Below, piece after piece: positions 1-64,000 of a DNA stretch of 64,000 nt. The notes beneath the pieces were generated by a model. It was not told the origin of the DNA, did not search any database, and was given only the letters and a program-made list of their open reading frames with translations. How positions within the stretch are numbered: the stretch's first letter is position 1; each line of letters opens with the position of its first letter. This DNA comes from an uncultured Spirochaetota bacterium (GTDB taxonomy: Bacteria; Spirochaetota; Spirochaetia; SZUA-6; CAVTHK01), in contig CAVTHK010000003.1 in assembly GCA_963734495.1 (NCBI GenBank), positions 128,001 through 192,000 of the forward strand, written 5' to 3'. The translations under genes and the position numbers were made by a program.

Positions 1-304
1 CCGCCGCGGTCAGCACCGGAATCAGGTTGAAGGTCTGGAACACGAAGCCGAGCCGCTGCCTGCGGAACAGGGCGAGCTCGCGGTTGTCCATCCGCGACAC
101 GGCCTTCCCGTCGATCGTGATCTCCCCGGCGTCGGGCCGGTCGATGCAGCCGATGAGGTTCAGCAGCGTCGTCTTTCCCGATCCCGATGGGCCCGCGATC
201 GCGAGGAACTCTCCCGGCGCGATGGCGAGCGTCACCCCGCGCAGCGCCCTGACCTCGGTCTCGCCCGCCCGATACGTCCGTTCCACGTTGCTGATGCGGA
301 TCAC
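1..304 (-). CDS. ABC transporter ATP-binding protein, LolD/MacB-like (5' part; runs off the window edge)
   Basis: Manual translation from GTG at 304: VIRISNVERTYRAGETEVRALRGVTLAIAPGEFLAIAGPSGSGKTTLLNLIGCIDRPD...LGFVFQTFNLIPVLTA. Walker A is present, and the start overlaps the TetR stop (GTGA). Confidence 0.9.
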   Translation of the reverse strand, partial: MIRISNVERTYRAGETEVRALRGVTLAIAPGEFLAIAGPSGSGKTTLLNLIGCIDRPDAGEITIDGKAVSRMDNRELALFRRQRLGFVFQTFNLIPVLTAA

Positions 305-1048
305 CGCGCGCCTCCCGCGTCCCCGCCCGCCGGGACCGCGGCCGCGCCCTCCGGCCGCGCGAGGGTCCGGCGGAAGCTCTCGAGCACCCGTCTCGTGGGG
401 TCGGCCAGGTGAAGGCTTCCGGCCGCCGCGCCGAGCAGCCGTTCGGCCGCCTCCTCGTACACGGCGAACATCCGCTCGGCCGTCGGCCAGGCGCTCGGGC
501 CTGCTCTCGGCCTCCATGAGGAGCCGCGCAAAGCGCTCGCCCAGCCCGGACCACGTGCGCAGGAAGATCTCCGCCGATTCCTCGGGGTACCGTGTGTTGA
601 AGATCCCTTCATCTACCCCTTGGCGGACGATCTGCGCGTAGAGGGGCACCGCCTTCGCGAGCATCCGCTCGGTCATCCTGTGCCTGGCCACGAGGTTGTC
701 CGGCCTGTAAAAGACGCGGAGGTATCGCAGCAGCATGGCGGCGTGCATGCTCTTGATCCCGCCCGCGACGTCGTGAACCTTGCGCAGCTTCTCGGTGGCC
801 GCGTCGCTCCCGGCGACGATCGGGCTGATGGCGTCGAAGAGCCGCGCGGAGATCTCGTCGACGAGATCGTTGAGCAGATCTTCCTTGCCTGCGAAGTAGT
901 GGTAGAAGGTCCCCTTCGCGATTCCGGCCTTCTCGATGATCGCGTTCACCGTGGTGTCCTCGTAGCCCGTCGAATCGAAGAGGGCCTGCGCGCAGGCGAG
1001 GATCTCGCCGCGTCGCACGTCATGCTCTTTGACGACCCTGGGACGCAT
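301..1048 (-). CDS. TetR/AcrR family transcriptional regulator (one apparent frameshift near 480)
   Basis: MRPRVVKEHDVRRGEILACAQALFDSTGYEDTTVNAIIEKAGIAKGTFYHYFAGKEDLL is a TetR helix-turn-helix. The C-terminus continues in ORF 301..612 (ERMFAVYEEAAERLLG...). Confidence 0.9.
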
Positions 1049-1097
1049 ATGTGCTGGCCCCCTTCCCGAACCGGCATCCCCCGCCCGACCGCGTCGG

Positions 1098-1126
1098 ATA
1101 CTATCGACCGACCGTCGGTCGGTCAA
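1098..1126 (-). promoter_or_regulatory. sigma70-type promoter of tetR with overlapping palindromic operator
   Basis: Minus strand reads TTGACC-N17-TAGTAT. A perfect inverted repeat GACCGACCG-T-CGGTCGGTC at 1106-1124 covers the -35 and spacer. Confidence 0.8.
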
Positions 1127-1218
1127 GTCAGGATAATGCTGAAGGGCTGCATGCGTCAAGCCGCGCCGCGGGGTTGCGAATTTCGCCTTCCGCCACCGGT
1201 CCCGCATCCGCTTTTCGC

Positions 1219-1247
1219 TTGACAGCCACCCACCTCTGTCTCAGAAT
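1219..1247 (+). promoter_or_regulatory. sigma70-type promoter of the small BON-like gene
   Basis: TTGACA-N17-CAGAAT, followed by AGGAGG and ATG at 1280. Confidence 0.6.
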
Positions 1248-1279
1248 CTTAAGTGACAGGCTTGCAGGAGGTCGCAAGT

Positions 1280-1510
1280 ATGGCAGACATCGCCAGGGTG
1301 TTGCTGGACGAGATCCGGACCTACGAGAACACACCCGACGTCGGCGTTGAGGTCACCAAGGGCAAGGGCCTGTTCAACCGCCGCAAGGTGATCCACGTGT
1401 TCGGCGCGGTGAGCTCCGACATCGTCAAGCAGAAGATCGGCGACATCGCGCAGAAGCACGCCGGCGACATCTTCGACGTGGCCAACGAGCTGCGCGTCAA
1501 GGCGCACTGA
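1280..1510 (+). CDS. Small (76 aa) protein, BON-domain-like
   Basis: AGGAGG RBS and GC3-rich codon use. The pattern IHVFGAVSSDIVKQKIGDIA...VANELRV resembles the BON consensus (G.V........A...V.N.L.V). Confidence 0.6.
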   Translation: MADIARVLLDEIRTYENTPDVGVEVTKGKGLFNRRKVIHVFGAVSSDIVKQKIGDIAQKHAGDIFDVANELRVKAH

Positions 1511-1582
1511 GCCCAGGCCGGGAATCCATTCCTCTGCTCCGCCGCGCCGGCCCGCAGGCGCGCGGCAGGGCGTTACTGAGTC

Positions 1583-1611
1583 TTGACAATCCCGTAGCGC
1601 TCTCCTAGCCT
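1583..1611 (+). promoter_or_regulatory. sigma70-type promoter of the phosphofructokinase gene
   Basis: TTGACA-N17-TAGCCT upstream of AGGAG and GTG at 1675. Confidence 0.55.
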
Positions 1612-1674
1612 TCGCGTCGAAGAGGCCGCGGAAGCGGCGTCTTCGCACCCTGTCGTTTGTTCCAGGAGCCAATC

Positions 1675-2964
1675 GTGAGACGCAACGCCATCGTCGCGCA
1701 GTCCGGCGGTCCTTCGCCCGTCATCAACGCCTCCCTTGCCGGCGTCATCGAGGGCTGCGGCGATTACCCCGATCGCATCGGCAGGCTGTACGCGGCCTGG
1801 CACGGCGTCGAGGGGCTGCTTCGCGAGGAGCTGATCGACCTCGGCGCCCAGCCGCGCGACGAGATCGCGCTGCTGCGCACCACGCCGGCCGCGGGCGCGA
1901 TCGGCAGCTGCCGCTACAAGCTCAAGGAGCAGCAGGGCGAGGACTTCGAGCGGCTGATCCGCGTGATGCAGGCCCACGATGTCGGCTGGTTCTTCTACAT
2001 CGGGGGCAACGACTCCATGGACACGGCGGGCAAGGTCTCGAACCTCGCCCGCGAGCACGGGATCGACCTCGTCGCCACCGGCGTGCCCAAGACGATCGAC
2101 AACGATGTCGGCGACCCCGAGTTCCGCCTGATCGATCACACGCCCGGCTACGGGAGCTGCGCCCGGTACTGGGCCTACCTCGTCCAGAACCTGGAAGAAG
2201 AAAACTGCGGCATGTCGCCATCGGAGCCGGTCTGCGTCGTCCAGGCCATGGGGCGCAAGAGCGGCTGGATCCCCGCGGCGGTGCGGCTCGGCGACCCGGA
2301 CCGCAGGATGCCGATCCAGATCTACTTTGCCGAGAGCCGGCATTCCCTCGAGTCGCTCGGCGAGAACGTGCGCGCCGCAGGTTTCACGCAGCGGCCGCTG
2401 CATCGTCGTGGTGAGCGAGGGCTTCGACGTCGGCAGCCTCGGCGAGGCCCGCGACGGCTTCGGCCACGTCGAGTACGGCGCGAGCCGCACGACGGTGGCG
2501 CAGGTGATCACCAACTACCTGAACGATCTCGGGCCTGGGAGTCGCCGGCCAGGCGACCGGCCAGAGCCCCGGGGTGATCCAGCGCTCGGTCTCGATCTTC
2601 GCCTCGGCCGTCGACATCGAGGAGGCCTACCAGGTCGGCCGCAAGGCCGTCTCGGTCGCCGTCGAGGAGGGCAGCGGATGGATGGCCACGATCCTCCGCA
2701 GGCCGGGCGCCGCCTACCAGGCGTACTACGACAAGGTCCCCCTCGAGCAGGTCGCCAACTCGGAGCGCCGCCTGCCCCCGTCCTGGATCAGCGCCGACGG
2801 GCTGGACGTCACCGACGACTTCGTGCGGTACGCGCGGCCCCTGATCGGAGACGGCTGGCCCGCCGCGCCGATCGAGCGCGGGCATCCAGCGGTTCGCCCG
2901 CCTGAAGATCGCGCTCCTGCCGAAGAAGCTGCCGGCGTACACGCCGATGAACGCCCGCGGCTGA
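1675..2964 (+). CDS. pfp: Phosphofructokinase family, probably pyrophosphate-dependent (several frameshifts)
   Basis: AQSGGPSPVINASL, IGGNDSMDT, PKTIDND, TPGYGS and MGRKSGW motifs. The protein continues in ORFs 2327..2905 and 2574..3536 (DGFGHVEYG, EEAYQVGRKAV, VANSERRLP, DFVRYARPLIG). GGxD plus PKTIDND is the PPi-type signature. Confidence 0.88.
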
Positions 2965-2968
2965 GGCG

Positions 2969-4365
2969 TCAGCCGGGCGGGAGCCGGCAGCGTCCTCGCG
3001 ATCTCGGCGATCCGGTAGCCGAAGCCCGGGCCGCCGAGCGTGGACAGGTCGATCATGCCGTCGCGGCGGCTGTAGAGCCCGGGGTGCACCGCGGCCTCCG
3101 GCCGCGAGGCCTCGGGGTAGAACTGCATCGCGTTCGTCTCGACCCCCATGATGGTGCCCGCGTGCGCCGCGAGCAGCACGTGCGGGATCTGCGCGAGCAT
3201 CGGGTTGGTGAGGTCCTGCACCATCAGCGTCATGCCGTGCGCCTTGGCCCAGCACAGCGAGAGCAGCGCGCCCGTCTGCGTCTTGCAGGTCTTGAGCGCC
3301 ACGCCGGTCCAGCCGAGCCGGCGGCCGAGGCGGACGAGGCGCCAGTCGTGCGCGCTCTCGTCCATGAACAGCGGCTTGCGCGCCGCGACGCTGTGCACGT
3401 CGATCTGGTGCTCCTCCAGGTCGTAGGGGAACGGCTGCTCGACGTAGAGGATCATGCCGTAGATGCGCGGCTCGTCCGCGATCAGCCGGTCGAGGATCTC
3501 GTTGACGTAGCCGCGGCTCGGAGACCGTGCAGTTGAAGTCGGCGCTGAGCCACTCGCACGCCCTTCTCGCGGCGCGATGCGGCCCACCTGCGCGAGCCGC
3601 TCGTAGTCCCACTCCGCGTCGTTGCCCGTGAGCTTGACCTTGAGGCACTTCAGCCCGTCGCGCTCGATCCAGTCGCGCAGCAGCACCGGGTAGCCGTCGT
3701 CGGGCTCGCCGCCGGTGAGCTCGCTCGGCTCGATCAGGTCCTTGCCCCCGACGAGGTGCCAGGCGCGCAGCCTGCCTGCCGGCGACAGGCGCGACGAAAT
3801 CGCGCGGGTACAGGCCCTTGAAGCTCACGGCGCTGCCCTCGGCGGGCCGCAGGTAGGCCGACGAGGTCGCGGTTCATGTGCTCGGGCCCGTAGGTCTGGT
3901 ACACCGGGAGCCCCAGGAGGTTGCCGTAGGCGTCGTGGACCGCGATGTCGAACGGGGAGAAGCAGACCAGCGCGGCCAGCCAGGGCATGGCCGGCTGCCC
4001 GCCGGCGCCCGCGGCGCGCCAGCGCCGGCGCAGCTCGCCTTCGACAAAGCCCTGCCCGATCTCGATCGGGTGCCCCCTGTCGCCGAAGCTCGCGAACGCC
4101 GCGCTCGAGGCCGAGGACCAGTGTCCTTGAGCGCGCGGTGGCGCGGCTCGTACGGGTCGCTGCTCGGCCACACCCACTGCACGCTGAGCGGCGTCTCCCC
4201 CCAGCCTTCGGCGCTGCGTCCCTTGCGGTCCTCGACGCGGACGCGCACGCGGGCGAGCGTCACCGAGGTGAGCGTCTCGGGGCCGAACTTGAGCGGCACG
4301 CGCGTCTGCACGGGAAGGAAGAAGACCTCGCTCTCCCTGATGACGATGTCGGTGCTCTTCGCCAT
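2969..4365 (-). CDS. Enolase-superfamily (mandelate racemase/muconate lactonizing-like) enzyme, frameshifted
   Basis: N-terminus MAKSTDIVIRESEVFFLPVQTRVPLKFG...GWGETPLSVQW, then SPFDIAVHDAYG, LKVKLTG, SADFN, YVEQPF, MDESAHD, ALKTCKTQT and GPGFGY. Stop position is approximate. Confidence 0.8.
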
Positions 4366-4382
4366 TGCAGTTCTCCCCCGGA

Positions 4383-5445
4383 TCAGACTTCCGGCGCGGA
4401 TGACCATCCCGAGGATGTCGTCCGGATTCTCGAGCGCGGCCGAGGTCTCCTCGTCGATGCGCGCCAGGGCGACCCTGTGGGTCGTCAGCGAGTCGACGGG
4501 GAGCTTCTTTTCGGCGATCAGGCGCATGCACAGCTCGAGGTTGGTCCGAGTCGTCCAGCGCATGAACACCGGCGGATACGCGCCGCCGACCTCCCACGCG
4601 GTGTCGTGGTAGCCGGGGCCAGTGCGCGAAGAGCGCCGGATGTCGATGTTCGTGAGAGGGCTCGTGTAGGCGAAGCTCGCGCCGCCCACCACCACGATGA
4701 TGCCCATCGGGTGCCCGTCCGGCGAGACCTTCATCGATTTGAGCAGGCTCGTCATCGCCGAATCGGCGTTGCCGCCGAACGCGAGCACGGCGTCGTCGAG
4801 GCCGGCGCCGCCGCTCCAGGCGCGCGTCGCCGCGACCTCGTCCTCTGTGCCGACGCGCGCCGTCGCGTCGATCCCCCACCCGCGGGCGATCTCCAGGCGG
4901 CGCTCGAACGTGTCCCATCCGATCACGCAGCAGCCCGCGAGCTGGTAGAGCCGGGCGGCGAGCTGGCCGACGAGACCGAGGCCCGCCACCGCCGCGAAGT
5001 CGCCGAACTCCGGGCGGCCGCGCCGCAGCGCGTGCAGCGCGGTGGCCGCCAGCATCGCGTACGCGCCCTGCTCGAACGTCACCGCGGCCGGCAGCTTGAC
5101 GCACAGGTTGTGAGGGATCACCGCGGTGTCGGCGTGCATGGCGTACCCGCCGCCGATCCCGGCAATCCGGTCGCCCGCCTTGAAGTCGTCCACGCCGTCG
5201 CCGCAGGCGAGGACGACGCCGGAGTTGCTGTAGCCGAAAGGCTTGGGCTTCGCCGCGGTGTCGGGGTTGCGCCGCAGCGCCGCAAAGCCGTGCCAGCCGC
5301 GGAGCTCCGTGCCGGGGCTCACGAGCGACGCGCGCACCTCCACCAGCAGCATACCCGGCTTCAGCGCGGGGACGTCCTGCTCGATCAGCCGGATGTGCCC
5401 GTCGCCGTATGTGGCGGCGACTTTTCGTTTCCGCGGGTACGCCAC
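4383..5445 (-). CDS. Zinc-type alcohol dehydrogenase / MDR superfamily oxidoreductase
   Basis: SLVSPGTEL, GYSNSGVV, GDRI, ATALHALRRG, Rossmann VAGLGLVGQL and C-terminal LTTHRV...LGMVI. As given it reads in frame into the next gene, so the stop is inferred. Confidence 0.85.
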
Positions 5446-5530
5446 TGCGTATCTCCTTTGCGCTCCAGACTATCGGACAACGGGGCGGCCGCGCAAGGAA
5501 GCGCCGTGCTCCCGTGTGCCCCCGCGGGCG

Positions 5531-6326
5531 CTACACGGCCTCCGGCTCGATCTCCAGGCCGTCGCAGGCGACGCCGACCCTCGCGCCGTTTTCGCGGAGG
5601 AGCCTGGCCTCGAGGTCGGCGTGGAGCACGTCGTGGCAGATGTGAGTGAGCAGGGCCCGCCGCGGCGCCAGCCTGCGCACCACCGACAGCGCCTCGTCCA
5701 CGCTGAGATGCGAGACGTGAGGCCGGTAGCGCAGGCCGTCGATGACCAGCAGCCGCAGGCCGCCGAGCGCCCGGACGGCCGCCTCCGGCAGCCGCGAGAC
5801 GTCGGGCAGGTAGGCGCAGTCCGCGAACCGGTATCCGAACACTTCGGTGTTGCCGTGCAGGACCGGGATCGGCCGGAACTCGATTGCCGCAGACCTCGAA
5901 TGGGCCGTCGACGGGCCTCAGGTCCAGCGCGGCGACCCCGCCGCCCCTGTGCGCCGTCCGGCCCTCGAAGAGGTAGCGGAAGGCGTGCTCGCGGAGGTAC
6001 TGCAGGTGGTCCGCCGGCCCGTACACCGGCAGGCTCCCGCGGCCGCGGGACGTGAAGACGCGCAGGTCGTCGATGCCGGCGATGTGGTCGTAGTGCGCGT
6101 GGGTGATCAGCAGCGCATCGAGCCGCGCGAGGCGCTGCCGCAGCGCCTGGATGCGGAAGTCGCGGCCGCAGTCGAGCAGGATGCGGTGCTCGCCGGCGGA
6201 CACGAGCAGGGAGGCGTTCGTCCGGTTGTCCCGCGGGTCCGCGGAGCGGCAGGTCGCGCAGTCGCAGCCGATCATGGGGACTCCGTGGCTCGTCCCCGAC
6301 CCCAGCACCGTTATTCGCACGTCCAT
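5531..6326 (-). CDS. Metallo-beta-lactamase-fold hydrolase, PhnP/YycJ-like (one frameshift near 5890)
   Basis: LGSGTSHGVPMIGCDCATC, RTNASLL, LDCGRDF, THAHYDHIAGIDDLR. The C-terminus is in ORF 5531..5842 (GYRF...AYLPD...SHLS...THICH). Confidence 0.9.
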
Positions 6327-6631
6327 CCGGGTCCTCTCGCGCCCTTTTCGCGGCAGGGCTTCGCGATACGGCCGGCCGAGGGTACACCGTACGCTGCCGC
6401 TCCCGCAAACGCCCCGCCTGGTCCCCCTGATCCCCCGTGATCCCCGCGGAAACGGCCCCGCCGGCCGGGCGCAGGCTCCCCGGGATTGTGGAGAGCCTGA
6501 TAATACTGTTAAATTAAAGCTCCATCTCGCCGTTATATAATATGAGGTGACGCACCCGGTGCCCAGACGCGGTGGAGCTTCGTTGCAGGCCGGGGTATCC
6601 CGGATCAGAGAGGGAAGCAGCGGCAGTCCAT

Positions 6632-7688
6632 ATGACCAGGCAACAGGTACGGGAGTTCGTCCGCGCCGTCCCCAAGACGGAGATCCACCTGCACCTCGAA
6701 GCGATCGCGACCGCCGACACGATCTGGCGCCTGATCGAGCGGCACAAGCTGTCGCTGCCCGGCATCAGCGACCCAGAAGCAGCTGCGTGCGCAAGTTCAA
6801 GGTGCGCAGCCTGGACGAGTTCGTCGACCTGTTCATCAACGTCATCCAGAACTGCTTCCGCAGCGGCGAGGACCTCGACCTCGTCCTCAAGCGACGCGCG
6901 GGACTACCTCTCGCGCAACAACATCTTCTACGCCGAGATCTTCATCGCGCCCTCGAAGCTGATCATGAACGGGGTCCCCTTCGAGACCGTGATCGACAGG
7001 CTCGACGAGGGCATGGACCGGATCAAGGCCGCGGACGGAATCGACATCCGCTTCATCGTGGACGTCTCGCGCAGCTACGGCGTGGAAAACGCCCGCAAGA
7101 ACCTCGATCTCACCCTCAAGCACCGCGGCCGCAGCGTGATCGGCATCGGGCTCGGCGGCGCCGAAGCGACGGGACCGGCGAGGGACTACGCCGACATCTT
7201 CGCCAGGGCGTCGACAGCGGCCTGCGCGTCGTGGCGCATGCGGGCGAGGACATCGGGCCCGAGTCGATCTGGGACGCGATCCGCATCCTCAAGGCCTCGC
7301 GCATCGGGCACGGCATCAGCGCCATCCAGGACGAGGAGCTGATGGACTATCTGGCGGAAAAGCAGATCCCGCTCGAGATCTGCCCGACGAGCAACCTGTT
7401 CACCCGCAAGTACGTCACGAAGCTCACCAACCATCCGATCCGCGCGTTCTACGACCGCGGCCTCAAGGTCACCGTGAACACCGACGACCCGTCGGTGTTC
7501 GACGTCGAGCTGGTCGACGAGTACATGAAGCTCATGAACGGGGGCTTCTTCAAGATCGAGGAGATCGTCACCCTCATCCGCAACGGCCTGTTCTCGACCT
7601 TCCTCCCGGTCCGGGAGAAGGCTGCCCACTGGAAGACGCCATCTCCAAGCTCATAGCCGAGCGGGGAGTGCGCGCCGACCGGGAGTAG
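6632..7688 (+). CDS. add: Adenosine deaminase (frameshifted)
   Basis: VPKTEIHLHLEA, GIGLGGAE, AHAGED, RIGHG, EICPTSN and VNTDDP motifs spread over ORFs 6572..7342 and 6547..7656. The stop is at 7656 or 7688 depending on a terminal indel. Confidence 0.92.
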
Positions 7689-7699
7689 GGCCGCAAGCG

Positions 7700-8308
7700 T
7701 CAGCGCAGCCGTCCGTTCGCGATGTCGTCCACCACCCGCCAGTAAAGATCGTGCTCGGCCGCGAGGACTCGCTCGGCCAGAGACTGCGGGGTGTCTCCCG
7801 GGAGCACGGCGACCCTGGCCTGGCGGGCCACAGGTCCATGGTCGTAGTCCTCGTCCACGAAGTGCACGGTCACTCCGCTCTCCGCGTCGCCCGAGCGCAG
7901 CACCGCCTCGTGAACTCGCGGCCCGTACATGCCCTGCCCGCCGTACCGGGGGAGCAGGGCGGGGTGGATGTTGAGGATCCTCCGGGGGTACCGCCTCACG
8001 ATCTCGGGCGGCAGCTTCTTCATGTAGCCGGTGAGCAGGATCAGCTCGATGCGCTCCTCCGCGAGCAGCGCGAGGAGCGCCCGCGCCAGCTCGCCCGCGC
8101 CGGGGTGGGTGCGGCTCGACAGGTGCAGCGCGCGGATCCCTCGCGCGCGCGCGACGGCCAGCGCTCCCGCGTCGCTGTTGTTGCTCACCACGAGCCGCAC
8201 CTCGGCGTTGCGCAGGCTCCCGTCGTCGATGCGAGCCAGGATCGCGGCGAGATTGCTCCCGCGGCCCGAGGCGAAAGCGGCTACGTTCACGATCTCAAGA
8301 GCTAACAC
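7700..8308 (-). CDS. purN: Phosphoribosylglycinamide formyltransferase
   Basis: FASGRGSNL, LTGYMKKL, ILNIHPALLP.YGG.GMYG, GVTVHFVDEDYDHGP and EH motifs in an intact ORF. Confidence 0.96.
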   Translation of the reverse strand: MLALEIVNVAAFASGRGSNLAAILARIDDGSLRNAEVRLVVSNNSDAGALAVARARGIRALHLSSRTHPGAGELARALLALLAEERIELILLTGYMKKLPPEIVRRYPRRILNIHPALLPRYGGQGMYGPRVHEAVLRSGDAESGVTVHFVDEDYDHGPVARQARVAVLPGDTPQSLAERVLAAEHDLYWRVVDDIANGRLR

Positions 8309-8485
8309 GCGGGTGCCCTCCGGTCAACCGGCAGAAAGCCAGACGAGGAGCGCCCCGGTGTGATATGCCTGTGCGGAGGCGATATACTGGATGCTGCCGC
8401 CGCGGCCGCGACCGGCCCTGGCGCAAGGCCCGGCGAGTACGCCGGGCATGGGACCTGGCGAAGACGCCAGGTCGTAGGAGGGACA

Positions 8486-9228
8486 ATGAGACGGAGGATG
8501 GCGCTGGCGGCGGTGGCTGCTGCGGCAGCCCTGCTGCTGAGCTCCTGCATCGGGGTCGAGAGCCGCGTGACGTTTCACAACGACGGATCGGGAGTGCTGA
8601 AGATCGAGTACAGGATCGCAAAGTCGCTCGCGGATCTCGGCAAGGAGGGGACGTCGCAGGTTCCGCTGCCCGTCGACGAGCAGGAGCTGCGCAAGGCGCT
8701 GAGCGACGCCAAGGGCGTCAAGCTGATCGGGACCAGCCGCCGCGAGGATGAGAAGGACGTCTACATCACCGCGGAGGTCGCTTTCGATCGCATCGAATCG
8801 CTCGCGGAGGTCGACGCGTTCAAAGACATGCCCATGAGCCTCGAGAAGTCGGGGAACGACTGTCGTCTTCCGGCAGGTGATCTCCGCCCGCCCCGCGGCG
8901 CCGCAGGCGATCGAGGCCGCGGGAGCAGCGGCCCCGGCGGCCGGGGCCGCCGCGGGGACCGCAGAGGCGGGCGCGCCGACCGCTCCGGCGGCCGAGGCCG
9001 CCGCGGCGACAGGCGAGTCGGCCGCTCAGTCCGACAAGGAGCTCGCCGCGATGTTCTCGGCCCTTTTTGAAGGCTACGAGCTCGTCTTCTTCGGTGAACG
9101 CGCCGCGGCCGATCAAGTCGAGCAGCGCCGGAGAGATTTCGGCCGACCGGAGGACCGTGACCTACCGGCTGCCGGTCGAAAAGGTGGTGGAGCTCCCGCC
9201 GGAGACCGCCTTCACCGTGACCTGGTAG
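8486..9228 (+). CDS. Lipoprotein, LppM/DUF3153-like, with an Ala-rich insertion (frameshifted)
   Basis: AGGAGG RBS; signal peptide and lipobox MRRRMALAAVAAAAALLLSSC; then IGVESRVTFHNDGSG. The C-terminus reads ...SADRRTVTYRLPVEKVVELPPETAFTVTW-stop. Confidence 0.7.
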
Positions 9229-9260
9229 CGGAGGGGGATCCCGGGAGCCGCCCGCCGTCG

Positions 9261-11100
9261 CTACGGTTTCTCGTCGAGGAACTGCCGCTCGTAGAGCTCG
9301 CGGTACAGCCCGCCCCGGGCCATCAGCTCGTCGTGACTGCCGCGGTCGACGATGCGGCCGTCGCTCAGCACGCAGGTGAGGTCGGCGCGGCGCACGGTGC
9401 TCAGCCGGTGCGCGATGACGACCGAAGTGCGGCCCGCGAAGAGCCTCGAGAGCGCGTCCTGGATGAGCGCCTCGGTGAGCGTGTCGACGCTGGCTGTCGC
9501 CTCGTCCAGGATGAAGATCCGCGGGTCCGCGAGCACCGCGCGGGCGATGCAGATCAGCTGCCTCTGCCCGGTCGACAGGTTCGACCCCGCCTTCGCGGAC
9601 GACGGTGCGGTACGCGTCGGGCATCGCTTCGATAAAGTCCGCGGCGTTGGCCGCCCTGGCCGCGCCGCGGATCTCCGCATCGGTCGCACTGCGGCCGCGC
9701 AAAGGCGATGTTGTCGCCGATCGTCCCGGAGAACAGGAACGGGTTCTGCGACACGAGGCCCATGCGGCTGCGCAGCGCCTGCTGGCGGAAGCGCCGCACG
9801 TCGATGTCGTCGACGAGGACGCGGCCCGCGCGTCGCGTCGTAGAAGCGCAGGATCAGGTTCGCGATCGTCGTCTTGCCCGAGCCCGTCGGCCCGACCAGC
9901 GCCACCACGCTGCCCGGCTCGACGGCCAGGTCGATGTCGTGCAGGACGGGGAGCCCCTTGCGGTAGGCGAACGAGACGCCGCGCAGCTCGATGCGGCCCC
10001 GCAGCCTGCGAGGGCTCCAGGCGCGTCGGGGGCGTCCTGGATTTCCGGCTCGGTGTCGAGAAGCGCGAGCACCTTTCTCGCCTCCCGCCATGGCCGCCTG
10101 CATGGTCGTGTAGTTCTGGCTGATCTCCTGTATCGGCTGGAAGAAACGGCCGACGTAGGCGATGAAGGCGACGAGGGTCCCCATCGGTCACCTCGCCCGA
10201 CGTCGCCCAGCGGCCCGCCGAACCACAGCACGACCGCGGTCGCCAGCACCCCGAGAAAGTCGACCATCGGCAGGAAGGTGAACGAGAGGCTCATCGCCTC
10301 GATGTTCGAGTCGCGATTGGACTGGTTCGCCTGGTCGAACTTCTGGCTGCTCGCCTCTTCGCGGCCGAAGGCCTGGATGACCCTCATGCCCGCGATGTTC
10401 TCGGCGAGGTCGCCCACGACGGCGGCGATCCTGCACGCGCGTGTTGCGGTAAGGCGCTCTTGGCGCGGCGCGCGAACCACCAGTCGCGGCGACCATGAGG
10501 GGCAGGACCGAGAACGCGAGCAGGGCGAGGCGCGGCTCGATCCAGAGCATCACGGCCACGATCGCCGACCAGGACGACGCTGTCGCCCACGAAGGTGACG
10601 AGACCCTGCGAGAGGAACTGGTTGATGACCGACACGTCGTTGATGACGCGCGACACGGTTACGCCGATGATCTCGTGGTCGTGGTAGCCCAGGTGCAGCC
10701 GCTGCAGATGGTCGAACAGGCGGCTGCGCAGACTCCGAGCACGTCTCTGGCCGATGACCGAGAGCAGCTGCTGCTGGCCCGGCGCCCGTGATGAAGAGCG
10801 CGACGAACGCAGCGAGAAGCAGCAGCGACTGGCGCGCGAGCCCGGCGGCGTCGCGCGAGGCGATCGTCCGGTCTATGGCCGCGCGGACGAGCAGGGGGAT
10901 GACGAGGCTCAGCCGCGAGTACGCCAGGACCAGGACGAGGGCCGCGGTCATCTGACGCCAGTGGGGACGAGAAACCGCAGCAGCCGCGGAGGCGATCTTG
11001 ACGGTCGAACGTCTTTTCCTCGCCCTCGTGACCGTAGGCGTGGAGCGCTCCTCGGCCGCCCGGACCTCCGCCGTGGCCGCCTGCCGATCGCGAAGCTCAT
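9261..11100 (-). CDS. ABC exporter, fused permease/ATP-binding subunit (second subunit of a heterodimer; frameshifted)
   Basis: SRVINDVSVIN, ENIAGMRVIQAF, FFQPIQEIS, GPTGSGKTT, LSTGQRQLICIARA, LDEATASVD and IAHRLST. Confidence 0.9.
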
Positions 11101-12928
11101 GCGACGTCCTCCCGCGCCCGGCAGCCGCGCCGACGTCGCCCGTCTCGCCGAGCGCGCAGCTGCCGATTGTAGATGTCGACATATACGCCGCAGGAGGCGA
11201 GCAGCCCGGCGTGGGTGCCGCGGCCGACGATGCGGCCGTGGTCGAGGACGAGGATCTGGTCCGCCCTGCGGATGGTCCCGATGCGGTGGGCGATGACAAA
11301 GGTCGTGCGCCCCTCCATGAGGCTCTGCAGGGCCTTCTGGATCAACTGCTCGGTCTCCGTGTCGACGCTCGCGGTCGCGTCGTCGAGGATCAGAATGCGC
11401 GGGTCCTGCAGCAGGGCGCGGGCGATCGCGATCGCGCTGCTTCTGCCCCCCGGACAGCGTGTCGCCTCGTTCGCCGACGACGGTGTCGTAGCCTTCGGGC
11501 ATGGCCGTCGATGAAGTCGTGAGCCTGCGCCGCCTTGGCGGCTTCCACGACCTCGGGCTCCGCGGCCTCCGGCCTGCCGAAGCGCAGGTTCTCGCGCACA
11601 GTCGTGGCGAACAGCGTGGTGTCCTGCAGCACGATTCCGACGTGCACGCGCAGCGAGGCGAGGGTCACGCGGCGGATGTCCGTGCCGTCGACCAGGACGC
11701 GGCCTTCCGTCGGATCGTAGAAGCGGGGCACCAGGTTGACGACGCTCGTCTTGCCGGAGCCTGTCGTGCCGACGAGGGCGATCACCTCGCCGGGCAGCGC
11801 CGTCGAAGCTGATCTCCTCGAGCACGCGCTCGCGGCCGAAGTAGGCCAGGCTCACCTGGTCGAAGATCACCTCGCCCGCGCGGCGCCGAGCGGGCGCCGC
11901 GTCCGGGGCGTCGCGGACCTCGGAGTCGGCGTCCAGGATCTCGAAGATCCGCTCGCCCGACGACGAAGCGATGCTCACGGCCGGGATCACGTTGCCGAGA
12001 CGCCTGATCGGCCGCACGAGCTGGTCACGTACGTGGAAAAGGCGACCAGCTCGCCGAGGGAGAGCCGCTCGCGGATCACGAGGAGCCCGCCGAACGCGAT
12101 GATGGTCACGGTGCTCAGGTTGGCCAGGAAGTCGAGCAGCGGCGTGTTCCACGCCTGCATCTCGCGCCGCCTGCACCGACTGCTCGAGCCAGCCTGCGTT
12201 CTCGCGTTCGAAGCGTCGGATTCCTCCGCTCCTCCTGCGCGAACGCCTTGACGACCCGCGCGCCGCGCAGGTTCTGCTCCACGCGGTTGGTGAGGCGGCC
12301 GAGGGAACGCTGGATCTCGAGCGACAGCGGCCGGTAGCGCGCCCCGAACCTCACGCGCCCGCCAGACAAGCAGAGGGGCGTCGGGACGAGCGCGAGGGCG
12401 GCCAGCAGCGGGTTCATGGCCACGAGAAAGACGGCGGTGCCCGTGAGCAGGAACAGGCCCTCGACGAGGCGCAGAAACGCGCGGCCCGTCAGGAAGCGCA
12501 CGCGATCGACATCCTGGATGGAGCGTGCCAGCAGGTCGCCGGTCTCGGCCTGGTCGTGGATAGGCAAAGGAGAGGCTCGCGAGCTTCGCGTGGATGGCGT
12601 TGCGCATGTCGTAGGCCACGCCCTGCGACGCGATCTCCGACCAGATGCCCTCGAGGTAGGTGAGCACGCCGCGCAGCGGCGGTCAGCGCGAGCAGCAGGA
12701 GGATCGCGCCCCCGAGGAGGCGCTGGTCCGCGCGGCGGATGCCCCGGTCGATGATCCAGCGGATGAACTGCGGCGTCGCGAGCGACAGGCCCGTCGCCAC
12801 AGGAGGGCCAGGTAGCCTGCGGCGGTCAGCCGCCAGTAGGGCCGGAGAAAGCCGAAGCAGCGCAGGAGCACGCCGCCCGGCGACGACGCGGAGGCTCGGC
12901 GCGGGCCGGCTTCGGTCGCGGCGCTCAC
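11097..12928 (-). CDS. ABC exporter, fused permease/ATP-binding subunit (first subunit of a heterodimer; frameshifted)
   Basis: [62 protein letters not shown] (degenerate Walker B) and IAHRIGT. Both ends overlap neighbouring genes. Confidence 0.9.
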
Positions 12929-13695
12929 ATGTGCCACCCCGACGGGAGGGCGCTCTCGATCGCCAGCAGCACCAGGATGATCAGCAGGCCGGGCAGGAAG
13001 TTGGCGGTCTTGAGCTTTGCCAGCCCGAGCAGGTTGATGCCGATCATCACGACCAGGCAGCCGCCCAGGCCGGTGAGCTCGGACAGCACGAGCGGCGAGG
13101 CGTAGGGCTCGAGAAAGCGCGCGAGCAGCGTGAGCGTGCCCTGGTACACGAGGACCGAACCCGCGGAAAAGACCACGCCGACGCCGAGGGCCGCGGCCAG
13201 GATCATCGCCACGAATCCGTCGAGGACGCTCTTGGTGAGGATCAGCTCGTAGTCGCCTTGCGCCCCCGCCTTGAACGAGCCGACGAGCGCCATCGCGCCG
13301 ACGCAGAAGATCACCGAGGCGTTGAGAAACCCGTAGGCGAACTCCTGCGAGGGAAGCTCCGGATCTCTGGATGAAGGCGCCCGCGGGGAGCCGGCCGGCG
13401 CGCGGGAGGCCACGGCCTCCGTCCGGGCGAAGCGCCGCTTCAGGAGCTCGCCGAGCCTGAGGATCGCGCCCTCGATGTCCAGCGCCTCCCCCGCGAATCC
13501 GCCGGCGATGAGCGCGAGCGCGAGGTAGACGATGCGGGTGCCCTCGAAGGCCATCTTCATGCCGAGCACGAGCGAGATGATGCCCGCGCCCGTGAACACG
13601 AGCGACTTCATCCCCTCGTTGATCCTGCGGTGGAAGAGGATGCCTATGAACGCGCCCGCGATCACAGCGAGGCAATTGACGAACGTGGCGATCAC
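12925..13695 (-). CDS. DUF554 family membrane protein
   Basis: IATFVNCLAVIAG, GEALDIE, GFLNASVIFCVGAMALVGSF, TKSVLDG, YQGTLT and ANFLPGL. GTG start preceded by AGAGGA. Confidence 0.9.
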   Translation of the reverse strand: MIATFVNCLAVIAGAFIGILFHRRINEGMKSLVFTGAGIISLVLGMKMAFEGTRIVYLALALIAGGFAGEALDIEGAILRLGELLKRRFARTEAVASRAPAGSPRAPSSRDPELPSQEFAYGFLNASVIFCVGAMALVGSFKAGAQGDYELILTKSVLDGFVAMILAAALGVGVVFSAGSVLVYQGTLTLLARFLEPYASPLVLSELTGLGGCLVVMIGINLLGLAKLKTANFLPGLLIILVLLAIESALPSGWHM

Positions 13696-13709
13696 GCGGC
13701 GTCCTCTTT

Positions 13710-14741
13710 CTACCCGGCCGTGAAGCGGAACCGGGTCACGTGGTGGTACGTCTCGCCGGGCCGCAGCACGCAGGAGGGGAAGCGGGGCTCGTTGATGGCG
13801 TTCGGGAACGCCTGCGTCTCGACGCAGAAGGCCGCGTGACGCCCGCATGCGACGCCGCCGCGCCCCTTGATGCTCCCGTCGAGGAAGTTGCCGGTGTAGA
13901 GCTGGACCCCGGGCTGCGTGGAGGTGACCTCCATGGCGCGGCCCGAGGATGGGTCGCTCACGCGGAGCACCGGCACGAGCTGGCCGATCGGCCGGTCCGC
14001 GGGCCTGTCGATGACGTAGCAGTGGTCGTAGCCGCCGCCGATCTTCTCCCCGATCGGCCTCGGCTTGCGGAAGTCCATCATGGGCTCGCGGGCCACGTCG
14101 CGGATCTCGCCCGTGGGGATCAGCTTCGCATCCACGGGCAGGTAGCTGCCCGAGTGCATGGAGAGCACGTGCCCGAGGATGTCGCCCCGGCCCGCGAGGT
14201 TGAAGTACGTGTGGTTGGTGAGGTTCACCGGCGTCGGCTTGTCGGCCTCCGCGAAGTACTCCCAGGTGAGCTCGCCGTCGCGCGAGAGGGCATAGATCGC
14301 GCGGGCCTGGAGCGTGCCCGGGTAGCCTTCGTCCCCGTCGCGGCTCGTGTAGCGGAGCTCCACCGAGTCGCCCTTCGCCTTCCCCTCCCAGAGCACCTTG
14401 TCGTACCCGATGTTGCCGCCGTGCAGGTGGCTCACGCCCCTCTCGTTGAGCGCGAGGCGGTACTCGCGCCCGTCGAGGGTGAAGCGGCCGTCGGCGATGC
14501 GGTTGGCGAACCGGCCGATGGTCGCGCCGAAATGCGGATGCGCGCCGAGGTACGGCTCCAGCGTGTCGAAGCCGAGGGTGATCTCGCCCGGCGTGCCGCG
14601 GCGGTCGGGGGTCTTGAGCGACACCAGGATCGCGCCCCAGGTCATGACCTGCGCCTGCACGCCGTTGCCGTTGTCGAGCGTGAACAGCGCCACTTCGCGG
14701 CCGTCCTTGGTCCGTCCGAACACGCTGCGCTTGATCGCCAT
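13710..14741 (-). CDS. galM: Aldose 1-epimerase (galactose mutarotase)
   Basis: GATIGRFANRI, LHGG, GYPG, NLTNHTYFNL, GYDHCY, QPGVQLYTGNFL and CVETQAFPNAIN in an intact ORF. Confidence 0.96.
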   Translation of the reverse strand: MAIKRSVFGRTKDGREVALFTLDNGNGVQAQVMTWGAILVSLKTPDRRGTPGEITLGFDTLEPYLGAHPHFGATIGRFANRIADGRFTLDGREYRLALNERGVSHLHGGNIGYDKVLWEGKAKGDSVELRYTSRDGDEGYPGTLQARAIYALSRDGELTWEYFAEADKPTPVNLTNHTYFNLAGRGDILGHVLSMHSGSYLPVDAKLIPTGEIRDVAREPMMDFRKPRPIGEKIGGGYDHCYVIDRPADRPIGQLVPVLRVSDPSSGRAMEVTSTQPGVQLYTGNFLDGSIKGRGGVACGRHAAFCVETQAFPNAINEPRFPSCVLRPGETYHHVTRFRFTAG

Positions 14742-14747
14742 ACGCTG

Positions 14748-14776
14748 ACGTTAGCGAAGCGCCTCCGGAGCGTCAA
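14748..14776 (-). promoter_or_regulatory. Promoter of galM, apparently leaderless
   Basis: TTGACG-N17-TAACGT, then only 6 nt (CAGCGT) to the ATG; no Shine-Dalgarno sequence. Confidence 0.6.
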
Positions 14777-14892
14777 CCCAAGCCCGCGATGCGGGCTGGG
14801 TTCCCCGTGCGCGTGGCGTGTCCAAATGCGCGCTCGCAGGGGTTGAAAACATGCGGCGATTCGCCCGATACTATAGCGACTTCGGCGGGAGT

Positions 14893-15837
14893 ATGGCTGG
14901 CATGGCTCATTCAGCGCGGCGCATGGCGGTGGCCGGGATGGTCCTTCTTGCTCTGGGGGGCTGCTCGATCCAGAAGCTTGCCATGAAGCGCGTGGCCGAC
15001 ATGCTGTCGTCCGAGGAATCCACGGTCTTCACCGGCGATGCGGACATCGACCTCGTCGGGGACGCGCTGCCGTTCGCGCTCAAGCTCTACGAATCGATCC
15101 TCGAGACCGTCAAGGACAGCCCGGAGCTCTATCTCGCCACCGGCAAGGCGTTTGCGCTCTACGCGCGCGCCTACGTGCAGATGCCCGCGGAGATGCTCCC
15201 GCAGGAGAGGTTCGAGGACAGGCAGCGAGGCGAGAAGCGGGCCAAGGCTCTCTACCTGCGGGCTCAAGCGTACATCGCGCGCGGGCTGGAGCTGCGGCGG
15301 CCCGGCCTGTCCAGGCGCATCATGGAAGGCGACGACTGGCAGGGCGCGATCGCCGAAGCGCGCCGGGAGGACGCACCCTGGCTGTACTGGGGCGCTCTCG
15401 CTTGGATGGGGGCGTTTTCGACGAACACGTTCGACTTCGAGGCGATGCTCACGCTGCCCCGGGTGGCGGCGATGATCGAGCGGGTGCTGGCCTTTGACGA
15501 CGGTTTCGACGCGGGCGGCGCGCATGAGATCCTCGTCACCTACTACGGCAGCCTGCCGCCCGACCTGGGCGGCAGCGACGAAAAAGCCCGCACCCACTAC
15601 GAAAAGGCCGTCGCTCTGTCGGGCGGCCTCAAGGCGGGCCCGTACGTCGCCCTGGCCCTCGCGGTGAGCGTCAAGACGCAGAACGCGGCCGAGTTCAAGG
15701 GCCTGCTCGGCAAGGCGCTCGCGATCGACATCGACCGCGCGCCCTCGTTGCGCCTCCTGAATGCCGTCAGCCAGAGGCAGGCCGCCTGGCTGCTCGATCA
15801 CATCGACGACTATTTCCTGGAGGGAGGCGGCGGATGA
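14893..15837 (+). CDS. tatT: TRAP transporter TatT component family lipoprotein
   Basis: Lipobox LLALGGC; DIDLVGDALPFALKLYESIL; YARAYVQMPA; RAKALYLRA; LYWGALAW; GGSDEKARTHYEKA; FKGLLGKALAID. Immediately upstream of a TRAP permease. Confidence 0.85.
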   Translation: MAGMAHSARRMAVAGMVLLALGGCSIQKLAMKRVADMLSSEESTVFTGDADIDLVGDALPFALKLYESILETVKDSPELYLATGKAFALYARAYVQMPAEMLPQERFEDRQRGEKRAKALYLRAQAYIARGLELRRPGLSRRIMEGDDWQGAIAEARREDAPWLYWGALAWMGAFSTNTFDFEAMLTLPRVAAMIERVLAFDDGFDAGGAHEILVTYYGSLPPDLGGSDEKARTHYEKAVALSGGLKAGPYVALALAVSVKTQNAAEFKGLLGKALAIDIDRAPSLRLLNAVSQRQAAWLLDHIDDYFLEGGGG

Positions 15838-17771
15838 GGCGCTCCCGGGCCCCGATGCCGGACGGGCTCGCCGTTCAGCCGGCACCGGCCGCTGAGGGCC
15901 CGTGGATCGGCGCGCGGCTGGAGAATGCCGCGGCTTCGCTGGCGCTGATGGCGCTGGCGCTCCTGCCGTCGCTGGAGGCGCTCTCGCGCTCGGTCCTGGG
16001 GCGCAGCCTCTACTCGGCCTCCGACTGGGTGCAGCACCTGGTGCTCTGGGTCGCGCTGCTCGGCGGGATGGTGACCACGCGGGAGCGGCGGCACCTGCGC
16101 CTGAGCGCCGGCCTGGATTCGCTCGCCGGCGGGGTCGGCGCCGCCGCGCGGGCGGTCTGCATGGCCCTGGCGGTGATCGTGGCCGCGGCGCTGGCGGTCT
16201 CGTCCCTCTCGTTCGTGATCATCGGCTTCGAGCCGGGAAAGAAGCTTGGGGGCATCCCCATTCGCGCGGTCGCCGCGATCCTGCCGTTCGGCTTCGCGGT
16301 GATTGCCGCGCGCTTCGCCCGCGCGATCGAGCCGCCCCGCGCGCGCCTGCCGCTCGGAGCGGCGGCCGTGCTGCTGGGCGTGGCGTTCGCGTGGCAGCCC
16401 CTGGTCAACGTGGCGAGGAGCGCGGCGCCGGCTGCCGCGTGGATCGACGGCGTCGAGGCGGCGTTCTCGGGCGCGATCGACCCGCCGCTCCGCGCGGCGG
16501 CGCTGCCCCTGATGCTCGCGATCGTCGCCGGCGCCTTCGCGGGGCTGCCGCTTTTTGCCGTCCTCGGCGGGCTCGCCTTCTTCCTGTTCTTCCGTTCCGG
16601 CGGCTCCGTCGAGGTGATCCCCAACGAGGCGTACACGCTGCTCACCGGTCCCATCCTGCCGGCCATCCCGCTGTTCACGCTCACCGGCTTCATACTCTCC
16701 GAGAGCCGTGCGGCCGACCGGCTGGTGGCGCTCTTCCACGCGTCCCTGGGGTGGCTGCGGGGCGGGCCGCTGATCATGAGCATCCTGGCCTGCGCCTTCT
16801 TCACGACGTTCACGGGCGGCTCGGGAGTGACGATCCTGGCCATGGGCGGACTCCTGCTGTCGGTGCTGCTCAAGAGCGGCTACCCCAAGAACTTCGCAAC
16901 GGGCCTCCTCACCGCTTCGGGAAGCATCGGGCTGCTCTTTCCTCCCTCGCTGGCGGTCATCATGTACGGAGTGACCGCGCTGGTGAGCATCAAGGACCTT
17001 TTTATCGGCGGGATCCTGCCGGGCGTGACGCTCGTCGTGTCGCTCACGGCCCTGAGCATCGTTATGTCGCTGCGCGTCAAGGAGGAGCGGCGCCGCTTCG
17101 AGCTGCGCAGCGCGCTGAGCGCCCTCGGGAGCGCCGCGTGGGAGATCCTTCTGCCCCTGATGATCCTGGCAGGCTACTTCTCGGGGTTCGCGACGCTGGT
17201 GGAGACCGCGGCGCTCTCGGTCGTCTACGCTCTCGTCGTGGAGGTGCTGGTCCGGCGCGACATCCGCCTCCGCGATCTGCCGGCTGTTTTCGGCAAGTGC
17301 CTCCCCGTCGTGGGCGGCGTCCTGATCATCCTCACCGTGGCCAAGGGTCTCTCGTTCTACGTCGTCGACGCCCAGATCCCCGTGCGCCTCACCGAGATGG
17401 TCCGGGCCGCGGTCCACTCCCGCGTCGTCTTCTTGCTCCTGCTCAACCTCGGCCTGCTGATCACCGGCTGCTTCATGGACATCTTTTCGGCGATCCTGGT
17501 CGTGGCGCCGCTGGTGATCCCGCTCGGCGCGGCCTACGGCGTGCACCCGGTGCACCTGGGGATGATCTTTCTCGCGAACCTGGAGCTCGGCTACCTGACG
17601 CCGCCGGTCGGCATCAACCTGTTCCTCGCCTCCTATCGCTTCGAGCAGCCGCTGGGCCAGGTCTACCGCGGGATCGTCCCGTTCCTGCTGGTGGGCCTGG
17701 CGGCCGTGCTCGTGATCACGTACGTCCCGTGGCTCAGCACCGGCCTGGTCCGCATCTTCGGCGGCGGGTAA
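15834..17771 (+). CDS. TRAP transporter fused small/large permease (DctQ-DctM)
   Basis: N-terminal DctQ-like helices (QHLVLWVALLGG), then LPAIPLFTLTG, FTTFTGGSG, GSIGLLFPPSL, GCFMDI and LGYLTPPVG. ATGA overlap with tatT. Confidence 0.93.
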   Translation: MRRSRAPMPDGLAVQPAPAAEGPWIGARLENAAASLALMALALLPSLEALSRSVLGRSLYSASDWVQHLVLWVALLGGMVTTRERRHLRLSAGLDSLAGGVGAAARAVCMALAVIVAAALAVSSLSFVIIGFEPGKKLGGIPIRAVAAILPFGFAVIAARFARAIEPPRARLPLGAAAVLLGVAFAWQPLVNVARSAAPAAAWIDGVEAAFSGAIDPPLRAAALPLMLAIVAGAFAGLPLFAVLGGLAFFLFFRSGGSVEVIPNEAYTLLTGPILPAIPLFTLTGFILSESRAADRLVALFHASLGWLRGGPLIMSILACAFFTTFTGGSGVTILAMGGLLLSVLLKSGYPKNFATGLLTASGSIGLLFPPSLAVIMYGVTALVSIKDLFIGGILPGVTLVVSLTALSIVMSLRVKEERRRFELRSALSALGSAAWEILLPLMILAGYFSGFATLVETAALSVVYALVVEVLVRRDIRLRDLPAVFGKCLPVVGGVLIILTVAKGLSFYVVDAQIPVRLTEMVRAAVHSRVVFLLLLNLGLLITGCFMDIFSAILVVAPLVIPLGAAYGVHPVHLGMIFLANLELGYLTPPVGINLFLASYRFEQPLGQVYRGIVPFLLVGLAAVLVITYVPWLSTGLVRIFGGG

Positions 17772-17781
17772 GCGGCCCTCG

Positions 17782-18667
17782 CTAAGCCGCCTTCATCGCG
17801 GCCCACTTCTTCCACTGGTACCACTGCTCGGGGTACCGCCTGACGTACTTCTCCCATATGCTCATCGCGTCGTGGGCGACGCTCTGCGGCTGTCTTCTGC
17901 AGCGACACGTCCTCGAAGATCATCCGGTAGCGCAGGAAGCCGGAGCGCGTCAGGAACGCCGCTATGACCGGCGCGCCCGAACGCCTGGCGAGGAAGTCGA
18001 GAGTGTTGTCGAAATACAGCTGCTTGCCGAACAGCGGTATGGTCCTGGACTTGCGGCAATGCCAGGCGTCGACCTCGTCGCACTCCGTCATGAGCACGCG
18101 GTTGTCCGACAGGGTGCTCATGGCGCGGAACAGGACGCTCTGCCCGTCCGCGTTGCTGAAGAGCCGCACGTCGGCGTGCGCGATCTTGTCGTCGAGGGCG
18201 CGCCGCAGCTTGTTCGTCGCGCAGTCAGCGATGACATCGATCGGCATGCCCTTGAGGCCGATCACCCACGGGATGAACTCGAGCCCGCCGAAATGCGCCG
18301 TGGCCACGATGACGCCCTTGCCCGCCTCGAGCGCGCCGGAGATCAGCTCGAGCCCTTCGACGCGGAAGCGCGTCTCGACGAAGCGTTTGACGTAGGGATA
18401 GCTGCGGAACGCGGCGAGCATCTTCTCGTAGTAGTGCAGGAAGATCCCGCCGAAGCTGTCTCGTACGATCCTGCGGATTCTGGCTTCGTCGGCTGCGCCG
18501 ATCAGGTCGCGGATGTTCGTCTCGATCAGGCGCTTCTCGCTTGGACGCAGCGCGTAGTAGAGCAGTCCGAGGGCCTGCATGTAGTAGTAACCGATGAGTG
18601 GGTGCAGCCGCCTGAAAATGAAGATGTTGACCGACGATTGGAAAAACTTTGAGAGATTGAGCTTCAC
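17782..18667 (-). CDS. Lysophospholipid / lipid A (LpxL/HtrB-family) acyltransferase (terminal frameshift)
   Basis: GLELISGALEAGKGVIVATAHFGGLEF (H-x4-E), IPLFGKQ and ARRSGAPVI. The true C-terminus EKYVRRYPEQWYQWKKWAAMKAA lies in a shifted frame and ends at 17782. AGGAGG RBS. Confidence 0.85.
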
Positions 18668-18711
18668 GGCGTCCCTCCTGAAGCTATGGTCCTACGACAT
18701 CATCGCACGAG

Positions 18712-18741
18712 ATTATGGAGATTTCAAGAGAAATGTTGCAA
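18712..18741 (-). promoter_or_regulatory. Promoter of the acyltransferase, within an AT-rich intergenic region
   Basis: TTGCAA-N18-CATAAT on the minus strand. Confidence 0.5.
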
Positions 18742-18902
18742 ATGAGTGTTTTGGTCCAATAAGGGTGTAACTAACTTCGTAGAGGTTTTTGGGTCGCTGG
18801 TGTTTGTGCCTGGAGGGGCTGAAACTTGGCGGAGATGGCCGGAATTGATCTACTTGCGATAGATGTAGGATGTCCTACGTACAATAATGCGAGAGGGCTG
18901 CA

Positions 18903-20831
18903 TCACGCCTCCGTGATCCAGCGCGCGCCGTCGACCCTCGGGCTCCAATCCGTGTCCACTATGCCGGCCGCGGCGGGCGTCGAGAACGGCGTCTGGTCGA
19001 GCCTGCGGGTCTCGAACACCTTGAGGAAGGCGCGGACGACCTCAGGGGAGAATTGAAGGCCGGCCTCCTTCTGGATGGCCACCATCGCCTGGACTTTCGT
19101 CAGCCCTTGGCGATAGGGGCGGTCCGAAGTCATGGCGTCGTACGTGTCCGCGACGGCGATGATGCGAGCGCCCAGCGGGATCTCCTCGCCTTTCAGCCCG
19201 TCGGGATAGCCTGTGCCGTCGTGGCGCTCGTGGTGGTGGCGGATCAGGTCGAGGTGGGCGCGCAGGAACGGGATGGGCTCGATGATCTCCACGCCCTTTT
19301 CCGTGTGCTGCTGGATGAGCCGCACCTCGTTCTTGGAGAGCGGCTTCGGACTGTTGATGATCGCCTCGGGGACCCCGATCTTGCCGATGTCGTGCAGGTA
19401 CCCGGCGGTCCGCAGGCGCTCCTGCTCTCCGGCGTCCAGTCCCATCTCCGCCCCGATCATGGCCGCGAGGGCCGCCACGCGGTAGGAGTGGTCCTTGGTA
19501 TAGGCATCCTTCTCTTCAAGGGCGCGGACCAGCGCGCGCAGCGAGCTCTCGTAACTGTCCTTGAGCTCCTCGTCGAGGCGTGCACGCCGCAGCGATACCG
19601 CGATCGTGTTGGCAAAGGTGTTCAGATAGTCCAGGTCCGTCGCGTTGATGTCTTCCTTGACGGTCGTGCGGTCGGCGCCAAGCACCCCGATGACCCCCGC
19701 GTCGGTGGTCGTGAGGGGGCAGAGGCAGAAGGAATGCGGGTGGAACCGGGCGAGTATGAAGTTGGCGGGGTTCAGCCCCGCGGCTTCGACGTCCGAGACC
19801 AGCATGGGCTCCCCGGTCTTTACCACCCTGACCATGAGGTTGTGCTCCCGGGACATGGGTACCCGGTACTGCTTCATGCTCTCCACGAGGCCGGGGTCGC
19901 CGCCGGTGGACGCCAGGTACACCAGCTCCTCGCCCTTCTGATCGATCATCATCAGGATCGCCCGGTCGAAGCGCAGCATCCGGACGAGGATCTTCATGGT
20001 CATGTCGAGAAACTCCCCGCTTTGCCGGCGCGAGGCGAGGATGCGGGAAGCCTCGTTGATGGCTTCGAGCTTGGTCACCTTGTCCTGCAGGTCCAGGTTC
20101 AGCCGGTTGACCTCTTCGTACTTGGACGCGAGCAGGGCCTTGTCCTGTTCGATCTCCTTGAGCGCCGCGATCAGGTGGCTCTTGCGCACGGACAGGGCCT
20201 CGATCATGGCGCGGACCATCCTCCGCCGCACTTCCCATGTGCCGTGGAACTCGCAATAGGCCGCCCCTTCGAACGCGCACGCGCTCTCGTGCACCACGGC
20301 GGGGTTGTGGCGCCAGATCGTGGGGATCGCCGTGTAGATGCCCTGGTTGAAGCGGCAGATGTCCCTCGAGAGGATGCCGTTGGGATTCCAGTGCAGGCGC
20401 ACGATCAGGCGCCCCCTGCCCATCTTGACGACCTCGACGTCCTTGGTGGTCGCGAACTTCGCATCGACCTGCTCGATCATGCGGATCGCGGCGCCGGGAG
20501 TGAGGAAGGTGCTGATGAAGAAGCGCTGGATGTACCCGAGGTGGCGCTCCGTGACCGACTCGAACCCGATCTTGAACGGCGCCTCGGGATCGTCGAGGAG
20601 CATGCGCGCATTCTCGAAGAGCTTGACCACGACGGCGCTGGGGACCCAGTTGTTCTCGTCCGTGAGGAAGGTCTCCGGCTGCGGGAGCCGGTCATAGGGC
20701 TCGGGGAGGTCGACGAACAGGCCGGCCGTGCGGGCTGCGGCGCGCCGGCGGACGTACTCCACGATCGCGCGGCAGTTGACGCAGCACACCTGAGCGGGCA
20801 CGCTCCCGGTGCGGTTCCTCAAAGAGGGCAT
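18903..20831 (-). CDS. HD-GYP cyclic di-nucleotide phosphodiesterase with N-terminal V4R/H-NOX-like and GAF domains
   Basis: Intact 642 aa ORF. HD-GYP motifs: KDAYTKDHSYRVA, LHDIGK, HHHERHDGTGYPDGLKGEEIPLGARIIAVADTYDAMTSDRPYR. Central GAF (FDRAILMMID...SFCLCPL...IGVL). N-terminal ICRFNQG...ESACAFEGAAYCEF. Confidence 0.9.
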   Translation of the reverse strand: MPSLRNRTGSVPAQVCCVNCRAIVEYVRRRAAARTAGLFVDLPEPYDRLPQPETFLTDENNWVPSAVVVKLFENARMLLDDPEAPFKIGFESVTERHLGYIQRFFISTFLTPGAAIRMIEQVDAKFATTKDVEVVKMGRGRLIVRLHWNPNGILSRDICRFNQGIYTAIPTIWRHNPAVVHESACAFEGAAYCEFHGTWEVRRRMVRAMIEALSVRKSHLIAALKEIEQDKALLASKYEEVNRLNLDLQDKVTKLEAINEASRILASRRQSGEFLDMTMKILVRMLRFDRAILMMIDQKGEELVYLASTGGDPGLVESMKQYRVPMSREHNLMVRVVKTGEPMLVSDVEAAGLNPANFILARFHPHSFCLCPLTTTDAGVIGVLGADRTTVKEDINATDLDYLNTFANTIAVSLRRARLDEELKDSYESSLRALVRALEEKDAYTKDHSYRVAALAAMIGAEMGLDAGEQERLRTAGYLHDIGKIGVPEAIINSPKPLSKNEVRLIQQHTEKGVEIIEPIPFLRAHLDLIRHHHERHDGTGYPDGLKGEEIPLGARIIAVADTYDAMTSDRPYRQGLTKVQAMVAIQKEAGLQFSPEVVRAFLKVFETRRLDQTPFSTPAAAGIVDTDWSPRVDGARWITEA

Positions 20832-20858
20832 TTCTCTCTCACTATCGGCGCGGCGGGG

Positions 20859-21989
20859 CTATCGCGAAAGCTCGGCCTCGGATGATCGCGTCGCGTATCG
20901 GAGCACCTTCTCGTGATCGACGTCGTAGCCCACCCCCTGGCCGCGGACGACCGGGGCGAGGCCGCCCGCGCCGAAGTCGAAGTTGACGGTCGTGATGTTG
21001 TCGGCAAGGAGCTGGGAGTCGTAGGACCCGTCCACGTCGGCCGGCGCCTCCATGATAGCAGCGGCCGTGCGGCCGAGGGAAGAGAGGATGCCGGTCTCCC
21101 CGACGTGGCAGCCGAGGCTGTAGGCCATGCCTCGTTCGGCGGCCTGGCGGGCCAGCGCGAGGCTGCGGAGCAGCCCGCCGTTCTTGGACAGCCGGATATT
21201 CAGCATGCCGTAGACGCGCTGCTCCGTGATGCGGCTCAGGTCGGCCTCCGTGACGAACGTCTCGTCTGCGACAAAGACGAAGCGGGGATCCCGGCCGGCC
21301 GATCGCAGCTCCCGCTCCGGAGCCGGGTCCTCGATCAGGCGCACCCCGTGCTCGTGGCAGAGGTCGAGGTGAGGCGCCATCGTCGCCAGGCTCCAGGCCA
21401 TGTTCACGTCGGCGCGCAGGACGGCGCCGGGGCCGAGGATCTCCCGCGACAGCGAGAGGATCATGCGGTTGTACCCGGGGTCCTTTCCGAGCTTGATCCG
21501 CACGCTCGTGACGGCCTGCGAGCGGATGCGGCCGAGGATCACGCGCGCCGCTTCGGCCGGCATCATCGGCAGGACCACGCCGTAGCGGACCTGGGCGCGG
21601 CGCGGCTCGCTGCCGATGAGGGCGAAGACGTCGATGCCGCGATGCCGGCAGTGGATATCGAGGAGCGCGGCCTCGAGGGCGCCGAGCAGCGGCCTTTCCT
21701 CGGGGGCCGCGGCGCAGGTCTCGAGCGCGGCGCGGGCCTCCTCCCAGGTCGAGTCGCGAACACGCCGGGCCAGAGGCTCGAGAGCGGTCCTCGCCGCGTC
21801 GAGCAGCGAAGAGCCGGGCGGCAGGCCGCCGACGTACTCGCGCATGACCGCTTCGCCGTAACCGCGTCGCCCGTCCGCTTCGAGCTCGACGACGACGGAA
21901 TCGGAAGCGGCGCGGGAGGCGGAGGCGTGAGTGAGTCGGACGCGGAACGGCAGGTCAAGCTGATGCAGGCGGCAACGGGAGATCCGCAT
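20859..21989 (-). CDS. Enolase-superfamily enzyme (muconate cycloisomerase / dipeptide epimerase-like subgroup)
   Basis: LDLPFRVRLTHAS, GYGEA, ALEAALLD, VRIKLG, RADVN, IEDP, ADET, NIRLSKNGG, GCHVGETG and GQGVG in an intact ORF. Confidence 0.88.
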   Translation of the reverse strand: MRISRCRLHQLDLPFRVRLTHASASRAASDSVVVELEADGRRGYGEAVMREYVGGLPPGSSLLDAARTALEPLARRVRDSTWEEARAALETCAAAPEERPLLGALEAALLDIHCRHRGIDVFALIGSEPRRAQVRYGVVLPMMPAEAARVILGRIRSQAVTSVRIKLGKDPGYNRMILSLSREILGPGAVLRADVNMAWSLATMAPHLDLCHEHGVRLIEDPAPERELRSAGRDPRFVFVADETFVTEADLSRITEQRVYGMLNIRLSKNGGLLRSLALARQAAERGMAYSLGCHVGETGILSSLGRTAAAIMEAPADVDGSYDSQLLADNITTVNFDFGAGGLAPVVRGQGVGYDVDHEKVLRYATRSSEAELSR

Positions 21990-21996
21990 CGCGCAC

Positions 21997-22026
21997 CGTA
22001 TAGCACCGGTGGACGGGCTCGGTCAA
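21997..22026 (-). promoter_or_regulatory. Promoter of the enolase-like gene, apparently leaderless
   Basis: TTGACC-N18-TATACG with an extended -10 TG, then 7 nt to the ATG; no Shine-Dalgarno sequence. Confidence 0.55.
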
Positions 22027-22030
22027 CGTC

Positions 22031-23433
22031 TCACGCGCCGGGCGTGGCGAGGGGACGGGCTTCGGAGGCCTCGGCGGCGCTCGATGCGAGCGTCCGCGAG
22101 TAGTGCGAGTAGTAGTGGGAGCCCTGCCAGCTCCTCTTGAGGGCGCGGTTGAACCCGTAGACCGCGGCGAAGGTGAACAGGTTCCTGAGGGCAAAGAAGC
22201 TCCGCACCATCCGGAAGGCGAACGCCCAGGGCGAGTACAGGTGGTTCTTGAGGTAGTTGTCGCCGCGGTAGACGCTGTCCTCGGAGGTCCCGCGGGGGCG
22301 ATGAACCAGCCAGGACAGCCGGTACTTGCTCCAGTCTGCCGGAAAGTCCGTGTAGATCAGGCGCTTTTCGTCGCGCATCTGATCGAACAATCTCGTCCCG
22401 GGAAGCGGCGTGAGCTTGGTGATCTGCGCCATGTCGACTCCGCCGTAGACGAGGAACCGGGCGAACTCGCGGTAATACTCGGAGGTCTCGCAGTCGTTGC
22501 CCACGATGAACCCCCCCATCACCGCGATGCCCCGGCGGTGGAACCGACGGATGACGTCGCGGTAGTGCGCCACGCCGACCTTCAAGTTCACCCCTTTCCT
22601 CATCTCCCGGAGGTATTCTTCCTTGCTCGTCTCGAACCCGACGAACGCGAACATGCAGCCCGCCCTGGACGCGAGGGCGAGGGCTTCGTCGTCCTCCGCG
22701 GCATTGATGGATGTCTGCATCCACCAGCGCTTGTTCATGCGGCGCTCGACCATGCCGCGGAACAGCGCCTTGGCCCGCTCCCGGCTGGCTTCGCTGTACC
22801 CGATGAGATTGTCGTCCACGAATGCGATGTACCGCCCCTTGATCTCCGCCAGCTCCTCGAGCACGTCCTCGGGATCCCGCTGCCTGTACTCCTTGCCGAG
22901 GTAGCGTGTGACGGAGCAGAAGCTGCAGTCGAAGGGGCATCCGCGCGACGTCTGAATGGAGCTCCAGAAGTAGCGCGGATCGAGGATATCGCGCCTCGGC
23001 CTGACGCACGCGCGCGCCAGGTCGACGTGGGGGGCGCGGTACACGGGCTTGAGGGACCCTCTTTCGAAGTCGCGCAGGACCTCGCCCCAGATGGGCTCGA
23101 CCTCGCCGACGACGACGGCGTCCGCGTGCATCGCGACCTCGTCCGGGAGCATGGAAGCGTGGATGCCGCCGATGACCACCTTGACGCCCCGGGCCCGGTA
23201 CATGGCGGCGATCTCATAGGCGCGGTTGATGGAGCCCGTGAAGCCGGTGAGCGCGACGAGGTCGGCCTCTTCGTGCTGGAACGGCTCGAAGTGCTCGTCC
23301 ATGAGCCTGACATTCCAGTCACGGGCGTCACGGCTGCCACGTACGCCAGACCGAGCGGGGGGAATGTGGTCGTCCTGCTGAGAAGGTACCCGCTCTTTCG
23401 TTCGACGGGGTTGATCAGCAGCAACTTTTTCAC
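22031..23433 (-). CDS. Cobalamin-binding radical SAM protein (one frameshift near 23320)
   Basis: LLINP...FPPLGLAYVAAVTP, VIGGIHASMLPDE, VVGEVE, QTSRGCPFDCSFCSV (CxxxCxxC), FVDDN, FVGFE, GGFIVGND and LTPLPGTRLF. Confidence 0.92.
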
Positions 23434-23528
23434 GACGGCTCCTGGGGCTAGTCTGGCACGGCGCGGCAGGTTTCCGCAAGCCCGACCGCTCTCGCGCCTG
23501 CTTCGCGCAACCGCGGAGCCCGCGTGCG

Positions 23529-23557
23529 TTGACCCGCCACGCGCCGTGCATTACGAT
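23529..23557 (+). promoter_or_regulatory. sigma70-type promoter of the large hypothetical gene
   Basis: TTGACC-N17-TACGAT. Confidence 0.5.
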
Positions 23558-23707
23558 TCTGATCGGGTCCGCCGTCGCGAAGGCGCGGCCGGCGCGGCAC
23601 CCGGTGGGAGGCGCGCCGCGTGTCCCTGGACGCGGACCGCAAGGGCGCTGTCGAAGAGACCGCCAGGCGCGCTCTGCCGCTGCCTTGTGACGGAAGGGCT
23701 GACAAGA

Positions 23708-26436
23708 GTGCCTGAGAGGAAGAGCGACAAGGACCTGCTCGCGGAGCTCCTCGCCAAAGGCTACGGGGAGGACGAGAAGCGCAAGCGCCGCGAGGCGGCG
23801 GCCAGGATGCGTCGTCCGCCGGCGCGGAGGGAAAGGCGTACGCCCGGTCCGGGCAGGCGCGCGAGCCCGTGGAGGGGCCTGCGGCCGAGGCCGCCGAGTC
23901 GGCGCGCCGGATGGAGGACATGCTGCCGCCGCTGCCTCCACAGGTGAGGCGGCGGATCGACCGCTATGCATGGCACCGCGGGTTCCTCGCCACCGGGATC
24001 GGCGAGCGGCTGCGGAGCCTCGCCACGGTGCTCTTTCCCGGGCTCGAGGACTGGGCGGGCGGCGCGCTCGTGCGGCAGCTCGTCGGGCCGGCCGGGCGGC
24101 GACGCTTCCGATCCCGGTTCGTGTTCGCTGCTGGACGGCCTGCAGATGCTTCCCGCCGCGTCGCAGGCGGCTGCTCGGGGGCGAGCGCGGCGGCGGGAGC
24201 GAGCGGCCGGCCATCCACAGGCTGGACGAATCGCGCGTGGGCGAGCGCATCCTCGCGAGTCTCAAGGCACGCGAGCCGTTTCTTCCTGCGCTGCTGTCCA
24301 GCCTCGCCGAGGGCGACGACGCGGCGATCCAGGCACTGGAGTTCACACGCATCGCCTACCGGCGCGGGGAGCGGGTGCGGGCGCGGAGCCTCGTGCGGCC
24401 GGTCTGCCACGTGTACCGCCTGGCGCTCGCGACGGACGGCCTCGATTCGGACCTGATCGCGCGCCTCGTGGACACCGCGAGGGACGTCGCGCGAGCGCAC
24501 GAGGTCGACGCGAGCGGCCGCCGCCGCGTCGACAACGCGTCGGCGGCCGTCCAGGTCTGGCTCGGCCGCCTCCGCGATTTCCGGCACGAGCTCTTCCCGA
24601 TCCTGCTGAAGTGCATGGGGCTGTTCTTTCCGGAGGAGTCGCTCTGGGCGGGCGAGCACTCGGAGGTCGTGCGCGGGTTTGTGGGTCTGAAGCCCGAAGA
24701 CATTCTCGACTACTACGGCTACCGGGAGACCCGGCGACCGTCGCCCGCGGCCCCTGGGCCGCCGGCCGCGGAGTCCGGCGGGGAAGCGGAGGCCGCCGGC
24801 GCGGAGCCTCCCGCGGCCGCCGGCGAAGGCGGATCAGGCGAGCCCGCCCTCGAGGAGCCCGCGGATGCGGGAGCGGAGGCGGCGGCCGCGCCGGAAGCGA
24901 CAGCCGAAGCGCCGCCGCCCGCCGCGGCTGCCGGCGACACCGAAGCGCCGGCGGGTTCCGAAGACGAGACGCTCGAAGCCAGGCGGGCGGGCGCCGCGTC
25001 GCGCGCGTTCGCGCTGCAGACGCTGCGCGAGCTGTTTCCCGAGAGCGGCATTCACCGGCTCGAGCAGTATCACTTCATCCTTCCCTATTTCGACATCCGG
25101 GTCTTCAGCAAGGATCTCTCCTTTTCGCCGGAAGTGCAGTTCCTGGCGCGCAACGACCCCATGTCGCAGATCGTGGTCCTGCACCGGATCATCGACAACC
25201 TGATCTCGTCGATCGACTCGATCGCTCTCGAGCAGGTCCTGGCGCCGACGGGCTCCTACCACGAAGGCCTCGGCGATCTCGTGCGGCAGTGGAAGGAAGT
25301 CTACACGGGCCTCTTCGACCCCTACCTCAGGGAGCTCGAGGACTACGCGCGCGCCGTCGAGATCGAGCACGGCGGTGCCGCCGCGCGCAGGGGGGAGGAC
25401 TACGCTCAACCGGATGCGCAACCACGCGATCCGCCATTTCGGCAGGATGATCGCGGGCCGCGGCCGGCTCGACATCTCCTCGGCGCCGCTGTACTCGCTC
25501 GCCGAGCGGCTCGTCGCCGAGTGCCGGCAGATCAAGGCCCTGATCAACACCCGGCTCGTCGCGGAGAAGGACAGGCAGGCCCTGGGCCTGCTCGACGCGA
25601 GCTCGTCCGAGGAACGTCGTCGACCTCGAGGTCAACGAGTACAAGCCCACGATCCGGCGCCTCCGCCGGCTGCTCCAGAAACGCGGGACGTCGGGCTGGT
25701 CGCCGCAGAGGGTGCACCTTGCAGTTCTTCGAGATCCTCTTCGCGGTCGCGGACCTGTACGAGTGGCTGCTCAACGACCCGGCCAGCTTCTACCGGATGC
25801 CGCCCGACGGGCCGCTGCACGCGGGGCTGGAAGAGCGGCGCCGATGGGCGTCGGCCCGGGAGGCGGCCGAGCGGGGCAGCGCGGAGATCAGGTCGCCTCC
25901 CGTGAGCGCGACGCCGGCGAGCTGGGCGGAGGATGCGGCGTTGCGTTTCCGGGCGCTCAAGCTGGCAGGGCGACTCGCCTTTGTTCTCATGGAGGTCACG
26001 GGCCGCGACGTGCTCGAGGACCGAAGGCGAGCCCGGAGTGCTCGCGCTCGCGGCGTCGTCGATCCCCGAGCAGGGCCCGGACGCTCCCGTCGATGTCGCG
26101 GTCATCGGCCGGGACCGCCTGCTCGCGGTCACGCCGCGCGGGACTCTCGTGGCGGCGGGCTGGGTCGACCGGTGGCGCACCGCCCTGTCCGCGCTCCTCA
26201 AGAAGCATCCGCTCTTCGGGGAGATCATCGAGCAGAAACGGACCCCGGGCCTGGGCGACCTGCGCGCGGGCGTCGCCGACGTCGCGGACTGCGCGAATCC
26301 GCGCGACGCGCTCGCCCGCGCCGAGGCCGCGCTGGAAGCGGCGCGCGGCGATGTCGGGCCGATCGCCGTCTGGCAGGGCGGCTCCGTGACGCCTCTCGTC
26401 GATTACGTCGCGCGCTTCGCGCGGCCCTTCCGGTGA
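23708..26436 (+). CDS. Large hypothetical protein (about 900 aa, multiply frameshifted) with an acidic Ala/Pro insert and a possible degenerate GGDEF-like C-terminus
   Basis: Protein-like segments chain across frames: VPERKSDKDLLAELLAKGY, IDRYAWHRGFLATG, RHELFPILLKCMG, LRELFPESGIHRLEQYHFILPYFD, RNDPMSQIVVLHRIIDNL, LQFFEILFAVADLYEWLLNDP, and LRAGVADVADCANPRDALARAEAALEAARG. Confidence 0.65.
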
Positions 26437-26545
26437 GACCGCGCGAGGGCCGGCGGCCGGTCGTCCGGCCTCCCGTTCGAGCGGGGCAGGCGTGGCCGGT
26501 CCGGCCGGCGTGCCGGAGCGGGCGGGGCCGGCGAAGTCGGCGACC

Positions 26546-27632
26546 TCACCCCACTGGGCAATCACCTCGTCGGCGATTCTGCGGTGGGCCGAAGGCATCG
26601 GCTTCGCGTCCAGCGCGGCGAGCGGCACCCACTCGCCGGCGCAGCCCGCAAGCCGGGCCAGGGCGTCCTGGCGCGCGCTGCGCTGGAGCCGCCGCCGCGG
26701 GCTTCCGGGGAGACGGCGTACACCCGAGGGAACAGCCGCTCGCGGTAGCGCGTGTACGCGTGCGTCCGCGGCCGCAGCTCGCGCGACGAGCCGCAGTGCG
26801 CAGCAGCCGCCTCTGCAGCCGCCTCGGCCTCGGCGAGCGCGGCGCGCGGAAAGGTCCAGAGGCCGCGGAAGAGCCCGTCGGCGTGGGCGCAGAGCCGCAC
26901 CGCGTCGCCGCGCAGCAGGACAAGCGCCACGCTCTCGCGGGCCACCACGCCCGCGGTCGCTCGCGCCGGGATCTCCCGCTCGCGGCCCAGCTCGCGGGCC
27001 CTGCAGCCAGCCGCGAGCGGGCAGGCCCCGCACCGCGGCTCCGCCTTGACGCAGACCCGCTGGCCGAGCTCCATCAGGGCCTCGTTGAAGTCGCCGGCCC
27101 GCCCCGCGGGCAGCACGCGCTCGAGGGCCCGCTGGGCCTCGGCGTCCGCCGGGCGCGCGCGGGCGCGGCGAGCAGCCGCTGGAGCACGCGCCGCACGTTG
27201 GCGTCGACGACGGCCAGGCGCTGCCCCCGCGCGATGCTGAGGATCGCGCGCGCCGTGTAGTCGCCCACGCCGGGCAGCGACCGCAGGTCCTCGTAGGCCG
27301 CCGGCAGCTCGCCGCCCCACCGCCGCGCCACGACGCGGGCGGCGCGGAGCAGGTTGCGGGCCCTGCTGTAGTAGCCCAGGCCTTCCCAGCGCGCGGGTCA
27401 CCTCCTGCTCGCGAGGCGGCCGCGAGCGACCGCGACGTCCGGGTACGCGCGCATCCAGCGCTCGAAGTGGGGCACCACCGCCTTGACGACCGTCTGCTGC
27501 AGCATCACCTCGGAGACCCAGACGGAGTAGGGGGTGCGTCCCTCGCCGCCAGGGCAGCGGCTCGCGGCTTGCGGTCCCACCAGGCGAGCAGGCCGCGCGC
27601 CAGGAGCCGCGCGAGGCCAGGGGCAGCGCCAC
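26546..27632 (-). CDS. mutY: A/G-specific adenine glycosylase (frameshifted)
   Basis: [68 protein letters not shown]...[12 protein letters not shown] and GLWTFP. Confidence 0.92.
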
Positions 27633-27659
27633 GGCCGCCTTCCAGTCGCCGCGAGCCCC

Positions 27660-29101
27660 TTACCGCCAGGCGGCTTCCAGGCCGCGGTGCGGACCGCGCC
27701 GCGCAGGTGCCAGTCCGCGAGCCGCGCGAGCAGGCGGCTCTTCTCCGCGGCTGCCGCGGCGTCGTCCCACAGGTTGCGCGCTCGTCGGGGTCCTGCTCGA
27801 GGTCGAAGAGCTGGCCGCTGCGGCGAGTCGACGAAGTGCACGAGCTTCCACCGCCTCTCGCGCACCATGCTCATGAGCTCCGTGCCCTGCAGAGTCCCGT
27901 CGCGGGCGTGCTCCGCGTAGACGGCGTCGCGCGGCCGCAAAGGCGGGGTCGCCCGCGAGCGCCGGCACGAGCGAGCGCGGCCTCCATCGACGTCGGCGGC
28001 GTGCAGCCCGCGAGCTCGAGGATCGTCGGGCCGAGGTCCATGAGCTGGCAGAGGCCGTCGAGCGCTGCGGCCCGCCGGCGAAGCGGCCCGGCGCCCACAC
28101 CAGCGCGGGCACGCGGGTGACCGCGTCGTACATGGTCCACTTCTGGCTGTGGCCGTGATCGCCGAGGCAGTCGCCGTGGTCCGACGTGAAGATCACCACC
28201 GACTTCTCCAGGTATCCGCGGGCGGCCGAGCGCCTCCATGATGAGCCCGACCTGCTCGTCGATCATCGTGACGTTCGCCAGGTAGTGGCGTCTCTGCCGC
28301 AGCCTCTGCTCGCGGGTCGGGTGCTCGAGGTGCACGATCGAGTCGTGGTCGACTTCGCAGTTGTGCCGGATCATCTGCGCGCAGCGCGGGCGGCTGCGAG
28401 GCGATCTCCTCGTCGGTCACGGGCAGCAGGGGAAGGTCCCTGCCCTCGTAGCTCGCGAGCGCCCGGGGCGACCGGGTCATAGGGCGGGTGGGGCCCCGGG
28501 AAGCCGATCTGCGAGGAACAGCGGCTCCGTGCGCGGGTAGCTCGCGATCCACCAGCGCGCGAGGCCGCCGACGAACACGTCGGAGTGCAGCGCCTCGGGC
28601 AGCTCCCACTCGAAGGCGCCCAGCCGCTCCCGGTAGTCGGGCCTCCGGCGGTAGAGCTCCCGCTGCTGCTTGACCAGGCCGTGCGCGGCGAGCGCCTTGT
28701 CCCACTCGTCGAAGAAGTACCGGCCCTCGAGGTAGCGGTCCTTGTTCTCCACGACGTAGCGCTCGTGAAAGCCCATCGGCGCGGTGAACGGCGTCGTGTG
28801 CATCTTGCCGACGTTGACGCAGCGGTAGCCCGCGGCGGCGAGCTGCTCCACCCACCCGTGCCGCCAGAGGTCGCCGTTGCGGAACACGCCGGTCGTGTGC
28901 GGGGTGTAGCCCGTAAAGAGGCTCGCGCGCGAAGGCGCGCACGACGGTGCGGTGACGAAGCAGTTGGTAAAGGCGACGCCCTCGCGCGCGAGGCGGTCGA
29001 GGCTGGGCGTCGTCACCCACGGGAAACCGAGCGCGGCGATCGTGTCGAAGCGCTGCTGGTCGGTGATGATCAGGATGATGTTCGGGCGCGAGCTCTGCCA
29101 T
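27660..29101 (-). CDS. Formylglycine-dependent sulfatase (frameshifted)
   Basis: [34 protein letters not shown] (CxPxR), [31 protein letters not shown] and KWTMYD. Confidence 0.92.
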
Positions 29102-29108
29102 GGGGCGC

Positions 29109-29138
29109 ACTGTAGCGGCGTCCGCCCGCGGCCGTCCA
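29109..29138 (-). promoter_or_regulatory. Promoter of the sulfatase gene, apparently leaderless
   Basis: TGGACG-N18-TACAGT, then 7 nt (GCGCCCC) to the ATG; no Shine-Dalgarno sequence. Confidence 0.55.
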
Positions 29139-29179
29139 GACGCCTGTCGCGGCGAGTGCCGCGGGCCCGTCGGCGGTCG

Positions 29180-30086
29180 CTACTCGACCACGCTGCGCAG
29201 CTTCTCGAGGGCCTCCGCGTAGCGAGCTCTCGTATGTGTAGTCGAACAGGTGCCTCTCGACGACGCCCCGCGGCGTCGCGAAGCGCATGATCTGCCGTTC
29301 GAGGGCGCGGTCGATCACGGCCGCCTCGACTCCGTGCCGCAGCAGGTAGGCGTAGAAGCTCAGGCTCGGCCCGGTCCACGGGCCCGGGGCCGTAGACGTA
29401 GAAGATCCCGTCGAGGATCTGCGTGAAGGGGCTCATCGAGTAGTGGAAGACGCGGCTCGGCGGCTGGCGCACCGAGATGATGCCCGCTTCCTCGAGGGCC
29501 GCGCACATGCGGTCGATGAGACCGTGCACCTGCACGTAGGGGGCGAAGCTGCGCAGGATCATGACGAAGACGTCCGTCGCCTGATTGTCGCGGCGCGAGC
29601 AGCGCGGGGATGTCGTAGTTGACCACGTACAGCCCGCGGACCCGCTTGATCGACTGCTGGTGGATCTTCGCAAAGTCCTTCTCCTCGACCCAGACCCCGA
29701 ACAGATCCTCCTCGCTCATCCCCAGGCGCTCGAGCGCCTCGTAGGCGCCGACCACGGGCGCCGTCGTCGAACGCGGCCCCGAAGTGCGTCTCGAACGCTC
29801 GCTTCATCGTCGGCGTGAACGCCGCCCCGCCCTCCCGCGCGAACCGGACCCGCAGCGCGTACCGGCGCTCGACGATGCGGTTCGCGGCCATGAACTCGCC
29901 CGGCAGGTTCGCCAGGTACACGAGGCTGTAGAAGCCCTTGTAGGAAGGGTCCTCCCGCAGCACCTTGAGCATGCAGCTCTCCGTGCGCACGCCGTTGGTC
30001 TCGGGCCGCAGGTACAGAACGACGTCCTGCACCTCGCGGTCCACGCACGGCCCGGAGTAGGGGATGATGACGGTCGGGTTCCTCAT
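29180..30086 (-). CDS. Hypothetical protein (about 300 aa, frameshifted)
   Basis: Protein-like reading continues across frames: MRNPTVIIPYSGPC...YLRPETNGVRTE...YLANLPGEF...GAYEALERLG...YVVNYDIPALL...FHYSMSPFTQILDG...EALEKLRSVVE-stop. Upstream TACACT lies 7 nt before the ATG. Confidence 0.7.
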
Positions 30087-30167
30087 CACTTCGAGTGTAA
30101 TGGAGGGAGAGGGTAAAGGTGAAGAAGGATGCCGCGCCGGCGGCCCCGCCGCCCGCCCCCGGCGGCG

Positions 30168-31225
30168 CTACGCCAACATCGCCGCCTGCCGCCGGAAGTG
30201 GTCCTCCAGGGCGAGCGCCGTCATCGCCTCGACGACCGGCACCACACGCGGGCAGATGCAGGGGTCGTGGCGGCCCTCGGTGACGATCTCGCGCGGGGCG
30301 CCGCTCGTGTCGATCGTGCGCTGCGGCCGCGCGATCGACGAGGCCGGCTTGACCACGATGCGGAAGAGGATCTCCGCTCCCGTGGAGATGCCGCCGAGGA
30401 TGCCGCCCGCGTTGTTCGTGACGAAGCCCTCGGGCCCCATCTCGTCGTTGTGCTCGTGGCCCCACATCTCGGCGGCGCGGAAGCCCGCGCCGAACTCGAT
30501 GCCCTTGACCGCGCCGATGGACAGCATCGCCTTGGCCAGGTCGGCGTCGAGCTTGTCGAAGGTCGGCTCTCCGAGCCCGGCGGGCACGCCCGACACGCGG
30601 CACTCGATGATCCCGCCGAGGGAGTCCTTGCGCTCCTGCGCGAGCGAGGATCTTCGCCTTCATGCGCTCGGCGGCCTCGGGGTCGCAGGCGCGCACGGGG
30701 TTCTTCTCGATCTCCTCCGGCAGGAACCGCTCGCACCGGATGCCGCCCACCGCCAGCGTGTAGGCGAGGATGCTCACGCCGCGGGCGGCAAGGAGCTTGC
30801 GCGCGACGGCGCCCGCCGCGACGCGGGCCGAGGTCTCGCGGCCGGAGGCGCGGCCGCTGCCGCGCCAGTCGCGGATGCCGTACTTCTTGAGGTAGCGTCC
30901 AGTCGGCGTGGCCCGGCCGGAACAGGTCCTTGATCGGCTCGTAGTCCTGCGAGCGCACGTCCTGGTTGAAGAGGATCATCATGAGCGGCGTCCCGGTGGT
31001 CCTGCCCTCGAAGACGCCGGAGAGGATCTGGACCTTGTCCGCCTCCTTGCGCTTCGTCGTGATCTCCGACTGGCCGGGCCTGCGGCGGTCGAGCTGCTTC
31101 TGGATATCTTCCTCGCCGAGGGGGACCCCCGGCGTCACGCCGTCGACGATCACGCCCACGCCGCGGCCGTGCGACTCGCCAAACGTCGTGACCCTGAACA
31201 TGCTGCCGAAGGTGCTGCCTGGCAT
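30168..31225 (-). CDS. aroC: Chorismate synthase (frameshifted)
   Basis: [54 protein letters not shown] and GRHDPC. Confidence 0.96.
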
Positions 31226-31246
31226 TGGTACGCTCCGAGCTCCCGC

Positions 31247-31818
31247 TCACCGCCCCCGCTCGTGAGCCTCGATGGCTGCGGCGAGCCGGCCTTCATTTTC
31301 GTCGAGAGGGGCGGCCGGGTCCAGCGCCACGACGAGGTCCGCGATCTCCCTGTACCGCGGCTCCCGGGCGCGGGCCAGCGCGAGGAACTCGCCCCTGGGG
31401 TCCTCCGGGCCGACAAAGGCGGGGATGCCGCCGCGGACGACGCGCTCCCAGAGCGCCTCGGCGCGGCACCTCCAGGAGCACGGCGAGGCCGAGGCCGCGC
31501 AGGAGCGCCTGCGCCCCGGGATTGAGCGGGGTCCGGCCGCCGGCGGCGATCACGTGGTCCCCGTCGCCGACGCGCGAGGCGAGCCCGCGCAGCGCTTCGG
31601 CTTCCGCGTCGAAGAAACCCTCGGGCCCGAGGCGCGCGTAGATCTCGCGGGCTGTGATCTGCGCGCCGTGCCGTGGCGGCGTACAAGGCCTCCAGCACTT
31701 CGTCGGTGTCGGCGAACGGGCAGCCCCAGCGGCCGGCGAGGCGCCGGCCGAGGGTGCTCTTGCCCGAGTGTTTCATGCCGAGCAGCACGACCCGGTGACG
31801 GCCGCGGACCCGGCTCAC
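31247..31818 (-). CDS. aroK: Shikimate kinase (frameshifted)
   Basis: VLLGMKHSGKSTLGRRLA, FADTD, GFFDAE, VIAAGG and REPRYREIAD. Directly upstream of aroC. Confidence 0.85.
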
Positions 31819-33243
31819 TACTTGACGTTCTCCTTGAGGAACTTGTCGCAGTCGGCGAGCATGTTGCCGATCTGCCGCCGCGACATGAGGAACTCGGTCT
31901 TGCCGTCGACGTAGACCTCGTAGAAGTCCACGTCGTACGGCGTGTACTCGATCGTGTGCACCCGCTGGTTGCCCTTGTTGAGGGTGTAGGTCATCGTGAC
32001 GTCCGCCAGCCGGTGCTTCGGCGCCTTGTTCTCGCCTTCGATAAAGAGGCCGATCAGGCTCTGGTAGACCTTCTTGAACGGGTCCTCCTTGACCTCCTTG
32101 CCCTGGGCGAAGTAGGTGGTCTGGACCTCGTCGACTTCCTTGCCTTCGTCGTTCTTGACCTTCTTGGTCTGGCGCGTCATCGAGAGCGCCATGTCCACGC
32201 CGGGGCCCTGGACCCTGACCTTGTCGACGTTGTCGATGTTGACGATAAAGGCGAACTTGTCGACCAGCTTGAAGGGCTTGATGTCCAGGAAGTCCAGCCG
32301 GTCGGAGCTCATGGCGTAGGCGTTGTTCTGGCCGGCCACGCGGAAGTAGACCTCCTTGCCGTCTTTCGTCTTGTCGCCGAAGTACAGGTGCAGCGTGTTC
32401 TTGTCGTCCTGGAGCAAGAGCTCCGCCGACGGCGACGCGAGCCCGTAGCGCGCCCAGTCCTTGACGTTGTCCTCGACGAACTGGTCGATGGAGAACGACG
32501 GGAGCTTCTGCAGCCAGTCGCTCATGGCCTGGGTGTCCGTGGCATAGGGCCTGCTGTACGGCTTGATCATGCGGTAGAGGCCCATGCTGAAGACGACCTC
32601 GGAGTCGTCCTGCTCGTCCTTGGAGAGGATGTCGATCGTCGGCTCGCCCCTGCGCGCGATCAGCAGCGTCTTGATCTTCTGCGGGTCGATCGCCGGGAGC
32701 TTCTTGTCGCGGAGGTCGTTGACCACCCACTGGAAATGCTCGCCGTGGTTCATCCACACCGCGTACACGGTCGGGTCGCCCTTCTTCTGCAGGTAGTAGG
32801 TGTTGCCGGCCGGGGTCTGGTTGCCGAGGTACAGCTCGATCGTCGAGCCGTTCTTGAGCATACGCCGTGGCGGTCGCCACCGGCGGCTGGAGCCCGTAGA
32901 CCTTGAGGTCCTTGGGCTCCTTCTCGATGATCTTTTCCGAATACAGCCGCCCGAAGGAGTACCCCAGGTCCTCGACGGCGCTCGTGTCGAGCGTCACCGG
33001 GTACGGGGTGTCCGCCTTCCAGTTGTCGCCCTGCCGGAACAGGCGCAGCTTGCCGTGCGGCGAGTCGACGTCCATCTCCTTGATGTCCGTGAGCTCGACC
33101 TTGGAGATCTCGACCTTGTCCGCGTCGTCGCTGCTCGCCGCCTGCGTGGCCTTTCCCGGCGGCTTGAGGGTGAACCAGACGGCCAGTCCGACGACGACGA
33201 CGAGCGCCCCTGTGAGGGCGACGAGCACGAGCCTCCTGTTCAT
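31818..33243 (-). CDS. DUF4340 domain protein (membrane-anchored; one frameshift near 32865)
   Basis: N-terminal TM helix (MNRRLVLVALTGALVVVVGLAVWF) and two repeats of the ...YGL.PP...LY.G..T.....Y pattern. Fourth gene of a Gld-type ABC operon. Confidence 0.8.
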
Positions 33244-34706
33244 AGGTGGCGCCTCCTCAGCCAGATGACGAGCCCGCTGCCGAGCACGAGCACGGGCACC
33301 AGGATGACCGCGATGCCCGCGAAGAGAAAGAACTGGAGCTGGTTCATCCGCAGGGGGAGCTGGATCAGGCTCTTGGCCCGTATGGAGATGAGCTCCTTCT
33401 GGCCCTCCAGCCAGCTCAGGGAGTTCAGCACGAAGTCGCTGTTGCCGGGGCCGGTGAGGGGCAGCCCGAAGGCCCGGTCGGGGTAAAGCACGTAGGAGCT
33501 GCCCCCGACGACCAGCCGGCTCTCGATGCTGCTGTCCCGCTCGTCCTTGTCGGTGACCGCGACGACCAGGTTGAAGGGCCCTTTCCGGTCGGCGAGCGTC
33601 TGCTCGTTGCTCTGGCTCTTGAGATCGACTTTGCCCCACGCGCGGTCGCTCGTGGTGAGCACGGGCTCGATCGTGATGGTCCGCCGCTTCGTGTCCAGCT
33701 CCCTGATCGCCTGCGAGCGCGGGAAGAGCACGGGCAGGTCGCTGCTCCGCAGGCTGCTGGTGATGGCGTGATAGCTCATCTGGGGCACGAGGCCGATCGG
33801 CACCTGCGGCACGTGGAAGCTCGGGTCACGCTCGACGACGAGCACGGGGTCGATGGCGACCCCGTAGGTTCTCAGGATCGAGTCGAAGTTCGGGAGGCTC
33901 TTGACCTCCGGGTTCAGATCCATCAGGAAGAGGCCGTTCTTGTGACGGTCGACGAGGAACTCGCGCACCTTCTGCTCCTCGCTCGCCGTGAGGTCGCGCC
34001 GGGGCCCGATGACCACCAGGGTGTCGGCGTCGTCGGGAACCTTGGGCGCCGTGAGCAGGTTGAGGTCGTTGACCACGTAGTTCTCGCCGCGGAGCTGGTC
34101 GCGGAGCTCGAACGGGAAGGTCTGCTCGTCCTGGCCCTGCAGCACGTACACCGTCGGCTGCTTGGCGCTGGTGACGGCAAGGAGGGCGCCGGTCAGCTTC
34201 TGCTCGATCTTGACCGACTGCGCGTAGCGCTGGCCGAACGGGTCGCCTCCCTGCGGCTCGGAGTAGTTGAAGAAGTCGTACTGGGCGATGACCTGGAAGC
34301 GCGTGCCGTTCTCGATGATGATGCTGTTCGCGCCGGGGTCCTTGCCCTCCACCTTGTACTTGGCCAGCAGCCCCGGGTTGCGGTACGGGTCGATGTTCTT
34401 GACGTGGATGTGCTTGCTCTTGAGCCTGTACTTGTCGAGGATCTGCTGGGCGAACTGCATCTCCTTGCCGGTCTCGAAGAGCGTGTAGACGTTCACGTCC
34501 TGCTTGAGCCCGTCGAGCACCTTGACCGTCTGGTCCGAGAGCGTGAACAGCTTGCTCTCGGTGAGGTCCGCCTTGGCCGGGATCTGGTCGACGACGATGT
34601 TCACGGCGACGAGGAGTGCGATCACGATGAACGAGACCAGCGCGGCGTAGCCGCCGTACTTGAACTTCGGATTTCTGAACGATTGAAGGATCTTTCCCAG
34701 ATTCAT
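33240..34706 (-). CDS. GldG-family ABC transporter auxiliary component
   Basis: DLTESKLFTLSDQT, IDPYRNP, EQKLTGAL, VIGPRRDL, GPFNLVVA, NSDFVLNSLSWL, with TM helices at both ends. GGAGG RBS. Confidence 0.88.
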   Translation of the reverse strand: MNLGKILQSFRNPKFKYGGYAALVSFIVIALLVAVNIVVDQIPAKADLTESKLFTLSDQTVKVLDGLKQDVNVYTLFETGKEMQFAQQILDKYRLKSKHIHVKNIDPYRNPGLLAKYKVEGKDPGANSIIIENGTRFQVIAQYDFFNYSEPQGGDPFGQRYAQSVKIEQKLTGALLAVTSAKQPTVYVLQGQDEQTFPFELRDQLRGENYVVNDLNLLTAPKVPDDADTLVVIGPRRDLTASEEQKVREFLVDRHKNGLFLMDLNPEVKSLPNFDSILRTYGVAIDPVLVVERDPSFHVPQVPIGLVPQMSYHAITSSLRSSDLPVLFPRSQAIRELDTKRRTITIEPVLTTSDRAWGKVDLKSQSNEQTLADRKGPFNLVVAVTDKDERDSSIESRLVVGGSSYVLYPDRAFGLPLTGPGNSDFVLNSLSWLEGQKELISIRAKSLIQLPLRMNQLQFFLFAGIAVILVPVLVLGSGLVIWLRRRHL

Positions 34707-34820
34707 GGCGCGCCTCCTACTGACTGTCGAACGCTCTGCATGCCGCCGCCCCCGCCGCCGCACGGTGTCCGGGCGTGCTCTGACCCGGCGTACTCGCCGG
34801 GCTGGAGGACCGCGGCCGAC

Positions 34821-35694
34821 CTACTGCCACCGACGCTTCTCGATGACGCGCACGGTGAGGAACACGAAGACCGCGGAGAAGCTCAGGTAGTACACGACGG
34901 GGCTCAGGCCGAGGATGCCGAGGCTGAAGTCCTGGTAGCGCGCGAGCAGCGAGAACCACTTGAGCACCTTGACGATGAAGCCGTCGAAGTTGGCGGCCTT
35001 GGCCCCGATGACGAACCAGAACAGGGCGATCACGCCGGCGCCGACGACGGCGGTGGCCGCCGAGACGATCCAGTTGCGCACCGTGAAGTAGAGGAACACC
35101 GCCACGCCGAGGATCAGCAGGCCGGCGAACGCGGCGCCCGAGAGGGAGTCGGACGGCAGGCCCTGCTGCAGGGCGTCGAGGATCCACATGATCAGCAGCG
35201 CGGCAAAGGTCACGACGGCCGCGATCACCTGGTTGTCCGTCAGCGACGAGACAAAGAGCCCGACGGCGATGAATGCGCTGCCCAGCAGGAAGAAGCCGAT
35301 GTAGCCCCCGACGACCTCGCTCACGACCACGCTGCCGACGAGCGAGATGCAGGATCGGGTAGAGGAACGTCACCACCAGCGTGAGCAGGAACACCGCGAG
35401 GGCCGCGAGGTACTTGCCGATCACCATGCCGGTGAGCGACAGCGGGCTGGTGAGCAGGAGCTGGTCGGTCTTCTGCCGCGCCTCCTCGGAGAGCAGGCGC
35501 ATGGTGAGGATCGGCACGACGATCAGGAAGATGAAGGTGATCGTGCCGAGCAGCCCGTTGTAGTTCGGGCTCTGCGGGATCAGGTTGTTGAACACGAAGA
35601 AGATGCCCGTCAGCAGCAGGAAGAACCCCATGAAGACGAAGCCGGTGATGTTCTCGAAGTAGCTCTTGAGCTCCCTCAGGAAGACCGCGATCAT
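34821..35694 (-). CDS. ABC-2 type permease, GldF-like (one frameshift near 35345)
   Basis: MIAVFLRELKSYF, PILTMRLLSEE..QKTDQLLLTSP, GKYLAA, GLFVSSLTDNQVIAA and VYYLS...LTVRVIEKRRW. Confidence 0.9.
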
Positions 35695-36681
35695 TGCGAG
35701 ACCTCCCCGTTCTGGCCGTCGCGCGCCCGGGCGCCTGGCCGGGCTCGTCGGTGGTGAGCTGGATAAAGATGTCCTCCAGGCTGACGTCGCTCGAGCGCAT
35801 CATGAGGATCGGGCAGTCCGCCTTGGCCATGGCGTAGAAGACCGGCCTGCGGACGTCCTCCTCTGGCGCCGGACTCGACGTAGATGTCGGTGCTGCCCTC
35901 TTCGCGGCTGCCGAGGCTCTCGGCGCTCGTGACCGAGGGCACGGCGCGGATCGCCGACGAGCGCCCGCGCCTCGGACCCGGCGACGCGGACGGTGAGCTT
36001 GTGCCCGCCGCTCATGTCGGCCGACAGCTTGTCGATCGAGTCGCTCGCCACGATGCGGCCGCGGTGGATGATGATCACCCGCTCGCAGACCGCGGTGACC
36101 TCGGGCAGGATGTGCGAGCTCAGCACGATCGTGTGCTCCTTGCCGAGCTCCTTGATGAGGTTGCGGATCTCGATGATCTGCCTCGGGTCGAGGCCGATCG
36201 TCGGCTCGTCCAGGATCAGGACCGGCGGGTTGCCGACGAGGGCCTGGGCGAGCCCCACCCTCTGGCGGTAGCCCTTGGACAGGTTCTTGATCAGCCGGTC
36301 CTTGTGGTCGAGGATCTTGACGGTGTCCATGATCGCCGCCCAGGGCAGTCCCTGCGTCCCTTGCGGGCGACCTTCTTGATGTTGGCGACGAAGCCGAGGT
36401 ACTCGCCGACTGTCATCTCGAGGTACAGCGGCGGCTGCTCCGGCAGGTAGCCGATCTGCTTCTTGACCTCCATCGGCTCCTCGAGCACGTCCTTGCCGCC
36501 GACGCGTGACGTTGCCCTCGGTGGCGGAGATGTACCCGGTGACGATGTTCATCGTCGTGGACTTGCCGGCGCCGTTGGGGCCGAGGAACCCGACGATCTC
36601 GCCTTTCTCGATGCCGAAGCTCAGGTGGTCTATGGCCGTGTGCTGACCGTAGCGCTTGGTTAGGTTTTTGACCTCTATCAA
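35691..36681 (-). CDS. ABC transporter ATP-binding protein, GldA-like (frameshifted)
   Basis: TTG start after GAGGAGG; GPNGAGKST, IGYLPEQPPLY, LSKGYRQRVGLAQA, LDEPTIGLDP, SSHILPEV and SLEDIFIQLT. Confidence 0.92.
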
Positions 36682-36908
36682 GGGTCCCTCCTCGCGCGCG
36701 GAGCGGTTCGTGAGCACGGTTCCCGCCCTGGCGCGGCCCCGGGTGAGGGCCGGAACCGGCCGTGAGCCTACACGATAGTGTTCCTGGAGTTCAAGCCGAC
36801 GCTCGAGGTTCCGGGCCGCGATCCGCCAAGGTCGCGGTCGCATCCCTTTCCCTGATCGCAAGATAATGCGGGCGGCCGGGAGGCGACAACCGCGCAGTGC
36901 GCGTCGAG

Positions 36909-36936
36909 CGCCGCCGCGACCGGTACGGCGGCGGCG
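36909..36936. terminator. GC-rich hairpin immediately after the VWA lipoprotein stop
   Basis: CGCCGCCGC-N10-GCGGCGGCG perfect 9-bp stem; no U-tract. Confidence 0.35.
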
Positions 36937-36941
36937 GGGCG

Positions 36942-38892
36942 TCAGCTCGACAGCCCGAGCTTCGCGTCCACCTTCGCCTTGGTCACCGCGAGCACTTCGC
37001 CCGTCTCCACGCGCACCAGCTTGAGGAACAGCTCGAAGCTGTCGCGCCTGCGGTAGAGCGTGCCCGAGAGCAGCACTTCGGCGCCGAGGAGCCTGCCGAC
37101 GCGCGCCGCGTTGGCCTCGTCGGCCAGGCCGGAGAGCTGGAGCTCGAGCTCGGCGAGGATCTTCTGCAGGTCCTTGCGCTCGACCAGTCGTAAAGGTCTT
37201 GTTCCGCGACAGCGCCTGAGTCAGCGAATCGGTAGAAGTACTCCGCGTCGAGCTTGAGTCCCTCGGGGGTCGGCACGAGCGGCACGGCGGCCGCCCGCGT
37301 GCCCGCGGCGATGCGCACGCTGGAGTAGTCGACGAGCTGGGAGAGGGCCATCTCGAAGAGCTTGCCGAGCGTGTCGCCCTTGCTCTCGTCCGCGACGCGG
37401 TCGGCCTGGAAATAGTCCTCTCCCTGGTCCAGCGGCTGGTCGGTCAGGTACGCCAGCTCTTCCCTGGCGAAGCGGATGATGATCGCCTCGAGCTTGTCGG
37501 TCTGGAAGTTGGCGCCGGTGTGGTGGCTGACGCTGCCGGGCGTGCCGCCTTCACTTTCGTCCTTTCTCGCCGTAGGTGAGGAAGATGTACTTGCCGTAGG
37601 TGTACTGGGCCACCTGGCGCAGGAGCAGCTCGCCTTCGAGCGGGAGCCCTCCGGTGCCGACGCTGAAGAACTTGATGCCGAGCCGCCGCGCGTCGTGGAC
37701 CGCGTCGACGTAGGTGTAGGCGGGCCTGTACTCGTCGAGGTGCGCGGGCGCGTCCGTGATGACAAAGGCGAGCCGGATGCCGTCGGGGCTCCACTGGACG
37801 CCCCTGATCGCCCGGCCGAGCGCGGCCTCGAGGTCCTCGGGCGTGTCGCCGCCGCCGTCGGCCTCGACCCTGGCGAGGGCCGCCTGGAACTGCGCGAGGT
37901 CCTCCGTGAAGGGCACGACACGGGTGCGGTACTCGTCGCCGCGGTCCTTGTACAGCACCATCCCGAAGCGCACGCGGGGCTTCGACGCGAGGCTCGCAGG
38001 TTCAGGTTGATGAGCTCGATGGTGGTCTTGAGGCGCTCGATCTCCTCGCCCATGCTCCCGGTCGTGTCCAGCACGAAGAGGATGTCCAGCGGCACGTTCT
38101 GGAAGCGCGACGCGGGGCCGGTCGAAGGCGACCGTGACCGTCCGCGGGCCGCGCCGGTCGATGTCGACCCCGAGCGTGCGTGCGGCTCGAGGTCACCTCG
38201 GCGCGGTAGGCAGCGAGCCTCGCGTCGTGCTCGAGAGGGAAGAAGAGGAAGGTCCCGTCGGCGTACGTGAGCCCCTCGGCGAGAAGGGCGCCGCCGCCGT
38301 TGACGCGCACCTGCGCGTTCGGGACGCTCTTGCCGTTGGCATCCGTGACCTTGAGCACGATCCGCTCGCCGATGGGGATGTCGCGGTGCTCGACGCTCCT
38401 TCGCCGTACTTGTCCAGGAACTGCACGAAGTAGTTGAACTGCTTGTTGTCGTCCGCGAACCCGGCCTTGAGGCCCGAAGCGGCCGGCGCGGCGGCCGCGG
38501 CGGCGCGCGCGGCCCGGGGCGTGCGACGCGAGCCGGCGACGGGGCAGGCGCGGTCGCCGGCGGCAGCGCGGCGGCGCGGCCGCCGCCGTCCTTGGCAGGC
38601 TTTTCAGTCAGCTCGAGAGTCGGCTTTCCGGGAGCCCGTGTCGGCGCCCCGGGTCCGGCGGCTGGCCCGGCGCCTCGGCCGCGGGCTCCGCGGGCTTCGG
38701 CGCGGGCTTCGCGCGCGGCGCCGGTGCTCGGGGCCGGGGCGCCGCCTTGCCGGCGTCGCCGGCCGGCGCCCTGGCCGCCTCCGGCGCGCCCGCGCAGGCC
38801 GCGAGCACGAGCGCGGCGCCGATCGCCACGGCGCAGACGATCGCGAGGCGGGTTGCCTTCTTTACCTCCTTGACCTCCGTCTTCGATCCCAA
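36942..38892 (-). CDS. VWA-domain lipoprotein with C-terminal CsgG/FlgO-like domain (frameshifted)
   Basis: Lipobox LVLAAC; Pro/Ala linker; GLKAGFADDNKQFNYFVQFL; MIDAS LDILFVLDTTGSMGEE, GGGDTPED and ITDAPAH; tail LVERKDLQKILAELELQLSGL...VGRLLGAE...LKLVRVETGEV. Confidence 0.75.
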
Positions 38893-38919
38893 GCCCCGAG
38901 TCGGGGCCCACGGCGCAAG

Positions 38920-40048
38920 CTACGGAGCGAAGTTGCGCCGCTCGCGCTCCGGGTTCTCGCGCTCGTACTCCCGGGCGATCGTCGCAGGCGCCCCGGTAGA
39001 AGTCGCCCCAGAGATCACGCCTGTGCGCGCGAGGGTCTCGAGCGCGTTGATCACGATCTCTCCGGTCGCCGGCGAGCGGTTGTGGTAGGCGGGCACGAGG
39101 TCGACTTTCGCGACCGACGGCCCCGGATTGCCCGGCCGCACCACCGCCTGGAAGACCATCGAATCGCCGGTGCGGGCCCACATCCCGTCGGGGTCGCCGC
39201 GGCTGCGCGCGCACGCTCTGGCCGGCGAGAAAGTTGCCGGCCGAGTAGATGATCAGCCGGCGCTCGCCCGCGCTGTCGACCATCTCGCAGGGCTGCAGCA
39301 CGTGGGGGTGATGCCCGTAGACGATGTGCGCGCCCGCGTCGAGCAGGGCGTGGAAGAACCTCTTCTTGGCCGGCGCGGGCTCGGAGACGTACTCGCTGTC
39401 GCCGTGGTAGGAGACGATGAAGAGGTCGTACTGCGGGGCGACGGCCCGCACCTCCTCGAGGAACGCCGCGACCTGGGCCTCGTCGTTGTAGTCGACGACC
39501 GGGAGCAGCGGCTCGGTGACCCATTCGTTGGAGAACTGCGTGACCGCGAGGTAGCCGACGCGCCAGCCCTTGACCCTGATCTCGGCCGGGGCGAACGGGT
39601 CGGCCGCGGCGGGGCGCAGGCCGCTGTATGCCACGGTGCGTCCGCGGCCGGCCGCCTCGCGCGCCAGCGCCTCGAGCGACCGGAGGGTCGCGCGCACTCC
39701 CGCGGGGCCGTAGTCGAAGCTGTGGTTGTTCGCCAGGGAGAACACGTCGACCCCCGCGTCGATCGCGGCGCGCACGTAGTCGGGGTGGTTGTTGAAGCGC
39801 GGGTAGGTCGCGCGCGGGCAGCGCCGGATCGACGACCATCTCGAGGTTGGCGAACGTGAGGTCGTCGGCGAGGAAGAGGTCGCGGATGCCGTCGTAGATC
39901 CGGTCGTAGTCCGCCATCTCGTAGTTGACGTTGTGCGCCATGAGGTCGCCCACGAACGAGAGCCGCAGAGGCTCCGGAGGGCGCGGCCCAGGCGGGCCCC
40001 GCGAGGAGGAGCAGCAGACGCAGAGAGGACCAGGCCCGATCGCTTCAT
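38920..40048 (-). CDS. CapA / PGA_cap family metallophosphoesterase-fold protein (frameshifted)
   Basis: LSFVGDLMAH, DLTFANLE, YPRFN, FSLANNHSFD, IVSYHGDSEY, GHHPHVLQ and YSAGNF. Confidence 0.9.
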
Positions 40049-40138
40049 GACTCGTCCAGAGTATACCCGCGGCGGGACGCGCCTTTCCACGCGCCGGCCC
40101 GGAGTGCCCGGAGTGCGCGCGCGGCGGGCGCTCGCCCT

Positions 40139-40969
40139 TCACTTTCTCGTTTCGGCTTTCTTCTGCGCGGCAGCGAGCCTCACCGCGATGCAGTCATACG
40201 ACGAGACGGTCGGCGCGAAGGACGAAACCGAACGCGGGATGATCCGCAGTCCGGCCGTGTCGAACGGGAGGCGGCCGGCAAGCGCGGAACCGAGGTCGGC
40301 GGCGGCCTCGATGCGCGCGTGACGTCCCTGTCCTGCGCGAGCACGATCGGCCTGGCGCCGGGGAGCAGGACGATGGAAAGCGGGAACGAGGCTGAGGGAC
40401 GCGAGCAGGTCGGCGGGGAGGCGCTTCGGCGAGCGGGGGCGGCGGCCTGTCTTGCCTCGAGCTGGATCATGCGCGCCTTGACATCGGGAAGGGCGCTCTC
40501 CGTGGCCGCGGCCAGCAGGTCGACGAGCCGGTTTCTCGCCTCGGCGAGGCTCTTCGCGCTGGAGAGCTCGCTCAGGGCCGGGTTCCCGTGGATCGCCCTC
40601 GCGAGGGCGGAGATTTCGCGCAGGTAGGCGTTCTTCTGGGAATCCGGGATGTAGTGCATCACGACGATGCGCACCGGCTTGCCGTCGGGCGACCCGTAGT
40701 CGATGCCCGTCGGGCTCCAGCCGATGGCGCACAGCAGATCGCCTTCGCCCGAGACGCGGCCGTGCGGGCAGGCCCAGCCGAGCGTGATGCCCGTGTTCGC
40801 CGCCCGCTCGCGGGCCATGACGGCGGCGTTGAAGTCGAACCCCGTCCTGAAATCGGGGACCGCCTCGATGAGGGTTCCCAGGTATTGAAGGCTCTTCTCC
40901 TTGTCCGCCTCGGGCAGCTCGATGAGCCTTCCTTCCTGCAGCGCGTCCAGCAGGCTCTTCAGGCCGCAT
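40139..40969 (-). CDS. PTS IIA (Fru/Ntr-type) domain protein with C-terminal extension (frameshifted)
   Basis: KSLLDALQEGRLIELP..DKEKSLQYL, ARERAANTGITLGWACPHGR (conserved His) and GIDYGSPDGKPVRIV. The start codon is uncertain. Confidence 0.8.
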   Translation of the reverse strand: MRPEEPAGRAAGRKAHRAARGGQGEEPSIPGNPHRGGPRFQDGVRLQRRRHGPRAGGEHGHHARLGLPARPRLGRRRSAVRHRLEPDGHRLRVARRQAGAHRRDALHPGFPEERLPARNLRPREGDPREPGPERALQREEPRRGEKPARRPAGRGHGERPSRCQGAHDPARGKTGRRPRSPKRLPADLLASLSLVPAFHRPAPRRQADRARAGQGRHARIEAAADLGSALAGRLPFDTAGLRIIPRSVSSFAPTVSSYDCIAVRLAAAQKKAETRK

Positions 40970-41037
40970 CCCCTGCGCCGGGCCGCTCGAGGCCAGGCGG
41001 GGGGCGCGCCCGCGGCCGTGCGGCCATCATCCGGTCG

Positions 41038-43669
41038 TCACTCCACGCCGAACCGCCGGAAGAACCGGCTCTTCACGACATGGGTGAGCGCGCAGTAGGC
41101 GACGAGGAAGGCGGCGATCCACGCCCAGTAGGCGGCGGGCAGGGCCACCAGGCCGAGGGCGGAAGCCAGCGGCCCATACGGAAGCGCGACGGCAACCGCC
41201 ATGATGCAGCAACGTGAAGAACGTCATGGTCGGGCTCGCCCGGCTCTGCACAAAGGGAACCTTCCTGGTGCGGATGACGTGGACGATCAACGTCTGCGTC
41301 AGGATCGATTCCACGAACCAGCCGGTGTGGAAGAGGGCCTCGTAGTAGGAACGGTCCCCCGGGCTTGCCGCCGGCGAAAGATACCGGGCGCACCCGAAGA
41401 CGAAGAGCATGAGGAGGAACGTGGCGTAGTCGAACAGGGAGCTGATGGGGCCGACGATCGTCATGAACCTGCGGATGTTGCCGATGTTCCACTTGCGCGG
41501 CACCCGCGTGAACTCTTCGTCCACCCGGTCCGTCGGGATGCCGATCTGCGACACGTCGTAGAGGAGGTTGTTGGCGAGCACCTGGATCGGCAGCATCGGC
41601 AGAAAGGGGAGGAAGAGGCTTCCCCCGAGCACGCTGAACATGTTGCCGAAATTGGAGCTCGCTCCCATGCGGATGTACTTGACGATGTTCGCGAACACGC
41701 GGCGGCCTTCGATGATGCCGTCGTCGAGCACGAGCAGGCTCTTTTCCAGCAGCACGATGTCGGCCGCCTCCTTGGCGACGTCGACGGCCGTGTCGACCGA
41801 GATCCCCACGTCCGCTTTCTTGAGCGCCGGCGCGTCGTTGATGCCGTCGCCGAGGAACCCCACGACGTGCCCCTTGGACTGCAGCGCCTGGATGACCTGC
41901 TCTTTCTGCAGCGGCGAAAGCCGCACGAGGATGTTGGCTCTTTCCACGGTCCGGCCGACCTCCTCGGCGGAAAGCGCTTCGAGCTGCGGCCCCGTGAGGA
42001 CGTTCTGCGCGTCGATGCCCACGTCCCTGCACACCTTGCGCGTGACGAGCTCGCTGTCGCCCGTCAGGATCTTGACGCTCACCCCCGCGGCCTCGAGCAG
42101 CCCGACGGCCTGGCGGGTCGACTCCTTGGGCGGATCGAGAAAGGCGATGTATCCCAGGAGGATCAGGCCGTTCTCGTCCGCCGCCGCAAAGGTCGTCTTG
42201 TCCCTCGGGAACTCGCGGTAGGCGATGGCGAGCACGCGGTAGCCGTCCGCGCTGAGCGCCTCGTAGTCCTCGAGGACGTCCTGCTTGACGACGTCGATCA
42301 TGGGGAGGATGTCCCCCTCCACCTGGTAGGAGGCGCAGACCTTGAACACCTCGTCGACCGCCCCCTTGCAGATCAGCACGTGATCGCCCTCGTACTCCAC
42401 GACGACGGACATGCGCCTGCGGGTAAAGTCGAAGGGGATCTCGTCGACCTTGCGGGCCCGCTGCTCCACCTCGAACTCAGTGTGGGCCAGGATGGCCCGG
42501 TCCAGCAGGTTGCGCAGGCCCGTCTGGTAGAAGCTGTTCATGTACGCGTAACGCAGGACCTCGTCGCTCTCCTTGCCCGACACGTCGACGTATTTTTCGA
42601 GGATGACCCTGTCCTGGGTGAGGGTGCCGGTCTTGTCGGTGCACAGGATGTCGACCGCCCCGAAATTCTGGATCGAAGGCAGACGCTTCACGATGACCTT
42701 GCGCTTCGACATCGCCATGGCGCCCTTGGAAAGATTGACCGCCACGATCATCGGGAGCATCTCCGGGGTGAGCCCCACGGCCACGGCGAGGCCGAAGAGC
42801 AGCGCATCGAGCCAGTCGTGCTTGGTGAGCCCGATGATGAAGAACACCAGCGTCACCATCACCACCATGAAACGGATCATGAGCCACGTGAATCCCGCGA
42901 TGCCCTTGTCGAAGCTCGTCTGCGTCCGGCGGCCCGCGAGCCTGCGGGTGATGGCGCCGAAGTACGTGCGGCCGCCCGTGGTGATCACGACGCCGCGCGC
43001 GCTGCCCGAGAGGACGTTGGTCCCCTGGAAGCACGCGCTGGGCAGCTCCAGCGCGGCGCCGTTTCCGCTTCCCGAGCCCGCGGGGCCGGCGCCGGCCGCG
43101 GTCTTCTCCACCGGCATCGATTCGCCGGTGAGGGCGCTCTGGCTGACGAAGAAGTCCTTGGCGGACAGAAGGCGGATGTCCGCCGGCACCACGGAGCCGG
43201 CGTCGAGTGCTACGACGTCTCCGGGCACGACGGCGGCGAGCGCGACCTCGGTCTCCCTGCCGTCGCGAAGAACGTTGACCGTGGTGCGCACCATGGCCTG
43301 CAGGCGCTCGACCGACCGTCCGGACCGTTCTTCCTGGATCGAGGAGAGGCCGACGCTGATGAGCAGCAGGGAGCCGACGACGACGGTCGACCGCAGGTCG
43401 CTCATCAGGAACGACACCCCCGCGATGACCAGCAGCTGGACCACGAGCGGATTGGCAAACCGATGCCACGCGCGGACGAGGGCGCCGGTGCTGCCGGCCA
43501 CGACCTCGTTGGCGCCGAACTGCCTGAGCCGGGCTTCGGCCTCTTCTTCGGTCAGGCCCCCGTCCCTGCTCGAGAGGCGGTCGAGGCAGTCTTCGGGCGA
43601 AAGCGAGCACGCCTGGCTGAGGGTCAGCTCCCCGTCGAAAGTCGTCGCCGGCGCCGCCAGGGTCGTCAT
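41038..43669 (-). CDS. mgtA: Magnesium-translocating P-type ATPase (terminal frameshift)
   Basis: LTGES, LTPEMLPMIV, CTDKTGTLT, YQTGLRNLLD, DEIPFDFTRRRMS, KGAVDE, LTGD, GDGINDAPAL, SSNFGNMFS, NLLYD and TGWFVES. The true end LTHVVKSRFFRRFGVE lies in a shifted frame. Confidence 0.95.
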
Positions 43670-43763
43670 GAGCCTCCCATCAGCATGATACGGTGCGCGG
43701 GGGCCGGCAGACAAATTCGCGGGGCTCCGCGGGCTGCCGGAGGCCGCGGGGAGGGGGCCCCAA

Positions 43764-43945
43764 GCGAGGACATCCTTGTGCTCAGCCCGGGGCCTACGAC
43801 ATCCATGTCGGCCCCGGGCGCGCACGTCCCTGTGCTCAGCCCGGGGCTACGACATCCATGTCGGCCCCGGGCGCGCACGTCCCTGTGCTCAGCCCGGGGC
43901 TTACGACATCCATGTCGGCCCCGGGCGAGCACATCCCGTGCTCAG
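43764..43945. repeat. Tandem array of three and a partial fourth 53-54 bp palindromic (REP-like) units
   Basis: Unit is approximately GTGCTCAGCCCGGGGCTACGACATCCATGTCGGCCCCGGGCGCGCACGTCCCT. The GTGCTCAG anchor starts at 43778, 43832, 43885 and 43938. Confidence 0.92.
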
Positions 43946-46253
43946 TACGTGAGGCGCATGTAGAGGCGCGGGAGGACTGCGGGCAGGGCGTCGATGGACG
44001 GCAGGATCGCGAAGCGCCTGCCCGGGGAACATGATCTCCATGTCGGCCCGGCTCGCTTTCTCGGTCGAGATGGCGAAGGTGTGGATGCCCTTGCGCCGGT
44101 TCTCCTCGCAGGCCATGCGGACGTCGAACTGGGCGTAGCGGGTCTCGGGGTCGTAGCCCGCGTCCATCGGCCTGCCGTCGGTGACCAGCAGCACGAGCTT
44201 CTGGCGGCTGCGGCGCGCCCGCGAGCAGCGTCCCCGAGTGGCGCAGCGCGGCGCCGATGCGGGTCGAGCTGCGCGGCGCCGCGCCCATCAGCCTGCGGAT
44301 CGTCTCGGGTCCCCAGGCGGTCGGCGAAGCCCTTGTAGACGTAGTACTCGCAGTTCTCGCGGCCCTGGCCGCTGAAGCCGCAGATCGCGAAGCTGTCGCC
44401 GAGGCCCGCGAGCCCCTGCCCGAGGATCAGGGCCGACTCGCGCTCGATCTCGATGATGCGTCTGCGCCTCCCGCTCCTCGTCCCGGTCGAGCCGCTGCAG
44501 TCCATCAGGATCAGCGTCGCGAGGTCGCGCTTGCGGATGCGCGGCTTCTGGTAGAAGCGCACCGGCGGCGACGGCTCGTGCCTGCGGCTCACGAGGAACT
44601 CCACGAGAAGGTCGACGTCGATCGCGTCGCCGCTCTCCAGCCTCTTTTCCTTGCCGCCAGGTCCGGCTTGAGCCACTCGAAGATGCGCCGCGTCCTCTGG
44701 CCCTGCTCCACCACGCCGGGAGGCAGCCTGGGCCGAGCCGACGGGCTCGGCGGCGATCTCGTGCACGACGCAGTGATCGGGCAGGTAGTCGTGATCGCTC
44801 TGGCTCCACTCGTCGTAGACAAAGCCCGCGCTCCCGGCCGCCGGCGAGCGCTCGCCCGTCGGCTTGCCGTGCGCCGACGACGCGGTCCGCGGCCTGCGGC
44901 CCGGCTCGTCGCGGCTTCTCCCTGGCGCCTTCCGGCGCGTCCCCTCAGGTCCGCGATCGCGGCAGTCCGACGGCGGCGCTCGCTCTCGCCCCGGTAGAGG
45001 AAGTCGGGCAGAAAGCTCACGGGCGCAAGCAGCCTCGCTGCGAGAGCGCCGGCAGCGCCTCGGCGGCCTTCTGCATCGGACCGGCGTGAGGCGGCCGGCC
45101 GTGTCGAACGCGTTGACCGAGGCGGCGATCGTCCGCCGCAGGAGCGCGAGCCCGCCGCGCTCGCCCGAGGCCGCGTCGCCGGCGAGCACCGCGAGCCGGC
45201 CCGCCGCGCCGCCGCGCGCTGCGGCCGCCTCCGCGGCCAGCGCCCAGTCCAGGAGCGGGCGCACGCCCGGCCAGGCGGCGCGGGCGTAGCGCAGCGCGCG
45301 GGCGTACTCGATCACGCTGCGAAGAGGTTCAGCGCGAGCGGGTCGTCTCCCGCACGAGGTCGACGGCGCTGCGGAACGAGGGGTGGCCGTGGATCGCGGG
45401 GAAGGCTTCCCACCTCGTGGAGCGCCGCGGCGCGAGACCGCGGCGAGCACGTACCAGCTCCGGTTGGCATCGCGGCGTGCGGATAGGCGCGCTGCCGCTG
45501 CGGCAGGTGCAGCCTGCCGTGCAGGCACACCGTCGAGGAGCCGCGCTCGGCGAGCCGCTCCTCGTCGAGGCCGCGCCAGGTCGGACGACCTCGACGCGTG
45601 CGGCCGCTGAGCGCCTTGAGCAGCCGCGCGAGGTGGCCGCGACCACGGCCGCGAGCGTGCACTCGCGGCTCAGGGTGCGGATCATCGCCTCGCACCCGGC
45701 CAGGCGTGCCCTCGAGGAAGCGCTGGGCGGTCTTCGGGGTGGCCGCCCTGCATGCGCGAGCGCCTCTTCGACGTAGCGGTCGATCTCCGCCGGGCCGAGG
45801 CGCTCGACGAGCCTGCGATAGCCGCGCAGCAGCGCGAACGCGAGCTCGTCGCCCGCCTCGGCGCGCAGCCTCTTGAGCAGCCTCATGAGGTGCGCGATCT
45901 CGTCGGGCGTGCGGCCGAGCCCGCCCTCGCCGAGGAGACGGAAGAAGGTCGTCCCGTAGTAGATCCGCGACTCGGCGAGCTTGCAGCCCATCTCCGTCAC
46001 GTCGGCGAAGATCGAAGGCAGCGACACGATCCAGCGCGTCTCGGGGTTGAGGGCGCGCAGGAAGTCGTAGAGGACGTGGTCGAAGAGGTTGCGCTCGCTG
46101 CGCTTGAGCAGGTCCAGGAACCGGCGCGTGACCGCCTCGTTCTCGGGCCCGAGCAGGCCCTCGTCGAACAGCGAGCCGATGACGCGCTCGAAGACGCCCC
46201 GGTAGCCCCAGCAGACGCCCTTGAAAGGAGAACCCCTCGAAACGGGCGCTCAC
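43942..46253 (-). CDS. NorD/CbbO-like VWA partner protein (heavily frameshifted)
   Basis: [61 protein letters not shown] and [10 protein letters not shown]. Long helical N-terminal region; directly downstream of the NorQ-like gene. Confidence 0.8.
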
Positions 46254-47168
46254 CCGGCCTCCGCGCGGGCCCGGTCGCTGCCGGCGGGCCCCCCGCCGGG
46301 CGCTGGGCCCGGTCGGGCCGTCGCCGGTCGGCGAGCGCCGGGAGCGCGCAAGCTCTCCGAAATGCAGGCTCACGACGCCCTCGATCGAGTCCATGATCTC
46401 GTGCTCGTCGGTCAGGGTCTGGCTGATGGCGCTCCGGCACGCGGTGAGCGCGTCGAGGCCGGACCTCATCAGCCGGCCCACGTACACGAGCAGGCGCGAG
46501 CTCACCCCTTCTTCCAGCCCGAAGCCCTTGAGCTCCCGGAGGCGCGCGCCCATCTCCGCGAGCCTGCGGCTCGTGTCGGCGTCCAGGCCCGTCTCGCGTG
46601 CGCACGATCTCGGTCTCGATCTCCACAGGCGGATGGTCGAATACGAGGCTCGCGAAGCGCTGCTTGGTGGACTGCTTGAGGTCCTTGACGATGCTCTGGT
46701 AGCCGGGGTTGTAGCTGAGCGCCATCATGAAGGCCGGCGTGCGCCCGCACCACCTCGCCGGTCTTGTCGATGTAGAGCATGCGGCGGTCGTCGGTGAGCG
46801 AGTGGATGACGACCGTCGTGTCCTTGCGCGCCTCGACGATCTCGTCGAGGTAGCAGATGCCGCCGTAGCGCACCGCGAGGGTGAGCGGACCGTCCTGCCA
46901 GACCGTCTCGTCGTCCCGCAGCAGGTAGCGGCCGACCAGGTCGGAGGCCGTCAGGTCTTCGTGGCAGGACACGGTCACCAGGGGAAGGCCGAGGGCATGA
47001 GCCATGTGCTCGACAAAGCGGGTCTTGCCGCACCCGGTCGGCCCTTTGAGGATCACCGGGATGCGGGAGGCGAAGGCGGCGCGGAACACCTTCTCCTCCT
47101 GCCCGTGGGGTATGTAGTTGGGCGCGAAAGGGCACCCGGAAGCGCTCGAGGTACTCGGTCCTGTCCAC
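46250..47168 (-). CDS. CbbQ/NirQ/NorQ family MoxR AAA+ ATPase (frameshifted)
   Basis: [70 protein letters not shown] and [13 protein letters not shown]. The 3' end is approximate. Confidence 0.92.
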
Positions 47169-47331
47169 CCCACACGATTACACCCGCGCGGCCCGCAGAG
47201 GCAAGCGCCGCCCGACACGGCGCCCTGGTCCCGAGTCCTCGAGGGAATGCGGGCCCCGCCGGCGCCAGGCGCCCTGGCCCAGCGTACTCGCTGGGGATGG
47301 CAAAGCCGGCGGGCGCACCCGCCCCCCAGGC

Positions 47332-47360
47332 TTGAATCCGGTGCGGCGGGGCGATAGACT
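47332..47360 (+). promoter_or_regulatory. Promoter of the hybrid kinase gene, very short leader
   Basis: TTGAAT-N17-TAGACT, then 11 nt to the GTG; no Shine-Dalgarno sequence. Confidence 0.5.
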
Positions 47361-47371
47361 CTGGCTCGCCC

Positions 47372-49295
47372 GTGAACGCACCCTTCCCTTTCGACAACGA
47401 GCTGCTCGCCGACGTCGTGCGCCAGGCGACCGAGTCGATCGTCGTGACCGATCTCGACGGCAACATCGAGTACGTGAACCCGGCCTTCGAGCGCGTGACC
47501 GGCTACGCCGCCTCGGAGGTGCTCGGCCGCAACCCGCGCGTCCTCAGGGCCGAGTCCGCCGCCTACCCGCAGTCGTTCTACGCGGACATGTGGCGGACGA
47601 TCAGCGCCGGTGAGGTCTGGCGCGGCGAGTTCACGAACCGGCGCAAGGACGGCACGATCTACGTCGAGGAGGCGGTGATCTTTCCGATCCGCGAGGCACC
47701 GTCCGGGCCGGATCACGCGTTTCGGCGCGGTCAAGGCGGACGTGACCCGGCGCAAGGAGCTGGAGGGCCGGCTCCGCGAATCCTACGACGAGATGGTCGA
47801 GGCTCAAGGAGCAGGCCGAGCAGGCGAACGCGGCCAAGAGCGAGTTCCTCGCCCACATGAGCCACGAGATCCGCACGCCGTTGAACGGGATCATCGGCTT
47901 CCTCGAGCTGCTGGCGCGCACGCGTCTGGACGACACCCAGGCCGACTTCGTGCGGCTCGTCCGCCGCAGCGCGCAGAACCTGCTGGGAGTCATCAACGAC
48001 GTCCTGGACCTGTCGAAGATCGAGAGCGGCAGGCTGGAGCTCGAGCAGGTCGGGTTCGACCCGCGCCAGGAGCTGGAATCGATCGTCGACCTCTTCAGCT
48101 CGGGGGCGAGCGAGAAGAGCATCCATTTCTACTGCTTTATCGACCCGGCCCTGCCGGCGCGCCTGATCGGGGATCCGCTTCGGATCAAGCAGGTGCTCGC
48201 CAACTTCATCAGCAACGCGCTGAAGTTCACGCCCGAGGGGCGGCTGGTCTCGGTCGAAGTGCGGGTGACCGGGTCGAGCGGCGGGCGCTGCCGGATCCTC
48301 TTCTCGGTCGCGGATGAGGGCATCGGGATCCCCAAGGACCGGCAGCGCACGATCCTGGAGGCTTATACCCAGGGGGACAGCTCGGTGAGCCGGAAGTTCG
48401 GGGGCACGGGTCTCGGGCTCACCATCAGCCAGCGGCTGATCACGCAGATGGGGAGCACGCTCGAGCTCGAAAGCGACGAGGGCAAGGGCACCCGCTTCAG
48501 CTTCGAGATCGAGCTGCCGATCGCCGACGCCGGCAGGAGCGATGGCGGCAAGAGGCTGCGCGTCGCCCTGGCGCACGGCGGGCCGCCTCCGCTCGAGCGG
48601 CTGATCCGCGAGTACCTCGAGGGGCTCGGGTGCGACACGGTGCCCGTCGGAGATCCCGCCGAGGTGCCGCACGGCTGCGACGTGATCGTCATGGTCCACA
48701 CGGGCGGCGACCGCGACGGCGCGAGGGCGTTCGCCGCCACGGGCGTTCCGGTGGTCGTCGTCGCGGAGCCCGCGCAGAGGGCCGAAGCCGACACGCTGCC
48801 GGTCGCGAGGGTGATCTATACTCCGTTGCACGGATCGCGCCTGAACGAGGCGCTGCTCGCGGCCAAGGGGGCCGGCGGCGTCGAGGCGCCGCGGGAGAGC
48901 CGGCCTCGCGGCGCTGCCGCAGGCGCGGGGCCGGGCGCTCGTCGCCGAGGACAACGCGGTCAACCAGAAGCTGATCGGCTACATGCTGCGGGCGGCCGGC
49001 GTCGAGGCCGACATGGCTGCCGACGGCGAGCAGGCCGTCTCCATGTTCGCCTCGGGCAGCTACGACATCGTCTTCATGGACGCGAGCATGCCGGTGCGTC
49101 GACGGCCTGGAGGCCACCCGGCGCATCCGGCTCCTGGAGCGCGAGCAGGGGCGGTGGCACACCCCGATCGTCGCGCTCACGGCCCACGCGGTCAAAGGGG
49201 ACCGGGAGCGGTTCCTGGCGGCCGGGATGGACGACTACCTGCCCAAGCCGATCGACGTCGACGCCCTCGCGCGGCTGCTCGCGCGCCGGCTCTGA
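47372..49295 (+). CDS. Cytoplasmic PAS-domain hybrid histidine kinase / response regulator (frameshifted)
   Basis: PAS ([14 protein letters not shown]...GRNPR...[12 protein letters not shown]); H-box [37 protein letters not shown]; receiver AEDNAVNQ...FMDASMP...ALTAH...KP. Confidence 0.93.
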
Positions 49296-49328
49296 GCCGC
49301 GGCTGCCGCCGCGAGTCCTCCGGGGGCG

Positions 49329-49807
49329 TCAGGCCCCGCGCGGATGGAACGACTTCTTCTCGAGCTCCCTGATCTTGTCGACCTTGGGCTGGGAGCGCCC
49401 GCCCTGGAAATCCGAAGGGCAGCCACGCATCGACGATGGACTTCGCGAGCTCCGGCCCGATGACGCGCGCGCCCATCGTGAGCACCTGCGCGTCGTTGCT
49501 CTTGCGCAGACGCTCCGCCGAGTACACGTCGTGCGCCGTGCCCGCGTAGACTCCTTCGACCTTGTTCGCGATGATGGCCATCCCGAGGCCGGTCCCGCAC
49601 ATGAGGATCCCCCTGTCGAAGTCTCCCGCGCGGATCCTCGAGGCCAGGTTGTATCCGATCTCCGGGTAGTCGGCCTTGCGGCTGCCCAGGGTAGTCGAGG
49701 TCGGTGACGTCGACACCTTTCGCCCTGAGGTGAGCGACGATCTCCTTCTTGAGCTCGATCGCGGCGTCGTCGCAGTCGATCGCGAGCCGCACCTTGTTCC
49801 CCGCCAT
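49329..49807 (-). CDS. rpiB: RpiB/LacAB family sugar-phosphate isomerase (frameshifted)
   Basis: [51 protein letters not shown] and [10 protein letters not shown]. Upstream TTGACG-N17-TACATT. Confidence 0.85.
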
Positions 49808-49903
49808 CAGCGCCCCCTGTTGCGGCCAATGTAGGGGCGCGCGGCCGGCGCGTCAAAGGCGGCCGGGGCGGTGCGGGGCGGTGCAGCCGCGGCCGCGGGG
49901 CGC

Positions 49904-50823
49904 CTACTTCACCTTGACCGTCGTCTCGACCGACATCCCCGGCACGAGGACCGCGCCGGCCGGGATGCCGTCGAAGGTTATCTTGACGGGGATCTTCTGC
50001 GTGATCTTCGTGGACTCGCCGATCGAGAAGGGCGGCGGCACGATCGCGGCAGCCACCTGGGCGACGCGCCCGCGGAACCTGAGCTGCGGGTACGCGTCGA
50101 CCCGATCCGGACCGGGTCGCCGGGATGGATCATGCGGATCTTCGTCTCCTCGTAGTTGGCGACGACCCAGACGTCGCTCAGGTCGTTGATCGAGGAGGAT
50201 CGACTGCCCCCGGCTGGACCACCTCGCCCTGCGAAAACGAGCGCCGGGCCACGACCACGCCGGAGATCGGCGCGGTGATCCTCGCGGCCTGGATCTGGGT
50301 CTCCACGACCCCGAGCTGCGCCCTGGCCGTCTCTACCTGGGCGCCGGGCGATCGCGTGCTGCGCCTCCGCGGCATCGAGGGCCTTGGCCGCGTGATCGTA
50401 CTGCTCGGCGGAGGAGTTGCCCGAGCTGAAGAGGGCCTTGGCCCGCTGGAAGTCGTTTTTCGCCTTCTCGAGGTTGATCCGCCGTGAGGTTCAGGCTGAG
50501 ATCGGCGTTGGTGACGGAGGCCGAGAGCTGCGCGGCCTGCGCGCGCAGCTCCGAGTCGTCGAGCTGCACCAGCAGCTGGCCGGCCTCGACGCGGGTCCCT
50601 TCGTCGACCGGCAGGGACGGCGATGCGCCCCATGATTCGCGAGCTGACGGACACGTGAGCGCCGTCCACCGCCGCGTCGTCGGTCGCGACGTAGCGGATC
50701 GTCCAGATCCAGTACCCGATGCCCGCCCGCCGCCGCGAGCGACCAGGACCAGCAGGACGATCGTGCCGACGAGCGACCGGGCCGCCGGTGGTCCTCCGGC
50801 TTCGGCGAGGCCGACCTTTCCAC
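49904..50823 (-). CDS. HlyD/EmrA-family membrane fusion protein (frameshifted)
   Basis: [70 protein letters not shown] and LVPGMSVE. Confidence 0.85.
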
Positions 50824-50857
50824 GACTGAGAATCCTCGCCCCGCTGGCGGGCGAGAC

Positions 50858-52823
50858 CTATCCGGCGCGATGTGCGTCGCCACTGGCTGCCCCCGTGAAC
50901 TGGCTGTAGTAGAGCTCGGCGTAGAACCCGCCGCTTGGAGCAGCAGGTCCTTGTGATTCCCCATCTCGATGATGCTGCCGTTGTTCATGACGAGGATGGT
51001 CTCGGCGTCGCGGATCGTCGACAGCCGGTGCGCGATCACGAAGCTCGTTCTCCCCTTCATGAGCTCCTGCATGGCCTTCTGGATGTGGACCTCGGTCCTC
51101 GTGTCGACGCTGCTGGTGGCCTCGTCGAGGATGAGGATCGCGGGGTCGGCCAGGATGGCGCGCGCGATCGTGAGCAGCTGCCTCTCGCCCTGCGAAAGCG
51201 TCGAGGCCTCCTCGTTCAGCACCGTACTGTAGCCCTCCGGCAGGGCCCTGATAAAGTGGTCCGCGTGGGCGGCCCTGGCCGCCCGCACGATCTCCTCGTC
51301 GCGTGGCTCCCTCCCTGCCGTAGGCGATGTTCTCCCTGATGGTCCCGTTGAAGAGCCAGGTGTCCTGGAGGACCATGCCGAACATCGTGCGCAGGCTGCC
51401 GCGCCGCAGGTCGCGGATGTCGATGCCGTCCACCGTGATCCTGCCGGAGTCGATCTCGTAGAACCGCATCAGGAGGTTCACCAGCGTGGTCTTGCCCGCC
51501 CCGGTGGGCCCGACGATCGCAATCGTTTGCCCCGGCGCGACGTCGATGCTCATGTCCTCCATGAGCGGGGCGTCCGGCGAGTAGCCGAACCTGACGTGGT
51601 CGAACTTGACCGCGCCCCGGGGCGAATCGATGACCCTCGCGTCCGGGGCCTCGGGGACCTCCTCGGTCTCGTCGAGGAGCTCGAAGACCCGCTCCGCCGA
51701 TGCGATCGTGGATTGCAGGATGTTGGCGATGCTCGCGGTCTGGATGATCGGCTGCGTGAACTGCCGCGAGTACTGGAGGAACGCCTGCACGTCGCCGAGC
51801 TCGATCAGCCTCTTCGTGACGTATATGCCGCCCATGACGGAGACGATCACGTAGCCGATGTTGTTCACGAACCGCATCATCGGGAAAGATGAGGCCCGAC
51901 ACAAACTGCGCGCGCCAGGCGGCGCGGTAGAGCCGGTCGTTGATCTCGCGGAACTCCTGCACCGACCTCGCCTCGTGGCGGAACGCCTTGACCACCTTGT
52001 GGCCCGTGTACATCTCCTCGATGTGCCCGTTGAGCTCCCCGAGCACCCGCTGCTGGGCGACGAAGTGCTTCTGCGAGTGCGCGGGCGATCGTCGAGGTGC
52101 CGACGAAGGACATCGGGCAGGGTCACGATCGCGATGACGGTGAGCATCGGACTGATGGACAGCATCATGACGACGACGCCGAGGATGGTGCAGACCGAGG
52201 TGATCAGCTGCGTCATGCTCTGCTGCAGCGTCGAGCTGATGTTGTCGATGTCGTTGGTGACGCGGCTCATGATCTCGCCGTGGACGTGGGAATCGAGGTA
52301 CTTGAGGGGGAGCCGCGCGAGCTTGTCGTTGGCGTCGCGGCGCATGTCGAACACCGTGAGCTGCGAGACCGCCGGCCATGATGTTCTGCTGCACGAAGCT
52401 GAAGAACGGCGCTGGCGAGGTAGAGCCCGAGCAGCGCCGCGAGGATCGACCCGATGTACTTGAAGTCGATCGTCGGTACCGTCTGGTGCATCCGGTGGGC
52501 CGCGATCTTGGCGATGATCCCGTGAAAGAGCCTGGTCGTGGCGTTGCCCATGATCTTGGGGCCGAGGATGCTGAACGCCGTGCTGAGGACCGCGAACACG
52601 ACGACCGTGACGATCTGAGCGGTGTGCGGCCTCAGGTAGACCATGAGCCTCTTGAGGGTCCCGAGGAAATCCTTGGGCTTCTCGAGCGACGACCGCGAGC
52701 GGACCGCGGCCGGTGAACGCGCCCATGCCGCCCGGCCGCCCGCCGGGCGGTCTGCCCGAAGAACCCGGGCGCCGTCGCCGGCCGCGCCGCGCCCGCCGCT
52801 TCCGGCCGTCGGTCCCCGCTCAC
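50858..52823 (-). CDS. Heterodimeric ABC exporter subunit 2 (TM288-like; frameshifted)
   Basis: [73 protein letters not shown] and IAHRLST. Confidence 0.93.
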
Positions 52824-54547
52824 GAGAGCTCCTCCTCCGAAAGCTGCGACGCGACGATCTCCTGGTAGACGCGGCAGGTCCGGTAGAGGTCGCGGTGCGT
52901 ACCCATCCCGGCGATGCGGCCGTCGTCGAGCACGATGATCCGGTCGGCGTCCATGATGGTGGCGACCCTCTGTCCGACGATGATCACGGTGGAATCGGCG
53001 GTTCGGCTCTTCAGGGCGGCGCGCAGCCTCGCGTCCGTCCTGAAGTCGAGGGCCGAGAAGCTGTCGTCGAATATGTAGATCTCCGGCCGGGCTACGATCG
53101 CGCGGGCGATGGAAAGCCTCTGCTTCTGTCCGCCGGAGACGTTGGTGCCGCCCTGCGCGATGATCGCGTCGTACCCCGCCTCCATCGCGTCGATGAACTC
53201 GGTCGCCTGGGCGATCCCTGCCGCCTCCCGCATCTCGGCGTCGCTCGCGTCGAGCTTGCCGTAGCGGATGTTGTCCCCGATCGTGCCGGAGAACAGGACC
53301 GTGGCCTGCGGCACGAGCCCGATCCTGGCGCGCAGCTCGTCCTGCTTGATCTGGCGCACGTCCACGCCGTCGACCTCCACGGAGCCGTGCTGCACGTCGT
53401 AGAAGCGCGGGATCAGGTTGATGAGCGTCGACTTGCCGGAGCCCGTGCTCCCGATGATCGCGACCACCTCTCCGGGCCGGGCGGAGAACGAGATGTTCCT
53501 CAGCGCCGGCTCCTCGGCGCCCGGGTAGCGGAAGGTCACGTCCTTGAACTCGATGAGGCCCCTTCGCCCGTTGACACCCGCGCTCATCGGGGGGTCGACG
53601 ATCCCGGGCACCGTCTCGAGGACCTCGTTGATCCTGGCCGCGGATGCCTGCGCCCGCGGGATCGTGACGAACATCAGCGAGGCCATCATGAGCGAGAACA
53701 TGATCTGCGTCGCATACTGCAGGAACGCCATCATGTCGCCCACGTTCGTGGTCCCGTGCTCGATCCTCACGCTGCCGAACCAGACGACGGCGATGGCGGT
53801 CAGGTTCATGATCAGCGTCATGATCGGCATCATCGAGGCGATGAGCTTTGTCACGGCGACGGTGGTCTCGGTCAGGTCGACGTTGGCGTCGCGGAAGCGC
53901 GCCTTCTCGTGGTCGATGCGGTCGAACGCGCGGATGACCCGCATACCCGTCAGGGTCTCGCGCAGGACGAGGTTGATGCGGTCGATCTTCTTCTGGATCG
54001 CCTGGAACAGGGGGAAGGCTTTCGTCGCGAGGATGACGACCACCGCGGCGAGGAGGGGCAGCACGACGACGAACACCCAGCCGAGCTGCCGGTCCTTGGA
54101 GATCGCGAGGATGATGCCGCCGATGCACGTCGTGGGCGCCATGATCATCTGGCGCATCATCATCAGCGTCACCGACTGGACCTGGGTGACGTCGTTGGTC
54201 GTCCGCGTCACGAGCGACGGGGTCCCGAGCCTGTCGAACTCACGCAAGCTGAAGGTCGAGACGTGCGTGAAGATCTCGTCGCGGAGGATCCGGCCGTAGC
54301 CCATGGAGACCTGCGACGACAGGTACATGCCGACGACCGCGCAGACGGTCCCGCCCCCGGTCACGAGGAGCATCAGGCCGCCGACCCTCACGATGTAGGC
54401 GATGTCGCCGTTGATGATCCCGGAGTTGACGATGTCCGACATCAGGTTGGGCAGGTAGAGCTCGGCCATCGCCTGGGCGAACACCAGGACGATCACCGCG
54501 ATCACGGCAATCCTGTACGGCCTCAGGAACTTCAGCAGCTTGCCCAC
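52820..54547 (-). CDS. Heterodimeric ABC exporter subunit 1 (TM287-like)
   Basis: ELYLPNLM, SLVTRTTNDV, RETLTGMRVIRAF, GSTGSGKST, VSGGQKQRLSIARA, FDDSFSALD and VGQRV (degenerate site). Intact ORF from GTG at 54547. Confidence 0.94.
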   Translation of the reverse strand: MGKLLKFLRPYRIAVIAVIVLVFAQAMAELYLPNLMSDIVNSGIINGDIAYIVRVGGLMLLVTGGGTVCAVVGMYLSSQVSMGYGRILRDEIFTHVSTFSLREFDRLGTPSLVTRTTNDVTQVQSVTLMMMRQMIMAPTTCIGGIILAISKDRQLGWVFVVVLPLLAAVVVILATKAFPLFQAIQKKIDRINLVLRETLTGMRVIRAFDRIDHEKARFRDANVDLTETTVAVTKLIASMMPIMTLIMNLTAIAVVWFGSVRIEHGTTNVGDMMAFLQYATQIMFSLMMASLMFVTIPRAQASAARINEVLETVPGIVDPPMSAGVNGRRGLIEFKDVTFRYPGAEEPALRNISFSARPGEVVAIIGSTGSGKSTLINLIPRFYDVQHGSVEVDGVDVRQIKQDELRARIGLVPQATVLFSGTIGDNIRYGKLDASDAEMREAAGIAQATEFIDAMEAGYDAIIAQGGTNVSGGQKQRLSIARAIVARPEIYIFDDSFSALDFRTDARLRAALKSRTADSTVIIVGQRVATIMDADRIIVLDDGRIAGMGTHRDLYRTCRVYQEIVASQLSEEELS

Positions 54548-54802
54548 CGACCACCGTCCCCCGGCACCGGGCGACCGGCATCCGGTGCGCCGGACGCCGA
54601 CGGTGTAGCATACCCCGAATCGCGCCCCCGTGTGAGCAGGGGGGCGCCGGCGCCCTGGACCGAACCCGCCGCATTTCCCGCGCGCGCGGCGCCTGCCGTG
54701 CCCCGCCGGCGGCGGCGCTTCACGCGGCTGCCGGGCCACCCGGGCAGTTGCGCGTCCGCGCCATATCGGTTATGAATTCTCAAGTACAAAGGGAGGTCTT
54801 TC

Positions 54803-55375
54803 ATGGAGCTCAAGGGATCCCAGACCGAAAAGAACCTGTTGGGGGCGTTCGCCGGGGAGTCCCAGGCCCGGAACAGGTACACGTATTTCTCCTCCAAGGC
54901 GCGCGAGGAAGGCTTTATGCAGATCGCCGCGATCTTCGAGGAGACCGCGAACCAGGAGAAGGAGCACGCCAAGCGCTTCTTCTCCATGCTCAAAGGCGGC
55001 GACGTCGAGATCGTGGCGGCGTTCCCGGCGGGAGTCGTCGGAAGCACCGCCGACAACCTCAAGGCTGCCGCCGGCGGCGAGAACCACGAGTGGACGAAGT
55101 TGTACAAGGACTTCGCCGAGGTCGCGCGGAAGGAAGGGTTCGATTCGGTCGCCCGGCTGTTCGACGCCATCTCGGTGGCTGAGAAGCAGCACGAGAAACG
55201 TTACCTCGGCTTGCTCGCCAACGTCCAGAACGGCAAGGTCTTCAAGAAGGACAAGAAGGTGGTGTGGCGCTGCACGAACTGCGGGTACCTGCACGAAGGT
55301 CCCGAGGCGCCGGCGGCCTGTCCCGCGTGCGCGCACCCTCGCTCTTACTACGAGGTGCTCGGCGAAAACTGGTAA
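54803..55375 (+). CDS. rbr: Rubrerythrin
   Basis: TEKNLLGAFAGESQARNRY, EKEHA, GENHE, AEKQHE and rubredoxin-like WRCTNCGY...CPACAHP. GGGAGG RBS. Confidence 0.97.
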   Translation: MELKGSQTEKNLLGAFAGESQARNRYTYFSSKAREEGFMQIAAIFEETANQEKEHAKRFFSMLKGGDVEIVAAFPAGVVGSTADNLKAAAGGENHEWTKLYKDFAEVARKEGFDSVARLFDAISVAEKQHEKRYLGLLANVQNGKVFKKDKKVVWRCTNCGYLHEGPEAPAACPACAHPRSYYEVLGENW

Positions 55376-55401
55376 GCCGCGTCGGGACCGTCCCCTGGCA
55401 G

Positions 55402-55437
55402 CGACGGCCGCCTGCGACGCCTCGCCGGCGGCCGTCG
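55402..55437. terminator. Hairpin downstream of rubrerythrin
   Basis: CGACGGCCGCC-N14-GGCGGCCGTCG perfect 11-bp stem; no U-tract. Confidence 0.4.
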
Positions 55438-55510
55438 AACGCCTCGAGCCAGCCTTGCGCCCTGCGCGCACGTGTCCTTCGCGGCAACAGAGCTTCGAGG
55501 TGAATAACGC

Positions 55511-55777
55511 ATGACCCGCTCACTTTACTTCACGACGGGAGCCGACGGGGCGCTGGTGGCGGCCACCACGATGGAGCACGCGGTCCTGGAGGTGCTGACC
55601 GTCCCCGACGACTATGACGACGCGGCGGCCCTGCAGATCGCGCAGAGCGTCTTCGGCTCGGGGGTGATCGAGACCCGCGCGCGCACGGGGACCCGGGGAG
55701 GGCCCGTCCGTATCACCTGGGCGGCTCTGGTGGAGAGGGGGATGGAAGCCGGCGTGCTTGGGCAGGAAGACGCCTGA
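55511..55777 (+). CDS. Small hypothetical protein (88 aa)
   Basis: GAGGTG RBS, GC3-biased codons and ordinary composition (MTRSLYFTTGADG...). Confidence 0.55.
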   Translation: MTRSLYFTTGADGALVAATTMEHAVLEVLTVPDDYDDAAALQIAQSVFGSGVIETRARTGTRGGPVRITWAALVERGMEAGVLGQEDA

Positions 55778-58700
55778 GCGGCCCGGCGGCGGGCCGGACC
55801 CCACCCTCCCGCCCATCGAGCAGGAAGCGTCCGTGCGCTTCCGTTGCCGTTCCCCTTGCCGTTGCCGATTTCCCGCCGCCTTGACGGCGTCCGCCAGCCG
55901 CTGCGCCTGAAGTAGGAACGTCTCCAGGCGCGCCTCCTCGATCTGCGTAAAGACGTTTCCGTCGAGCTCCACGAAGAGGCACGGCAGCACGTCGACGTCC
56001 TTCCTGATCTGCCCGAGCTCGATCTTCCGTCCCGCGTTCCGCGCCGCCCGTTCCTTGCCCTCGACCGTCATCTCGACGGCGGCCACCGCCTCGGTCATGC
56101 GCGCGTTCATGCACCCGAAAGGACCCACGGCGATGATGCCGCAGTACTTGCCGGCGAGATGGTGGAGGGCGGCGCCGGAGGAGAGGCCCGGCTCCCCGGT
56201 GAGCTGCAGCGGGATGAAGTGCGTGGAGTGGGCGAGGTAGGCCCTGATGTCGATGAGCTCGCGCTCGTACAGCCCGCTCCTCGCGAGGAGACGCTTGACC
56301 CTGCGCTCGTGATACAGCTGCACCAGGCCCGAGACGAGCGCCTCCAGTCTGCCGGCGAGCTTCAGCTTCGCCGTGTACAGCCCCATGCCGCGCATAAAGT
56401 CCGTGTAGCGGACCCATTCGGACACGGGGGCGTCCAGCATGACGAATCCGTGCTGCGCCAGCCGCTCGGGGATCCCCATCAGGCAGAAATGGTCCCGGCG
56501 CACGAATATCTCGCCCACCACCCCGATGTACCTGGCTTCGCGGAGCGGCGCGCGGAGCCTGATCGCGGACAGCGCCTTGACGGCTTCCCGCAGCTGCCCG
56601 TACGTGGAGCGGCGGACCGTGCCGTCAAAGGTGCCCAGGAGCTTGCGCGTTTCCGTCTCGAAGATCGCCATCGCGCGCTGCCTGTCCACCGCCAGGGCCT
56701 TGATGGCGGAGCGGACGTCGTCCAGGACGTCGAAGAGGTACAGCGCCTTGACCGCCTCCAGGCGGAACGGGACGCCCAGGCCCGCGTAGCCGTCGTCGTT
56801 CGACAGGAGAAGCATCGCGACGTCGCGCAGCCCCTGCTTCTCGATCATGGCGCGGATGAGGATCTCGTACTGGCCGACGCGGCAGCAGCCTCCGGCGTCC
56901 ACCATGATGACGAGGAGCTTCTCCGAGGGGTCGCTGCGGTGCTTGAGGTACCTGCGTATCTCCCCCAGGATGTTGATGATGGGCAGGCATTCCTTGTTCG
57001 TGGTGACGGCCCTGCCCAGGTCCAGGGCCTCCCTGTCGCAGACGGGCAGCGCCTCCGCGTTCCAGCCCATCCCGCGGAATACGGCGGCCATGCCCTCGGC
57101 GAAGAGGTCCCCCATCGAGGGGACCACGACCTTGACCCTGGGGTCTCTGACCGGGAAGCGCTCGCCGCCCGAATCGACGTAGAAAGCGCGGCCGGCGTGG
57201 TCGATCTCGGTGCGCGCCGCAGCGACGGCCGCCACCGGGTCCCTCACGGCGTCCCTGATCTTGACGTAGTTCCGCACGACGTCGAGGAACGCCTCGATCC
57301 TCGTGTTGACCCCCGCGTCGGCCGTGTGGGAGTCCACCTCGAGGGTGAGGGACGGCTTGGTCTGCATGAGGTCGCGGAAATGCGGCACCATCATGGAGTC
57401 GAGGGCGCAGAGGAAGTTGGTGAGATAGCAGCCGAAGAGCTGCGGGTGCCTCTTGACGATCCGCGCGGCCTTGATGATCTTCTGGCCCATCTCCCAGTAG
57501 GTGTCGCGGAAGTTCTCCTCCTCCTCGAGCGCGAGGAAGTCGAAGGGGATGATCTCGATGCCGCGGGACGCGAACTTGAAGGGGACCCCCTTGTTCGCCT
57601 CGTCGGTGAACGCGTTGTAGGGCCTGCCGAACAGGACCACGGCGATGCGGTCCGGGTCGGCCTCGAGCTCCGCGAGGATCCGCCTTCCCTCCGCCTTGAG
57701 CGCGGCGAAGAACTCCAGCTGCCTTTCCACCGCCAGCCCGTGCGCCCGCTTCGCCCGGGCTTCGTCGAAGCCCATCTCGCGGGCGATCTCGACGAATCGC
57801 TTCTCCTCGGCGCCGTAGCCCGTCATGAAATTGAGCGGCGGCGCGATGAGGCCGGGCGCGCCCGGGCGCGTCGCGGAGGAACGTCGCCCTCTGGTACCAC
57901 GGCTCTCCCTGAAGGAACATGCAGGTGGCCTGGTACTCGACGCGGTACTCCTCCTGCGGCGAGACGTGCATCTCCTTGATCTGGGGCATGAAGATGTAGT
58001 CCGGCTTCTTCGCGAGGAGGTCCTCGAACATGCCCAGCGCGATCTGGCCGGAGAGGCAGAAGCTGGTCATGCCCTTGTCGATGCCCGTCTGCCGCACGGT
58101 GTCCGGCATGACGATCCTGCAGCCCAGCTCCGTGAAGAAGGTCGAGTACATCGGGTAGAGGGTGTGCGTGTGGAACGAGCGGTTGATGCCGACGAGCGGA
58201 CCGGATGACGCGCAGCCCGCCGCGGGGCGGGGCGAAGAGCATCTCGGTGCGCTTCTCCACATGGTTGTACTTCGCGACTTCGTAGCGCACGTTGCCGGAT
58301 CCGGTTGTAGTACTTGTTGCAGGCGCCGCCGAAGGGGAACTTCTTCCCCGCGACGTGGATCATCGCGATCTCGCACTTGCGGTCGCAGTTCTCGGGCTGC
58401 CCCTGGCAGACGAAGCTCTTGCCGTGCTCCACTTCGCGCGCGGCGAGAGCTCGGACAGGTCGAAGCTCCCTCTGCTGCAGGAGACCCAGGGAAAGCATGT
58501 TCTTCAGCTCGAGGGCGACGCCGTACGCGCCCATCAGGCCCGGGTGAGGCGGCACCACGATCCTGCGGCCGATCATGCCCGCCATGGCGATCGGCACCGC
58601 CTTGTTGTAGCAGACGCCCCCCTGCATGAAGACCTTGGCGCCGGTGTGCCGCGAGCCGCGCACGCGGTTGGCGTAGTTGATGCAGACCGAGTACACGAGC

Positions 58701-60208
58701 CCCGCGACGATGTCTTCCTTGCCGATGCCTTCCTGGAACGCCGTGGTGATGTCGGAGGAGATGAACGCCGCGCACTGGTCGGAGAAGTTGGGCGGGCCGC
58801 TTCGCGCGGAGCGCGATGTCGGCGATCTCCTCCATCGGGACGCCGAGGGTCTCCTGCGCGGACTCCTCGAGGAAGCTCCCGGTGCCCGCCGAGCAGGCCT
58901 CGTTCATGGCGTAGTCGGAGGCGACCGAGTTCGTGAGGTAGGTGTACTTCGCGTCCTGGCCGCCGATCTCGTAGATCGTGTCCACTTCGGGGTCGAAGTG
59001 CGCCGCGGCGCGCGCGTGGGCGATGATCTCGTTGATGATGCCGTCGGTGCCCGCGTGGAGCCCCGCGATGTACCTGCCGCTTCCCGTGACGCCCACGCCG
59101 ATCACGTCCACGCCGACGTCCCCGAGCTGCTCCGCGATGGACGCGGTAGCAGTCGCGGGACGCCTTGACGGGGTCCCCGTTGGTGCGCAGGTACACCGAC
59201 TTGAGGATCTTCTCGTCCGCCGCCCGCATCAGCACGGCCTTCGTGGTCGTGGAGCCGACGTCGAGGCCCAGGATGCACTCGTCGCCCGCCCGCGGCTCCT
59301 CGAAGGGCATCTCCTTGAAGTCCACCATCGACGCGAAGTCCGAGATGGGCTTGTGGAACTCGAAGGAGGAGCCGGCGTCCCGGTAGTACTGTCCCCGCCG
59401 CCGGCAGCGCGGTCCTGCCGCGTCCTGAGGGCCCACAGCGCGGCGCCGAGCGCCTCGAAGTACGGCGCTTCCCGCGGGACGGTCACGTCGAAGCTCTCCC
59501 TGAGGAACCCGATGACCACGTCGTTGCGCGCGGTCCCCCCGACGATCAGCACCCTGCGCGCGTTGATCTTGACGAGGAGCTCCTCGATCTTCTTGGCGAT
59601 CATGCGGGCGAGCCCGGCCACGACATCCGCGACCGGCTCCGCCCTTGTTCAGGGCGTGGGTGCAGTCGGACTTGCAGAACACGGAGCAGCGGCCGGAGAG
59701 CTGGTGGGGGTGCGTCGACGTCCGCGCGAGCCTCACCGCCTCTTCGACCGAGACATTCATCCTGCCGGATCTGCTGGAGGAAGAACTCGCCGGTGCCGGA
59801 CGCGCACTTGTTGCCCGAGCCGATGCGCGACACCTTGCCCTTGGCGTCCATCTGGTAGACGAGAAAGCTCTCGGCGCCGGCCGAAACGACCGCGTCGAAG
59901 CGGGCGTCGCCGCCGGCCACGAACGCCAGCGCGTACTCGGTGGCCTCGGGCTCGGTGATGGAAGGCGTCGCGAGGAGGCGCCGGAACTTCCGCCCGGTGG
60001 CGCCGAGGTACTTCCCCTTCAGGTCGCGCCCGTCGAGGCACGCGGCGAGGACCGTCTTGGGATCGCCGTCGTGCTGTCGCTGCACGATGTCGACGACTCG
60101 CACCGACGCCTGCGCGCGACTCGATCTCGACCAGCGAGAGGGTGGAAGCGCCGAGGCACAGGCCCGACCGCGCGGGTGGCCTCTTCGTTTGTACTGCAGG
60201 TTGCCCAT
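55520..60208 (-). CDS. Large fused CoA-activase/reductase (2x BadF/BadG/BcrA/BcrD + DUF2229 + dehydratase-like), PlsA/Ger-like, copy 1 (frameshifted; true 3' end probably near 55.8 kb)
   Basis: GNKCASGTGEFF, SGRCSVFCKSDCTHALNKG, LDVGSTTTK, EIGGQDAKY, MNEACSAGTGSFLEE, FMQGGVCYN, CDRKC, GGACNKY, GRPYN, TNFLCALDS, DSHTADAGVNTRIEAF, KECLP, GCCRVGQY, VGEIFVR and PFGCM. Confidence 0.88.
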
Positions 60209-60312
60209 GGATCGCTCAATTCATACACCGGATCGACTCACCCGTGAAAGCCCCGCGGGCGTCCCCCGGGCCTTGCGTCGCGGCCCGCGGGTGTGACGAG
60301 GCATGCAGTCCC

Positions 60313-61503
60313 GTGAAGACGAACCTTTCGATCCTTCCCGTCATGCTCCGGTCGACGCCCGACTACGTCTGGCCGATCGCGAAGATGTTCGCGAAGAAGG
60401 CGCTGGCCGAGCAGATCGACTACAGGCGGGGATCGGACCGCAGCAAACGACTCGCCTTGGTCACCTTTCGCATAACTCCTCTCTGCAATCTGAGTTGCGT
60501 CATGTGCTGCCAGCGCGGCAAGACGGGCGTCCTCAAAGGCAAGTACGCGCTCGAGGAATCGAAGAAGATCGTCCCCATCCAGCGGTACAAGGACCTGGTC
60601 GACGAGCTCAAGGGAGTCGACCCCGTCTTCTACGTGTGGGGCGGCGAGCCTTTCCTCTACCCGGACTTCATGGACCTCGCGGCCTACATGGCGCGCAAGT
60701 CGAGGGCGTTCACCGTGAACACCAACGGGACCTACCTCGCCGCGAACGCCGAGCGGATCGTCCGCGACCAGTGGACGGGGGTCTACGTGTCCCTCGACGG
60801 GACCGAGGAGGTCAACGACCCCATACGCGGCAAGGGCACCTACAGGCGGGTGGAGGAGTCCTTCCGGGCCCTGAACGCCGAGAAGAAGCGGCAGGGATCG
60901 AAGCTTCCTTACCTCGGCATGGTCACGACCATCAGCAACCTGAATTACCGCCACCTGGAGGAGACGGTGCTGAACGCCCGCCAGTTCGGGCTTTCATGGC
61001 ACATGATCAACCTGGGGACGTACACCGACCAGGCGGCCGTGAGCCGGCAGCAGGCCTTTATGAAGGAGACCTTCGGCATCGAGGTCAACTCGATGCAAGG
61101 GTTCCTCAACGGCTACAACGAGGGCATCGACGGCGCCGAGTTCGCGGAGATCCTGGCAAGGGTGCAGCGGCTCGACTGCGGGCACCCCGTGATCACGGTG
61201 CCGGTGGAGCGGGCCGACCGGATCGAGAAGTACTATACCGACTTCGAGGCCTCGCCCAAGCATCACTGCATCTGCCCCTGGATACAGGTGGACATCGATT
61301 ACAACGGCGACGTGCACCTCTGCATAGACTACCCCGAGTACACGATCGGAAACATCAAGCAGGACGGGCTCCTCTCGATCTTCAACAACGAGAAGGCGGC
61401 CGCCTTCCGCCGCAAGCTCCTGGCCGCGCCCGACGGCATCTTTCCCGGCTGCAGCCGCTGCTATCAGCACATGCTGATGGGCCGGACGAACAAGCGTTTC
61501 TAG
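60313..61503 (+). CDS. Radical SAM protein with C-terminal SPASM/twitch domain
   Basis: ITPLCNLSCVMC (CxxxCxxC), WGGEPF, NTNG, VSLDG; C-terminal CICPW...DYNGDVHLC...IGNI...CSRC. Confidence 0.92.
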   Translation: MKTNLSILPVMLRSTPDYVWPIAKMFAKKALAEQIDYRRGSDRSKRLALVTFRITPLCNLSCVMCCQRGKTGVLKGKYALEESKKIVPIQRYKDLVDELKGVDPVFYVWGGEPFLYPDFMDLAAYMARKSRAFTVNTNGTYLAANAERIVRDQWTGVYVSLDGTEEVNDPIRGKGTYRRVEESFRALNAEKKRQGSKLPYLGMVTTISNLNYRHLEETVLNARQFGLSWHMINLGTYTDQAAVSRQQAFMKETFGIEVNSMQGFLNGYNEGIDGAEFAEILARVQRLDCGHPVITVPVERADRIEKYYTDFEASPKHHCICPWIQVDIDYNGDVHLCIDYPEYTIGNIKQDGLLSIFNNEKAAAFRRKLLAAPDGIFPGCSRCYQHMLMGRTNKRF

Positions 61504-61517
61504 CAGGACGGAGCGGC

Positions 61518-64000
61518 GTGGAAGCCAACAGAGGTTACGGAGTCTGCATCGGCGCCTCGACGATCAGCGCGGTGGAGATCGCGCGCGACGGCGGTGTCGA
61601 CGGCGCAGCCGGGGGCTCCGGGCGGCCGGCCCGGATCGTCAGGGTCATCCGCAAGGACCACGAGGGGAACCTCAGGGCCGCCTTCAGCGAGGTCGTGGCC
61701 GATCTCGCCGTCGACGGCGGGCCGATCCTCGTGACGGGACGCGCCTTCAGACACTCGGTCGCCATCCCGTCGATCAGCGAGCCCGAGGCGGTCGAGCACG
61801 CCCTGGAGTACCTGCGGGGCAGGCACGACAAGACCTACGACGCCGTGGTGTCCGCCGGCGGGGAGACCTTTGTCGTGTACGCCCTCGACCGGGCGCAGAA
61901 GGTCTCCGGCATATCGACCGGCAACAAGTGCGCGTCCGGGACCGGCGAGTTCTTCCTCCAGCAGATCAGGCGCATGGATCTGGGGGTCGAGCAGGCCATC
62001 GAGCGCGCGCTCACAGGGACCCCCTATGCGGTGAGCGGGCGCTGCTCGGTCTTCTGCAAGTCCGACTGCACGCACGCCCTGAACAAAGGGGTCCCGATCG
62101 CCGACGTGACCGCGGGCCTCTGCCGGATGATCGCGCAGAAGATCGTCGAGATTCTCGACAGGGTGCCCCACGAGAGCACTCTCGTGATCGGAGGCACCGC
62201 CCGCAACGCCGCCGTGGTCGAGCGCCTGAAGGCCGCCGTGCCCGGCGTCGAGGTGCCGGAGGAGGCCGCCTACTTCGAGGCGCTCGGCGCGGCCATCGCC
62301 TCGCTCGAGCAGGGAAGCGCGCTTCCCGCCGCGCTCTTCGACCAGGGGCACGCGAGCTTCTCGTTTCTGCCGCCGCTGCGCGCGGCCGAGCACCTGGTGT
62401 CCTTCAAGACCATCGAGTTCGCCGCGGCGCGGCCCGGAGATCGCTGCATCGTCGGGCTCGACGTCGGCTCCACGACGACCAAGGCGCTGCTCCTGCGCCT
62501 CAGCGACCACGCGTTTCTCGCCTCCGAGTACCTTCGCACGAACGGCAACCCGATCGAAGCCTCCCGCGCCTGCTTCGCCTCGATCCTTGCGAAGCTCGGC
62601 GGGACCGACGTCGAAATCGTCGGGATCGGCGTCACCGGCTCGGGCAGGATGATCGCGGGCCTCTATGCTCTCACCGACGGCATCATCAACGAGATCATCG
62701 CGCACGCCGCCGCGGCCGCGTACTTCGACCCCGAGGTCGACACGATCTTCGAGATCGGCGGGCAGGACGCCAAGTACACCTACCTCACGTCGACCGTCGC
62801 TTCGGATTACGCGATGAACCTGGCGTGCTCGGCCGGCACGGGCTCCTTTCTCGAGGAGTCGGCCAGGGAGTCGCTCGGCATCGCTACCGAGGAGATCGCG
62901 GAGATCGCGATGCGCGGCGAGAAGCCCCCGAGCTTCAACGACCAGTGCGCGGCGTTCATCTCATCGGACATCAAGAACGCGACGCACTCGGGGATCGGGC
63001 TCGCAGACATCGTCGCCGGGCTCGTGTACTCGATCTGCTTCAACTACATCAACCGGGTCAAGGGCGCCCGGCCGGTCGGCAGAAAGATCTTCATGCAGGG
63101 GGGCGTCTGCTACAACCGCGCGGTCCCCATCGCGATGGCCGCCCTCGTGCAGAAGCCCATCGTGGTGCCGCCGGAGCCGGGACTCATGGGCGCCTTTGGC
63201 GTCGCGCTGGAGCTCGAGAAGCGGCTCGGCCTCGGGTTGATCAAGGAGGACCGCTTCGACCTGCGCTCCATCATCGACCGCACGGTGTCGAACGAGAAGC
63301 CCTTTCCTTGCGCCGGCGGAAGAGAGAAGTGCGACCTGAAGTGCTCGATCAACCGCATCAGGGTCGCCGGCAGGGTGTTCCCCTTTGGCGGGGTGTGCAA
63401 CCGCTACTACAACCTCGGGCACCGCGCGGACGCCGCGGAGGACGCCGACGGCGTGGAGGCCGCGACGGATTACGTTTCCCTCCGCAACGACCTCATGTTC
63501 CGCAAGTACGCGCGGCAGGGGCGCGTCGACGCGCGCGCGCCCGTGATCGGGCTGCCGACGACCTTCTTCACCATGAGTCTCTTTCCCCTCTTCCACAATT
63601 TCTTCTCGTCGCTCGGGTGCCGCGTCCTGCTGCCCGACGCCGTCGAGAAGGACGCGGCCAACCACCTCGTGACCTCCATGTGCTACCCCGCGGAGATCGC
63701 GACGGGCCTCTACGAGAACCTGGCGAAGAAGAACCCGGACTGGGTGTTCCTGCCGCTCGTAAAGGAGATGTACGTCCCGGGCGGCAACCACGCTTTCGAC
63801 TACAACGCGACCTGCGGCCTGAGCATGGGAGCCGGGATCTACCTCAGGCAGGCGTTCAGGGGCAAGGAAGGATACGCGAGGATCCTCTCGCCGTTCATGA
63901 ACCTCAGGGAGGGCCTCGAGAACGGCGAGGAGGCTTTTGTCGGAGTCGGCGCCGAGCTCGGGTTCTCGCGGGAGCGAGGCCGCGAGCGCGTTCCGCGCCG
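61518..64000 (+). CDS. Large fused CoA-activase/reductase, PlsA/Ger-like, copy 2 (runs off the window edge)
   Basis: Manual translation from GTG at 61518: GVCIGASTIS, HEGN, SISEPEA, GNKCASGTGEFFLQQIRRM, SGRCSVFCKSDCTHALNKG, LDVGSTTTK, EIGGQDAKY, MNLACSAGTGSFLEE, FMQGGVCYN, CDLKC, GGVCNRY and MCYPAEIA. It starts 14 nt after the radical SAM stop. Confidence 0.9.
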   Translation, partial: MEANRGYGVCIGASTISAVEIARDGGVDGAAGGSGRPARIVRVIRKDHEGNLRAAFSEVVADLAVDGGPILVTGRAFRHSVAIPSISEPEAVEHALEYLRGRHDKTYDAVVSAGGETFVVYALDRAQKVSGISTGNKCASGTGEFFLQQIRRMDLGVEQAIERALTGTPYAVSGRCSVFCKSDCTHALNKGVPIADVTAGLCRMIAQKIVEILDRVPHESTLVIGGTARNAAVVERLKAAVPGVEVPEEAAYFEALGAAIASLEQGSALPAALFDQGHASFSFLPPLRAAEHLVSFKTIEFAAARPGDRCIVGLDVGSTTTKALLLRLSDHAFLASEYLRTNGNPIEASRACFASILAKLGGTDVEIVGIGVTGSGRMIAGLYALTDGIINEIIAHAAAAAYFDPEVDTIFEIGGQDAKYTYLTSTVASDYAMNLACSAGTGSFLEESARESLGIATEEIAEIAMRGEKPPSFNDQCAAFISSDIKNATHSGIGLADIVAGLVYSICFNYINRVKGARPVGRKIFMQGGVCYNRAVPIAMAALVQKPIVVPPEPGLMGAFGVALELEKRLGLGLIKEDRFDLRSIIDRTVSNEKPFPCAGGREKCDLKCSINRIRVAGRVFPFGGVCNRYYNLGHRADAAEDADGVEAATDYVSLRNDLMFRKYARQGRVDARAPVIGLPTTFFTMSLFPLFHNFFSSLGCRVLLPDAVEKDAANHLVTSMCYPAEIATGLYENLAKKNPDWVFLPLVKEMYVPGGNHAFDYNATCGLSMGAGIYLRQAFRGKEGYARILSPFMNLREGLENGEEAFVGVGAELGFSRERGRERVPR

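Follow-up and report, generated by a model that had tools for sequence, protein, structure and literature searches.

The founding description of the PlsA/PlsR plasmalogen synthase is said to be that of Jackson et al. 2021. In C. perfringens this system is encoded by CPE1194-1195, and single-gene PlsA proteins are described from Enterococcus, Lactococcus, and Bifidobacterium (PMC12838417). Glycerol ester reductase (Ger) is represented by Tmari_0479 of T. maritima and SHJ90043 of D. alkenivorans (Sahonero-Canavesi et al. 2022; PMC13159169); according to PMC13274423, PlsA and Ger are indistinguishable by sequence, which does not predict whether the product is a vinyl or an alkyl ether. Membrane-spanning lipid synthase (Mss; Tmari_0825 of T. 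maritima, also T. ethanolicus) is a tail-coupling radical SAM enzyme of anaerobes that acts on glycerolipids within the same proposed pathway as Ger (PMC13159169). It is said to share the architecture of GDGT-MAS (Tes) (PMC13274423), which has two CxxxCxxC motifs (PMC8941075). Homologs are assigned in this field at E<=1e-50 for Ger, and at E<=1e-50 with identity >=30% for Mss. In Spirochaetota, homologs of PlsA/Ger have already been reported in 19 of 28 MAGs, and those of Mss in 8 of 28 Black Sea MAGs (PMC11868695). Knowledge of the enzymes that make bacterial ether and membrane-spanning lipids, such as the brGDGTs in wide use as palaeoclimate proxies, is incomplete; the missing steps being sought are vinyl-to-alkyl conversion, the making of a second ether bond, and other enzymes for coupling (PMC13274423).

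The window analyzed here is a 64,000-nucleotide stretch of DNA from an uncultured wetland Spirochaetota bacterium, in which two giant PlsA/Ger-type genes bracket one radical SAM (rSAM) gene. A preliminary description had reported the two paralogs, their opposed orientation, and the short gaps on either side of the rSAM gene; all of these were present on checking. The features are as follows.

55810..60208 (3' end approximate), minus strand: copy 1, PlsA/Ger-type gene with two BcrAD_BadFG domains, a 4-Cys linker, DUF2229, and a C-terminal half (tblastn, Pfam)
60209..60312, no strand: divergent intergenic region of 104 bp, between the copy 1 ATG at 60208 and the rSAM GTG at 60313 (sequence)
60313..61503, plus strand: radical SAM enzyme, ~396 aa, intact frame (Pfam Radical_SAM 4e-16, SPASM 4.4e-12)
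61518..64000 (window part), plus strand: copy 2, PlsA/Ger-type gene, continuing to ~65927 on the contig (Pfam, frame mapping)

The start of copy 2, at 61518, follows the rSAM stop by 14 nt, and the two genes are probably co-transcribed. A promoter scan returned 0 sigma-70-like sites, the terminator-like sites (5 against 2.4 expected) are all intragenic, and no family was matched in an Rfam scan. An intact 1461-aa ortholog of copy 1 is encoded in a genome of the same genus (G001, L014:10734-15119). In a tblastn search with this protein, pieces of copy 1 were recovered in alternating frames, at 79-90% identity, from position 60167 down to 55874. The true end of copy 1 is at ~55810; the gene had previously been drawn to 55520 because a frameshift leaves the reading frame open.

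Architecture of the giant genes and the favored explanation

For the pieces of copy 1, as for its intact ortholog, Pfam analysis revealed two BcrAD_BadFG stretches plus DUF2229; the ortholog scored 4.1e-61 (PF01869) and 2.4e-40 (PF09989). The corresponding values for copy 2 are 9.7e-52, again in two stretches, and 3.8e-18; its N-terminal 822 aa are uninterrupted in one frame, while its DUF2229 domain is divided by a frame change into two matches of 69 and 63 bits. The activase-activase-DUF2229 order (BBD hereafter) is therefore found in both giants, as first proposed. For the dehydratase-like domain that had also been assigned to copy 1, HGD-D (PF06050) gave a weak match, with E<=1 in the C-terminal halves of 28 out of 41 relatives (best 8.5e-07), and none in the copy 1 ortholog itself, DUF2229 being matched in 41/41 of the same halves. 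A profile of the C-terminal half retrieved nothing below E=0.7 from PDB. DUF2229 scored 139 bits in the copy 1 ortholog vs 198 bits in the C10 paralog, and these spirochaete clades carry the more divergent versions of this domain, a point that weighs against a lipid assignment.

Cysteine conservation was assessed in a 46-row family alignment. Cys 436, 476, 597, 604, 608, and 626 occur in 46/46 rows, Cys 173, 713, and 758 in 45/45 filled rows, Cys 134 in 44/45, and Cys 929, 1069, 1104, and 1361 in all filled rows (40-44 rows); both activase Cys pairs are thus conserved. The conserved cysteines, four near-invariant ones of the C-terminal part included, are all kept in the copy 1 ortholog, and in copy 2 wherever visible. 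The motifs by which the copies had originally been distinguished, FCLSGQIA/TCMFLQGE in copy 1 and MCYPAEIA/TCGLSMGA in copy 2, were found in the translations, and each carries a cysteine present in 45/45 filled rows.

Compared by description, the proteins resemble Ger in being single polypeptides of ~1400 aa with two BcrAD_BadFG domains, DUF2229, and, putatively, small D/H modules, from an anaerobic lineage (PMC13159169). They share with PlsA/PlsR the membership in the BCR/HAD family, the Act1, Act2, Red1, and Red2 modules, and the conserved [4Fe-4S] cysteines, and with single-gene PlsA a similar gene size, 4.2-4.9 kb (PMC12838417). In contrast to Ger, the copies described here come from an order-specific expansion with several paralogs per genome, and copy 1 has a radical SAM gene as its partner, an arrangement absent from the descriptions in the Ger literature searched.

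The explanation we favor, with a probability of about 0.5, is that both giants are functional PlsA/Ger lipid ester reductases and that the rSAM acts on the same lipid pool. The giants would be oxygen-sensitive iron-sulfur reductases, in which the two fused activase domains deliver ATP-driven low-potential electrons to the DUF2229/HGD-D-like catalytic half, and the latter would turn the acyl ester of a membrane glycerolipid into an ether, either alk-1-enyl or alkyl. We infer a lipid ester substrate for both giants from family architecture. The twitch-type rSAM would work on the lipid pool of the reductases, our preferred guess being that it activates C-H bonds in an ether or ester glycerolipid, whether in the chain, the glycerol, or the head group. 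Copy 2, coming from a widespread stand-alone clade, has come to sit downstream of the rSAM gene in this lineage. The observation made in the preliminary description is confirmed, while its interpretation as an ether-lipid pathway is supported in part only.

The radical SAM enzyme and its gene neighborhoods

The rSAM contains a single CX3CX2C motif (C45, C49, C52) near the N-terminus and a twitch/SPASM-type region at the C-terminus (C306-X12-G319-X4-C324 and C367-X2-C370; SPASM PF13186). In 73 homologs, C45, C49, C52, C306, and C324 are invariant, and C367 and C370 are nearly so. As just four auxiliary cysteines are conserved, whereas a typical SPASM pattern has seven, the enzyme is predicted to hold one auxiliary, twitch-like cluster. 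Orthologs were found at 87% (G001), 69% (G009), and 51% (G023) identity. The best NCBIfam match, N_Twi_rSAM, reached 110.8 bits, under its cut-off of 170 bits, and every other NCBIfam match was likewise below cut-off; ESM Atlas and the names of the best 120 of 1092 homologs gave only the generic 'radical SAM protein', and we know of no tested member of this family.

The enzyme is like Mss in being a radical SAM protein of anaerobes (PMC13159169). Unlike Tes, it has one CX3CX2C motif only, and this is conserved in the 73 homologs. GDGT-MAS (7tol) was matched by the rSAM profile only over the generic core (positions 22-147, 3.3e-10), as the 13th of 42 matches. Hydrophobic regions near the C-terminus are a mark of Mss; hydropathy analysis of the rSAM revealed no transmembrane segment and no prominent hydrophobic C-terminal region, the top hydrophobic 19-residue windows lying at the cluster motif. 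Thermotoga, Thermoanaerobacter, and Dictyoglomus were not represented among the best 80 of 460 rSAM relatives in a contig scan, a weak result that depends on two motifs.

A role as a RiPP-maturing rSAM/SPASM enzyme is not supported. First, only ~57 residues lie ahead of the CX3CX2C motif, which, given the usual size of an RRE, leaves no room for a PqqD-like peptide-recognition domain. Second, no small conserved ORF family that could encode a precursor peptide was found beside the rSAM gene in 45 loci (ORFs >=100 aa).

Conservation of an activase-rSAM-activase arrangement, proposed as a check in the preliminary description, was not borne out: on comparison of rSAM loci and BBD loci, no second genome showed all three genes together. 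What is conserved is the rSAM gene with copy 1, paired in three genomes, divergently in G000 (this genome) and G001, and co-directionally in G009. The gene downstream of the rSAM gene in G001 is dnaE2-like, and no copy 2 ortholog was found there with the query used; in G009 the copy 2 ortholog lies on a separate contig. The wider set comprised 45 spirochaete rSAM loci at >=42% identity, or 47 with G000 and G001. BBD genes adjoin the rSAM gene in 6/45 of these (8/47 with G000 and G001), a linkage above a rough chance estimate, and they belong to three different clades and stand in several gene orders. In four loci (L046, L050, L051, and L057) genes for a DAG-kinase-like protein and a HAD hydrolase precede the rSAM gene; a PlsC-type acyltransferase gene between them was confirmed in L046, L050, and L057, and in L057 a BBD gene comes after the rSAM gene. 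The linkage of the rSAM to lipid genes is thus recurrent, and from the BBD adjacency and the kinase/HAD/PlsC-type loci a lipid role of the rSAM is plausible but unproven. Of ten rSAM-bearing genomes compared that lack the adjacency, 10/10 still carry DUF2229 genes; BBD genes are common in the order (34 of 41 genomes), and therefore such co-occurrence says little. The anaerobic spirochaetes bearing this rSAM come from wetlands and termite guts.

The neighborhoods also contain evidence for another function. In 36 of the 47 loci, no lipid gene occurs within two neighbors per side. Short-chain dehydrogenases are the most frequent partners (11-12/45 loci; 11/84 upstream ORFs), and there are also aldo-keto reductases, NeuB, and a wide range of unrelated genes. 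Two fusions point to sugar chemistry: a homolog 34% identical over the whole rSAM is joined to a family-2 glycosyltransferase (GT2), and another, at 24% identity, carries a C5-epimerase domain. Around 35 distant loci (27-37% identity) there was no lipid signal among the neighbors, which were other rSAM/SPASM genes, amidohydrolases, and GFO/IDH/MocA oxidoreductases. The rSAM could accordingly be a BtrN/BlsE-like carbohydrate or cyclitol enzyme (a dehydrogenase, epimerase, or decarboxylase), placed beside copy 1 by operon shuffling, mechanistically independent of the reductases, and concerned at most with a glycolipid head group. A profile search against PDB matched SkfB, CteB, BlsE (7.6e-19), anSME (6e-16), and the twitch region of BtrN (2e-13); the BlsE and BtrN matches fit such a function, and the nearest solved relatives have peptide, protein, or sugar substrates, and not lipids. 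With BtrN, anSME, and BlsE (4m7t, 4k37, and 7vob, all with non-RiPP substrates) the rSAM shares the N-terminal CX3CX2C and the CX9-15GX4C motif with further C-terminal cysteines, but it differs from them in its gene contexts (lipid genes, short-chain dehydrogenases) and its four auxiliary cysteines. Against this reading, the fusions are rare (two clusters of 1-2 members) and distant, BBD genes from three clades adjoin the rSAM gene in 8/47 genomes, and some operons combine it with genes for a lipid kinase plus a PlsC-type acyltransferase. We regard a sugar substrate as possible but rather unlikely; should it be correct, the finding would shrink to ordinary paralogy within a known family.

The frequent location of the rSAM amid lipid genes in related spirochaetes makes it a new candidate lipid-modifying enzyme, and a family recurring by Ger/PlsA-type reductases, lipid kinases, and acyltransferases offers a clonable candidate for one of the missing steps. 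A more far-reaching version of the favored explanation is speculative, and we consider it unlikely in its entirety: the rSAM would represent a new lipid-modifying family unrelated to Mss/Tes, coupling, cross-linking, cyclizing, or desaturating the chains of the ether/ester glycerolipids made by the adjacent reductases; specificity (sn-1, sn-2, or vinyl/alkyl) would come from the separate paralog clades; and Spirochaetota of wetlands and peat would be unrecognized producers of unusual ether lipids, perhaps including membrane-spanning, brGDGT-like ones.

Paralog history of the giants and their substrates

The copy 1 ortholog of G001 and copy 2 are 50.8% identical over 835 aa. In two quick trees (LG+G4 on the full length and C20-PMSF on 811 N-terminal columns) copy 2 falls into clade A with SH-aLRT 100 in both. 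The copies are old paralogs and represent separate clades within a Spirochaetota expansion that spans the order; a recent tandem duplication was rejected in view of the 51% identity and of the separate clades, each of which spans several families. Several divergent paralogs per genome are ordinary for the order: this genome has four, and other genomes give up to 6 family matches, which are matches and not copy numbers. At least four or five paralog clades exist across the order, forming a natural set from which to learn the determinants of PlsA vs Ger chemistry. Clade A is normally stand-alone, and comparison of the neighborhoods of clades A, B, C, and D revealed no conserved neighbors.

Four paralogs, and the matches elsewhere, exceed the need of one lipid reaction. 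The giants might thus belong to the wider BCR/HAD radical enzymes and act on an acyl-CoA, an aromatic compound, or another small molecule, with the rSAM serving that pathway. Such a reading would agree with the lack of conserved lipid neighbors in clades A and B and with the NCBIfam search, which yields generic activase matches only; experimental tests cover only a small part of the family, namely Ger from T. maritima and D. alkenivorans and PlsA from C. perfringens plus three more (PMC13159169, PMC12838417). On the other hand, the characterized fused-BBD enzymes in the PlsA/Ger literature examined are all lipid ester reductases, the rSAM-BBD cluster of L057 encodes a lipid kinase together with a PlsC-type acyltransferase, and the divergence between clades (25-30% identity, E<=1e-80) would by inference still fall within the threshold for Ger homologs. 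A non-lipid substrate therefore seems improbable to us.

Less probable still is a maturase function, in which the rSAM would introduce a modification or cofactor into copy 1 as anSME or the rSAM maturase of tungsten enzymes does for its partner. The kinship to anSME, a match to TIGR04317 (W_rSAM_matur, 87.6 bits, below the 380-bit cut-off), and the fact that three genomes keep it closely paired with copy 1 would fit such a role. However, most BBD genes have no such rSAM nearby, including those of all 38 other PlsA/Ger-type loci, whose flanks contained no member of this family; most rSAM loci lack an adjacent BBD gene; and PlsA and Ger, as characterized in PMC13159169, need no partner rSAM to function in E. 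coli.

Frameshifts and gene integrity

Copy 1 contains nine persistent frame changes in 4367 aligned nt (2.06 per kb), 8/9 of them +1. Copy 2, compared by three-frame translation with an intact clade-A ortholog, contains three (~63984-64011, 65167-65173, and 65717-65735). The background was surveyed in 70 of 156 long ORFs and then refined to 26 genes (46.7 kb), in which 21 persistent frame changes were found, 19 of them +1; the mean is 0.45 per kb, with individual genes as high as 1.65 and 2.5. Short-read contigs from wetland runs (at covered sites only, the best run holding 0.23 of the sampled words) have one base fewer within 2 nt of three predicted insertions in copy 1 (L001 3471, 4143, and 4763), and a second contig has two gaps spanning two more predicted sites; at the second frame change of copy 2 a contig has two extra C. 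The dN/dS values between G000 and G001 are 0.19 for copy 1, 0.18 for the rSAM gene, 0.21 for dnaE2, and 0.17 for the aldo-keto reductase gene, so that copy 1 is under purifying selection like its intact neighbors. As the +1 type is assembly-wide, the extra bases are missing from short-read contigs, and dN/dS is that of intact genes, the frameshifts of both copies are assembly errors. That copy 1 is a decaying pseudogene here, leaving only the rSAM and copy 2 functional, might be suggested by its excess of frame changes over the background mean and by the adjoining rSAM gene having 0 in 1.2 kb, but it is very improbable given the two background genes with similarly raised rates and the absence of the extra bases from the short-read contigs at every predicted site covered. 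A short-read contig also spans the end of the rSAM gene and the start of copy 2, and in the intergenic region one such contig is without two single bases, at L001 5298 and 5302.

Organisation of the locus

The assembly of the uncultured Spirochaetota genome (G000; 5.4 Mb in 18 contigs, 83% complete, ~67% G+C) contains a radical SAM gene (rSAM) flanked by two giant genes, copy 1 and copy 2, of the type encoding glycerol ester reductase (Ger) and plasmalogen synthase (PlsA). The window spans G000:C3:128001-192000; its features, in window coordinates, are as follows.

50858-54739, minus: two adjoining ABC exporter genes (ABC_membrane and ABC_tran domains)
54803-55375, plus: rubrerythrin gene, between the exporters and copy 1
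60208 (ATG) to 55874, minus: copy 1, aligned as far as 55874 to an intact 1461-aa orthologue in the same-genus genome G001 (locus L014, 10734-15119)
60209-60312: spacer of 104 bp between copy 1 and rSAM
60313 (GTG) to 61503 (stop), plus: rSAM
61518 to ~65927, plus: copy 2, starting 14 nt past the rSAM stop and ending outside the window

The rubrerythrin and exporter genes form the left flank of the locus; VWA, PIG-L and aldolase genes form the right one. The frame of the first of the two exporter genes is apparently broken. Neither Rfam families nor sigma-70-like promoters were detected at the locus.

Pfam searches agreed with the architecture given in the preliminary description, two giants around a radical SAM gene: both giants contain BcrAD_BadFG (two stretches) and DUF2229, and the middle gene contains Radical_SAM and SPASM. 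The motifs listed there (FCLSGQIA/TCMFLQGE and MCYPAEIA/TCGLSMGA) were found in the translations. The activase, activase, DUF2229 order (BBD) with its further modules is the layout described for Ger and PlsA in passages of three publications, which also report that some Bacillota carry a pair of homologues in one genome and state that sequence cannot separate Ger from PlsA (PMC13159169, PMC13274423, PMC12838417). Among Black Sea Spirochaetota MAGs, Ger homologues are reported for 19 of 28 and homologues of Mss, the membrane-spanning lipid synthase, for 8 of 28 in a passage of PMC11868695.

Origin of the broken reading frames

Copy 1 aligns to its G001 orthologue in pieces 79-90% identical, the frame alternating from piece to piece. 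The DNA alignment shows ~13 net single-base insertions in G000, as read from 31 alignment gaps with compensating pairs discounted. When persistent frame changes (at least 30 nt) were counted uniformly, there were nine in 4367 nt of copy 1 (8/9 being +1), none in 1186 nt of rSAM and one in 3151 nt of dnaE2. For background, 26 other G000/G001 gene pairs were counted, taken from 70 long ORFs examined out of 156. Over 46.7 kb of coding sequence they held 21 changes (~0.45 per kb), 19 of them +1. The distribution was patchy: 10 of the 26 genes were hit, and individual ones reached 1.65 and 2.5 per kb. Copy 1 thus falls near the top of the range of an uneven error process that affects the whole assembly. 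Such insertions occur throughout G000, e.g., in regions of contigs C1, C7, C11 and C13 matched by loci L166-L174.

Short-read contigs from four wetland runs were compared with the locus at ≥90% likeness. In L001 numbering, which covers both giants, one base was absent at 3471, 4143 and 4763 in single contigs (depth 4-6, a different run each); the insertion sites predicted beforehand were 3473, 4142 and 4764. A further contig had two gaps across 4266-4462, where sites had been predicted at 4391 and 4413, and in another the second frame change of copy 2 coincides exactly with two additional C, at 10168 and 10178. The dN/dS of copy 1 is 0.19, equal to that of intact neighbours. Given the frame-change counts, the short-read contigs and this ratio, we conclude that neither giant is broken in nature and that the interrupted frames are artefacts. 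Several copy 1 insertions adjoin CCGG- or GGCC-like strings, which might reflect motif-dependent basecalling error.

Phylogeny of the giant proteins

Four BBD genes are present in G000: copy 1, copy 2 and two paralogues at ~30% identity, one on contig C10 and one on C1. The latter (L161, G000:C1:178000-196000, positions 5714-12166, minus strand) lies inside a 2151-aa open frame whose first Pfam domain starts near residue 950; the stretch before it could be a long N-terminal extension, or else the frame may simply be open because the DNA is rich in GC. At E≤1e-30, matches were found in 34 of 41 genomes of the order, with up to 6 in some (matches, not copy numbers), and in none of the six genomes of one family.

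Trees of 46 proteins were built under LG+G4 for the full length and under C20-PMSF for 811 N-terminal columns (quick searches, SH-aLRT support only), and their groups agree. Copy 2 falls within clade A (13 rows, families f2-f6, support 100), beside an orthologue, 74% identical, from another spirochaete genome, G009. Clade B, monophyletic in the LG+G4 full-length tree only, comprises second copies from many of the clade A genomes; clade C (support 100) unites copy 1 with its G001 and G009 counterparts. The remaining groups are clades D and E and three remoter clades. Because clades C and A are separate in both trees, copy 1 and copy 2 are old paralogues that came to lie together secondarily.

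The family-conserved cysteines (two activase pairs, a four-cysteine linker, a further two within DUF2229 and another four within the C-terminal half) are all retained in the copy 1 orthologue and, as judged by eye, in copy 2. HGD-D is weakly detectable in 28 of 41 relatives. Judged by sequence, the giants are predicted to be new members of the PlsA/Ger family. Adjacency of paralogues is not unique to the window, since locus L151 (G017:C203, another spirochaete genome) holds a tandem BBD pair (4263-8729 and 8883-11051) on one strand, ~150 nt apart and from very different clades; rSAM is absent there.

The radical SAM family and its gene neighbours

The rSAM protein has a single CX3CX2C motif ~57 residues from the start and a CX12GX4C...CX2C region with four conserved cysteines; no transmembrane segment was found in it. 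Every NCBIfam match was under cut-off, the best being N_Twi_rSAM (110.8 vs 170 bits). A 73-sequence profile searched against PDB matched SkfB, CteB, BlsE, anSME and BtrN, whereas its match to the archaeal tetraether synthase GDGT-MAS (Tes) was confined to the generic core; moreover, Tes has two CxxxCxxC motifs, according to a passage of PMC8941075, and the protein studied here has one. Of 7999 candidates scored, 1092 proteins matched at E≤1e-10, so the family is large; the best 120 of them bear generic names. Among the best 80 of 460 relatives it is concentrated in Spirochaetota, termite-gut Treponema included.

Gene context was surveyed in 45 loci with rSAM at ≥42% identity, taken from those best 80 relatives; 43 of the 45 have spirochaete titles. 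A short-chain dehydrogenase (SDR) gene lies directly upstream of rSAM in 11-12 of them, and a BBD gene adjoins it in six (L018, L019, L021, L024, L045, L057). With G000 and G001 added, 8 of 47 genomes have a BBD gene next to rSAM, and 11 of 47 have a lipid gene of some kind there. The rSAM locus of a further spirochaete genome, G023, has no lipid gene and is possibly a duplicate of one of the 45. DAG-kinase-like and HAD genes precede rSAM in four loci, a PlsC-type acyltransferase being confirmed in three, and in L057 a BBD gene follows this cluster by 9 nt. L019 and L021 share an operon of BBD, SDR, rSAM and a conserved ~300-aa protein X, which has shared His/Cys-rich blocks; no Pfam family was found in the single member scanned (L024), and no homologue in G000. 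Other loci contain ABC exporters, aldo-keto reductases, NeuB and many unrelated genes.

L046:3528-7080, L050:1323-4849, L051:3218-6852, L057:267-8379: same-strand clusters of DAG-kinase-like lipid kinase, PlsC-type acyltransferase (confirmed in L046, L050 and L057), HAD hydrolase and rSAM genes, Treponema MAGs
L019:9718-10587, L021:8583-9545, L024:9524-10534, L026:5141-6022: protein X (~290-337 aa), directly downstream of rSAM

The rSAM-adjacent BBD genes belong to three clades and occur in divergent, upstream and downstream arrangements, which implies at least three independent associations. By rough estimate, not a computed test, a random gene would lie within two genes of one of ~5 BBD genes well under 1% of the time. 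The new element is that, in spirochaetes, an uncharacterised twitch-type rSAM family is recurrently linked, in multiple arrangements, to reductases of the ether-lipid type and to other genes for glycerolipids; our literature search found no published description of this linkage.

A lipid role of rSAM is opposed by its nearest structures, which act on sugar or protein, and by two rare fusions, P0121 (791 aa) and P0122 (823 aa). In one, a homologous rSAM/SPASM domain follows a family-2 glycosyltransferase at the N-terminus and is 34% identical to the rSAM of the window over 346 aa, the whole rSAM; in the other, such a domain is joined to a glucuronyl C5-epimerase-like one (23-24% identity). ABC transporter genes lie near rSAM in six other spirochaete loci, one pair (L056) having full exporter architecture.

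The three genes had been proposed to form a pathway; no conserved unit of this kind emerged. The rSAM-BBD pairing recurs, but the activase-rSAM-activase layout was not recovered elsewhere. Synteny between G000 and G001 is limited to a 5.6-kb block of rSAM and copy 1 (55858-61503 vs L014, on G001:C42), the DNA on both sides mapping elsewhere or nowhere, which suggests that this pair is mobile as a unit or that rearrangement has been heavy. In G001, a dnaE2-like gene follows rSAM, and the region maps to a different G000 contig; in this 99% complete genome, the copy 2 query found nothing beyond the orthologue of copy 1 and a paralogue at 33% identity. Among 38 other BBD loci examined, rSAM of the same family was absent, the one match being 26% identical (E=5e-4). 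In G009, a copy-1-type gene, whose product shares 80% identity with the copy 1 protein of G001, follows rSAM on the same strand, and the copy 2 orthologue is on a separate contig. Misassembly does not obviously account for the adjacency of rSAM and copy 2 in G000, since a short-read contig runs from the last 35 nt of rSAM into copy 2.
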